Below, one piece after another: positions 1 through 55,883 of a DNA stretch of 55,883 nucleotides. Under the pieces are notes generated by a model, which saw only the letters and a list, made by a program, of their open reading frames with translations, ran no database searches and had not been told where the DNA came from. The stretch covers positions 1 through 55,883 of the forward strand of contig MNCI01000996.1 of assembly GCA_015680685.1 (NCBI GenBank), written 5' to 3'. The DNA is from Gnetum montanum. Lineage: Eukaryota; Plantae; Gnetophyta. Every line of letters begins with the position of its first letter. Position 1 is the first letter of the stretch. A program made the position numbers and the translations under genes.

Positions 1-555
1 TTAACTTCTTTTCCTTAACGTTTTGCAATTAATTCACATTTTTTTGTTCATTTCCATCATGACATCCCTTCACCGATGCCATAGTTGTCCCTTTTTACCT
101 ATCCTTCCTATTCCTTTTCTCTCTCCATTCTAACGCTACCGGAGGTTCGCGATTAGTCATGGGGGTACGGGTCCTGATTTTTCGATTTTTATCCTAAGCC
201 CCGGATTTTTTCGTTTTTCTTCCTAACCCCTATGCCTTCGGTAGTCTTCATCTACATTTTCCCAGATCCATATCAGCCATGCCACAACTTAGCCAATGAA
301 CCTAAACCAAAGCAAGGTATGCTTTACTTAATGATTCAATTACCCTTGCTAATATATGATTGTGTTGTGTGTGCAGATGGCAATCATACAACAACAGAAT
401 GGATCTGGCGCAGACACTTGGAATGGAGCAGCGCTGAAGCAGCATGCAAGGAGTGGAATTGATAATGCACTTACAGATGGACAATGAGAGGCGCAATCTA
501 GGCGTTGGCAGCAACCAGACTCTTCTCTCTTCTTCTCTTCTATTCTCTCTCCTCT

Positions 556-1259
556 NNNNNNNNNNNNNNNNNNNNNNNNNNNNNNNNNNNNNNNNNNNNN
601 NNNNNNNNNNNNNNNNNNNNNNNNNNNNNNNNNNNNNNNNNNNNNNNNNNNNNNNNNNNNNNNNNNNNNNNNNNNNNNNNNNNNNNNNNNNNNNNNNNNN
701 NNNNNNNNNNNNNNNNNNNNNNNNNNNNNNNNNNNNNNNNNNNNNNNNNNNNNNNNNNNNNNNNNNNNNNNNNNNNNNNNNNNNNNNNNNNNNNNNNNNN
801 NNNNNNNNNNNNNNNNNNNNNNNNNNNNNNNNNNNNNNNNNNNNNNNNNNNNNNNNNNNNNNNNNNNNNNNNNNNNNNNNNNNNNNNNNNNNNNNNNNNN
901 NNNNNNNNNNNNNNNNNNNNNNNNNNNNNNNNNNNNNNNNNNNNNNNNNNNNNNNNNNNNNNNNNNNNNNNNNNNNNNNNNNNNNNNNNNNNNNNNNNNN
1001 NNNNNNNNNNNNNNNNNNNNNNNNNNNNNNNNNNNNNNNNNNNNNNNNNNNNNNNNNNNNNNNNNNNNNNNNNNNNNNNNNNNNNNNNNNNNNNNNNNNN
1101 NNNNNNNNNNNNNNNNNNNNNNNNNNNNNNNNNNNNNNNNNNNNNNNNNNNNNNNNNNNNNNNNNNNNNNNNNNNNNNNNNNNNNNNNNNNNNNNNNNNN
1201 NNNNNNNNNNNNNNNNNNNNNNNNNNNNNNNNNNNNNNNNNNNNNNNNNNNNNNNNNNN
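556..1259. other. Assembly gap (704 N)
   Basis: Run of N following CT-rich low-complexity sequence. Confidence 0.99.
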
Positions 1260-1539
1260 CTAGTTAATTTAGACTTAGATCTTAGTTAGAGTTAGTTTAG
1301 TTTCTCAACCCTTCTCCCGATAGGATAGAAGATAAGCCAAAAAGACCAAAAAAATCATATACCTCAGACTTGCTTAACCATACACCGTGACACATACAAG
1401 CAAGCCTGGGAAGACAACGAACGATTAACCCCAAGTGTTTCTTGTGGCGTTAAGGCATTTAGTCTGCGGAGTTCGACCGGATCGCGCGTGTACGCTCCTA
1501 TTCGTATGGTGGAGTGTAGGGGTACCTCGCCACTCATCA
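1260..1539 (+). mobile_element. 3' end (U5) of an Athila-like LTR, probably continuing left across the gap
   Basis: Ends ...GTATGGTGGAGTGTAGGGGTACCTCGCCACTCATCA, visibly homologous to the LTR end at ~46930-47036 that precedes a tRNA-Asp-type PBS. Confidence 0.6.
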
Positions 1540-2800
1540 CTTATAAATGGATAACGACATAATAGTTGAAGTAGCTGTTGAATCAACTAAACAATTATGA
1601 AGATATTTACCATTCAACTTCATTGTAAGAAGAAATGGTAGAGCTTCTTTGTTTGGAGTACAAGGATATTTATATTTTACCATTTTATCCTCATTACAAA
1701 CATAACTTAGTTTAGATTCTCAACCTTTCTCTTTGCTTTAACCATCTCTAAAACTTTCTTTTGCTAACTTCCCATTTGTAGCTTCTGATATATACTAATG
1801 TTTGCTTTGACATGCTTAAGGTTTTTTAATAAATCATATTTTCCATTTTTATAAAAGCATAATTTCTTAAACTATTTACTAGACAATTGATTTTGAGGAT
1901 TTGGATCTATCTGTGTATCCTTTTCTTTTCTCTTTTCTTCTCATTCAATTCAAAAGTCTTTCTTTTGGTGGAAGGATCAAAAATGGCATTTGGAGGTCTT
2001 GAGGTGGTTAATTTTTCTTCTGATCCTAAATTGTATTTAGATCCATCATTAGTGTTGCATTCCTCATTTGAAGATGAATCTCCTTCCAAACTTACTGAAA
2101 AGGAACCATCACTTGGCTTACTTTCAAAAGATTTACTAACATAATGAATACAAGATGATGATTGAGATAGCTATGTTATTATCATCTTCAAAATCTACTA
2201 ATTTAGTATCCATTTGATGTCTATGTTTCCTATTCTTCTTGTCTTTCTTTATCTTAACTTTAGCTAGTATTTTTTCTAACTTAACTACCTTGTTGAACAA
2301 TTCCTTCATTAGCTTCTCTTTCTCAAAATCTTCTTCAAAATTTTCATTTTCTTGGTCTTGATCTTTGTTGGTCATAGGAGGCAATGCTTTAAACTAAGCT
2401 AAATTTTGTATAGATACCAATGCTTTTTCTTTGATTTTTGATGTTCTAACAATTTCTCCATTAGCTAAATTTAGCTATTTTTCTAATTTAATAACCTGGT
2501 TAAAATAATCATTTAAAGTTACCAAATTTGGAGTTCTTCTGAGCTAGAGAGAAATTTTAGCATTAATAGCATTTAGATAAGTGTCTCTTAGTACTTCATT
2601 TGACAACCTATATTATCTTGGAAATAATCCATAAATTCACTGGAATTTAATGTTAAATTTTCTAACTAACTCCTTAGTCCCTTGCTTGGCCTATACTAAC
2701 CCGTAATATAGCTGTTGTTGATCTATTTGATTGCTGATCTGAGCTAAAAATAAATCTTTCATATCATCCCAACTGGTGATGCTATTTTTTGATAAGTTTT
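1540..2800 (-). pseudogene. Degenerate Ty3/gypsy gag (distal part), interrupted by the insertion at 2806-8018
   Basis: Minus-strand NLSKNSITSWDDMKDLFL (Retrotrans_gag-like) with many stops. Confidence 0.6.
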
Positions 2801-3029
2801 AATGTCCTTGATCATCATCCATGTGAGGGTGTCTTTTCTTTGATTGAATGTATGTGGGAATTTGATTAAATCTCTTGTCTATCCTTGTGAATTTGTGCTT
2901 CCATTTAGTTGTAATGTTCTTTATTTGAGTAAGAATAAAGCTTTTATTTTCCTTTTCTTATTCAAATTTGCTATTTTGTAACTTTGTGAGAGCTTGGATT
3001 GTGGAATCCATGGGAGCTCCTCATCAAAT

Positions 3030-3040
3030 TGGTATCAGAG
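3030..3040 (+). promoter_or_regulatory. Primer binding site (tRNA-iMet type)
   Basis: TGGTATCAGAG 3 nt after the LTR end CATCA. Confidence 0.85.
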
Positions 3041-5981
3041 TAGCTTGGAAATATCAATTGTAAAGAATCACTTGAAATTCTCAAGCTTGGATGAATTCTC
3101 TCTTACTACTTATTCTACTCATCCTAGGATTTGAAAATTTTCTTTGATCCCTAAGTTTATCATATGTTTTAAGAATTGGAAGATAATTGTGAAATTAGAC
3201 ACCCATTAGCTTGTAATAGTTAGGGGTTGAAGATGTTATTCTCATTTCTCTTATGATTTGAGAATTTCTCATCTAATTCCTTCAAAAATCTTGAAAATTT
3301 CATCTTTCCTTGTAGATGTTTGTGAAAATTATCTTTAAGATCAATTTCCATCATGCCTCCAAAGAAGAAGACAGTTCAAGCTTTGTCAAGAGACATGGAT
3401 GACATTAGAAATGCTCTCAATCTCATGGCTGAAAAAATTAAAAAGCTTGGGGAAAACAAGGACATGTTACTTCACCAAAAGAATCCAAGCAAGGGTACAA
3501 TTCATGCAATTCTTCACCAAGACCTTCTTTGAGACATTCCTCAATGCCATCCCTTGAAGATGATATTCCTTTCAAAGATGAATACTTTGGAGAAGGAGAA
3601 GCTCAAATGATGTTTTTCTTCATGCTTCTAGTTCTAAAAATAAGTCTCAAGGTTTCAATTTCCCTAGGAAAGGAAAGAAGGAACTTCCTTCTAAGCCTCA
3701 AAGGTAGTAAGATAAAGGAATTGAAGTCACTCTTGCAAAAGCTTTCAAACATGCTTCAAGGATGTCTCGTGTTTAAGTCAAATCCTTCAATGGCATGGAA
3801 GGAATTGAATCTTTCCTCTCTTGGCTGAAAATGATTAACAAGTACTTTGAACTTGAAGATGTGGAAAATCATCAAAAGGTATCTTATGCTGAAACCAAAT
3901 TGGAAGAAATAGCACTTGTATGGTAGGAGAAGAAAAGTCATTCTTACAAGATGAAAAATGATACTCATATCAAGGATTGGTCTTTAATGTAATTTATTCT
4001 TAAGCAAAAATTTGAGAAGACTCATCATAGATAAGAGGCCATCCAAAAATTGAAGTACCTAAGGCAAGTTAATAAGAGTGTGAAGGACTACTACATGGAT
4101 TTTTGTAAGGCTTTCTAGCTTGCAAAAGTTCATTGGGATGATTATGAACAAGCATCTAACTTTCAAGGAGGACTTAAAAGGGAGTATCAACAAGAGCTAA
4201 CCTTCTATGAGTCCCAAAAATTGGATGAGGCTTTTGAATTAGCTCTTAAGACTAAAAGGAAACTTCAAGGCTACACTAGAGGTATTAAATCTTCTAAGGG
4301 AAAGAACTCTAAAGCTTTTGAAGATAAGAAAGAAGCTAAGGAGAATGGAAATGCCAAGAAAGACACCAATGAGAAGTAAGAGAAGTTCAAGGAGGGCCAA
4401 GATTCCAAGAAAGACTACTCCAAGAATGGAAAGGATTAACAAAATGACTATTTATCCAACCTTCAATTCTTCAATTGTGGTGAAAAGGGATACAAATAAT
4501 GGAAGTGTAATAAGCCAAAGATTTTCAAGAGCAAGGAACTCCAAATCTTAGAAAAGAAAGAATCCTCCAAGGAAGGTAGATCTCTTATGTTTGAAGATGC
4601 AATAGAAATTAATTCTTACATTTTTATGGGAAATGTAAATGTTAATTAAGGAAATGAGGAAGAAGATGTAAGGTTTGATAAAGTATAGATCAATGAGGAA
4701 AGAAGTTTTCAAGTATCTCTTATTAAGCAAATGAGTGTTCAATACTCAAAGGTTTCAAGAGAGGGAACTAGGAGCTCCATCAAAGGGACCAAACTTCAAA
4801 GTCCAAGATGGTGTATGCTACTACTAAAGAAGAGTTCCTACCTCATAAATCATGGGAGGTGAAGGATCAAAGTCAAAGGAGTGGTAAATATCAAGGAATT
4901 TCTTTAAGGAATATCAAAGATAGCAATAGAAGGTATGATACTCATTCTTTTTACAATTGTTCTATACCTTATGGCAAGGAAAAGGAGATTCTAAGCCAAA
5001 TTGAGATTAATTCATGGAAGATATGTGAGTCTTCTAGCCAAGGTATGTGAAAAAATGATTTCTTTGGTGATATTTTTTATTCATCTAATGTTAAAGCCAT
5101 GGAGGAGAGTTTACCTTTTGAGTTGGCATCTCCAAAAAGTGATGAAGAGCTTGTTGATGATTCCTTTGAAGAGGAGAAGCCATTGAAATTGGAAACTCTT
5201 ATTAGCATCTTGAACCTTTAAGCTTTGATAAGATTGGATAGCCATATGTTCAAGTTGAACCAAAGATGAATGGGAGAAGCCATGAAGAGGTAAGTAACTA
5301 TAAGCTTTACCTTCCAAATGGTAGTAATGTCTCTCATGTTAAAGCTAGTATGATGGATGCTAGTATTTCACTTCAACTTGATATTGGTTTGTTCAATTGT
5401 GATTACGAGGATCATGATCATTGTGATGAATGTGATGAAATTATGAGTCATGTTGAAAATGATGAGAGCAATGTGACTTTTGGTGCCATTGTTAGTAAGA
5501 GAAAGACTAATAATGGTAATGGTTATTGGCATAGTCATTGTGAGAAGGTCATTATTGATATTGGTGAAGACATTAATAATGATATAATTTTCCAAAATTT
5601 TGAGATGTTTTCTATGGATTATGACAAGAATGAATTTGTCAAAGGTGTTAATGACCTTGATTGTATTAGCTATGAAATGGATACGCAGCATGAAGACAAT
5701 CTACATTATGGTGATCATAATGAAGGAAAGCTAAGTGGTAGTCTTCCAACCACCAAGAAGAAGAAGGTGAAGAACAGGAAAAAGAATGGAAGAAGGGAAA
5801 TTGGTTTGAGGAGACCTAATCCTTTTGAATTTCCTTTTCTTTTGTTGCAAGTCATGGAAGAAACACATGAAATTTGGTGCTTTTAAGATGGAAGCATGGT
5901 AGAGCCTTTGAGGGTAGAGATCATATCCACTATTCTTTCATGTGTTTCCATTATGATGTAAGCATCAAATTATTCTAATAA

Positions 5982-6007
5982 GTGTGTGTGTGTGTGTGTG
6001 TGTGTGT
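5982..6007 (+). repeat. (GT)13 microsatellite
   Basis: Direct reading. Confidence 0.95.
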
Positions 6008-6217
6008 TAGTGTTATGCATCCATTGTTTTGTGTGTTTATATGTGTTTTCAAATAAGTTTTGGATGGTAGAGACAAAATGTTATGAGCTCTAACCATTCC
6101 ATGTCTGTGATGCTTTGGATTGTGTGTAAATTGTGGCCTATGTAATGAAGCAATAGTTATTCCAAGTGTAAAGGTCTCTTGTATGGGAATCTAGAGTCTT
6201 TTAAAGGAGGATGGTGC

Positions 6218-6964
6218 TGATGTGGACATCAAATAGGCCAATGTAACATTTGTCCAATGAGGGGATTTTTCCCTAGAGTTTTGGCATGTTTGCAAGTATT
6301 TTGGAACTATTTTGATGAGTTTAGGAGGTTCTAGGGGCTACAAGGACTTGTTTGGAGGTATCCAAACATTCCAAGCCTTAAAACAAGCATCTTTAATTTT
6401 TGCCCTAGTAGGAAAGACGTTTTCCATGATAGTTAGATGTCTCAACTACATTCAAGATTTCTCATATGATTTCAAGACATCTCAGACAAGTTGTCTCATA
6501 TGATTTCTAGAGATCTCCTCTAATATCTCTGCACTTGGAAAAGACATCTCTTGTTTCTCTAAGATGTCTCGTATGGATTTTAACGAACATCAAATTGAAT
6601 AATAAATTAGAGGGAAGATGAAGAGATAGGGGGAAGGATATAAATAGATCTTTCAGCCCTTTAATTTGATGAAGAAAGAGAGAGTCTAGGGAGAGAGAGA
6701 CGTGAGTTGAGAGAAGAGTAGAGAGAGATAGAGTCTTGGCTAAGTACCTTATCATCATCCATGTGAGGGTGTGTTTTCCTTAATTGAGTGTGTATGGGAA
6801 TTTGATTAAATCTCTTGTCTATCCTTGGAAATTTGTGCTTTCTTTTAGTTGTAATTTTCATCATTTGAGCAAGGATAAAGCTTTCATTTTTTTTCTTATT
6901 TAAATTTTCTATTTTGTGACTTTGAGAGAGCTTGGATTGTGGAATTCATGGGAGCTCCTCATCA
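6218..6964 (+). repeat. Full LTR (TGATG...CATCA, 747 bp), followed by a second PBS and leader
   Basis: Canonical termini; TGGTATCAAAG at 6968; 6965-7274 repeats 3027-~3302. Confidence 0.88.
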
Positions 6965-7279
6965 AATTGGTATCAAAGTAGCTTGGAATTGAAGACAATT
7001 GCATTCAAGTGGATAATTCTCATCTCAATTGCAAAGAATCACTCCAAATTCTCAAGCTTGGATGAATTCTCTCTTACTACTTATTATACTCATCCTAGGG
7101 TTTGAAAATTTTCCTTTGATTCCTAAGTTTGCCATGTATTTCAAGAATTGGAAGATAATTGTGGAATTGGGCATCCATTGGCTTGTAATAGCTAGGGTTT
7201 GAAGATGTTATGCTCATTTCTCTTAAGATCTGAGTATTTCTTATCTCATTCCTTAAGAAATCTTAAAAATTTCAAAATT

Positions 7280-8018
7280 TGATGAGGAGCTCCCATGGAT
7301 TCCATAATCCAAGCTCTTTCAAAGTCATAAAATAACAAATTTGAAAAGGAAAATAAAAATGAAAGCTTTTTTCTTGCTCAAATGGAGAAAATTATAGTTG
7401 AAAGGAAGCATAAATTCCCAATGATAGATAAGAAATTCAATCAAATTTCCACATGCACTGAATCAAATAAAACACACCCTCACATGGATGATGATCAAGG
7501 CACTTAGCTAAGACTCTATCTCTCTCTACTCTTCTCTTAACTTACCTCTCTCTTCCTAGACTCTCTCTTCTCTCTATCTCTTTCTAGACTCTTTCTTTAT
7601 CAAATTGAAGGCCTAAGAGGTCTATTTATGTCCTTCTCCTTTGTTTCTTCATATTCCCTTTAATTTACCATTTAATCTAATGTCCATTAAAACTTGTACA
7701 AGATGTCTTAGAGAAATAGGAGACACCTTTCCTAAGTGCAGAGATATCAAAAGAGATGTCTAGAAATCATGTGAGACATCTTGAATGTAGCTAAGATGTC
7801 TAACTATCATGGGAGATGTCTTTCCTATCATGGCCAAAATTAAAGATGCTTGTTTTAAGGCCTAGAACCTCCAGACACCTCCAAACAAGTCCCCATAGCC
7901 CTCAGAACCTCCTAAACTTATCAAAATAGTTCCAAAACACTCCCAAACATGCCAAAACTCCAAGGAAAGATCCCATCATTAGAGATATGTTCCGTTGGCT
8001 TGTTTGATGTTCACATCA
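7280..8018 (-). repeat. Inverted full-length copy of the same LTR
   Basis: Begins TGATGAGGAGCTCCC (reverse complement of the LTR end) and ends TTTGATGTTCACATCA (reverse complement of the LTR start). Confidence 0.9.
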
Positions 8019-9364
8019 TATATTCTTCTATCAAATAAGCGTTTCCATGATTGAAAGGCTTAGGTAAAAAGTTATAAATTGTCTTGGGGATATCATTGTA
8101 ATTTGGAAACCTTAATGGTGTCGCTCATTACCAAGGATTCATTGGTGGTGGATTCACTATTCTATTAAAATTTATTCTGGTGATGGAATTCCTAAGATTT
8201 TTCCTCCTTACCTAAAGGATTGATAAGCCACATAGAAGAGGTGATCTTGCAGATCTTCCAGTTTTTAATCCACTACTTGTTCCTAGTTCAAAAATCTTTT
8301 CCTGTTCTTTTTTTTATGAATGATCAATCTTATAATTAGAGTATTCATTTGGACTTCAAATTCCTTAGAGTTATAAGATTGTTTGCTCATGAACAAGGTA
8401 GTAACTAATTTCTACCCTTCTTCTAATGCCAAAAAGAATCATTGGTGCCTACTTTGGACCACATTACTTTATTACTTTTTCCTTAACAATAAGAAAATCA
8501 TAGTGTGTGAAATCTCTATTTAGCACCAACATTGTTCTCTTCCTTATGATGAAAATCATAAGGATAAGGGTTCTTTCAAACTTGAGTTTAGGTGCTTGTT
8601 GGTCTCTGAAAACACCAAAGCCTAGATTCCTCTAAATAAACTTAGTGATTATAGAGAAAACTATGTGTATGAGCTCTAGCTTGATATAAACTTCACAATA
8701 TCATATACAAAGAGTTGAATAGCAAATTAACTTTTATGAAAAGATTCAACAATCTTTACTCTATTCTATAATTGAATAAAATCTCCTATTGTACCAAGGA
8801 TACTTAGTTTATATAGTCTAGACTATGCGCTACTTGTGAAAACTAGCCTTTCATTTAATGCTTGTGTGTAATTCCACAAAATCTATTGTCAATCTCCCCT
8901 AGAGAAAAAATTTTGCAAGGAAACTAGAAAAAAAGCAAGATTTAATGGATTTTGAAAAATAAAATAGTAGAATTGCTTAGAATCTCAAACATCTAAATGA
9001 GGCACTATTGACATGAGTAAACACTTTGAAAACTAAAGTTGTTTTAAATCAATCAACAACATCAAAAATTGTTAAACGCTTTGGCTCAAACAAATAATTT
9101 AAAATAAGGCTACTATCAACATGAGCAAACACTTTGAAAGCTAACGCTATTGCAAATGAGTTGACAAATGCCAACAATTGTGAAACATAGAGCTATTCAA
9201 GCAATTTAAATAATTCTAAGAACAAAATACTAGGCAAAATACTACCCTTACTACTAGCTAAACAACTATGATAAAATAGGAAAGTAATAACTTACAAGAT
9301 AGAAGTAAATTAGCTGAATCAATTTGAAGTTAGGAAGCCATTGTATAGGAAATCGCTCCTAACA
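8019..9364 (-). mobile_element. 5' part of the host gypsy element: LTR ~8533-9364, PBS-like ~8510-8528, gag N-terminal remnant
   Basis: TGTT...AACA termini; minus-strand TGGTGCTAAA just inside; TATA-like site at ~8810; gag-like PLRFPNYNDIPKTIYNFLPKPFNHGNAYLIEEY ending at 8019. Confidence 0.55.
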
Positions 9365-10079
9365 TTTCTAGTATTCTTTTCCTTAATCCTCTCCTTAAAA
9401 AAATTTGGTTTGAGCCTTTTATAGTAGTCTTTGTTAGTTACAACCATTACAAAAATGTAAACCTACAATTGCTTCATGTTTAGTTCACATCATTGTAGGA
9501 CATGAGATAATTGTTATGTTAATAAGTTATTCTTTGAATTTAAGACCATTCAATTGGTAACTCATAATTTAAGAGAGCTTTTATTAGCTTGATTTATTGT
9601 ATTTGATTGAGAGCCATTAAGCTTCTTTAACACTTCTTCCATGTCTATTTCTCTTCATAATAGCAGGCTATTAGACAGTTGCCCCATCTCTTACTAAATC
9701 TTCTTATTCTTTGAATCTAGAGCCCTTTTTTTGATAACCACTAAGCTAACCTCTCATAGTTATGGATATTTTCATAGTTTGATTTATTGAATCTAAATTA
9801 GCTTGTTTCTTTCATAACTAATTCAATTATGGGATTCTTGAGCTCCCATGCTAGTTTAAACATTAATTCAAGCTTTTTCCTTATGATGTCAGCCACGATT
9901 CTAGTAACTATCATTAGCAAATCTATTCATACTGCAGGAACAGATTTCTATTTATTCTTATGTAAATCAATAATTCGTGTCCCTCTATACTCTATTTGCA
10001 CATATATAGCTTGTTTTCTTATAGAGGCTCTATGCTACTCTTAGCTTTGATTTGATTTTAGACTTTGGTTCATTCTATC

Positions 10080-12390
10080 AAAGAGCTAACATGGTAGAAC
10101 AATTATAGGGTTTCTTCATAAAGCTAATATTTGGTTCTACATGCCACATCACACTCCTCGCTAAGCTAGATTAGAAATGAAATGCTCATGTGTCTAATAT
10201 GTAACACTTTGTGGGCCCAAGGCAAGCTCTAATGTGGCTTGTAGAATTTTTTGTAGAGTTGATTTTTAGCACTATAAAATGGTAGTATATTACTCTTCGT
10301 AACTGCTAATGCAGTAGAGTTGAAAATGAACTTGTTAGTAAAGACAATTTTTAACCTCATGAACTCATTTAACAAGCTAACGTGGCACATGCTTGCTTGC
10401 TATATTAATAGGCTTTTAAGAGGAGGTTGGTATGGCAGAGCTTCTTTGTAGAACCACTTTTTATCTCTAAGAATCTTCTTTACGAGCCAACTTGGCATGA
10501 CACTAACATGGTAGAACTTTTTCACAAAGTGTGATTTTGGCTCTATGAATAAGCTCTACGAGCTAACTTGGTGTGACAATGATGTGGCAAAGTATGTTGA
10601 GCATTCCTAATGTGGCAAATGTTGATGTGGCAAATGAAACATCTTTGATCTAGATGAGAAAATGAGCTTTGTCTATTTGTTGATGCGGTAGGTGTTGATG
10701 TGATAGATGAAGTTTTTCTCTTCTCACAAGCTTGTAAATCTTCATCTAGATGATGATGTGACATTGCATGTTGAATTGTGCTAACACAGTAGAATGATTC
10801 TATATTCTATAGAGCCATTTTTAAACTCTATGAACTACCTCTATGAGCTTCCTCTTCGCGCTGATGTGGTAGAGCTAAAAATAAGCTTGTTCATAGAGCT
10901 GAATTTTGGTTCTATAGAACCACTCTATGAAGAAGCTAATGTAGTTGAGAGTGACTTTGTAGCTTTATGACTTAGCTTTTGAGCTGATATGGTGAAACCA
11001 TCTCATAGAGGCATTTTAAAGTTCTTATGAGTTTTCTCTACATGCTGACATGGTAACGTGTGCTAAACTCTGCTAATGTGATAGATAAAGTTGTTCGTGA
11101 GTCACAAGCTTGAGAATCTTCATTTAGATGTTGACGTGGTAAGTGCTAATGTGGCAGAACCAATTTGGCAGATGGAGCATTTTTGCTCAAGATGAAAATA
11201 AGTTTCTTCTATTTGCTAACATGGCATGTGCTATCATAGCGGATGAAGCATCTTTGATCTAGATTAAAAAACAAGCTTCATCTACTTGTTAATGTGGCAT
11301 ATGCTATTGTGACAAATGCTAATGTGCAGATAAAACTTTGCATTTCTCATGAACTTGAGAGTTTTCATCTAGATGTTGATATGATGGATGTTGAGTTGGT
11401 AGAGATTGCTTGTAGAATGGAAGTTTGGTTCCACGAACTCCATCTACAAGCTAGTGTGGCACATGCTGATGTGGTAAAGCATGTTTGCATAATCAAATTC
11501 AGCCTCTATGAATATATGCTAACTCTAAAGCTTACATGGCAACAACTTTGTAGAACCACTTTCAAGTTCTACAAACTTCCTCTACAAGCTTATGAAGGTA
11601 ACATGGTAAAGTTATTTTGTAGAGCCATTTTTCAATTCTACAAAGCGACTTGATAAGTTGAGGTGGTAGAAACTTTTCATATAACTCCTTTTAAGCTCTA
11701 CAAATTCGTTATCATAAGATAAAGTTACTGACATGGTAAAGCCATTTTGTAGAGCTGAATTTCAACCTCACAAACTAGTTTTACAAGCTAATGTGATAGT
11801 ATGCTGCGTGGTCATAGAGCTTCTTATAGAACTTGATTTCGCGTATAAGCTAATAAAGGAGCTTACATGGCAGAGTGGATTTGTAAAGTTGAAGTGGCTC
11901 GTAGAATTGATTTGTAGAACCTCTTTTGGGTTCTACAAATCTACCCTTCTCCTCTACCAACTAATATGGTAGAGCCAAAAAGTGAGTCAAAAAGTAAGCT
12001 TGTTTCTATAGTTAGATTTTGGTTCTTCGAGCCTATTCTTTAAAAGCTACTAATGTGGTAGAGCTTGTTTTGATTTGCTTTATAGAGACAAAATTTGGCT
12101 CTCTCTCTAGCACTAATGTGGTAGAATTGAAAAGAGCTTCTCTTGTGAGGTTGAATTTTGGTTCTATAGACATTGCTCTTTCCCCAAAAATTGACTTGGT
12201 AGAGTCAATTTCATGTTTCTTTGAAGTGTTAAATTTTAGCCTCTCAAACATGCTCTACAAGCTAACGTGTCATAAGAGATCCATATAAACCTAGCTTCTC
12301 CTATGCTTTAAATCCCTCAAAGCCAAGTCGAGTAGAACCATCTTGTAGAGCTAATTTTTGGTTCTTTGATCCTCTTCTATGAGTTGTTGC
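10080..12390 (+). repeat. Degenerate tandem array built on a GCTRAYRTGGTAGARC...TTGTAGAG...TTCTAT motif
   Basis: Motif variants at about 10084, 10503, 10860, 10983, 11044, 11147, 11465, 11598, 11728, 11961, 12049 and 12112. Confidence 0.7.
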
Positions 12391-13409
12391 AGCAAGTGCA
12401 CTTCATTAAAGCCCTCTTTTGATTTGGATTGAACCTCCTTTTTCTTGAGGGGAGGGTTTCCTTCTGTGCTCAACTATTTGTTCTAATGCTAGTCCTTTCT
12501 TAAGATGAAAGTGGTCCCTAAGCTTTGTGTTTTAATTTTCAAAAACTTGAACAAAAATTGCTTATGCTTAAGCTAGGATAAATTCGTACAAGCTTTGTCC
12601 TAGGTTGCTATCTCAATCCTTTGTGCAATGTTGAATTTAAACTGAAACCCTAGCTTCACAAACTGCCTAGAAATTTCATAAGCTTTTGTAATTGACAAAG
12701 CGAAATATTATGGGATTGTTTAGCCTTATTAGACAATGATTGCTTAAAAACATCCCCTAGAAGTTTCTTTGCTTAGGGCTCACTTTCACACATAGTGCAA
12801 CAAATTTAGCGTAATATCTTCATGTGAGTAATTGATTTTTGAAAGTTGTGGGAATCGGGCAAAGAAGTAAATCCAATAATTCTAGCTTTGTTGCTATTTT
12901 GAGAAAGTAGTAGTAGTTGAACTTAAGTATTGAAGCTTCATCCATGCTACAACTCTTATCAAGATTCGAATTTTAATCATAATTAGGGCTTGAGCTTTCT
13001 ATTCATTTAATTCAAAGCCTTGATTTATTTTGAAATAGAGTACCTTTCTTTTATAGAGCTATATTAAGAGCCATTTGCAATATGTATACTAAGCCTCAAA
13101 TAACTTAAGCCTTGCTCCATTAATGGCCAAAATGTGACAATACTGATGTAACTATGTTTGCATCAATGCGATCAACTTAATTACTGTTCATTACATAGGT
13201 TTGATTCTAGTGGACAATGCTAAGTTGAATTGGACTATATATTTTGGGGTGTACCTATATTACAATTATTTCTTTGACCCTTGCCTTTCACTGTTGCCAT
13301 GTTTAAATTAAATAGATTGATGTTGCAGTCATTTAACTTAGCTTTCTGTTTAAATCTACGCTCTTACAAGTACTCAAGTTATCTTTTTACATTTTTGGTT
13401 TAATAATGA

Positions 13410-13515
13410 GGTGTTAGCCTAGTGGTAAAATACTTAATTTGGAAGCTCAAGGTTATGGGTTTGATTTTGGTGAGCAAAGTTGAACTATATATCTGGAAGT
13501 GTACCTATGTTTTAC
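13410..13515 (+). mobile_element. tRNA-derived SINE-like relic; a second, more decayed copy at ~13190-13265
   Basis: A-box-like TAGCCTAGTGG, B-box-like GGTTTGATT; shared tail AAGTTGAA..CTATATAT....GTGTACCTAT in both copies. Confidence 0.45.
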
Positions 13516-14071
13516 TTATTTTGGATTCCAACACCCCATTTTTACATTGTTAGTTTATCATTAAAAACATGTAGGTACTTTTCTAATTTTTTTAGAAATT
13601 TAGATGTACAACTAATTTGCTTAAGAAGATAGATAATCGTTTTTTAAAAGATGGCTTACTGCTATTTAAGTGAAAAACATCAAATAACCCTCCTTCCGTT
13701 TAAAATAGTACCAAACATTTCCAACTTCCAGTGGAAGGCAAACCAAAATTTGTCTGTCATGGTTGATCCTACTAACAAGAAAATGATGGACTTTTCAAAG
13801 TTAGGAAATGCTTAAATTGTTTAGCTTCAACAGGTCAAGTTTTGTTGCATGCGTTACGGAAATCCTAGTCTAAACCTATACGACGGATCCTGTAGGTACC
13901 TATATATTCATGCGTGGGAGAGGGAACGGGCAGTTAATGTAAGGGCATTTGAATTCTGGAGATCAAAATCTTATACTTCTGCACAGCAGGAAGAACCGAG
14001 GTTAGGAGTTGAACGCCGCTGCTGTAAAAGATTATCCATTTCTGACTTCTGTGCATATTTTGCGAAGAAGC

Positions 14072-14155
14072 ATGAGCAGCTGGACTGATTTGCTGATTAG
14101 ACTAGGAGAAAAGTGCGTCGAATATGGTCCCAACACTGATATTTCTACGCAAATT
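14072..14155 (+). CDS. ABH1: CBP80 exon 1 (MSSWTDLLIRLGEKCVEYG...)
   Basis: ATG at 14072, donor GTAAG at 14156; matches the plant CBP80 N-terminus MSxWxxLLxRxGEK.EYG. Confidence 0.92.
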
Positions 14156-17100
14156 GTAAGTATGCATAGCTATGTTACTCGCATACTCTTCGCTCCGTAT
14201 CATGGAATGGCATTAGCGCCATTAACCTCCTAAACCCTACCAGTCCATCTAAATATTTATATTTATGTTCTCACACGTTTGTCATTATGTCTTTGCGAGT
14301 GCAAAAAGTCTATTTGGAACTCGATTAGTAGTCAATACAACATTCTTTTTCAGAGAAGAGAAATCATAGTTCGTTTGGCAGTTAACATATTATTCTTTTA
14401 TTGAGAAAAGAAAGTCATAGAGCCGCTTTCTTGCCTGAAATGTAAGAGACCTTGCAAGACATAAAGCTTATCCTTGTTCCCTTTACCTTGCAAGGCAGTC
14501 ATGCAAAGACTTGTAATGTTGGAAAAGTATCGCCCGTCCTGTTACCTACTCTGTTTTATTTCAAAGCCGGCCATGTAAAGACAGTCGTTATAGCGCTCCA
14601 TTCAGCTACCTGGAAGATTGTTTGTAGGTAATTTTTTTGCTTCTAGCCGGATTTGGAGGCGCATTGGACTGGAAGCAAGTAATAATATTCAAAGCTCAGT
14701 AAAAAATGGGGACTTATAGTTTGCATCTCGTTAACATCCTTACAGAGTGTGAAATACGATCTTCCTCACTTTATAATTGAATTAGCTTCTTTATTGTTGT
14801 ACATCTGAATAAGTTGATTCTGGCATTCCCAAATTTTTGGTTTCCATAAATATCCACTCAATGCAATTACGCATTTTTTAAAGAAATTTTTAGAAGTAAT
14901 CAATTATTACCTAGAACTATTTTTGCTTTTATTTTTAGTTTGCAGGGAGATACGGTATAGGTATGTGGTTTCATATGATGTCTTTGTTATGTGAAATGGA
15001 GGAAACCATAGACTAGGAGTTAATAATAACGAAGTTAGTGGCATCATTTTGTATATGATGTTTCTTGAGGTATCTAATGCTACATTGCACACCATTAATT
15101 TCATGTGCATCTCCATCCATCAAACGTAGAGAAAATGTTTGTGTATGAATCATTTAGAAAGAGTGTAACTGAAACTGAAGTGTTCTTACAGCCAGTAATG
15201 TGGACAGAAACAGAAACTCAGAACATATGCACAAAAATCTTGAATGTAAAATGTAAATAACAGAGGTTGGTGGAATTGCAACTAGAACTTGTATTTACTT
15301 AAGGAAGAGAGACGAGGAGGAGGAGAAGAAGACACCTGAATTATAAGATGTTATTATGAAAGCCTGAGCAGTAGGATGAGTATATGTTGAGAAAAGGAAA
15401 TGTTGATAATATCTTAAGAATGATGCATGTTAAACATTGTTTTAAGTAATAGAAACAAAAATTGAATTTATGGGTGAAATAAGACGTTGTATTTTGGAGA
15501 TTCAAGCCTCAGTGAGATGGGATATCTGAGGACGATGATTTGGATATCCAAGGAGTCAGAGTGAGGGAGATGAACTCGAATTCATGCAACAATTTTTTTA
15601 TTGTAAAATAAAAAAAACATTTGTATATGTGACATACTTGTTTACCAATTATTACACATCCTGAATACAAAATCTGAGAGTCACAATATTGACGTTTGCT
15701 GGATAGGTAGTTTAAAACATTTCTTGAAGAAGATCATTTTCAAAAAAGCTACGATCAAATGATCTTATATTTGATTTGAATCATCATTTCTAGAATGGAT
15801 ATTGCAAACGGCAATTTGTTATGTAATCATAAATTAAAAAGCAGAAAGCTATGTTATATTGTACCAAACATTATATTGGCCTAAAGGATGGTACTACAGC
15901 CTTAAAAGGTTTGACAGGTTTAATTCTACAAGTGAATTTATTATCATTGTGACAGCAGTTGACAATGTTTCATAAGATTGATGGCCAGTTGACAACCTTT
16001 TTCTTCTACACTGAACATTTTTTTGTTCAACTGATGAAGTTGGACAAATGGAGCCAAAAAATTTTAGTGGTAATTGTGTTGGTATATTAAGATGAAAAAG
16101 AACGTTTAGAATGTGGAAGATGCAGAGATAGATATCAAATCCCAGTTCTGAAACATTAAAGGCAGTAGACGGCTTGCTCTTTATGAAAGACATTTAGTAA
16201 TTGTATGGACTTGCTAGTGCTTTTGAATGCCTTTTATAGAGTGTTAATATTCAGTATCTCTTCTTTGTTTTATAATCATGATATTCTTTTTGCAATGAAT
16301 ATTCTGATGGGCATCCTATCATTTTGTGAAGATTTTCATTAATGGTTTTTATGACAAAATCTTGGAAATTAGCTATGTTTGGCATTCTGTTGTCATGCAC
16401 AATATCCTTTTCTCCATCATCTTGTTAGTTGGAGATAGCCTATTTGTTAATATTTGGCAAAAGTTTTGTGGGTGTTGCCGAGTCAACACCAACATAAATA
16501 TGCATATTTATTATGCTTCATTTGCCACTTGTGGAATACAAACATAGTCTATTAGCGAGAAGGCACACAAAGGTCAAAGTGTAACCAAGTAAACTTGTTA
16601 TATTGACTATATACTAGGAAGTCCATATTCCTAGAAAATTTAATAAAATGAAAGCACAAAGGAAAGGATGTTGATTTAATAAATCAAATTAATAAATGCA
16701 ATATAAAGTGAAAAATTCCAAATTGATAGAAATATTTATTAATGAAAGGCACTTGGTTAGAGCATGTGACTTGTGGTCTGCAAGTCACATGTTTGATTCT
16801 AAAGGGTATACTAAGACACGTGCTACCTTTCAGGGACTATGGCATTAGGTAGACTTCCAGCCATTGTAAATCATCATTAAATCCTTTACCTACCTTAATG
16901 GTCATCCCATCATAGATGGGATAAAAGCACTAAGATGATGATTTATTCATGAAAGGATGACAACTCTGTATGGACCAACATAAAAGGGGTTTTGGCAAGA
17001 AAGGCAAACACAAACAATCAATCTAATGGGTCAAATGAATCTTGTACAGGGTAATAAAAAAAATGTTTTGGACAACAAAAAGGTTTCAGTTTCAGTGGTT

Positions 17101-20100
17101 AAACTTGGAACTTATGCTTAATGCTGAAGCTCTTTGCATAATCCAATTCACATGCATGTGAAATGTGAGTTTGGAATTCCAATTCACATTTTCTGTGCCA
17201 TGGTGAAATGTTTGCACCCAGGAATATTGATTGTAATTTTAGACTTTTAATATCAATGATTCCTGTCCATTGCCAGTTGTTAAAAAAATTTTGAAGCTGT
17301 ACTTTGTATAGTGAAAAATTCCCAATTTTGGGCATGTATGCTACCGCTTTTAAATTTTACATGATTCCAGTTTTGACGATTCTAGTGATTTAGCATTTTA
17401 AACAGGAAAGATGTGGACCATTCTATATCATCCAGATTTGGAAGTAATGAAGTATGGATCCAAAACACAGTTAGCTGAGTAACAAAATATAGTTTTTTCT
17501 TGTCTTTGAAGAATATGGAAATAATTTTAGTTTTTTGTATTTAGCAATTAAATATTTTTAATGGGTATGTGAGATTTCTTGAGGATAGATTACTCAGTCT
17601 AGCACAGATAAATACATTCTGAAAAATACCCTTTCTAATTGTGTAACAACCTTCAATTATAAATTGACTGCTGAAGGTTGTGTAAGTCTAGATTTGATAA
17701 TTGCTTATTTCCTTTTCAAAATACAAACTGATTTCAAATTGGAAGATTAATCTAAACAAGATTTGAAACTAATATGCTTTCATATTGTAAGAAACATAAA
17801 TTTTCAGAAGTATAAACTGTTTTTTTAATTTGTACTTACTATTGTACTAATGCATTTATGAATCTTGAGGAAATGTGCCATGGAAGTATACTGCGTGAGC
17901 TGGATCACAGTGAGGATAATATATTAGAGGTAAGAATGATGTAGTGGATACACTTATTATATATTTCTGAAGATATTTAGCTGTCATTCTAACTGTTATT
18001 ATGGTGTATTTTGTTGTAGCTGCTTCTCCAATGTTTTGAGGAGCTTCCCCACAAGAGCCCCTATTATGCTACATTGGTAAGATGACATGGAGATTGTGCA
18101 TATGAAATCCTTATGACTTGTAATTTCAAGGATTGTTAATGAATTCCCGAATTTAAATTTCCCTCTCTTTATAACTCTGATTCCATGTTTGTCTTAAAAT
18201 TCACAATATGTTCTTCACTTCTGAAAACTGTCAGAAATTAGGTATTCTGATATTAAATATTAAGTCATTTCAAATTTATTTCTAGCTGCTTATTGTTTAT
18301 GGGAAAATGAACAAAAAGCAAAAACTGAAAAATGGTACTCTTTTTTTATTGTGCATTCCATTGTCAATATGTAATAAAATTTATTTGGAAATGATGTTTT
18401 AAGCATTTGCCTTACACAATCTGGCTTTTAACTTATAAGTATAGTTTTTTGTATCTGTCCAAATATAGCATGGTTTAATATAGCTAAGTCTGTATGGTTT
18501 TAAGTTTTAACAGTTAAAGGTGTTCTCATTTGTTGATAATTTGATATTCCCTTGGGTGACTTTTAAAGAGATTAAGTTATTGCTATTGAAAAATTTTATG
18601 TCTTCTTCAGGTTGGCTTATTGAATCTAGATAATGAGGATTTTGCTAAGAAGGTTGTTTGTCAGATCCATGAAAAGTTACAGGTGATGTTTCTTTTTTTC
18701 TGGCTTTGATTATTTTGCTTTATTGCAGCAATATGCAAGTTTATTGTTTAAATTAGAAAAATGGGAAATTTGAATACCAACAACAATATATGTTTGGTTT
18801 TGTATATCGTGGTACATTTTTGATTTAACACAATGAAGTGTCTTATTGGCAAATGCTTATGAGCATTAAGTCTCAATGCTGTAGAAACCACAGGAGATGT
18901 GTAGGAATTTTAATTTAATTTTTCTTTTTAATAATTAGTCTTGATCCTTCTAATAATTTAGATCTAAAACTTTTCCCAGAATTTTAATTTCTGGTCTATC
19001 CAATAATTTTTTGTCTGCGAAACATGTATTCTTTCATTTGACTCTTGTCTTTATTGATTTTGTGTTTCCCACAATTTTGCTTCATTTGTGCCTCTTAGGA
19101 TTTTATTTTTTAAGTAATCCTTTGATTTTGCCATCATTCCATTTGTCTTTGAATAATGTGTAATTTATTTGCCCGAATTTTATGTTTCACCATCTTTTTC
19201 ATATCTCATCCGTCCTTCCATTCTTAGTCTTTGAGATTATTTCATAATGCATATCCATGACGGCATCCCAACTGTATCCATATCCTTTGCTTGCTTGAAT
19301 TTGTGCGGTAGGCTTTATCTTTAGATTTTCATTGTTTAATTGTATCATTATATGCTGTCTACTCTTTTATATTTAGTACTGATCCCTAGGTCTGTTCCAT
19401 GTGATACCTTCTATATGTTCAAATCCAGTATTTCCTCATCTAACAAGATAATTGATTAATTGGGATTATTTGATTTTTGTCCATGGCAATCCGTTTTATG
19501 ATTGAAATATCAATGTTTTCGTTATTGCTGGTTGGTGCTATGCAGAATGCATTGGAGAATGAGCAATGCGACAAAATTCGGATACTAATCCGTCTTCTCA
19601 CTGTACTGGTAATAACTGACAAATATTACAATACTGTTTGCTTTTCTTTTCAACTTGTATCGTTAAATATCCATGATTCACTTGACTGATTAGATTTTCC
19701 TTTATCCTTGGAACTTTTATTTTTATTTTTATGTTAGCTATCTTTTGGTTTTTCTTTTCCTTTTCAGCAAGCATGTTAAATTCCAATAATTGATCTTCAA
19801 ATGTATGGTTTTGAGAATTCTATCAGCATTTCTAATTGTGTATATTTGGAATTGAAAACTGTTTGTAATATTTTTAATGAGGTCAGATAACTGGATTGGT
19901 AGTGAGAATTATGTTACCACTTTTTGTTATAATTTTGGAAAGCAAAAAATTAAGAATGAAAAAAAATGCATTTGTTTGGATTAGTTTCCTGGTATGCCGT
20001 ATCTCTAGAAGCACCTTATTTGATGATATGGATTCAAGGTTTTATAGGCTAGAAACATCTACCTTTGTATTTATTTTTTATTTTTGGCAAGACATAAAAG

Positions 20101-23100
20101 AGCTTAGGAAGTTATCAAGATGTCCAAGTCCATTTTCATGTTGCAGACCTCAAGGCTTTAGGAAATAGAAATGCATATGGTGACATGGAAAATATCAAGA
20201 AACCTTCTATTATAATCGGGTTTTGTTTTCAAATTAGTTCTTGAGCATGACGTTTAAATGGATCTTAATTTCTGTAGATTTACCTTATTGAAGAACATCT
20301 TTTTGTAAATATGAAGCTAAAATTGACATGTCATGTTTTAACACAGCATCTTTTCATTTAAAGTTTAGATCTGAACTTCTTTTGGATTCTCTGACAGCAT
20401 ATACATTTTTGTTTTTGTCCTGAGCATAGATGTGCAGCAGCGTTATTCATCCTGGTTATTTGATTGAAGTGTTTGAAACACTTCTATCATCAGCAGCTAC
20501 TACAGTAGACGATGACACAGGAAATCCATCTTGGCAAGCACGCGCTGATTTCTACATATTCTGCATATTGGCATCCCTTCCTTGGGGAGGGCTAGAATTA
20601 TATGAGGTATGTTACCATGGAATTTTTAATATTGTTTGTGTTCTAGCTTATAATATAATATTGTTTATTACTAAGAAAGCGGCCTTATAGAATTAAGAAT
20701 GATTAGGAACTATTGTAGGAATGTAGGGAAATATTTTATTACATGTTTGAAGACCCTAGGGATTCTTTGGACTGATTTCAGTCACTGTCAGGTCACTTTG
20801 GATGTTGAATCAGGATGGATTATTAACTAAAGGTCTGGAATTGATGCCAGCTCATCTATTGCTGTGGCTCTTTATTTCGTGGTCACACCTTGATAGTATG
20901 ACAAGGCTTATGTTAGAGTATACACCTAAGTTAAGGTACAATCATTAGTTTCTTAACTTAATTTAACAATAATTACGAGAGGTCACAATGATTCTCCAAG
21001 AGTTATAACTCCTTACAAAGGATAAGAGAATGTAAGTGCCTACTTCGTAACAGATGATAAGATAAGAGATACTAATACTGAAGGCATGGAAGAAGAGAAA
21101 TGAAGAATAAAAATTAAGTATGTGTGACCCCATTGAGATAAGGAAGTGACATTGGAACAACAGCCACAACAATGTTCATAAATTAAAAGAGTTTATGAAC
21201 CACAATGATTGTGATTCGTAAAATTACAAAGGAGAAATGTTCATGCTACAAGAGTAACAGAAGCATGAAGCAATGCAAGAAGACATTACAAAACATAGAG
21301 TTCATAATAGGGCAGCACAATGAACAGGATCAAGAAGTGATTCAAAGATTCAAAGTTAAGAAGCAAGGGGTTTAAAATGTGACTCGAAGTTAAGAAGCAA
21401 GTCTTGCAGGAGACAAGAGTAATCCCCGTAGCACAAGATCTAGTTTTCTAAAGAGGAAGAGTAGGTTCAAGTTGTGCTATACGTAGCTTGGTTCAATTTC
21501 TCAAGCTTCTTAAATAAGAAGAGAAGGCCATCCGGAAGGTTATGATGGTTAAGAAAAGGAAACGACTGATGAAAAAGTATTTCATAAAGCCTAGTTAAGC
21601 TAAGTTAGAAGTAGCTTAGTAAAGTTAAGGAAGAAGTTAAGTTGAAGAAGACTTAATGAAGTAAAGACTTTAGACGACAACAAGTCTAGGTACAAAAATT
21701 TGTAATATAATAAGTTACGAACAATAGTTGTAAGTGTATTATTAACTTACAATGAAGGAGTAGATACACTTGAGAAGAAGATCCATAACTAGAGGAAGAG
21801 CAACATTACTGAAGCACAAGAAGTTCTTCTGAACTTAGCATAAGCAGACTTTGAGATGCCCAAAGATGATGGTTGCAAATTACCAAAATCAGGAACAAGT
21901 TCTAAGTGATGGAATCAGTATAACATAACTCTGCTCATTATAAGAGGATTTATAAGCAGCAATCCAGTAAGACTTATGATACTCACAATAGCAAAGAATT
22001 ATGAAGAGCAGTTGTCATTATGAAGAGAGCTATGATCTTACAATTCTACAATATCTTCCTACATATCACATCCTGGAGAATTCTGAAGATAACATGAAGA
22101 ATATTATGAATGATGTTATTATCAATTGCAAAAAGTGTATCTCCATGTAAAAGATCCTAAGGCAATAATGTTGTGTTATGAAGGTAATGAAAAGTCAACA
22201 AAGAAACATCTCAAAACATATATCCGTGGAATACTTATGTCATAAAGGTTTAGGTCATTAACAATATTAGTAATTGCATGTCAGTGATATTAGTCATCAC
22301 TGTTAGTTTCCAGTTAAGATCTGTGTGTAAACAATTACATTTAAGGAACTTGTTTACGGGTCATTGGAATAACTAGGCATTTTGTTATGTTGACTTTTTC
22401 ATATTGCAACTAGTAGCTTTGTCAATCTTGAGAACACTTCTTATTCTTTTCTTCCAGTTATAGAATTTACTCACATTTGGGTTGGACCTAAGTCACCATA
22501 TTATAAGATCCCAAGCAATATGCTTTAGGCCAATGTTTCAAATTTCCAATTCCCTGTGCTTCTTAGACTGTTTTTCTATGAATAGTTTTGGTTTTACTAA
22601 CTACTTGATTCTGCATGTCTTTAGCACTTTTATTTTATTTTAGTTATATTTAATTTAGAACTCATATATTTGTAATGACTATAGCGTGTGCAAGATGAAC
22701 TCGAACGGGTAATGGCTGGAATTGAAGCCTATTTGAGGATTAGAAGGCCTATATTGGAAACTGCATTCTCACCTTTCGTCCTGACTATGAAAAAGCTTGA
22801 TTCATCTGACAATCTGGTAGCTACTTGGTCTCCATTTCTGTTTGTTTTACTATATATGCCTTCTAAAGGTTTAATTTTGGAGAATTTGTATGTGATAAGA
22901 TAAAAAAATCACTGGTTATATTTTTTTGTCTGCATAGTGTGCAGAGAGGAGATTAATAACATTTGCACCGTTAATATATGAAATGTGTTCCTAACAATGC
23001 ATTGTAGTAATCGATGACTAAAAGTTCAGGGAAAGGTCCTTTTTGGTAACCTTGGAAGTTGGCTTAGTGGCATTATAAATGAAAAAATACGAAAGAGTTG

Positions 23101-26100
23101 GTAACCAAAAACCTAAAAAATAGTTATGTTTTTTTTTACGATCCATTTAATTCAGACTTTCAAAAACAAACTCTTGAAATACATACAAAATTAAAAATAT
23201 TAACAATAGATGAATGGAAAGGTGAACAGGAGTGGGGAGGGCTACTTACTACCGGAAGCAACTAGTTACCAGAATCACTGAACGGTACAAACATGGAATA
23301 AACATTGCACTTTATAATAAAAAGAAAACATAGTAACCAAGAAACATAATGAAAAACATCACGCCATTGTCTCTGGTTGCCTTTGAACTAAATTGAACTG
23401 CAGTGAAACAACAGCACAATAAAATTGAATAACTGCAGTACATAAAATTGAATAGAATGCTTTTAAAAGTAGCAACTGACCAGAAACGGAAAAAAACATA
23501 GAAAAAATAGTAAACAACAAGTGATTACCTGCTTAAAAAATTGCAAGCTTCCCAGCAATGCGCCAAATGGCAGCAGCAAAGAAAGGCAGTCTCTCAAATT
23601 TTATTTCAAATTTCATTCATAGTCCTTACAGCTTTGTTCCTTTATTCCTTTTCGGTCAAATCATCATATCTGCCTGTTAATTTATTTATTTACAGCACAG
23701 CAGCAGCAACAGATCCAAGAATGAAGGAATCAATTCCATCAATCTTTCATTACAGCATAAGCTCCAATGTGCTCAATGAACGCATAAAATCTAGTCTCCT
23801 TTTCATCAGTATAACTCCTCCTCCTCCTCCAAGTAAATTTGTGAAGATAGGATTCAAAGAACTTTGAAGTGGTGCCAGATTTTGGTAAAAATTGTCACCA
23901 CCCTGAAGGTGATTTCCTCTTTGTTTATATGCACATTCATGATTGGATCCTTCAAGTGTCTGGAGTGATTTACAATTTTGCATGTATAATTCAGCTACTG
24001 TAGGTATTCCAAATTGTATGCTTTTCACATATTGCTGTGGATTTCACTACTTGGCAAACCCACTTGTAGATCAAATTAACTAAAGTTTTACTGCTTTTGT
24101 CTTGAATAACTTTAAGGTATAATTTATTTTTTGCAAGATTGTTCAATCCCTTCAAACATTCTCTTTCTATTCGTTCTCTCCCCTTTGGGATACTTGCATT
24201 TGTCAGATTTTCTCTCATCAATTTCTACAATTTTGACAGGGCCTCCAATTTTTCCTGCATTCTTAAATACTCCATCAGAGCATATATTTCTGCCGAAACT
24301 GTATCAATCTATGGTAATATGCTTTGAAACATTGGTATAAGCATAGTATTTCACTGTCATCCACCATGACTAGTCAAATCAATTCCATAACGGATGTTGT
24401 GAAGAAAGCTGTTCATCGTTGAAGTGAATCCCCTTCTTGCACATTGTTTAATACGGTATATTTTGCCTACAAATTTAATTTTTTTTCCTTGATGAACCCT
24501 TTTCTTTCAGCATTGGAAAGCTACACTTTGGACAACTTTTTGCAGCATTAAACAAGCCAAGCTTTTTAGTAAATTTGACATAATCTTTGACTGATCTTGT
24601 TTTAGAGATGAAGAGCTCTATGGTCAGCTTCTTCCTTGGATTTACAGTTAGCTGAGCGTTTTCCTTATTGGCTTCATCATCATCTTCCATCTTAGTTGTC
24701 GTTTTCTTTTTCTGACTTCACTGAAAGTGCTTCTTCATCCTTTTCTATCACTGCTAAAATGGCTGACAAATTACCATCACGCTGCTGAGCAGAGCACAAG
24801 TGCTTTGGTTGGCGAAATTGTCGGAGTGATTTTAACATTTGGGTTGGTTGCATTTTATTAATGTAACTTGCTTGAGTCGAAGGAAAAACGAATTGAAAAC
24901 TTTTTTGATAACCGGTTGAACTGGCACTATATTATGGTACAACTGCTTGCTACCGGTAATTACCTTCACCACGATTATTCACCCTTTCTTGGATGAACTA
25001 GTCAATATAAGTTGCATCAATATATCCACCAGCACCACAAAACATATCTACACCCAAGAATTACAAATATTCTTGTCCTCTATATTGCAAATGTTGTTGT
25101 CCCTTGTAATTTGCTTGTTAAACAATCACAACATTAAATCAGAAGAATAGAATAACATTAGATGCAATAAGTTAAGTACAAGGCTTTAGTGAACTTTCTC
25201 AATTCATGAAATCACTTAAGAGAAAAGTATTACACAATAGAATTTTCCAACTCTATTAAAATGCCAAGCTACCAAGAAAGCCAAACATTAAATTCAGGAC
25301 TACCCATTATATGAATTGTCCCACAGGCTTCAAATTTGTGAACTGTCAAGATAGCAGCATACTGTATTGATCAAGTTCACTGAGTGATTACTCTATAGAA
25401 GAAAAACTTGCTAGATACACATTAGCAGCAGCATCAAACATTTTTATATCTTGTAGATAAAGAAATGATGTAGGAAATGTAGCTTGTTGACACAAGGATG
25501 CTTTGGTTGAGTTAGATTGTACAAGTGATCATCAGAATCTTTGCTGCTTGCTATTGAAGGTAATAGAAAAATTAGAACATCATCTTAGGAATGGAATAGA
25601 ACATAGAGACAAATCACCAATACCGTATCCTGTTAATGATAGAATATAGAGACAGAGAATCTTGTGCTTCCAGAGTGATGCTGAAAACTAATTTTGTAGA
25701 AACAGAAAACCAATTACAAGTTTATTATTTTTTTGTAGTTTGAGTTTATATGGCCTAATACAGAATGAATTTTTTTTTCTTTATTATTTTTTACCATGGC
25801 ATAAGACGTTTTTGAGAAATCATCAAACGGCCTCCATTTAATGGCCATAAACTTGTAAATCTATAAAAGTTGGGGAGAATGTCATTGTGCAACGAAGACT
25901 TTTCCCAGGATTTATAAAGGTGACATTTTGAAAAAATTCAAAAGCTGTAGAAGTCCCTGAAATTTCAACCACAGATAGTAATAATTCATTTGTAATGTTT
26001 CCAAATTCTGCCTGGATATTCTATTGCTTCATGATCAATCTACATTATTGAATCATTAATTCTCTTTAATCTCTGATATTATAATTTGGACAGTTGATGT

Positions 26101-29100
26101 TTTAATCTGACTCATTTACTGGAACATAGATTGATTTATGGAATTTCCTAAAGATTACATGGTTCCCCAACTTGGGTACTTCCACACTCGAAGGGTAGAT
26201 TCCTTGCACTCCTCCAAACTTTGTTGCTCAAAATGTGGTTTCAAGGGCACCACAACCTGTACAGGGCTTTCAGGTCTCATAAGTTCTCAAATTCTCTTAG
26301 GATGATTTCTCTCAAGAAACACATCTAACCTCTTAGATCATTACAAAGTCTGTATTTGCAGCACACACAGCCTCACAAGGCAAGATAAGGAAAGATAGAA
26401 TGAGTGACAAGGAGAGAAAGAAACAAGCTTTTTAGATTCCTTGCTTGAAGCACAGAAAACATTGATTGAAGGAATGATAGCTATTGATAGCTCTTTTGAT
26501 AAGATGATGTGGACAGTGCTTGTTCTGTTGCCTTGTTACTTTTTGCTCTTGAATGGGCCATTCCTTTATAGGTTGGTTTCCTTGTGACTGATTGTTGAAA
26601 AATTAGTAATGGTTAAAAATGGTCATTGGAGATGTCTTGCTCAAGGCTTGAGATGTCTCATTGAGTTTGCATGCAAGGCTGGAGAGACGTCTCACTAGAG
26701 AGATAGACGTTTTTGTCAAGGGATAGATGTCTCCGTGGGATAGAAAACGTCTCTTGAATATGACAGACATCTCTGGTAGTTCTGGTTGAGTTATGGCAGG
26801 GTGCATGGAGCTCGGGAAAGATGTCTCTTATGGGTCATGGACATCTCTAGCAGACTATAGACGTCTCTTGTTAGGGATAGATGTCTCTACAGAAGTTTGG
26901 ATCTTCTGCACATATTGAGTTCTCAGCAGAGATGTCTTTGCTCAAGCCAAGATGTCTCTTAGCAAGTGCTACATGTCTCTTCCATGTGATATATGTCCCT
27001 TGGTCTTAGCAATTTCTTTTTCCTCCTGGTCTGTTCTTTCATGATTTTGCATAATTGGTTCTTGGGTCTTCCTTTCTTCTTGGTTCATCCAGTGGCGATT
27101 CATTTATCCTTCTTTGATAATGCAAGAACTCAACCAAACAAGTTCTCTATGTTTCAAGGTTTTGTCACACCAAAAATGTCAACATTTCTCTCCTTTGTAG
27201 GTATATCTATGTGTCTCATAGATGAGCAGCTTAGCTCTGGGCAGTTAGAAATGACTTTAATTTGTGTACTCACCAATTCAATTTTCAAAAGTCTTGTACG
27301 TAAGGGTGTATCAAGGTGCAAGCTGATGATGACTGATAATTGTATTGATGATTGCTTGATTTTAAAATCCAGGATTTGAACCAAATCTCGTTGTTAAGAT
27401 CTAGTTCTTATCTATAGAAGGGATTCTTTCACGGTGTGTAGTGTTGGCATCAGTTTGAATTGATCTGTTTGCCTATTATGTGTTTTTGATCTGCTATCTT
27501 TCTTCATAAGTTGGGCTGTGAGTTGTCAGTATCTATTTTATTAGTATTAAAAATCTGAACGTAAGACGTTAAGATGGCTGTACTTGCCCTAAAAGCACAA
27601 TATTTGGAATAAAATTTAACCTTTTATTTATGAGGAAAACTTGTCTTTGAAAATGGAATTAAGTACCAACCGGTGAACTGAAAGCAAATAAGACATTTGA
27701 AATTTTAACTTTTGGAGCAATTTGACACCCTGATATAGCATTAAAAATGTGGTATGTGTTAAACATAATTCCTTGGAAAGCTTTTGCTTTTGCAAAATCA
27801 ACTTGGAAAATAAAATGAAAAAGGTGATTGAGAGAACTTTTAGATGTGAAATTTGTTTCTATAGAGTTATATTTACAACAGATTATTTGTTTATTTTAAA
27901 GGTTTCTTCACTTTTATTTATGTATGATTTCTAGTCTTCTTTGTTTCTGGCAGATATCATAAGTGCAACATGAATGAGCTCAAATTGAAACATGTAAATT
28001 ATGTTTCAATTGCAGTATCTGTGCCACTAATTTAGGATAAACTTGCAGAGTTGAGAATGCATATCAAGTTACATGCCTGGAGAACTTGAAAGAGTTCAGA
28101 ATTGCTATTTTTATTCTTTACATAAGCAACTTTTGGCACATATAAAGTTTTAAAGCTATGTTAGGAGTTTTGTACCTGGTAATGATATTATATTCTAGTT
28201 GCTTTATTCCTTGCTTTTATGGACTTTCAAAAATTCACTAGAAAAGTACTCCTCTCCATCCTATTCTTGATACTAGTAATTCTCTTTATTTGCTTGCTAA
28301 ATACTTGACAAATTATTTGGCTCCTCTTGTTGGTAAAACCTTTGCTTTTATTAAAAGAAAAAAGCACTAATCATTTTGTTGGTTCTTCATAGTTGTTTTA
28401 AGTATAATGTTGCATCACCCATAGTTTGCACATTTTTTCTTTGCAAGACTTTTTGAATCATACTAGATTCATCATCAGTTGCAATTGATTTCTCAAGGAT
28501 TAAAGAGAGAATAAATAGTATTACGGTTAATGGCTAGTTGAGATGTTGTGGGTAACTGTTAATTTTTCGAAAAAAATGGTTAGTTGGAGAAAAAATGAAA
28601 ATATAATTTAAAGATATAACAACTACAATAAAAACAAGTTATAGGAAAAAAGACAAAAAAATTTAAAAGATATAATGGCTACAATAAAAATGGCTAATTG
28701 TATGGAAAAAAGTATAGCGTTAATTTTGTAGTTATTAAATTAAATTTGTTACTTGGACAACATTTGTGTGAGATGAGGTAGCATCAAATATAGTTGAAAC
28801 AATTCAACAAATGTAATCAGTTGTCTCCTTCACAGGACAAATTTGTTCTACAAAGTTCGAATACCAACAAATTCATTATTAAAACATAAATTTGTAAGCT
28901 AGCAAAGGAATTTTTAACTCAGCTTCACAGTTCTAGTGCTTTCATACTGGACTATGATTAGCTCACCAGTCAATGTAGACCAGTGGTCAGTTGTTTGTAA
29001 TCTTTTTCTCAATATGAAGTTCATTTTCAGCTTGTTGACTGCCGAAGTGAAGTCTTAGTTCTAAGCTACCTTCATAGTCTGAACATCCTCAACCATTCTT

Positions 29101-32100
29101 TCCTAAGCTATCTTTGTGGAGAGTTCTTTAGTAGCTCCTTGGTTATGTTTCTTCCTTGTCTTCATTTTCATTGATGATTCACACCTTTAACTGTTTTCAC
29201 AAACTAGGTTTAGTACAAAGGTAAGCCATTGCACCTTTCTTTGTCAAGGGTGACATTGTCTGGTTATGGCTCAACAAACATGTTTTGCTGCATAATAAAA
29301 TTGGATTTTTAGAATGTTAATGCATTTTGCTAGTTTTATGAAAAATATTGATATCAATGAGTGATATTTTGGTTTACTTTGATGGTGTTTCATTGTATAC
29401 CATGATTCCTTTAGGTAAAATGATGGATATAATACATATGATGAATTTCTTCAATTTTTGTATTCCTTTTATCTAAACATTTATAAATTTTAAAGTAAAG
29501 TAGATGTTAAGCTTGACACTATTTATGCTCTTTTTCTAATCCATGAGAAATCAATTGCAATTGATGATGAACCTAGTATGATTCAAAATAATTTATGAAA
29601 GAGAAAATGCACACTATGTATTGTATGATGATAATGTGTTCTGTTGAGGTTATTAGTGATAAAAAACCCACGGCTTTAATCCCTTGGAATCACAACTATC
29701 ACCAAATTAAAAAAATGTTATATTTCTTTTTCTATGAATTTTTTTTTAACTTTCAGATTTTTCCAATTTTGAAGTAACAAAAGGATAATTTCTTTTGAAT
29801 GTTGATGTAGGACTTTTTGGAAGACTTATGGGGGCGTATAAGGTCGTTGCGTGAGGATGAATGGAAAGTTAATACTGGTTAGTTCTCTTCCTAATACCAT
29901 AGCCAACGTGACACATTATTTTTCATGTCATTTAGTGGCAAATTATAGATCCATGATTGAGCATTGAAAAAGAGGTGGTCATTATTCTATATCGTAAAGG
30001 TACCATTTTTCAGTTGTAATGCTAATATTTGTATTACCTAATATCGAACACTAGTTCAATATATTGTTTGTCCTGTAAATAAATGGTATCTATTAATAGT
30101 CAATGTAATGTCCCTTTTAAAGGCTTGCTATTTTGATATTACATAGCTGCATGTAGGTTTTGAAATTTTTTTAACTGGTACATGCTTGATAATAGATACA
30201 TTGGAAGTTTATTATATATTTTTTTTACCAATATTTCTGTTTAAATTGAGTTCTGCTTGGTTTGACTGACCTGTCATTCTGGCATTGGGCACAAGTCTTG
30301 TGGAATGATTCATCACAGCATCGGGCTCAATATGTTAAACCTATATTAGGCTTGATATTAGAAAGAATTAAATTGGTGACAGATGAAATAGTATCCTTAT
30401 TTAAGTGCTCCCATGTACGCCATCTTATTAGATTTTATGGACATAATATCCACTAGTACAAGCTTAATTGATGGTGATTGTTTGGATTATCTAATGCTGA
30501 AACAACTTGACATATTTTAGAACTTAAGGTTACTTTTCATGGTTGTAAATCAAGCAAGTTTACCGAACAAATTAATAGAAGTTGCTGATACGTTCTTGAC
30601 AACTTATCTTTTGAGAAGTATCTTGTGGGTTCAGGTTTCTGATTTGCATCCTACAAGTTGCAATCTTAATTCCATACTGATATATATCAGCATGTTGAAA
30701 GATAATGACTAAAATTGAACTTGTCTAATAGATCCTTAAGGTCTCCACGTGGATGTAATAGAAATAGTCCAACTTCAGTTCATTGTTGGTCTCATTTATG
30801 ATGTGCATCTGAGCTTTATTGGGTATTAGTTGCAAGGATTGTAAGACATATAAGATGAAATTGAAGTATGTTTTAGAAAGTGCATGGTGACACAATTGTT
30901 GATTTTGGTGTTTTTAAGATTTATGCATCAAGTAATCAAGGGTTTACATTTTATGTGCAGTTCCACGACCATACTTTGATTTTGAAGCTCGATTGGTAAC
31001 AGGAAAGAGCCATGATGTTAAATCAATAACTTGTCCTATGCAACCTCCCTTGCCTTTGACGGTTTCTGATGTGTCTTTGGGTAGACAAATGCATGAGGCA
31101 GCACTAAAATATCCTCAGAGACTTCAACGATTGCACATGTTCTCTAATTCTGAAAATGATGAGGTAATTCATGAAAATTTGGTTATGCTTGACATATCTT
31201 CCCAAGTTTTTTGGTTCTGTTTGAAAATTTGTTTGAGCTTTAAACTGTTTGAAAAAGGAATGTAATCTTCAAATGGATCAATTTTGTGTGTACTTACATA
31301 CGTGGCTGTGTATATTTCAAGACTGCATTAGCTATGGCTTGTCAATTGAATTTGTGATTATGCAGTTCTATGTTGACATAGATTAGGGTATTTGCAAGTC
31401 TGAACAGTCTGTTAATCCTGATGCTCATGTGATTATCATTGCAAAAAGTATGTCAGTGTCCCAGCTGGATTATTGTTTTTGTGTTTGTTCTGTTTTTAAA
31501 CTGTATAGGCGTTAATGTTTTCATTTTTGCTCAAGTCAATTTCAATACTATGACCGTTCATTAAAACCAGGACATTTTTCCCTGATACTTTTGCATGACC
31601 TAATTGGAAAAGTAGATCATGAAGCCAATTGATCGTTTTGTAGTGGAGGAGTATATTATGGATGTTCTGCTCTATCTCAATGGCTGGTAGGCATTACACA
31701 TCTATCTCTTTCATCATATGTAGGTAGGATTTATGGCCATCCAATATTGTTTAAAGTGCTCAACATTTGTTAATCAATGTTTAAGTAAGATTTGTGAAAG
31801 GATAAAGTATATGATGTCTGTATATGTCATAATAACTGAGAACATTATTATCATTATCTTAGAGAAATTATGTAGCTGACCTTATGCCGTATATTGTTGG
31901 GACAGGGCTGTGATGATGGCTATTATTATTATTATTGAAACTGAAATTGCAATTGAAATTGAAATTTTATTGTGTTTGTATAGGCCCAAAGTATTTGTTA
32001 GACAAATTAACTTGTGAAAAATATATCAATCGCAATAAATGCTGAGTACAACGGATGTTTCAGTTTCATTATTAGTATTATTAACATTTTCTAGAAAATT

Positions 32101-35100
32101 TAGATTACTATCAATAATGCTAAAAGAGGAAAAGCATCCCTGGTAAATATATTAAAGTGATTCACAACATGGATGAAGGAGATAATGCTAGAATTAGAAC
32201 ATGTGGAATAACATTTGATTTTTCAGTCATAGTAGGTCTAAATCAAAGGTTTGCACTTAAACTAAGCAAGTACATGATGAAATCTTTTGGTGTATGCTAT
32301 TTGTACATGGTTGGTGGATACAGATTGAGCAAATATTGCTTTTAAAATGGAGAAGTAAGGGCAGGCTCTAGAATCAGAAGATTTAAAAATTAGTAGTAAA
32401 AGTAAGGCAAAATACATGGAATCTAATTTCAATGGAGGTGAAATCAATGATACAATAGAAGTAACCATTCAAGTTAAGGGGTTATTGTTTGGAGTGAATT
32501 TAAGGTGCTTGTTTCTCAAGTTGTAAGACTTGGGTTCAAGCCTAGGTGCAGCCACTTAGTTTAGGATTTTGTTCATTTACTGACCTTCCTGAAACCAGCC
32601 TTGGTGGAATTCTGGGTGATGATCCTTTTTAATTCAAGTCTGCATTGAGGTAGGGTGATCAAAATGGAGATAGGCTAATGGTGTTTTATGCAATAAAAAG
32701 GTCTGAATAAGACTAAAAGGAAAATTTTACAGAATAGTAATCAGGTTTGCTCTTTATATGATATCGAAAGTTGGGTTATGAAAAAGTTGCATGAACAACA
32801 AATTAATGTTGAAAAATTCTGAATGCTTAGCTGGATGCTGAATGTTGTAAGAAGAGATAAATTTTGTACTACAACTATTAAGGAAGACTTGGAATGACTT
32901 TTATTGTAGATAAGCTTTAGTAGTTGTGTCTAAGTTGGTTTGGTTGGTTTTTAGAGAAGTTCAGATAACGGGAATCAGACTTTTGGGAAACCCTTAGAGA
33001 GGAAGACCAGAAAAAGGCATTGGTAAAATGTTTAAAGGAAAAAATTGTTGATAGATTAAAGATTTAGCCCTTAATTGAGGATGATGATGTGAGAGAACTC
33101 ATATAGCTAACCTCATATTGTCAGGACAAGGCTAGGATGATAATGATCAATAGCGAGGGAAAACATTGGGAGAATATGAAGGTCATTATCAGATTTGTTA
33201 TCTATTGATAAAATATTGAAATTTAAAATCAAACTAGCAACTAGTAAAGAAGAACTACACACAAAAGCAGCATGGAGGGTTGAGTTTGTATGTGAGGTTT
33301 TTATTGGAGAAGAAAAAAGGAAACGTTTTTAAAAATCCAAAGCAACTAAAAGTAATGATGATGCTTTAAAAAACTTCTAAAATGAAGTTATAAAGGCAGC
33401 TATAAAAGTTAATACAAAAACTAAATGTAACTATGATGTGTAGATTGAGATGAATAATGGGAGCACAAAGATAGGATATGATTAGAAAACAATATGTCAG
33501 GGGAAATTGTAGGGTTGTACCTATTAGGGATTGGAGGAAGTTGAGGAAGTGGGAGAACAAGTAAGGCATGTTCAAAGTGACTATGTAAATATGATGTGTA
33601 TATTAAGATGAATAGGTGAGCAACAAGATAGGATATGAATAAAAAACAAAATGTCAGGGGAAGTCGTGAGGTTGTACCTATAAGGGAGTGGAGGAAATTG
33701 AGGAAGTGCAAAAACAAATAAGGCATGTTCAAGGTGACTTTGTAAACTAAAATCTGAGCACAAGAGTTCTCATTTGAACCAATGAAGAAAGGACATGTAC
33801 ACATTTCCATAGAAGAGAAAACTAAACCCCGAAAAAGAAAATAAAAAGAGGAAAAGTTATAGAAAGGCAGCAAAGTTGCATAGGGAGGCGCACCTGTTAA
33901 ATCCAGTATAAGGAGGAATGGAGAATTCTGAGGTGTAAGCCAGAAAAGGGAATAGACGAAAGGAAATGAAGGTAGCAAGGTCTTAAGAAAAGAAAACCAT
34001 ATTCTGAAGTGACGTAGAATAACATGGAACAATTTCTACAAATGATTATGAAATAAAGAAGTGACTCTGCGGTGTATGGTAGAAACTAAGAAACGCCAAA
34101 GCAAGATTTTCTGTCGTGAATGGAGATATCTAAATTAATATCCCTTAGTGAATGGAGGAATTTAAGATTACTATCCATAGTAAGGAATGAGGTCGTGTAA
34201 AATCTATGCAGTGAACAGACAGAAAAATGTATTGATTCCATAATAAATGAATGGGAGATGATGTATAAGATTGTCAATGCATAGGAGATGTGTCTGTTGA
34301 ACACAATTTTACTAGTCAACATTGTTAAAACAAAAGTATCTCTTAAGTGTAACGAGTAACTCTTCAATAATATAAAATCAAACAGTGCTTCATTTATAAA
34401 ATTTTTCCTAATTTCTACCAGGCATGAGATGAAATAACAGAGACATGACATGGTAGCTTGTGATGTGGCCGATGATTTAGCCTTATGTTGACAAAAATTA
34501 ATGAACTGAAACACCAAATAAAAAGAATAATGTTAAATTGATGAGGTTTAAATGATATAATTTACGAAAGAACCATCATCACAACTGCATCAATAGACTC
34601 AACTCAAATGAATGTTATGTATAAGATGTCTTTGTAATGTAATAATAACCACCTGGGAAAATGTTATGACTTTGTAAGATAAACTCTTAAGCCATTTATA
34701 TGCTGGCCGCAGTTATGTAAATGTCAGGATTTTAGCCATCCATGCCTCTCATTCTATGTAATTGATCTTCATATTGTACATATTAGCAGTTGGTGACAGA
34801 TATTTGTAATTTGTTAAGATGTCTTTAGTCTGAAAATTTAACATTATTTTAGCTAAGTCTTATGGCAGAGATTTCCTATGCATAGCACAGTACTTTAATT
34901 GAAGAAGAAATTACAAATACATTTCTATATGCTAATTATGTGTTTTGTACTTGAAATTCATTAGTCGGAAAGAATGCACTGCATACTTGGTTGGGTTACC
35001 AGTTCCTTTCAATTATGACAAAATACTGGCAGAAACTATATTCTCGCAGGTAATGGAGACCATTCAAAGATATTTGTGTTGTGTAGTTACAGAAGATATA

Positions 35101-38100
35101 TATATTTTTCTTCTTTTGGTGGAAAAGGTTCTTTTATATTTCTTTTCATCTCTAAGAGTGTTTTTGAGGATGGTCCTATTTTATTAGAGAATTCTTTTTG
35201 AAATACTATACATGGTGCCATCTCAAATCTCTACTTTCTTAGCAGATACTAGTGGCTCCAAATGTACATAGTGTTTTTTAAGAGAGACGTGTCTAATCAT
35301 TTATAATTATTATGTCCATTTGAGTTTAAAAGAGTTTATTGAGAGAGTATAAGAAAATCAACTTTTTTTTTTTTTTGGAAAAATTTGAGTGAAGTTTATT
35401 CCCAAAAAGAATGACTATACAAAGGTATAGCGCAAGCTAGGGCAGTTGACCCCACATTGACAACGGACCCAAACCCCTAGGCCCCCCGCAAGTCCCAACC
35501 GCATCAGGGCATTCCCGTTAGCGGGTTAAAGGTCCCAACCCTGGACCTTGAAACAGTATTTCGGATTGAGCCAGGCATGTCCCAGCGCCCCACCCCACGT
35601 TAGGGGCTTTTGGGGCGGTCATGGTTAGAGCTCCAACTCTCCTCGAGGGTTTGGAGGTTCGAGAACTGCGCGCCCGGGCAAGCATCCAAGCGACGACGAT
35701 TCTCTTCAATTAGCCGGGCAATACCTATCATGTGGTCGTTGATGAGGCTCTCAATCCATTGCAGCATTTGGCTGTGAGAGTGCGGGGGTAGGGTCTGTTT
35801 CCCAGAGAGCGCTTTCCTAGCAGCCCGAACCAGCCCCTTGTCATTGCTCGCCTGCCCAGTTGTGATCGCTCTGGGGTCGGTATCCACAGTCGACGAATCC
35901 CGTAGCGGGGCCTGGGCTGGCCTGCCCCGCACGCAACCCCCACCCGCAAGGTCCCGGGAGGACATGGTCGTAGGCTTAGCCGAGATCGCGTCACCCCCCG
36001 CCGGATGGCCTTTGCTCCCCCTCCACCTTTGATACACCAGCGTAGGCCTGAGCGGCGGAGCTAGAGTGCCAAACCGCCAAAGAACATAGATCACCATTGG
36101 GTGTTGGCCAGGCCGGCGTCATTGCAGAGACTCCCAGAGGAAGTGGGGGAGGTTAATAGGAGTCTTGGCGCGTATGTGCTTGAGAAACATGAAGTGCACC
36201 CCGTTGAGTCTATGGTGGGAACCCAACTGAATGAAGTAACGCTCCACCATCGCGGTCGTGGCCCTCCAGGCTGGCGAGAGGGCCAACCCCTGAATGTGGC
36301 CGTTGACTGTCCGGGGGATGGAGCCCTGGAAGAACTCGGCGGCGTCCACCTGGGACTGAGCCACAGGGGAATCTAGTCCCCTGTTGCGGGGGCACCAATC
36401 ACCTCAGCCAAAGCGTCAACCATCACCTGGATTTGGCGTCCGCGAAACATCGTGTACTCCCTGTTCTAGTTTGCATAGAACGGCTGGACATCCATCTTTG
36501 GGTTTGCCGCAATGTGTTGGAGCAAGGTAGTCCAACCCATCCGCGAAACCATCTGCTAGAGATTAGTTTGTTTTTGAATGTCGGTAGCTGGCGGTTCGAG
36601 ACAGGCACGCGGTCCCATTAGTGCAGTAGTTTCGTCCCACGATCTTCTGAACCAGTGAACCAGCGCGGCAGGTGAGGGGATAGTTGTCCCTCTGAAGATC
36701 CGATTGTTCCTGGCACGCCAAAGGGTCCATAAGGCTGCAAGTGTTTGCGAATCACCATAACATTAGAGCGGGGGGAGGCCGGACATACTCCAGAAGTTCC
36801 TAGCGACGTGGCACTCATGCACGAAGTGTTGGTGCGTCTCGTCGCGTTGATTGCACATTGGGCAGATGGTGTTAATGTGCATGCCATGTGCCTGCAGACG
36901 CGTTCGTACAGGAAGCACCTCGTTCAGGACCAGCCACCCAAAAGCCTTAATTTTTTCTGGTAGGCAGCCTTTCCATAGGCGCTTCCAACGAGGATCCTCC
37001 GAGAATTGGCGTTTGAGCAGTTCACGGGGGTGCAATGCGGTCTCGTCTTCGTGGGTGAGGGTGTGGATGTGTGCACAGAGTTGGTGCCAGACCAGGTTGT
37101 CAGACACGGTAGCCTCCTAGGGTCGGTATTTCCATACCAGGAGTTGCACCCACCGGGGGGGNGCACGACGCCGGACGACAGTGTGGCCATGGAGGCGGCG
37201 AATCTTGCCATGGCTGCCAACACAGTAGTTGCCAATATGATCTTCCCTTTGCGGGATAGGAACCTGTTCGCCCAGTGAGCTGTGTGCATTTGAAGTTTCA
37301 TTATGAGCACCTGCTAGGTTCGCTGTTTGTGCCAATTGTGCATTGGCATTCCCAAGTACGTGTCCTCCTCGCTCCCTGGGAGAATCCCCAAGATCTGGAT
37401 GATCTTAGTGCGCACACTAGGATGGGTATGGGTTAGGTATATTGCGGACTTGCCTGTGTTGGTGGTCAACCCCACTTCCCTCTTCATCCTGTCCATCGCC
37501 CACAGGAGCGCCCGAGATGTTGGTGACCCAGACGTTCGGTCCCAGAAGGTGCACCGTGATGCTCCAGTCTGATGCATCGAGCAGGGACGAGGCAATCCTG
37601 GTGAGGATAGTGAGACCGCCAGCCCGTCCTCGGCTAGGCACCAGGTGACTGCACCATCCCTCCCAATGTAAAGCTTGATTTTCCGGCTGTCGTAATTTTG
37701 TCTCTTGGAGACACACCACGTCGCACCCCTCGGTACACATAATTCTTTTCAAGGTATTTCTCTTATATAGGGGTACCCTGTCCCCGACAATTCTAGGATA
37801 GAATCTTCATGGAGAAACAGACAAGCATCTGTGATAAACCTCCCAGAGTGTGCATTGCGCTCCCAAGTCGATATCCAATTGCGTGGTCGTTTTCCAGGTG
37901 TGGGCGCTGTTAGGACGTCCAACCTTGGGCGACGTCTGGGTTACATCAACCCCCTTCTCGTGCAGCACCCCTTGCACAACATCGGGCATTTTGGGCCGTG
38001 GCAAGCCCCTGCTAGTGGTGATCCAGTCACTCAGCGGCAGTAGCTCTAACCCCACCTGAGATGTGTCCACCCCCTTGTCTTGGGGCTGTTGGGCGAGCTA

Positions 38101-41100
38101 GGGCAGCCCGCTTGGGTGTTCGGACTAGATGGAGCACCACAAGAAGTTGTGCCCTTTTTGCCTGGTCGGTTGTTCAGGTTCGCAGCCATAGGTCCCCCTC
38201 CCCGAGAGGCCCCGAATGTCCCTCTCCCGGCCCGTCGAGGCCAGGAGGAACCACGCTGTTGTTGCCCTTGGCCGGGGGCAGCCCCAACCCCGACCTGCGA
38301 CACCCATGCGGACTCCGTCAAGCCATGTTTTGCCACCCGTCCCTTCTTTCCAATGAGCTTCCAGCCACCTTCTTTGAGCTTGGGTGTTGGGCTGCCCTGT
38401 TTCGCATGGTTGACCCCGCCAGTGATGCCCTCAGGCGAGGCCGGGGTCGCAGGCGGCAGGTTTTCGAACTGCACTCGGATCCTTTCCTCCCCTAAGTTTG
38501 TGTCCAGCACGATTTCGTCCACGCGGTCCTCGGAGCGCAGGGATTGCCATACACAGAACCTTGCAAAACCCAAACGATCCATCCCCGCAGTGAACGGGTC
38601 AAATTTTATAAACTCGCCAAAGAGATCGGCCAGCGATTTCAGAAAGTCCACTGACCAGTATTCAAGGGGGAGACTGTGTAGTCTCACCCAAACTGGTGCC
38701 CGCTCAAAAAGATCCTTATCTCGGTGTGCCCTCGGGCACCAAGGCGCCAGCGCCAGCCCCCGTGCCCCATAAAACCAGGGCCCTTCCACCAGGATGCGCT
38801 CCTTGTCCGTCCCTGATTCGAAGCAAAATAGGAGACGGTCGTCAGCCAGGCTTTTGACCATCATCGTGTCCAGCCCCCAAATCGACCAGACCCATCGCCA
38901 AATCAAGTCCATCCATGGCTGCGCGCCCTCCGACATGAACTTGCTGAGCAAGCTGCGTTCTAACCGTTGTAGGGTGCCGGCCGCCGGGCGACCAACCTTT
39001 AGGCTCATCACCGAACCCTCGCGCGAGCAGGTCTCAAACTCCCTGGGGCCTTTTAGCGCGGCCAGCGGGGCTGCCTGCCTTTCCTCATGCGCTTCGCTTG
39101 AAGCGATGCCATTGGCGGTCTGCGTACCCGCATCCGCTTGTGCCCGCCCTGTGCCCTCTGATGCATTTGAAAACATTCTCGCCCTGTGCCCTCTGATCCA
39201 ACTTTCCAACAAGTTTCTCCATAAGAAAATCAACTTTCTTCTTGGTGTATGCAATCTCGAGACTTAATAGTACAGGCAGAATACTGCCAAAAAAATGTAT
39301 ACACGACCACTGCAAAAACATGATCATATTGACTAAGATTACGAATAATTATTGAAGTTTCATTTGACTAACATGCAATAGTTATTGGCTAATATCAAAC
39401 CTTATATGTAAATTTTAATAATATTGTTAATGCTTATTATAGCACAGGAATGTTCACATAAAGATAAAAATAATTAACGCCTGACATATTACTTGGGAGA
39501 TGGCCGAGAAATGAAATCTATGCAAACATGATCATTAGTCATTAGTCGTTGATAATCAAGCACAAGAAACTCAATGCGTAAATAAACAATAGATATAGAA
39601 AAGACAATGGTCTTCCTCAGTCATAGGTCAGGTTAATCTTTAAATGGACAGACTTATCTGACTACTTTTTTACCAAAAGGCACAATTTACATATTCGCAG
39701 GTTTACTTGTTAACTTTGGTCATTCCTGGTCATTTCCAACTTGCTGAACCAGAACAAATACCATGCTAAAATATTTAAGCATGTGCATTTTTTTGGACGT
39801 TACTCGTTAGAACATGCTAATTCAAATACTTGGATCTTTGCAGATATTTTTACTCCCTAAGCCAAGGTTTAAATTGCTTTATTATGCTTTAGTAATCATC
39901 GATCTCTTCAAGGTAAACCAGCACATTTATCGTTTTCCAAATAGCTATATTTTAATTCAATATGTTATTGAAATTTTGTGCAACCTTCTAAGCTTGCTGC
40001 GTTTTTCTTATATGATTTTATTGTAGGCATTGCCTGGAGCATTCCCAGCTGTAGTAGCTGATTCTGTTCGGTGGCTATTCAATCGAGTGGGTGATTTAGA
40101 CATGGAGTGTCGAACTCGGCTTGTTCTTTGGTTTTCACTTCATCTGTGAGTTTCTTAGTTAACAACAATTGCTTCCAAGTCTTAAGCTCAGTTGCATCCT
40201 GTATGAACTTGTTCAACTCTGACTTGTTGCCTTCGAAAAATCAGTAAGCTTTTATTATGAGTTCTTAATCGATGTGCAATACTGGTTTCAGATCAAATGT
40301 ACGTTTTATATGGCCATGGACAGAATGGGGGCTTGTCTTGGATCTTCCAAAGTGGTCGCCACGGCGTGTTTTTGCACAAGAAGTACTTGAAAAGGAAGTG
40401 AGGTTGTCATACTGGGAAAAAATAAAGCAGGTTTGACACTAATGAGTTTCTCTGTTCAACATAACAAAATATACATTATTCAAAGTCCTCTTGCTTCTCA
40501 TTTTAATAATCGGTGATATTTCAACAAAGTAGAACTGAATTTCCGTCATGTATAATTGAGACATGATACCTTGTAATTTGTCTCCTCTTTTTATATAGAG
40601 TTTAGAGGAAGCTCCTGGTTTTGTGGAGTTACTTCCTCCCAAAGAAAATGGACCGTGCTTCAAGTATAGCAGAGAGAGTCAAGGAGAACAATCTGAGACA
40701 GAATTGGCTCTTGCTGCGGACCTCACAAATATGGTGAGAGATAGAAGAGTTGTACGTGAAATTTATACGTGGGTTGATGAGAATATTGTATCTGTGCATG
40801 GCACCAAAACAGCCATTGAGCTGGTGGTACAAACTCTTGTTAATATTGGATCAAAGACCTTGACCCATTTGGACAGTGTTCTGGAGAGATATGGACACCT
40901 CATCTCAAAGCTAGGTTCTGATCATTCAAATCAAGTTCTAATCATAGATGAAATTTCCAAGCTGTGGAAAAATAATTCTCAGATGATTGTGATTACTATT
41001 GACCGAATGATGGGGTACCGTATTGTTTCTAATTTCTCAATCTTAAAATGGGTATTTGCTCCTTCGAATATCGAGCAATTTCAGACCTCTGGGCGACCCT

Positions 41101-43502
41101 GGGAGGTAATACTTTCTTTCCATTTATTTGTGACGAATTTAGGTGTTTCTTTTCTGTGAGAGTAGATAAATTCAAAAATGGTCACTTCTGTCATTAACAG
41201 ATATTACGAAATGCCCTTGCAAAGACCTTTAACCGGATTTCAGATCTTAGAAAAAAGGTTGCCTCTGCAGAGGAAGACGTTAAAAAAGCCACCGACGCCC
41301 TTGCAAAGGTACAGGCTGAGGTAAGGTCCGCTGAGGCGTCTGCTGAAGGGGATGGAGGGCAGGAAACGCAGAATCAACAACGAGAGTTTAAATTAAAAAG
41401 ATTGAAGGCCGACCTGGAAAAACGGAAAACACAGGAGAATTCTGCTCAGGAGCAGCTGGAAGCCAATAATGCAGTACTTTTTAAGGAATTGCAGGATACT
41501 GAGGTACGGAGCTATATATCTTGTTGTCTTCCTAGAACTTAGAGCCAGCTATATGCTAGCTGTTTGGACTAATGTGGACACTTTCAGCTGGCCATCAAAA
41601 GATTCCCCAAAGGGTGTCACTGGAAAAGGTTTTTTGCCTGTGTCAACCATGGTCGGAGATGAAATGTTTCAATTTCCTAAGATAACATAACTCGCATTTC
41701 CTTGTATGTGTCGGAACAACTCGCATTTCCTTGTATGTGTCGGAACCACAACTAAGGAACATCGTGTTTCCCTCGTCTATTTTCTGCTCAATATCCCAGT
41801 CGGATTCTTAATCCCTTGTAAAAATCATCTGGTGCTCAGCGAATCACTTGTAAGAATGAAAAGAATGAGTATAAGTTGAAACTATTTTGGTTGTTCCTAG
41901 TGGATTGCTCACTTGTAAGAATGAAAGGAATGAGAATATTGCCAGCAGGATACTGTAGAAAAATAAGAGTATAACAATGCTGAAGTGTGACTTGAACCGA
42001 TAAACTTTTGGCTGTCAAAACAATGAGCTAACCACTTGAGTGATTTATCCCTAGCATTCATTTCCTTGTATTTTTTGGAGTCCGATCATTGCCGTTGCTG
42101 CCCTTGTAACTTATGTTTTAAAACAGTGCATAGTTCCATTAAGATATTTGTCATTACAGTTCAAGGGTTGCAATGCAAGGTCATATGCATGAGGGGACAT
42201 CGTCAGAGCTCATGGAATGGGTTTTCACATTGTTCAAATGCATACCAATGGCTTTTGACCATCAAAGATAAGGGCAGGTCTTTACAGGGATGAATTTGGG
42301 GTGTCCTTCACTAAAATTATGACTACTTACTTTTAGGTTATCATACCGCTGATATGATTCTTTGGAACAACTTAAGCAGAACACATGTTTCAGCATATCC
42401 TTTTAGATAAACCTGTGACTTGCATATTTACAAGTCCCATCCCTTCACAGGTATGAGTTTCTACCAGTGCATTTTTATATTACCATGACTATATTCCATC
42501 AACCTTGTTTACAAATATTGCTTGCCATTAGCTGGGCTCTCTCCAACGTGGTGATACTCGTGGGATATCCCATTTTGATTTTATCTCCTACCACATCAAC
42601 CACAGAAACGGGTCCTTGTAAAATCTTTTAAGGTACATCACCTGGTAATGTTCTTCCATCTTTGGATGACTGGGATCTCAGGTCCAAACACATTCGCAGC
42701 TGTTGCAGAAATGTCTGAGTATGTATGTGATTGCCGACAAGCTATGGCTCGAAGCTTCAAACATGATACTAAAGGGTGCTTTGTGTTGCTGCACATTTGA
42801 AATTCACATCACAGTTATTTTGTGCATCCTTAACTAATGTTTCGGATACCTGGCTCAATTTTAGTAACACAGACCTATCATCAATTTGGAAATGCAGGCC
42901 TTGCTTGTTGCTCTTTACAAAAATTTCTCCGAGCAACTCATGAAGCATAATCTGGACACAATTTTTGACTCTGAAGTTGACGCTGTAGAAGCTGAAAATG
43001 AGGGAGATTCCATGGCAGTTGATGGAGACGAACCGTCACCAATGGATGCCGATGATGACATGGAACGTCGGAACCAAAGGTGTTTTTTTCTGCATATCAG
43101 AGTTAGTAGCATTTATTCATGCCATTTTATTTTCATATTCACAATTTTGGGCAATGTTTCTTTTTTACACCGTGTGCAGATTTTCCAAAACTAAAGGGGC
43201 AGAAAATCAGGAAGAAGTTGAATGGTGTACAAGCACATTGGGTCAACTTCAAGCATTGACCCGCCAATATGCTACCGAGGTAAAATAACAAAGTCTACAT
43301 TATTGTCAGCAGTATCATTTACATGTTAACTATTATGTCGTTTCATCTTTACATAATTCAAAATCATTGTTTGCAGATTTGGAACAATATCGAAAAGCTG
43401 GATGCTGAAGTTTTTACGGAGAGCGTTCATCCTTGTATCAGAAATGCGGTATATTGTAGTCTGCGCCGCAGCATTCCTCCTTCGTCAGACATGATGCGTT
43501 AG
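14072..43502 (+). CDS. ABH1: Nuclear cap-binding protein subunit 1 (CBP80/ABH1/NCBP1), whole gene span, 19 coding exons, 871 aa
   Basis: Hand-spliced exons 14072-14155, 17870-17929, 18020-18076, 18611-18682, 19546-19608, 20430-20606, 22685-22816, 29811-29877, 30961-31163, 31616-31686, 34965-35049, 39844-39912, 40027-40145, 40292-40430, 40599-41105, 41201-41503, 42898-43079, 43180-43279, 43377-43502 sum to 2616 nt with no internal stop. The product is collinear with plant CBP80 (FETLLSSAATTVD..GNPSWQ, PIDRFVVEEY, ALPGAFPAVVA, IDRMMGYR, TRQYA.EIW). Confidence 0.96.
16748..16945 (+). mobile_element. tRNA-derived SINE-like element with an RTE-like 3' tail
   Basis: TGGTTAGAGCA head, B-box-like GTTTGATTC, tail GGGATAAAAGC...GATGATGAT. 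Confidence 0.45.
17870..17929 (+). CDS. ABH1: CBP80 exon 2 (EMCHGSILRELDHSEDNILE)
   Basis: GAG acceptor, GTAAG donor, phase 0/0; aligns to ETCFG.IRRE. Confidence 0.85.
18020..18076 (+). CDS. ABH1: CBP80 exon 3 (LLLQCFEELPHKSPYYATL)
   Basis: TAG acceptor, GTAAG donor; LLQC.E.LPHK.P.Y.TL motif. Confidence 0.92.
18611..18682 (+). CDS. ABH1: CBP80 exon 4 (VGLLNLDNEDFAKKVV...)
   Basis: CAG acceptor, GT donor; GLLNL.NEDF motif. Confidence 0.92.
19546..19608 (+). CDS. ABH1: CBP80 exon 5 (NALENEQCDKIRILIRLLTVL)
   Basis: CAG acceptor, GTAAT donor; C..IRIL.R motif. Confidence 0.9.
20430..20606 (+). CDS. ABH1: CBP80 exon 6
   Basis: VFETLLSSAATTVDDDTGNPSWQARADFYIFCILASLPWGG; TAG acceptor, GTATG donor. 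Confidence 0.95.
20911..22263 (+). mobile_element. Solo-LTR-like sequence in intron 6
   Basis: TGTTA...TAACA termini, purine-rich U3-like body, TATA-like site at ~21950; no matching TSD found. Confidence 0.5.
22685..22816 (+). CDS. ABH1: CBP80 exon 7 (RVQDELERVMAGIEAYLRIR...)
   Basis: TAG acceptor; in-phase GT donor at 22817 (donor position slightly less certain). Confidence 0.86.
23221..24983 (-). mobile_element. Merlin (IS1016/IS1595-ISXO2-like) DNA transposon, decayed, with imperfect ~55-60 bp TIRs
   Basis: Transposase pseudogene inside; left GGTGAA..GTGGGGAGGG..TACCGGAAGCAACTAGTT..ACCAGAAT versus reverse complement of the right end GGTGAA..GTGGTGAAGG..TACCGGTAGCAAGCAGTT..ACCATAAT. Confidence 0.75.
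23750..24690 (-). pseudogene. Merlin/ISXO2-like DDE transposase pseudogene
   Basis: Stitched translation: CPKC zinc ribbon, VSKHITID*YSFGRNIC, KIGGPVKIVEIDE, MFEGIEQ, DKSSKTLVNLIYKWV, LPSSEIHSNM*KAY, VNHSRHLKDP, VHINKEE, SYLHKFTWRR. Confidence 0.88.
26132..27452 (-). mobile_element. Solo-LTR-like sequence in intron 7 (left boundary uncertain)
   Basis: Minus strand starts TGATGCCAAC at 27452; CCTATAAAGG TATA box at ~26563-26572; many AGAYGTCT/AGACATCT motifs, as in the LTR at 6218-6964. Confidence 0.5.
29811..29877 (+). CDS. ABH1: CBP80 exon 8 (DFLEDLWGRIRSLREDEWKVNT)
   Basis: TAG acceptor, GTTAGT donor; DF.EDL..RI motif. Confidence 0.92.
30961..31163 (+). CDS. ABH1: CBP80 exon 9 (VPRPYFDFEARLVTGKSH...YPQRLQRL)
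   Basis: CAG acceptor, GTAAT donor; phase 1 join with exon 8. Confidence 0.93.
31616..31686 (+). CDS. ABH1: CBP80 exon 10 (IMKPIDRFVVEEYIMDVLLYLNGC)
   Basis: PIDRFVVEEY motif; TAG acceptor, GTAGG donor. Confidence 0.92.
32150..33150 (+). mobile_element. RTE-clade LINE relic (RT C-terminal half to 3' tail), possibly with a small SINE-like insert at ~32478-32650
   Basis: Decayed motifs DFSVIVGLNQ, LESEDLKIS..KYM, KFYRIVIR.ALLY..ESW, RGRP; tail GACAAGGCTAGGATGATAATGAT. Confidence 0.65.
33425..33739 (+). repeat. Tandem duplication, two diverged ~157-bp units (RTE-like sequence)
   Basis: 33425-33582 versus 33583-33739; both end GGCATGTTCAARGTGACT. Confidence 0.85.
34965..35049 (+). CDS. ABH1: CBP80 exon 11 (RKECTAYLVGLPVPFNYDKILAETIFSQ)
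   Basis: TAG acceptor, GTAATG donor; phase 2 join with exon 10. Confidence 0.93.
35600..36618 (-). pseudogene. Extra coding region fused in frame after ORF2, resembling plant retroelement accessory protein (Transposase_32-like)
   Basis: MGPRACLEP..MGWTTLL..FYAN*..FRGRQIQV..LAEVIGAP..AWRATTAMVERYF..HFMFLKH..INLPHFLWESL..HPMVIYVLW; four stops and one frameshift. Confidence 0.6.
36619..37810 (-). pseudogene. LINE ORF2 remnant: endonuclease N-terminus, RT tail and zf-RVT; RT core absent
   Basis: MKILS*NCRG, DVVCLQETK, GRAGGL, then directly GLTTNTGKS, TYLGMP, LSRKGKIIL, KIKAFGWLV, CPMC..ETHQHFVHEC, LWTLWRARNNRIF. Confidence 0.9.
38046..39176 (-). CDS. LINE ORF1 protein (DUF4283-type), 376 aa from the first ATG inside the element
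   Basis: LFCFESGTDKERILVEGPWF, APVWVRLHSLPLEYW, FARFCV, VQFENLP; probable frameshifted C-terminal continuation to 37807. Confidence 0.85.
   Translation of the reverse strand: MFSNASEGTGRAQADAGTQTANGIASSEAHEERQAAPLAALKGPREFETCSREGSVMSLKVGRPAAGTLQRLERSLLSKFMSEGAQPWMDLIWRWVWSIWGLDTMMVKSLADDRLLFCFESGTDKERILVEGPWFYGARGLALAPWCPRAHRDKDLFERAPVWVRLHSLPLEYWSVDFLKSLADLFGEFIKFDPFTAGMDRLGFARFCVWQSLRSEDRVDEIVLDTNLGEERIRVQFENLPPATPASPEGITGGVNHAKQGSPTPKLKEGGWKLIGKKGRVAKHGLTESAWVSQVGVGAAPGQGQQQRGSSWPRRAGRGTFGASRGGGPMAANLNNRPGKKGTTSCGAPSSPNTQAGCPSSPNSPKTRGWTHLRWG
39844..39912 (+). CDS. ABH1: CBP80 exon 12 (IFLLPKPRFKLLYYALVIIDLFK)
   Basis: CAG acceptor, GTAAA donor. Confidence 0.93.
40027..40145 (+). CDS. 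ABH1: CBP80 exon 13 (ALPGAFPAVVA...DLDMECRTRLVLWFS)
   Basis: TAG acceptor, GTGAGT donor. Confidence 0.94.
40292..40430 (+). CDS. ABH1: CBP80 exon 14 (FIWPWTEWGLVLDLPKW...EVRLSYWEKIKQ)
   Basis: CAG acceptor, GT donor; WPW.EW and EVRLSYW motifs. Confidence 0.94.
40599..41105 (+). CDS. ABH1: CBP80 exon 15
   Basis: ELLPPK, VVQTLVNIGSKTLTHL, IDRMMGYRIVSN; TAG acceptor, GTAAT donor. Confidence 0.95.
41201..41503 (+). CDS. ABH1: CBP80 exon 16 (ILRNALAKTFNRISDLRK, coiled-coil region)
   Basis: CAG acceptor, GTACG donor; 303 nt open frame. Confidence 0.92.
41689..41746 (+). repeat. Perfect tandem duplication, 2 x 29 bp
   Basis: AACTCGCATTTCCTTGTATGTGTCGGAAC twice. Confidence 0.95.
42898..43079 (+). 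CDS. ABH1: CBP80 exon 17 (ALLVALYKNFSE..., acidic region)
   Basis: CAG acceptor, GT donor; phase 2 join with exon 18. Confidence 0.88.
43180..43279 (+). CDS. ABH1: CBP80 exon 18 (EWCTSTLGQLQALTRQYATE)
   Basis: CAG acceptor, GTAAA donor. Confidence 0.93.
43377..43502 (+). CDS. ABH1: CBP80 exon 19 (IWNNIEKLDAEVFTESVHP..., stop)
   Basis: CAG acceptor; TAG stop at 43500-43502. Confidence 0.93.
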   Translation: MWNNIEKLDAEVFTESVHPCIRNAVYCSLRRSIPPSSDMMR

Positions 43503-44379
43503 TTCTTACGCACAGATAGCATTATGTACACTAATGATCCCCTGTTAAATCTTCAACACTGTAGTGCACGAGTGTATAATTATATTCCCTGGTAACATCT
43601 TCAACATTTGAATCATTGTATCTCTGAACACATGCAGTATGTTATACCCGATCTTTATAAAGAAGGGTACTGGCTACCCTGTAAATCATGTCTGTTGGAA
43701 TGGAGCGTGAATGATGAGATATGATAGAACTTGAATGGTTTTGGAAATTTTGGAAATTGCATATTTTCTCTGTACTATTTATAATTATTGATGGTTTTAG
43801 GAATAATTCAAATATATAGCAATGCAATTAGAAACAGAGGCATGGGCAGAAGAAAGTTGAATTATTCTTCCAATCTTAAAATATGAAATTTGTGGGAAAG
43901 CTACGTTAAATCCTGCCTGATTAAAAGGGGAAAAAAATCATTTTTAGGGTATTTCTGGTAAAATTATATTAATGAAAGAGAATTCGGTTCTGTGAAAAGT
44001 TACGTTTTAGGAAAACATGATTCCAGCTAGAATTGCAAATGAGGATAAAAAACAAAAAATAAAGTCCACATTTAATTTTACAACAAATGTTTTTAAAAAT
44101 AATGTTATAAAAATGCATTTTTTGTTTGTTTTTGAGTGTGGCATCAATGAAGCAGCCTTTTGGTAGGATCCTTTTTTATTCATGGGTCACATTTACCTTG
44201 TTGTATGGGTAGGGGTTGTGTTACCAACCTTGAGTTAGCTTGCCTTAAAAAAATAAAAAAAAGGTGAAGGCATTTTAAAAATTATAGTAGTAAAAATGAT
44301 ATTGTGCATATTCAATTTAATGCTAATTTAATCTATGAAACTGAAAAGTCAAATTTTATTCTTTGTCCACCCTCTACAT

Positions 44380-46560
44380 CTATTGGATAGTAGAAATGTG
44401 CATGGTATGAGTTTTGAAAACATCCGTAAGAAAATTAGCAAATATTCTTGGTAACATTTGTAACAAATCAATCAAATTTGGAGGTGTAATATCCTCATCT
44501 TTAATTGTCAAAAACCATTGATGTCCTCCATCTATGTGTAATGTGCTTAAATGTATGATACTGCATGAAAATGTGTTCATTTTCAATGTTATTTGTATTG
44601 CAGAGTTGACATATTTGTTCTTCACAAGGAATTTTGAACCATATTGCCATATTTGAGTGTATGTAGCTAGCATTTGAGTGATACAAGCAAAGCATATGCT
44701 TGTGCAAGAAACCATTCTTACATTGTTAAATTTTCTCCAAAAAATTTGAGATGGCAAGTCTAGCATCAAATAAAGACTGCTTGTGTTTTCTAGAGTAGAA
44801 TACTTTTTGGTTGCTTTCTAGTTTAATAAACTAGGTATTTAAAGCATCAAGGGTTTAATTAGTGTATGACATTAATTTATCAAAGGTCATTTTACCTTTT
44901 AATTATATTTGCCCATATTCCATGAGGCAAGAAAATAAGGTGTTGTAGATGAATGTAATTTAGTAGGTGGATTTGTTGAAATCTAAATATTTTATGAATA
45001 ATATGAGAAATTAAGGTTACATTATTTGATGAAAACAAAGATGATGCATTAAAACAAAGAGAGGAGGATTAATTTATTAGTTCTCAAGAAATCAAGAAAA
45101 TTATTTCTATTCCAATGTGACTCTTTGTATGATTGGGTGTAGAAAACATAAAAACTAATTAGTATATTAAAAATGGAAGCACATTATCTTCAAGTTTATA
45201 CTAAAAAATGGAATAATATGCAAAGTGAGTATAGAATATGCTAATTATGCTTACTACAAGTCATTGAAGAATGACGTATATTATTTGAATGTTGTTGAAC
45301 AAAATTTTTATAAGAAAGTGTCATATATTATTAGAATGTTGTTGGTGGTAAATTATAGTTTTGTATAGTTTTACATTAAACAATAAGTAATGCCAGAAAA
45401 TAAAGACTTATTATAGATATAGAATCTTTCTAGCAAGAGGTACAAACTTTGTTGAAAATAAAAAAGTTTGAAGATCAATTAAAAGACATATTACTAGAGG
45501 TTGCAAAAAATATTATTATGCAACAAATGGTTATGGGTAAGAAGAAGTGGTTTAATAAAGAATGTCCACAAATAAGGTCAGCTATTAAAAATTCCTATTA
45601 AAAAAAAAAAACTTTGGATAAGAACTACATGAAATTGCTGTAAAAGGGAAAAAGAACATTTCTAAAAGATCACCAAAAGAATATAGTGCTAATGATAATG
45701 CAAGATCCATGAAATTTTTGGTAACTTTTTAGAAATAAAGTTTCTCTAAACAATGATATTTCATTTACATAGATATAAAAGTTTTACAAAAATTTGTTTC
45801 ATTATTGAAACACCGTAAAGAAAATTTGTGTTACAATCCATGTCAAAAATTCATTATGGAAATATAAAGGCAAATACAATTGTCTTATTTTCCCCAAAAT
45901 CTTACATTATGGCCTTGTATTACTAGAATTTAAGGCAGTTTTTAATGTAAGATATGAGGTGCGTAGCCTATATACTATAGATCTCATACATCCTAGCTTA
46001 TAGAGGCTAACAAATACTTCACAAGCTATAAAATGCCTTATTTTCTAGCTTGTGGAAGCTACAAAATCCATGTATGCTAGCTTGTGGGGGTAAAAGTGTT
46101 TCAAAAGCTACAAAATTTGATGTTTTAGCCTTATACATTGAGCATTGTAGTTCCATCTTTTGGATAGCCCAAACAGACAATGTATAAGATTTGGGCTTTA
46201 ATCCCATATGCTGGGCATTCCAGTTTCATATGCTAGGAAACATGCAAGGGTAGCATATAGAGAACAAAAATTAGCTAAAATTGCTCATATGTTGCGTGGA
46301 GGTGTTCCAGGTGCAATGGAATTTGCTAAAAATCTCTCAGCAATCATGATAGAACTAGCGACAACAAATGAGGGACCCAAGGCCTATTTAAACAAAAATC
46401 TATTTCATTGTAAGGATTTTTTGGCATTTTGCATCTATGTTGAACTTGAGACTTTTGAGCACTGCAAATGGCCAAGAGTTTGCGATGAATATCATCATTT
46501 TTTTATAGCGCAGATCACTAGAGTAGGCAAGCAAAGTTAAGGAGCAGATTCATGCAGATA
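44380..46560. mobile_element. Highly decayed non-L1 LINE fragments (RTEX/CR1-like) on both strands
   Basis: Minus strand WFKIPCEEQICQLCNTNNIENEH (C-terminal zinc finger-like) at ~44560-44650; plus strand KKWFNKEC at ~45545. Confidence 0.4.
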
Positions 46561-47037
46561 CATTGCAGAATACACCCTATGATTGTATCAAAGCTTAAAG
46601 ATGTTATTGCATATTTTGGGTTTTCTAAAACCTATAATCTGTATTTCCTAAACTTTTGATTATAACATTTTATTTCATAATATTAATATCAAAGTTGTAG
46701 TTCCACAGTTGTTTTGTCATTTTTTTTGTTTATCAACCTATTTTGGTCTTTGGCACTATGTTTTAAGATAAAGATGATCATTTGAATTTTTTATCACTTG
46801 GTAACAGACCCTTTAAGTCCTCATTTGATTGGCAAGACAGTTTGAGGTGCTCATAGATCCTTCCTAGGCCCATGGATTTGTGAATAGAACTGTTCCAACA
46901 AGGATCTTTGGTGCTTCAGCACTGAATTTTTCCATTGCTATACGAAGAAACCTAAAGTCTTTAGAATTTGACTAGATCGTTGAGTGAATGCTAGTGATTT
47001 GTATGGTTGGACGTAGGGTATACTTGCTACTCATCAT

Positions 47038-47055
47038 TGGTGCCGTTGTCAGGGA
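47038..47055 (+). promoter_or_regulatory. Primer binding site (tRNA-Asp type, Athila-like)
   Basis: TGGTGCCGTTGTCAGGGA directly after the LTR end. Confidence 0.75.
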
Positions 47056-49829
47056 CTCTAGTTAGTTTCATGCACTATTTAGGATTTAGTGAAAAATCAT
47101 TCAACATTGTTGGATCAAACCTTAAAGTCACAATCATTCTAACACTAATAATAATTGTAACAAAGAACATTGTTAATTTTCTTCTAATCCAAGATATCTT
47201 CTTCTCACAGGGATGATTCTTTGCCTAAATTTGAGCACACATCCAATCAAAGGAATGAACGATCAAATTAGCTAGTGCCCCAACAATGTTGAGTGGTATA
47301 TACTCATCCTAATGAGTATGTGCCCAATTTCACCTTCATCATACATTAAGATGATTAGATGCAGTAGAGAGACATGGAGGACAACATTGTGTTGCTGCCT
47401 GATCAATCAATTTCTATGATGCTCCAACAAACTCTTATAAGGTTGTTCATCTAGGGGATCCATGCTGAGTATGTTGTGTAGGATCATGACTCCAAGGATT
47501 ACCATCCTATTGAAGCATAATGCAAAATCGATTGACAACAGGAGAAATGCTACCAAGCTGCAAAGGGAAAACAGTTCAATAATTCCTTATTCTTGCTAGG
47601 CCAAAAAGATAGTGAGGATTCCTTCTCTAGGGATTCTCATTTCATTGACTCCTCCCCTTGGTTTCAACAAAGTGGATTTAAACCAGAATTTACAGTCCAT
47701 TGTAAACAATCTTGGTTCAAGCAAGAATAGGTCTTGTGATCATGGGGGATCCAAAGATAGGAGTCATGACAGGGACAAGGGCAAGCATCATGATGATGAT
47801 CATGGCTATGACCATTGAAGAGGGGATGACAGGCATCATGATGCTAGTCCTCTTTTCTCTTCTTCCTCTAACTCTAATTGAAGTTGTAGAGGATGTGCCC
47901 ATGATAGGGGTGACCGGCGGGACAAAGATGATCATGATTGTAGAGCCCGTTGGAATGATCAAGATTAGGAACATGGGCATTCAATGAAGGCTCACCACCA
48001 TAAGAGAAGGGGTAGTAGAGGGCATCATAGGAATCATGGCCATCATAGAGGCCATGACTATGATGAGCCTTTGCTTGCTACTTGAAACATGTTGAATATC
48101 GTACAGGTAGTTAGAATTCCAATAAGGCATGTGAAAGATAGCCCAATAAAGTGCTTGGATATGAACAACATTTTCAAGTTTGAAGGGGGATACAATTTAG
48201 ATTTGTGGAATAATCTACAAGCCTTTCACAATGCTTGTGCCTTGCAAAACATAGAAAATGAATGGTAAAAACTTAAGCTATTCCCTAGACCACTCATAAA
48301 GGAAGTAGAAAGTTTGTATTACCCTTTAGAGCTAGAATCAATCCGTAGATGGAGCATGGTGCTTGAGCTATTTAATGACAAATGCTAGACATACTCTTGG
48401 GTGTCCAACTTGAGAAAGCAAATCTAAGATTTAAGACAAGAAATACATGAACCCTTGGACACAGCCATGGGCAGGTACTATTCCCTTTTGTACCAATGTC
48501 TTGGCCATGGTTACTCTCAAAGGGAGCAGCTTTGCCATATCATAGATAGGCTTTGATTAGAAACAAGGAGAACTCTTGGGGTCTATGCCCAAGGGAGACT
48601 GTGAAAATTAAAAGTCCATCAAATCTAAAGGCTCATTTAGTAGGTTGCTAAAGAAGAAGGAGAACTTAGGAAAAGAGAACGTATGGAGGAGTATAATTAG
48701 GATCCTTGCATTTGAAAAAGGGAAGTTTGGTTTGTTGACAATGAGGAGGAGGCACCACTTGATGAAGTGGTGTAGCAAAAAACCTTGCTGATCTAGAAAT
48801 ATCTCTTCAAAATTTAAGCTAAGGTAGATAAAATATGGCAATGTTTGGATGAAAAGTTCCAAATGGCTCTAAAAATAGCAAAGGCATCCAAAGAGCAAAG
48901 TAGTGATCATGATCGCAGGAGAAGGAAGGATGTTGGAAATATCCACTAATGGGGTAAGGGCAAAGTTGATACCGTAGAGGAGGTTGTGGAGTTCAAATTA
49001 GATAATGATGGTGCATGTGACATTTGCCAATATGAACATCCTAAGGGATGTTGCCCTATTGTGTCACACTTTTAGGAATCTGGGGTGTACACTTTAAGTC
49101 ATTGATTGGCAAGAAGGCAAGCACCTAGAAGGTTGCCTTATCCTCAATGCAATCCAAGGTAGTTCCACCAACAACAAGCTTATTATCCATGTGGAGATCC
49201 AACACAAACGTTTGAGTAGTATCATCAATGGCAACACCCATAGCCGTGGGGGATGCCGCCACCAAGGCACGAGTACCCTTATAAATAGTTTGATCCATAT
49301 TAATACTATGTTCAACAATCCATGTCTCCACATGACTTTTCTAGTCATGCTTCTTTTCAGCATCACTATTACCCTCTTGAGTATTATAGAGCTCATTCTC
49401 CATCTCCAAGAGGGGAGCTCCCATATCATTATCATCCTCCTCATCCTTTTGTGCATGTCCCTCCATTTGCAATCCAATTACCACCTACTCCATTAATGTA
49501 GGGAAAAAATTCAGTTGAGCTACCACAACATAACACTACCAGGGCCATTAACTTACAGCTGGCTCTTGAGTTGAGTGGTTCAGAACCCAGACCCAAAAAA
49601 GACCATTCTTTCAAACCAGTAGTCCTACAAAGTCCTCATAGACAGCTAATAACCTTGCTTCTTCCTCATCCTCTACATCCAATCCATTCAATTCCCCTTC
49701 AAATCAAACACCTTCCAAAGTGCATACTATCATGCTAATCCATGCTGTAACTGATTGGATAAAGGTAGGTCACCTTCCTAGAAAAAATATCTAATCTGGG
49801 GAGTTCCTTAATCTATCTCCAAAGTGTTA

Positions 49830-52800
49830 GGAATGAGTTTTGCAAAGCTCTTTTGGATTCAAGTTCTAGTGTTAATATCATTTCTTATGAGATGTACAAA
49901 GCCTGGAACCTACGTCCACTCAAGAAGAGTAACATTCACCTTGAGTTGACAGACCAATCCATCACTATTTCCTTGGGGTTGGTGGAGGACATTGTGACTA
50001 CTATCTATGGATGGTCCTATCTTGCTAACTTCCTAGTATGTGTGGATAGCTGCAAGGGAGACTTCCCATTCATTAGGATGGCTAAGTACCATTGATGCAT
50101 GGTTGGGAATTGGAGATCTTTCCTTGGAGATTTCCAAAGAAAATGCATTTGGAAATATTGAGAAGAAGAGAGTTCCATGCATCGCGTATAGTGATACAAG
50201 GTGCAATGGTGTGTAGAAACTATGAGTCATAAAAAGCATATCAATCATAGCATGTAGACAATGTGTAAAAGAATCTAAAATTCAAAGGTGCCTATACGTA
50301 GCAACCACAAAATAGGAGGACATCCAATGGCTGACAATTGATCCTAAAAGCACCACACTTTGCGTGGAACCCACTAAGAATTTAACATGTGCCTATGTTG
50401 AAGGCATGGATGAACTAGAGTAAGTTCATCACCAACTCTATAATCATGAACTTGATGATACTTATTGGGAAGAGTTGGAGATCTTTAAGAATTTTAAATA
50501 GGAGTCTTCGGAGTTGAAAACTCTCCCTACTGGCATGGAATATGCATTTTTGAAAAATTGTAAGTCAGTGATAATCAATTCCAACCTTGCTCTTGAACAA
50601 AAAGAGATGCTATTGAAGGTGGTTAATAAATGGCCAATATCCTTTGATTGGTCACATCCTAAACTCATTGGGATTGATCCTTGAATATGCCAACATTGCA
50701 TCTATACTAATCCTTTTATAAAGCCAAAGGTAGTTGTAATGGTGGTTGAATCCTAGGTTGAAGTCAAGGAGGAGATTGAACAACTCCTCAAGGTAGGGTT
50801 CATCTATTCCATTGTAGATAGCGAGTGGGTTAGTCCACTCACAATCATGCCAAAGAAAGGTGACAACTAGAGGGTCTATATTAATTTCAGGTTGTTGAAT
50901 ATGACAACCTACAAAGATAATTTAACATTACCATTTATGGACCAGATGTTGGACATTATTTCTAGGAATTACTATTATAGCTTTTTGGATGGTTATAGTG
51001 GCTAAAACCAAATTTAGATCGCACTAGAGGATCAGGCCAAGACTACATTCACAAGTCCTTGGGAAACTTTTGCATATAGAAAGATGCCTTTTAGTTTGTG
51101 CAATGCCCCTGCAACATTCCAACACCTTGTCTTGAGCATTTTTCAATAATATATTGGTAGTGGGGTGGAATTCTTTATGGATGACTTCTCGACCTATGGT
51201 GCTACATTTGAGCAAGCCCTGGACCACCTTGAACAAGTGCAAAAGTGCATGGAGATCAATCTTTAGCTTAATTGGCAAAAGAACCATCTGATGGCCCAGA
51301 AGAGCATTGTGTTAGGGCATGGAATCTCACAAGTAGGGATTGAGGTGAACCCTGAAAAGTTTAGGGTCATCCAAGGAATCATCCATCAGCCAAAAATCAT
51401 TAAAGATGTCTGATCATTCCTTGGTTACATTGGCTACTACTGGCGATTCATAGAGAATTTTTTTAAAGATTTGGAACTTACAAAGAAAGATGTTTTGTTC
51501 ATATGGATGAAAAAAAGCAAAAAGGAATTCCAGCAACTTAAATAAAAAATTGTAGAAAATCCATTTCTACAAGCACCTAATTGGTCTTGACCATTTCACA
51601 TCATGATGGATGCATTGAACTATGCCTTGAAAGCCATGCTTATGTAGTTGGATGGTTAGAAATGTCCATACTACATCCACTACATAAGCCAAAGCATTGT
51701 GGGTGCATAACTCAACTACACCACAATAGAGAAAGAGCTAATGATGGTGGTGTATTCCTTATAGAAGTTAAGGAACTATGTGCTTGGATATAATGTGTTT
51801 GTGCACATGGAACATAATTCCATTTTCTTCCTAATGAATAAACCAACGGTGAGCCCCCATGTCATACGATGGCCTGTAATCTTGCAAAAATTCAATCCCA
51901 CCATGATAGATCGAAAGGGGATCGAGAATGTAATCACCGATCGCTTGTCTTAGTTATGATGGGATAATAAAGAGAAAAAGAGCTTACTTTTTGATTAGTT
52001 TCTTGATGAACTCCTCTTTGCTGGTGTGATAAATGAACAGGTTCCCAATGAACCTACATGGTATAATGACATCATCACTTATCTTCGCACTCAAGAGACA
52101 CCACAAGAGTTAGACTACAGGAAGAAACAATAGTTTCTTCATTAGGCCAAACACTCCATGGAGATCAATAGACACCTTTATAAGGTGTGTGTCCATGGCC
52201 TAGTTCATTGGTGTGTTCTTGATGCTGACTAACTATGCGTTTTCCAAGATGCTCACAAGGTCCCTTGTGGGGGCCACTATGCTAGGAGACACATGGCTAT
52301 TAAGATCTTGATGGTAGGGTGTTATTGGCCAAATCTCTTCAAGGACACCCATCAATTCATCTACTCTTGTGAATGTTGTCAACACGAAGCTGGGATGACT
52401 ACTCAAATGGTGGGACCTTAGCAATGGATTCAACCACTGAAACTCTTCAACATCTATGGCATAGATTTCATGGGTCCCATCACACCCATGTGGAAAAACA
52501 AGGTGTACATAATAATCATTATTAACTATTGTATAAAATGAGAAAAATTAACAACCATCACTGATTGTACATCTTCTACTACTACATGGTTTGTACAACA
52601 AAATGTTGTAAAGAGGTTTGGGGTGCCATGTGCATTGATTTTTGATAATGGTACTCACTTTATAGGCACCACCTTTTGAAAGCTCATGCAACGATTGTAG
52701 GTTGAACATAAACTAACAATACCCTACCACCCTTAAGCCAAAATTCAAGCAAAGGTTACCAATACAGAGATCTCAAAAATCCCAACAAGAACAAATATAG

Positions 52801-53305
52801 GAGAGACTAGAGCACAAAACTCAAGAATGCTCTTTGGGCTTAGTACTCAATATGGAAACTCCCTATAGGCTACTCTGTCTATGAGCTAGTGTATAGGAAA
52901 TTACCACTTCCAATTTAATGTGAGCTCCATACACTTTCAACAGCTTGTGACCTTGACCTTGATCTAAGCCTAGCACAAAAAGAAAGATTGATCAACCTTA
53001 ACATACTAGATGAGAATAGATTGGTGGCCTAGTCCTTGAATGAAGTGCATAAGGCATAAGGCATTCAATAAAAAATGTCATGACCTTAGAATAAGGAAAG
53101 TAAAATTTCAACCTAGAGACAAGGTCCTTTACTGGAACCTCACACATGTGCCACAATGAATCAAGTTCCAAATATTGTGGGAAGGACCTTTAATCATTTT
53201 TGAAACCTTTCCTTCTAGGGCCATGTTGATATAAAAACTTGAGAGCATAAACAAAAAGCAACTGGTCAACATGCAATAACTTAAACCTTTCCATGAGCCT
53301 AAGTA
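49830..53305 (+). pseudogene. Ty3/gypsy pol pseudogene (protease, RT, RNase H, integrase)
   Basis: ALLDSSSSVNII; DSEWVSPL..PKKG; YSFLDGYSG; MPFSLCNAPATFQ; FMDDFS; HKVPCGGHYA; GIDFMGP; DNGTHF; many stops and frameshifts. Confidence 0.92.
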
Positions 53306-55774
53306 AGCTAGTGTAAGCAACACCTCTTTAGATTGACAGCCTTGCTTAATCTTTCGGATCTCTTCCTTTAAACATAGTTGTGGAGGAGATGGCCATTCAT
53401 GCTAATCCTATAAGTAGCTCCTCAGTTTTTATACCTTTTTGTTTTACTGTTTCTTTATTTTATACTTTTTGTTTTACACCTTGTTGATTTTACACCTTTT
53501 TGTTTTACACGTTGTTATTTTTTATCATTTTTTGTTTTACAACATCATTAGCATGTCTTATCTTTTTTTGAATATTTTACAATTTGTTTTATATTTTAAT
53601 TTATTTTGGTGTGTTTTTCTTATTGTGTTCTAATAAATTGCTTTGTTGCCAACATGACACAGTGATGCTGTAGCTGTTTGCTAATGGTGGTTTGTACTTA
53701 ATGTTTTTGATTACTAATGTCTAATGTCTATTTTTTGAGTTTTAATATTGATAACTAAGACAAAGTTTCTTTTTCATGAAATAGGTAGTGAGTTCATACC
53801 ATCCACCCATCCACAACAATCTATGGTGTTCTTGGTTTTGGAAATATGAGGCTTTTTTCATTAATGAAACTTTAACTAACTTGCGGCTTTGGTAGTTTTC
53901 AAACTTGGAAAAGATCAAATGGATTGATAAGGGTGTGACTTCAAAGGAACTTAATGCTCTTTGTATTTTTCTACTTACATGAGTGCATGAGTGTTTTTCA
54001 TGGATTTCTTACTATTCCATGTTGACGAATAATAGGAAGTTAATAAGTATTTGCATTGTGTGGTTCCCATCTAAAAATCCATAAAAACATAAAACAATAA
54101 TTTAAAAAACAAAAAATAAAAAATATGGGAATTCAAAGAACACCCTTTAGAAAAATAACAAGCTACAAGCACTAGTTATGGGACTAGAAAGATATGTTGC
54201 CCATGCCTAAAGGTCCCCTCTAAATAAGGCCCTTTCTCACATCTTACTTCTATTTTCTTCTCTAAAAAGGAATGGTTATTGATCTATGGAAGCATTCTTA
54301 TGTCTTGAGGAGGTGGATTAATTTTAGGGTGCCAATGCAAAGTCATTGAAAGTGGTTGGTTTTGATATGGACTAAGGATGGACTTTATCGGGTCATTTAA
54401 CCACAAAATTCACAAGGGATTTCATGTGACCATGAGATGGAACTCCATTCCATCTTCTCTCTTCATCCATTAATGCTTCCTATAATTCCCCTTAGTGCTA
54501 ATTTTCATGTTTTGTTCAATGTCTTAGTATAATGTGTTAAAATTCTTAGGTGAATTCTTTCAGATTCAATCCTTAACTTTTCGTAATCATTAATCAACTA
54601 TGGGGCCCATGGACTCCTTGGTTTGAGATTATGGAATGGAAAAAAGGGCACAAGCTTGCTATGGGAAGGATCCGCTTGCATATCTCTTGGTTGGACTAGT
54701 TAAGGTTTTTATCCTTAGGCATTCCCACAATCAAATATTTTGTGTGCCTCATCAGTTGCATCCAATTGTGCACTCCTTAAGGCATTTCTCCAATAACATT
54801 TCATTCTCCCATCATTTCTCCAAATTTTTTGTGAATTCATAAGCCCTCTTCAAGAATTTTATTGTGTTCATGCCTTTTCTATCTCTTTGTAGACCCCAAT
54901 TTCATGTTAAAACTCCTTGAATTTTTCAAAATATTGAAAGTGAAAAATTTTCTAGAACAACTTTGTCGACAAGACCCTGTATATGCATCCCACCCGTTGA
55001 CATGATCCCATCAATGGGACCTCATTGATGTAAGGCAAAAACTGTCTATATATACATAGTGACACAAGAATTTTTCACATTTGAGCCAAAATGAGGGGGG
55101 AGTTGTTGAACTTTTCAAAGTCCAGAATCTTCTAAGAGCCATATCTTCCTAATTGTATGTTTGATTCACTCCGTTCTTCAATCCTATAGCTACCAAAGGT
55201 AAGCAAACCTTAAGATTTTGATCAAAACTTTTTCAAAAATTTTCTAAATCCCAAAAAGGTTTAACTAAGAAACCAACTTAAAAACATCAAATTATGAGAG
55301 TTAAACCCTTTCAATAAGCTCTAGTGACATTAAAAATTAAATAACATTAAAATAATAATAAAATAATCAATTTTCCATGGTCAAAACTTAGCCTAAGTGT
55401 AACAACCTAACAAGAAAAGGTACTTAAAGATTATAAGTTACACATTATATGCTAATCCTTGGTTATTTTGTAAACATAGATGGCACTTAAAGTAAGCATG
55501 TGCAGGAAGGAGGACAATCCCAACAAAGGGAAAAATAGCCATGAACTAGAAGGGGCCAAGAATAGCCATGACAGCTTCTCATAAGGGCAAAAAAATATGC
55601 ATGGAATGAACTAAGGCAACTCATGCCAACAACCATGGCATAGACACATTGGAACGTGAGCGTTGCCAACTTCCACCCCTGAATCTAAGATCATCATTTG
55701 GGAGAAGTTGGGCACTGCTTAGAAATTCAAATAGGCGCTCAATATTTCAGATCTCTCCCTCACAACTCAGTCAT

Positions 55775-55883
55775 GGGGGAGATGGCCACCTATGCTAACC
55801 ATATGGGGCCCTCGGGTTCTTTTTCAGTTTTTGTTTTACACCTTTTTGTTTTACAACGTTTTTGTTTTACACATTTTTGTTTT
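55775..55883 (+). repeat. Second copy of the post-integrase 3' region with TTTTTGTTTTACAC repeats
   Basis: GGAGATGGCCA..ATGCTAA followed by TTTTGTTTTACA units, matching ~53385-53545. Confidence 0.65.

What the first reader, a model, noticed from the sequence alone, without database searches (positions are those of the whole stretch)
23221..24983. Merlin/ISXO2-type DNA transposon embedded in a land-plant intron
Seen: a full-length transposase relic on the minus strand with the motif order CxxC zinc ribbon, IGGPxKIVEIDE, FxGIE, SxIHS(D)xWKAY, VNHSxxxKDP, HxNxxE, SYLxxFxWRR, flanked by imperfect inverted repeats that start GGTGA. Known: this motif set characterises Merlin and the bacterial IS1595/IS1016 family. 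Merlin is described mainly from animals, fungi and protists and is not among the usual plant superfamilies (hAT, CACTA, Mutator, PIF, Mariner, Helitron). Its position between collinear CBP80 exons argues against contamination. Inference: ancient retention in this lineage or horizontal acquisition.
Basis: partly seen in the sequence, partly recalled or inferred. Interest (0 to 1): 0.75.

Follow-up and report, generated by a model that had tools for sequence, protein, structure and literature searches.

The report
Dead Merlin transposon in a gnetophyte
A broken "Merlin" jumping gene, a type rarely seen in plants, sits spliced out in an intron of a housekeeping gene of a gnetophyte seed plant, and its nearest relatives likely include intact copies in a moss and a copy in a root fungus.

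Summary
Confirmed, with corrected ends. Window 23216-24989 (minus strand) is a 1,774-bp Merlin (IS1595-superfamily) DNA transposon relic. It has imperfect ~80-bp inverted ends, a 9-bp target duplication (7/9) and a transposase broken by about 6 frameshifts and 6 stops. It lies in the 7-kb intron after the seventh coding exon of CBP80. RNA reads splice over it, and a related species carries it at the same site (4% divergent), so it is not contamination. The host is a gnetophyte (CBP80 sister to Welwitschia, 100/100). Diverged copies exist elsewhere in these genomes. I found no report for gymnosperms in 10 searches. Its best matches include three intact 307-aa Merlin proteins of the moss Ceratodon and an unnamed protein sister to one from the mycorrhizal fungus Gigaspora. 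Trees favour this grouping (89/94) but do not prove it (AU p=0.34 against arthropod placement). Long residence in plants is slightly favoured over an ancient plant-fungus transfer.

The parts
23216..24989 (-). Whole Merlin DNA transposon relic, 1,774 bp, antisense to CBP80
   Evidence: Boundaries where the inverted-repeat alignment ends and the best 9-bp direct repeat begins
23207..23215 (+). Left copy of the 9-bp target-site duplication (TAGATGAAT)
   Evidence: 7 of 9 match to 24990-24998. Top score among 25x27 boundary pairs, tied only with the same repeat shifted by one base. A random pair in the intron reaches 7/9 in 0.3% of draws
24990..24998 (+). Right copy of the 9-bp target-site duplication (TGGATGAAC)
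23216..23295 (+). Terminal inverted repeat at the element's 3' end; begins GG
   Evidence: 56 of 87 alignment columns identical to the other arm (counted from the alignment printed); score above all 2000 shuffles
24910..24989 (-). Terminal inverted repeat at the element's 5' end; begins AG rather than GG
23739..24690 (-). Broken transposase gene, about 315 codons; 6 frameshifts and 6 stops on the path aligned to P0158 (101 of 304 positions identical)
   Evidence: 526 proteins at E<=0.001 among 1.84 billion, best E 6e-22
24523..24534 (-). CxxC motif of the N-terminal cysteine cluster, which is near-invariant in the Merlin-type proteins aligned here
24217..24219 (-). First catalytic Asp (VEIDE), kept
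   Evidence: invariant column D158 of alignment A1
24031..24033 (-). Position of the second catalytic Asp, read as Asn
23914..23916 (-). Catalytic Glu, apparently kept
   Evidence: invariant column E259 of alignment A1
22685..22816 (+). CBP80 (nuclear cap-binding protein subunit 1) seventh coding exon, upstream of the host intron
   Evidence: tblastn collinearity; splice joints in RNA run X24
22817..29810 (+). 6,994-nt GT..AG intron that holds the element
   Evidence: 24 reads of X24 with 23 start places, and one contig of X10, skip it
29811..29877 (+). CBP80 eighth coding exon, downstream of the host intron

Best explanation
This is a dead Merlin cut-and-paste DNA transposon in an intron of the CBP80 gene of a gnetophyte, spliced out of the message and shared with a related species, and it likely descends from a Merlin lineage long resident in land plants. 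Shown: inverted ends, a 9-bp flanking repeat, a broken IS1595-type transposase, removal by splicing, an orthologous copy and diverged paralogues. From established DDE transposon biology (not tested here): an intact transposase bound the inverted ends, cut the element out and joined it to a target cut with a 9-base stagger, whose repair made the duplication. Inferred: the insertion was tolerated because it lay about 400 bases from the nearest exon, became fixed and decayed neutrally by about 0.25 substitutions per site. That makes it roughly ten times older than the split from organism G. Inferred with less support: it belongs to a branch that also holds the Ceratodon, Gigaspora and, by eye, Selaginella elements. 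My confidence in the identity as a genuine dead Merlin is about 0.97; the number given here is for the whole statement, origin included.
For: Identity: profile score 193 vs 24.8 +/- 2.2. All 6 tested loci and all 4 tested best relatives carry PF12762 above cut-off. TIR and TSD fit the Merlin definition in PMC8101967 section 3. Genuine: one X12 contig spans exon, element and both junctions with 144 substitutions and 82 gap letters in 3,601; two X2 contigs cover it with 0 differences. Inert: 24 X24 reads splice over it and mean depth on it is below 0.7; 29 of 51 near-invariant residues kept. Plant-associated branch: the 10 best of 324 frameshift-aware scores fall in 4 clusters, all in this group. 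One cluster is Ceratodon purpureus. The best hit of the unbiased search of 1.84 billion proteins, P0291, falls in the same group. The careful tree gives 89/94, with the read-through guided by a spider protein. Placement weight in or at the stem of the group is 0.66 and 0.96. Merlin is in print for Selaginella and Rhodamnia.
Against: The AU test does not reject grouping with arthropod Merlins (p=0.337). FastTree on 344 rows puts the relic at the base, outside the group. In the placement test 21 and 19 of 71 branches were not rejected, among them the bacterial stem. Raw identity does not separate relatives: 31-34% to the group against 28-34% to animals in the spider-guided reading. Moss to spider is 49%, the same as moss to P0158. 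The group holds a fungal member (P0425, Gigaspora margarita), so it is not plant-only and at least one transfer or misassignment is needed. Three of its clusters have no named host. The candidate set was enriched for relatives of L057, which was in query A1. The shared 17-residue spacer is not diagnostic (58 of 364). The plant distribution is patchy.
Confidence: 0.5

Rival explanations
1. Same dead element, but the family entered the gnetophyte lineage by an ancient horizontal transfer from a root-associated fungus (Glomeromycotina/Mucoromycota) or from another plant.
For: The best-scoring relative, P0158, is 75% identical over 221 residues to P0425 of Gigaspora margarita. That pair joins the moss element and P0123 with SH-aLRT 99.5. 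Merlin is listed for Gigaspora rosea in the supplement of PMC8101967. Lopes et al. say patchy groups are better explained by repeated transfer (section 15).
Against: Placement weight next to the Gigaspora pair is only 0.006 and 0.05. P0425 itself scores low (157) because it is partial. Identity is about a third, so no recent donor is seen. Muszewska et al. found no Merlin in Rhizophagus irregularis (PMC5751038, passage). The host of P0158 is unknown.
Confidence: 0.32
2. Same dead element, acquired independently long ago from an animal or protist Merlin; the likeness to the moss element reflects long-branch noise.
For: AU p=0.337 for grouping with arthropod elements. FastTree leaves it outside the moss group. 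Identities to spider and abalone proteins are close to those to the moss protein. Several top phmmer hits are named animal proteins (P0292 Elysia, P0305 Cordylochernes).
Against: Score ranking, the top phmmer hit and three IQ-TREE trees point to the moss-fungus group. Placement weight on the arthropod stem is 0.0001 or less.
Confidence: 0.14
3. A bacterial IS1595-family insertion sequence, either an assembly contaminant or a direct transfer from a bacterium.
For: Shared Pfam family. The bacterial stem is not rejected in the placement test (pAU 0.28 and 0.18).
Against: Contigs of other runs and organisms join it to the CBP80 exon. Seven bacterial transposases score 34-97 against 342 for the best eukaryote-type match. 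Bacterial and Merlin-type proteins split at 100/100. No match in 72,556 plasmids at E<=10. It is decayed, with host-like 35% G+C.
Confidence: 0.02
4. The relic has been kept because it now serves CBP80, as an alternative exon, antisense RNA or regulatory sequence.
For: It is retained at the same site in a related species. X10 (RNA by guess) holds two short identical contigs on it.
Against: No splice joint into it is listed, and X24 depth on it is below 0.7 against 17-29 reads per exon joint (4 joints were not shown). Substitutions and indels against X12 fall both inside it and in the flanks. The frame is destroyed.
Confidence: 0.02

Closest known systems
Merlin superfamily of eukaryotic DNA transposons (Feschotte 2004, not read, as cited in PMC8101967; sections 3, 10 part 1, 14 and 15 of PMC8101967 read)
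   Same: DDE_Tnp_IS1595-type transposase, single gene, inverted ends within the 24-462 bp range, 5'-GG at one end, 9-bp target duplication
   Different: Host is a gymnosperm, a group not named in that survey's supplements (0 hits for Gnetum, Ginkgo, Pinus, Picea, Welwitschia, Ephedra in 11 files). The copy is dead, one end reads AG and the second Asp is lost.
Merlin-1_Smo and related copies of Selaginella moellendorffii, S. kraussiana, S. tamariscina; degenerate copies in Rhodamnia argentea (PMC8101967)
   Same: Inactive Merlin in a vascular plant. By eye, the Selaginella proteins printed in supplement S2 resemble P0158, P0291 and the moss protein in the N-terminus and around the FGGIER motif.
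   Different: The S. moellendorffii copies have a truncated catalytic domain; this copy spans the whole domain with both ends and a TSD. The relationship was not computed, because those sequences could not be given to the tools.
Ceratodon purpureus hypothetical proteins KAG0596911.1, KAG0597450.1, KAG0612874.1 (P0242-P0244)
   Same: Among the highest-scoring relatives (301-317); PF12762 E 4.5e-21; same length class
   Different: Open 307-aa frames, 98-99% identical to each other, on 112-Mb and 18-Mb scaffolds, so apparently young. Annotated only as hypothetical; their ends and TSDs were not seen.
Bacterial IS1595 family (IS1016/ISXO2 groups)
   Same: Same catalytic domain family and similar TSD length
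   Different: Separate clade at 100/100; scores 34-97 against up to 342

Membership tests
Merlin superfamily | Transposase with DDE_Tnp_IS1595 (PF12762) domain | tested here: met
   Direct Pfam is below cut-off because of frameshifts (E=0.096; none). Frameshift-aware profile 193 vs max 30.75 in 60 shuffles. The best relatives all carry PF12762.
Merlin superfamily | D-D-E catalytic triad | tested here: inconclusive
   First Asp and Glu kept; second Asp reads Asn. This fits decay, since only 29 of 51 near-invariant residues survive.
Merlin superfamily | Terminal inverted repeats of 24-462 bp | tested here: met
   About 80 bp, 56 of 87 columns identical; 0 of 2000 shuffles reach the score
Merlin superfamily | Terminal 5'-GG-3' on both ends | tested here: inconclusive
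   Left end GG, right end AG. One change in an old copy is expected; no young copy was available to check.
Merlin superfamily | 8- or 9-bp target-site duplication | tested here: met
   9 bp at 7/9 (or 8 bp at 7/8 with the left end one base further out), adjacent to the TIR ends; 0.3% for a random pair before allowing for boundary choice. No empty site was seen in the 4 DNA runs laid.
Merlin superfamily | No Pfam Zn_Tnp_IS1595 domain | tested here: met
   No such hit for the relic or for P0242, P0158, P0425, P0291, although an N-terminal cysteine cluster is present
Merlin superfamily | Groups with eukaryotic Merlins rather than bacterial IS | tested here: met
   100/100 in the careful tree and by score. 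Caveat: the bacterial stem was not rejected in the simpler-model placement test.
Merlin superfamily | Dispersed multicopy family in the host genome | tested here: met
   Other contigs about 80-90% alike over 84-195 bases in X2, X9 and X12. Copy number could not be measured, as no genome is held.
Active (autonomous) Merlin | Open transposase frame and expression | tested here: not met
   12 stops in 289 codons of the main frame; 6 frameshifts; X24 depth below 0.7
Bacterial IS1595 family | Prokaryotic host and context; placement among IS transposases | tested here: not met
   Inside a spliced plant gene; outside the bacterial clade
Moss/Selaginella/Gigaspora branch of Merlin (proposed here) | Statistically supported placement in the branch | tested here: inconclusive
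   89/94; weight 0.66-0.96; AU p=0.337; not recovered by FastTree

The most novel reading that the evidence does not exclude
Land plants have their own Merlin lineage: still intact and recently multiplied in the moss Ceratodon, truncated in Selaginella, fossil in gnetophyte seed plants, and exchanged at least once with arbuscular mycorrhizal fungi. It would be a transposon record of plant-fungus DNA transfer and a candidate active plant Merlin.
Probability: 0.3. Interest if true: 0.75.

Novelty: new member of a known kind. Interest (0 to 1): 0.45.

Why it matters
The one survey I found states that plant Merlins are confined to a few species, that active copies are absent, and that the family was lost in more derived lineages (PMC8101967, section 10). 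A full-span copy with ends and TSD in a gymnosperm fills the gap between lycophytes and angiosperms. It also shows that such copies escape Pfam-based screens. The open, near-identical moss proteins found along the way question the 'no active plant copy' statement and can be tested in a transformable moss. The fungal member makes plant-mycorrhiza transfer a testable question. The insertion itself is inert; it can serve as a presence/absence marker within the host genus.

Tried and rejected
No whole genome is held, so there is no copy count, no family consensus and no young copy. Pfam on open pieces and on the main frame: no PF12762 hit. Word-indexed homologue search with the read-through: 0 of 177 candidates passed. 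Plasmids with the read-through: no match at E<=10. Viral contigs: 0 matches to the motif, and 0 of 3 pattern hits confirmed with the moss protein. GTDB genomes: 0 of 204 pattern hits confirmed with A1; 3 of 14 confirmed with the moss protein. No RNA holder was listed by the run index; this is no evidence either way. X21 and X22 showed almost no CBP80 exon reads and are uninformative. No empty-site joint in 4 DNA runs; contigs show presence only. A two-residue insertion first looked like a shared mark of the group, but 58 of 364 proteins have that spacer length, among them a sponge protein, so I dropped it. L057 gave no usable termini for comparing TIRs. No language-model look-alike result was obtained, and no structure was predicted because it would not change the verdict. 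Two paper ids recalled for Yuan and Wessler 2011 were not held. Earlier findings of this scan: none on plant Merlins.

Full report
Observation. They are not in one open frame: the main frame 24690-23824 has 12 stops in 289 codons. Aligned to the best relative with frameshifts allowed, the gene runs 24675-23757 with 6 frameshifts and 6 stops, and 101 of 304 positions are identical. The two ends are inverted copies of each other: local score 70, against mean 34.2 and maximum 61 in 2000 shuffles. Scanning 25 x 27 boundary pairs for 8- and 9-base direct repeats gave TAGATGAAT / TGGATGAAC (7 of 9) at boundaries 23216 and 24989 as the top score, tied only with the same repeat shifted by one base. 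These are the places where the inverted match ends. A random pair in the intron does as well in 0.3% of draws, before allowing for the choice of boundary. The element is therefore 1,774 bp, slightly longer than reported, with GG at the left end and AG at the right.

Family. Direct Pfam evidence is weak: 0 of 8 open pieces, nothing for the main frame, and PF12762 at E=0.096 in one of three frames. A motif scan of metagenome contigs returned 119 stretches, 117 of which encode the motif. All 6 tested carry PF12762 at E 4e-16 to 7e-21. A frameshift-aware profile of 16 of them scores 193 on the element, 24.8 +/- 2.2 on 60 shuffles, and at most 40 on the other 45 tile-strands of the window. An index-free search of 1.84 billion proteins with the read-through gave 526 hits at E<=0.001, best 6e-22. 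The first Asp and the Glu of the triad are kept; the second Asp reads Asn. Lopes et al. 2021 define Merlin by this domain, TIRs of 24-462 bp with terminal GG, and 8-9 bp TSDs (PMC8101967 section 3). Seven bacterial IS1595 transposases score 34-97 against 342 for the best match, and the four kept in the careful tree form a separate clade at 100/100.

Host and context. CBP80 exons lie collinear from 14072 to 43469 (PF09090 E 6e-24). In a 25-row tree the window's CBP80 is sister to Welwitschia mirabilis at 100/100 but far from it (path 0.58). The host is thus a gnetophyte; Gnetum or Ephedra is my inference, as neither was in the tree. Of 24 runs listed, 7 hold at least half of the stretch; without the possible source these are 6 runs of 2 studies and 2 organism labels. 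I laid 4 DNA runs. Two X2 contigs cover 22400-26000 without a difference and each crosses one junction. One X12 contig (organism G) spans exon, element and both junctions with 144 substitutions and 82 gap letters. X8 and X9 give short pieces on the element and its flanks. Contamination is excluded and the insertion predates these species. X2, X9 and X12 also hold other contigs about 80-90% alike over 84-195 bases of the transposase, so a dispersed family exists; its size is unknown, since no genome is held. In RNA run X24 (about 26% read), 24 reads splice 22816 to 29811 over the element, neighbouring joints have 17-29 reads, and depth on the element stays under 0.7. X21 and X22 had almost no CBP80 reads. 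X10 (RNA by guess) holds the spliced form and two short low-depth contigs on the element, which may be pre-mRNA or DNA.

Age. Only 29 of 51 near-invariant residues survive (28 with the other read-through). Simulated neutral decay matches this at about 0.25 substitutions per site, with roughly 0.15-0.35 compatible. The orthologous copy differs by 4.0%, or 2% per lineage. The insertion is therefore about ten times older than that split. This is an inference: misalignment and methylation-driven mutation would inflate it, and no rate was calibrated.

Mechanism. Shown: ends, flanking repeat, broken transposase, splicing over it, orthologous and paralogous copies. From established DDE transposon biology (own knowledge): the transposase binds the inverted ends, excises the element and joins it to a staggered target cut whose repair duplicates 8-9 bases. 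Inferred: this copy landed antisense about 400 bases downstream of an exon, left splicing intact, was fixed and decayed. It cannot make an enzyme, and its ends (64% alike) are unlikely to be recognised in trans.

Origin. The 10 best of 324 frameshift-aware scores belong to 4 clusters: P0158 (unnamed); a cluster with three Ceratodon purpureus proteins; P0123/L057 (unnamed, 71% to the moss protein); and P0291 (unnamed), the top hit of the unbiased search. The candidate set was enriched for L057's kin, because L057 was in query A1. P0158 is 75% identical to P0425 of Gigaspora margarita, and that pair joins the moss element and P0123 at SH-aLRT 99.5. The relic joins this group at SH-aLRT 94 in a 63-row quick tree. 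With a read-through guided by a spider protein it joins at 90 (quick) and 89/94 (careful) in 36-row trees. Rows for these trees were chosen by score, name and dereplication from the 324. Placement weight in or at the stem is 0.66 and 0.96, but only 0.006-0.05 beside either the fungal or the moss pair.

Evidence against that placement. The AU test does not reject an arthropod grouping (p=0.337). FastTree on 344 rows puts the long branch at the base. In the placement test 21 and 19 of 71 branches survive AU, among them the bacterial stem. Raw identities overlap with those to animals. A shared spacer length is found in 58 of 364 proteins. The Selaginella proteins in supplement S2 look like this group by eye; this was not computed. 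I put long residence in plants at 0.5, plant-fungus or plant-plant transfer at 0.32 and another donor at 0.14.

Literature. PMC8101967: abstract, sections 3, 10 (part 1 of 2), 14 and 15, passages, supplement file 5 part 1, and term searches of all 11 text supplements; two alignment files were unreadable. It reports Merlin in three Selaginella species and Rhodamnia, says active plant copies are absent, and lists Gigaspora rosea in a supplement. Its supplements have 0 hits for Ceratodon, Gnetum, Welwitschia, Ephedra, Ginkgo, Pinus or Picea. PMC5751038: passages. PMC10794571 and PMC11075540: passages naming Merlin only in lists. Feschotte 2004 and Yuan and Wessler 2011 were not read. Ten full-text searches (listings only, apart from the four papers above) showed no report of Merlin in a gymnosperm or a moss. 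Subscription papers, Repbase/Dfam and the repeat tables of genome papers were not searched and may hold one. Earlier scan notes held nothing on plant Merlins.

Verdict. A real, ordinary dead Merlin in an unusual host: a new member of a known kind, interest 0.45. The bolder reading, a land-plant Merlin lineage alive in moss and shared with mycorrhizal fungi, is not excluded (probability 0.3, interest 0.75).

Noticed in passing
P0242-P0244 (Ceratodon purpureus KAG0596911.1, KAG0597450.1, KAG0612874.1): Three open 307-aa Merlin-type transposases, 98-99% identical, on 112-Mb and 18-Mb scaffolds, annotated as hypothetical. Candidate young or active plant Merlin; flanks not seen.
   Followed up: partly
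P0425 (Gigaspora margarita CAG8712934.1) and P0158: A mycorrhizal-fungus Merlin pair that groups with the moss element at SH-aLRT 99.5; possible plant-fungus transfer, or a misassigned contig.
   Followed up: partly
window 35363-39220, minus strand: Young L1-type LINE in another CBP80 intron: exact 14-bp TSD beside a poly(A) tail, open 405-aa ORF1 (DUF4283) and zf-RVT, but no reverse-transcriptase hit in three frames, so it looks internally deleted. G+C is 55-60% in its core, in a roughly 33% host.
   Followed up: partly
window 28418-28690: High-copy repeat in the same intron: many RNA reads and contigs from other loci pile up with loose ends. A CTAG near 28462 recalls a Helitron end (recalled, untested).
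   Followed up: no
window 25062-25182 and 25304-25545: Another repeat just right of the element, with raised contig depth in the DNA runs laid; not identified.
   Followed up: no
L120:1501-2337 and L121:1501-2292: Eukaryote-type Merlin genes on 4.5-4.9 kb contigs of two bacterial MAGs in GTDB. They group with eukaryote-type proteins and are probably mis-binned.
   Followed up: partly
window 540-1259: Run of assembly Ns (705 in the window), far from the finding.
   Followed up: no
window 10000-12400, 33425-33746, 49769-50095: Degenerate short-unit repeat upstream of CBP80 (seen), a 157-bp tandem duplication, and a weak retrotransposon protease fragment (E 0.16).
   Followed up: no

Follow-up and report, generated by a model that had tools for sequence, protein, structure and literature searches.

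A LINE in an Intron of a CBP80-like Gene

The window, which here denotes the whole 55,883-nucleotide stretch of Gnetum montanum DNA that was analyzed (contig MNCI01000996.1, assembly GCA_015680685.1), contains part of a host gene on the forward strand. Its exon region at 40599..41156 matches PF09090 (MIF4G_like_2, E 6.2e-24), and further exon-like frames lie at about 30400-31200 and 39800-43200. We take this gene to be CBP80-like; compared with the flowering-plant protein, it looks strongly diverged. A 29-bp tandem duplication is found in the gene region at 41689-41746. Upstream of the exon region, a long intron (about 8 kb) harbors a LINE in antisense orientation. Elsewhere in the window, a weak match to a gag-aspartyl protease at 49769-50095 (E 0.16) is likely a decayed LTR retrotransposon, and low-complexity, transposon-like frames occupy 3400-5900.

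The LINE is a 3.86-kb GC-rich island on the reverse strand (GC 0.57 vs 0.32-0.33 on the flanks), bounded by a 17-bp direct repeat (D1, 35349-35365 = 39221-39237) that represents the 3′ copy (35349..35365) and the 5′ copy (39221..39237) of a target-site duplication. The poly(A) tail (35366..35376) appears on the forward strand within a run of 14 T (35363-35376), the first three bases of which are common to the poly(A) run and the duplication. Next to it is a 3′ UTR of about 224 nt (35377..35599), over which the contig depth of the family goes on to 35394. At the other end, the element begins near 39220, and family depth is down to background at 39216. A 21-nt direct repeat with 35-nt spacing is present at this 5′ end (39145-39200); contigs show further short repeats there, an arrangement resembling that of LINEs with tandem 5′ units. 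In run X5 (organism B), a 2754-base contig passes from the flank through the poly(A) into the element over 35100-35424 with no differing letters, so the insertion appears to be shared with organism B.

ORF1 (38046..39176) has an intact frame and encodes a DUF4283 domain (38906-38550; PF14111, E 3.7e-24). ORF2 is less well preserved. The N-terminal part of its APE-type endonuclease (37516..37810) matches PF03372 with E 0.0012 and 19 bits, against a cut-off of 24.5, the piece being truncated and frameshifted. An internal deletion at 37515/37516 has removed the rest of the endonuclease and most of the reverse transcriptase (RT) from the window copy. At this point, 16-19 contigs per run diverge from the window sequence and run on, which indicates that other copies have the missing part. 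Positions 37018..37515 hold a remnant that translates into the C-terminal part of the RT and the region following it; no Pfam match above the cut-off was obtained for this interval, and its RT identity is presumed from motifs. A further deletion seems to have occurred at 37162, where the sequence has a single N that could mark a join made in assembly. The zf-RVT domain (36790..37017) is clearly recognized (PF13966, E 2.4e-17) and is followed by the C-terminal helices of ORF2 (36619..36789; LWTLWRARNNRIF...W).

Several side observations concern variation among copies. Many other copies lack the one-base frameshift that the window copy has near the endonuclease start (37768-37769). At 37812, immediately ahead of ORF2, 20-26 contigs per run diverge from the window sequence, and contig depth is about tenfold lower over the end of ORF1 (38040-38186); together these suggest that subfamilies differ in the ORF1 tail and the spacer. 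By all features testable here (DUF4283, zf-RVT, poly(A), and target-site duplication), the element is a plant L1, and the window copy is a decayed, internally deleted member of an abundant family.

A 340-Codon Module Downstream of the Zinc Finger

An earlier note on this DNA, made from the letters alone, had proposed that the zf-RVT frame continues into an extra domain of about 340 codons, up to a stop at 35600. Its description of the window copy holds in detail. The motifs that it named are all in place on the reverse strand, and the module comprises 84 + 256 = 340 codons from ATG 36618 to the terminal TAA (35602-35600). Between LWTLWRARNN and this ATG no stop intervenes, and the ORF2 C-terminal helices read in frame into the module. 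The reported stops are those seen in frame, namely, TAG at 36558-36556, 36468-36466, and 36375-36373 and TGA at 36121-36119, and the frameshift, which had been put at ~36364, maps to a four-base run at 36366-36369. To these we add a fifth in-frame stop, TAA 36765-36763, which falls between the zf-RVT core and the module, a short distance upstream of LWTLW.

The module can be divided into two parts. Its core of about 190 codons (36041..36618), which is Transposase_32-like by a transitive homology described below, contains the three TAG, the TGA, and the frameshift in the window copy. The tail (35600..36040) is open in the window copy and consists of a linker rich in G, A, R, S, and P, a predicted helix (about 35767-35680, amphipathic or coiled-coil-like as judged by eye), and the stop; it yielded no Pfam match, and no homologue of it was found. 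At this composition, 339 open codons are expected by chance with a probability of about 1e-5, a figure that refers to the frame of the family and not to the broken window copy, and 172 open tail codons alone with a probability of 0.003.

Presence and Reading Frame of the Module across the Family

Among 24 public sequencing runs listed, at least 16 contain part of the stretch, and seven were compared with the window. In run X1, summed contig depth is 790-2260 over 35394-36716 (the module and 3′ UTR), 835-1555 over the zf-RVT domain, and 1010-2483 over the ORF1 core, compared with 0-3.7 on the flanks. The pattern in X5 and X7 is the same. Such summed depth is no copy number; it indicates that the family is high-copy and that the module occurs in it as often as the other parts of the element. 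Depth was higher over the conserved core motifs, an observation given no weight since contig depth cannot rank the parts of a gene. In X11, X13, and X8, all 30 bins of 36060-36800 are covered. The module is present in six organisms (A, B, C, D, G, and H), which share 31-mers and are therefore close relatives.

The junction with ORF2 at 36620 is likewise found elsewhere. At least six contig pieces among the 32 listed bridge it with 31 letters or more on each side, four of the six without gaps. Each differs from the window at 19-36 letters, which identifies the pieces as coming from other copies. The earlier note had envisaged that other family copies might lack the segment; those seen here contain it. 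No contig spanning the entire module and no intact copy was seen among the runs compared.

Whether the family frame is open was assessed from the share of depth carrying a sense codon at each of the five stops. These shares are 0.78, 0.86, 0.77, 0.71, and 0.64 in X1 and 0.85, 0.75, 0.67, 0.71, and 0.52 in X13. The values in X11 are 0.72, 0.58, 0.48, 0.65, and 0.40, with two of the five under half. Four of the five stops are C-to-T changes in a CG or CHG context, and such changes recur in many dead copies, which explains the lower shares. Over 36060-36800, the X1 majority differs from the window at 48 positions, none of which can make a stop (37 checked individually and the other 11 by class of change), and no indel reaches 55% or more of depth. 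In the tail (36060-35600), seven of the variable sites were checked and none makes a stop.

At the frameshift site, one extra base is present in seven X1, two X5, and four X7 contigs and appears as a gap row in 11% of X1 depth. Many contigs are clipped at this run (23 + 10 in X1, 8 + 6 in X11, and 7 in X13), and the consensus of their loose ends, read by eye, includes the extra base. Again by eye, frame and core motifs are preserved in divergent copies represented among loose ends. The window copy's own changes are spread evenly over the codon positions (12, 13, and 12), as expected for a dead copy, and are silent on selection. Taken as a reading of contig sequences, a single frame most likely encodes both ORF2 and the module in this family, and we regard it as highly probable that the module is both family-wide and open.

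No indexed run with part of the stretch is recorded as RNA. Among the raw reads of run X20, 435 fall on the element, on both strands; 325 of these are under 90% alike and 16 are at 99% or more. These reads fit many LINE copies inside host transcripts and do not establish that the module is expressed.

Homologues of the Module and the Link to Transposase_32

Pfam was searched with pieces of the window, and neither PF20167 (Transposase_32) nor any other match was obtained for the module pieces with E limits of 1 or 10. Homologues were then sought by phmmer among 1.84 billion proteins; the query was the natural ORF at 36122-36403, which leaves out the N-terminal half of the module, and five matches were returned. 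Two are real (P0005, E 2.1e-4; P0006, E 2.6e-4); the other three (P0004, P0007, and P0008) are repetitive proteins and were dropped. P0006 shares 32% identity with the C-terminal half of the module over 117 columns, and its first 12 residues match the motif just before the frameshift, so that both sides of the frameshift are matched. A further search from P0006 retrieved five more proteins, including P0009 (244 aa). The earlier note had considered that the repaired peptide might have no homologues; this is contradicted by the stand-alone proteins P0005, P0006, and P0009.

P0009 and four of the five other members of its cluster match PF20167 from position 2 to 153-170 of 177, with 14.3-20.1 bits and E values of 6e-4 to 0.04. 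Because these five matching members are 86-92% identical, their matches amount to a single line of evidence. PF20167 is not matched by seven further true homologues (P0005, P0006, P0010-13, and P0016), most of which are C-terminal-half fragments. P0005, P0006, and P0009-P0018 form a family with an invariant CEG...YH...N.P motif. This family scores under the Pfam cut-off for Transposase_32, of which it may represent a branch not yet modelled.

The two halves of the module differ in how firmly they are tied to these proteins. Against a profile from which the two direct matches had been left out (A2), the C-terminal half scores 17.4 bits, the best shuffle reaching 2.1. Local profile tests of the N-terminal half gave 0.1-0.9 bits, which is not significant (shuffles up to 3.5), and hhalign placed it out of register with a probability of 15.5. 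When the halves are joined with X, the score is 48.5 vs 40.0 bits, the N-terminal half adding 8.5 bits. In a global alignment with ends chosen by hand, this half runs Met to Met with one gap against the first 83 residues of the P0009 cluster, scoring 17-29 (shuffle mean -37; 0 of 2000 shuffles reach the score). This places ATG 36618 opposite the first Met of the stand-alone homologues and keeps MG and EP in register, and the module accordingly has the appearance of a whole gene, complete with its own start codon, set in frame behind ORF2.

The likeness to Transposase_32 that the earlier note had suggested from a series of motifs is therefore borne out in part. It is supported through the P0009 cluster at 14-20 bits; the window pieces themselves have no Pfam match, and every score lies under the PF20167 gathering cut-off of 45 bits, which makes the link transitive. 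On these sequence comparisons, we consider the module probably Transposase_32-like by a two-step link below the cut-off, and we do not file it as a member of the family.

Other searches were negative. Word-based searches with the C-terminal piece found no homologue (820 and 41 candidates), and no full-length protein joining ORF2 and the module was found in these searches or by phmmer among the 1.84 billion proteins. Metagenome scans revealed no homologue, a 20-residue match (L001) across the out-of-frame start of the query being dropped as chance, and scans of viral contigs with P0006 and profile A1 gave no match. Sequence searches of the PDB gave none under E 0.79. AlphaFold models were of low confidence (mean pLDDT 46 and 44), and when one of them was compared with PDB and BFVD by Foldseek, no match fell under E 0.001, which is uninformative either way. 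No scan of window pieces or homologues matched PF03078, PF10536, or PF04195, PF10536 being absent from the window pieces and the 15 proteins scanned. The N-terminal half may have some motif likeness to the plant mobile domain. A transmembrane helix, as expected of the Env-like ORFs of plant retrotransposons, is not indicated by hydropathy in the module pieces or in P0009; the highest 19-residue values are 1.1 and 0.78 for the module pieces P0003 and P0002 and 1.32 for P0009.

Alternative Explanations

The earlier note had proposed either an ORF2 fusion or an ORF3 starting at ATG 36618. We favor the fusion, since no stop precedes this ATG in the X1 majority reading, and judge it probable from the reading frame that the module is made joined to ORF2p. 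That the ATG still matches the start Met of the homologues speaks for the other reading, according to which the module is a separate ORF3p made by internal initiation, from a subgenomic RNA, or by cleavage, and would act in trans, the mode supposed for the stand-alone accessory proteins of LTR elements. A promoter of their own can drive the extra ORFs of LTR elements (PMC7264820), and a TAATG overlap surrounds the module ATG (36618-36621) in the pattern of stop-start coupling. However, the TAA of this overlap is outside the ORF2 frame both in the window copy and in the majority reading, with no common indel listed there, and it may be chance or a relic. Run X20, at low depth, shows no pile-up of RNA ends. 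A separate ORF3p is consequently the less likely product, though it is the rival we take most seriously.

Slightly less probable still is that the module is a passenger, that is, a transposon ORF taken up by the founder of the family, amplified along with it, and open since capture. In keeping with such a view, great heterogeneity is reported among the extra ORFs of LTR elements, along with doubts about whether they have a function (PMC6317226). Against it stand the in-frame fusion, the 340 codons kept, the presence in six organisms, and the retention of frame and core motifs in the divergent loose ends. The composition of the module also matches the rest of the LINE, with a GC content of 0.59 vs 0.57 for the element and a CpG ratio of 0.74 vs 0.74 and 0.69.

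That the segment is confined to the window copy, as a nested fragment or a one-off 3′ transduction, which the rearrangement of this copy (the deletion at 37515/37516 and the N at 37162) might bring to mind, is rejected as very improbable, since module depth equals that of the rest of the element at some hundred times the flank and other copies bridge the junction. Equally improbable is a degenerate RNase H, the domain that plant L1 ORF2 usually carries as an addition at its C-terminus. It would suit the position of the module (PMC5203782 and PMC4686597), but the Pfam scans gave no RVT_3 or RNase H match for window pieces or homologues, and the match of the homologues, which are stand-alone proteins, is to PF20167.

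The earlier note's idea of a LINE lineage with a third module thus stands, as the segment is family-wide by contig depth and is not RNase H. Our preferred explanation, to which we assign a probability of roughly 60%, is an L1 family whose ORF2 frame runs past the zinc finger into a 340-codon, likely captured Transposase_32/Athila-ORF1-like gene, likely made as the C-terminus of ORF2p.

Relation to Known Retroelements

The element resembles other plant L1 LINEs in its ORF1 with DUF4283, probable endonuclease, zf-RVT, poly(A), and 17-bp target duplication. It differs in what comes after zf-RVT, where a 340-codon module without relation to RNase H takes up the slot. LINE ORF2 is known to have captured foreign domains at its C-terminus, namely, RNase H in plants and a viral helicase in insects (PMC4686597; see also PMC6338049), and surveys of L1 domains and plant elements, in the parts available, mention only RNase H at this position (PMC5203782, PMC9033089). 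The insect R1/TRAS LINEs carrying a viral SF1 helicase offer the nearest parallel, as a foreign ORF2 C-terminal module is kept by the family; the donor there was an RNA virus enzyme, whereas here it would likely be a noncatalytic plant transposon accessory protein. An anti-silencing role has been proposed for the R1/TRAS helicase (PMC4686597).

Transposase_32 usually occurs as a stand-alone extra ORF in LTR retrotransposons; here its relative would lie in a LINE and share a frame with ORF2. The module shares with the extra ORFs of Ty3/gypsy LTR retrotransposons (Transposase_32, PF20167; Athila ORF-1, PF03078) a core of ~190 residues with homologues matching nearly the whole PF20167 profile, a low-complexity linker and predicted helix after the core, and a 3′ position in the element. 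It differs in its non-LTR carrier, its in-frame fusion to the RT polyprotein, and its scores below the family cut-off. Extra ORFs have been described for LTR elements, thousands of plant LTR retrotransposons carrying ones of unknown function (PMC6317226 and PMC7264820). The plant mobile domain (PF10536) and Transposase_28 (PF04195) were compared by analogy, with no profile match to the module. The closest sequence relatives are the P0009 cluster, P0006, P0011, and P0013 (from Logan, JGI, and ENA), the module being collinear with P0009 from the first Met. Their annotation is that of independent proteins, 85-252 residues long and lacking RT and zf-RVT. ORFs resembling these proteins also occur in LTR elements of conifers.

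In the literature searched, which lay outside Repbase, Dfam, and most subscription papers, no plant LINE with such a module was found. Judged from sequence data, the module is a real and family-wide feature of this plant L1, and its own family link is probable.

Proposed Function and Significance

The donor of the module would be an accessory ORF of an LTR retrotransposon, set between zf-RVT and the poly(A) by 3′ read-through or a template switch, with the ORF2 stop lost or bypassed on capture. The LINE would then make an ORF2p with a C-terminal extension composed of the core domain, a flexible linker, and the predicted helix. L1 ORF2p acts mainly on its own RNA, and the module would therefore enter the nucleus as part of the particle and be on hand where insertion takes place. 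There, a noncatalytic, nuclear module acting in cis on the ORF2p-RNA particle could bind chromatin or DNA and steer insertion or shield new copies from silencing, and the tail helix may oligomerize.

Several comparisons, all of them analogies for the role of the module, point in this direction. PF20167 is described as related to Athila ORF-1 and has been reported in an Athila element, in a 3′ extra ORF for which a nuclear signal is predicted (PMC11728184). For the Athila domain itself, predictions include coiled-coil-mediated pentamers and many host contacts (PMC13547354), and DNA binding is predicted for TRP28, another extra-ORF domain (PMC11963269). Among host proteins, those with a plant mobile domain bind motifs in chromatin and counteract silencing by Polycomb (bioRxiv 2024.09.27.615353). 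By such analogy, a chromatin or anti-silencing role is a tentative proposal. The same caution attaches to the fuller scenario, in which an L1 lineage might have taken a whole LTR accessory gene and welded it to its RT, to act in cis at insertion as a chromatin-targeting or anti-silencing arm.

A LINE with the module fused to ORF2 implies that the module can serve an element without a capsid, integrase, or LTR. Its carrier lacking all three, the job of the module is narrowed to a problem common to all retroelements, for which chromatin or host silencing is, by analogy, the most likely candidate. The module would be the third kind of captured C-terminal module on LINE ORF2, after RNase H and the viral helicase, and the fusion gives a way to test the role of an unexplained family of accessory proteins. 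If the proposed explanation is true, a working module has moved between the two great classes of retrotransposons, and the Transposase_32/Athila-ORF1-like domain would be a portable nuclear module rather than an envelope protein.
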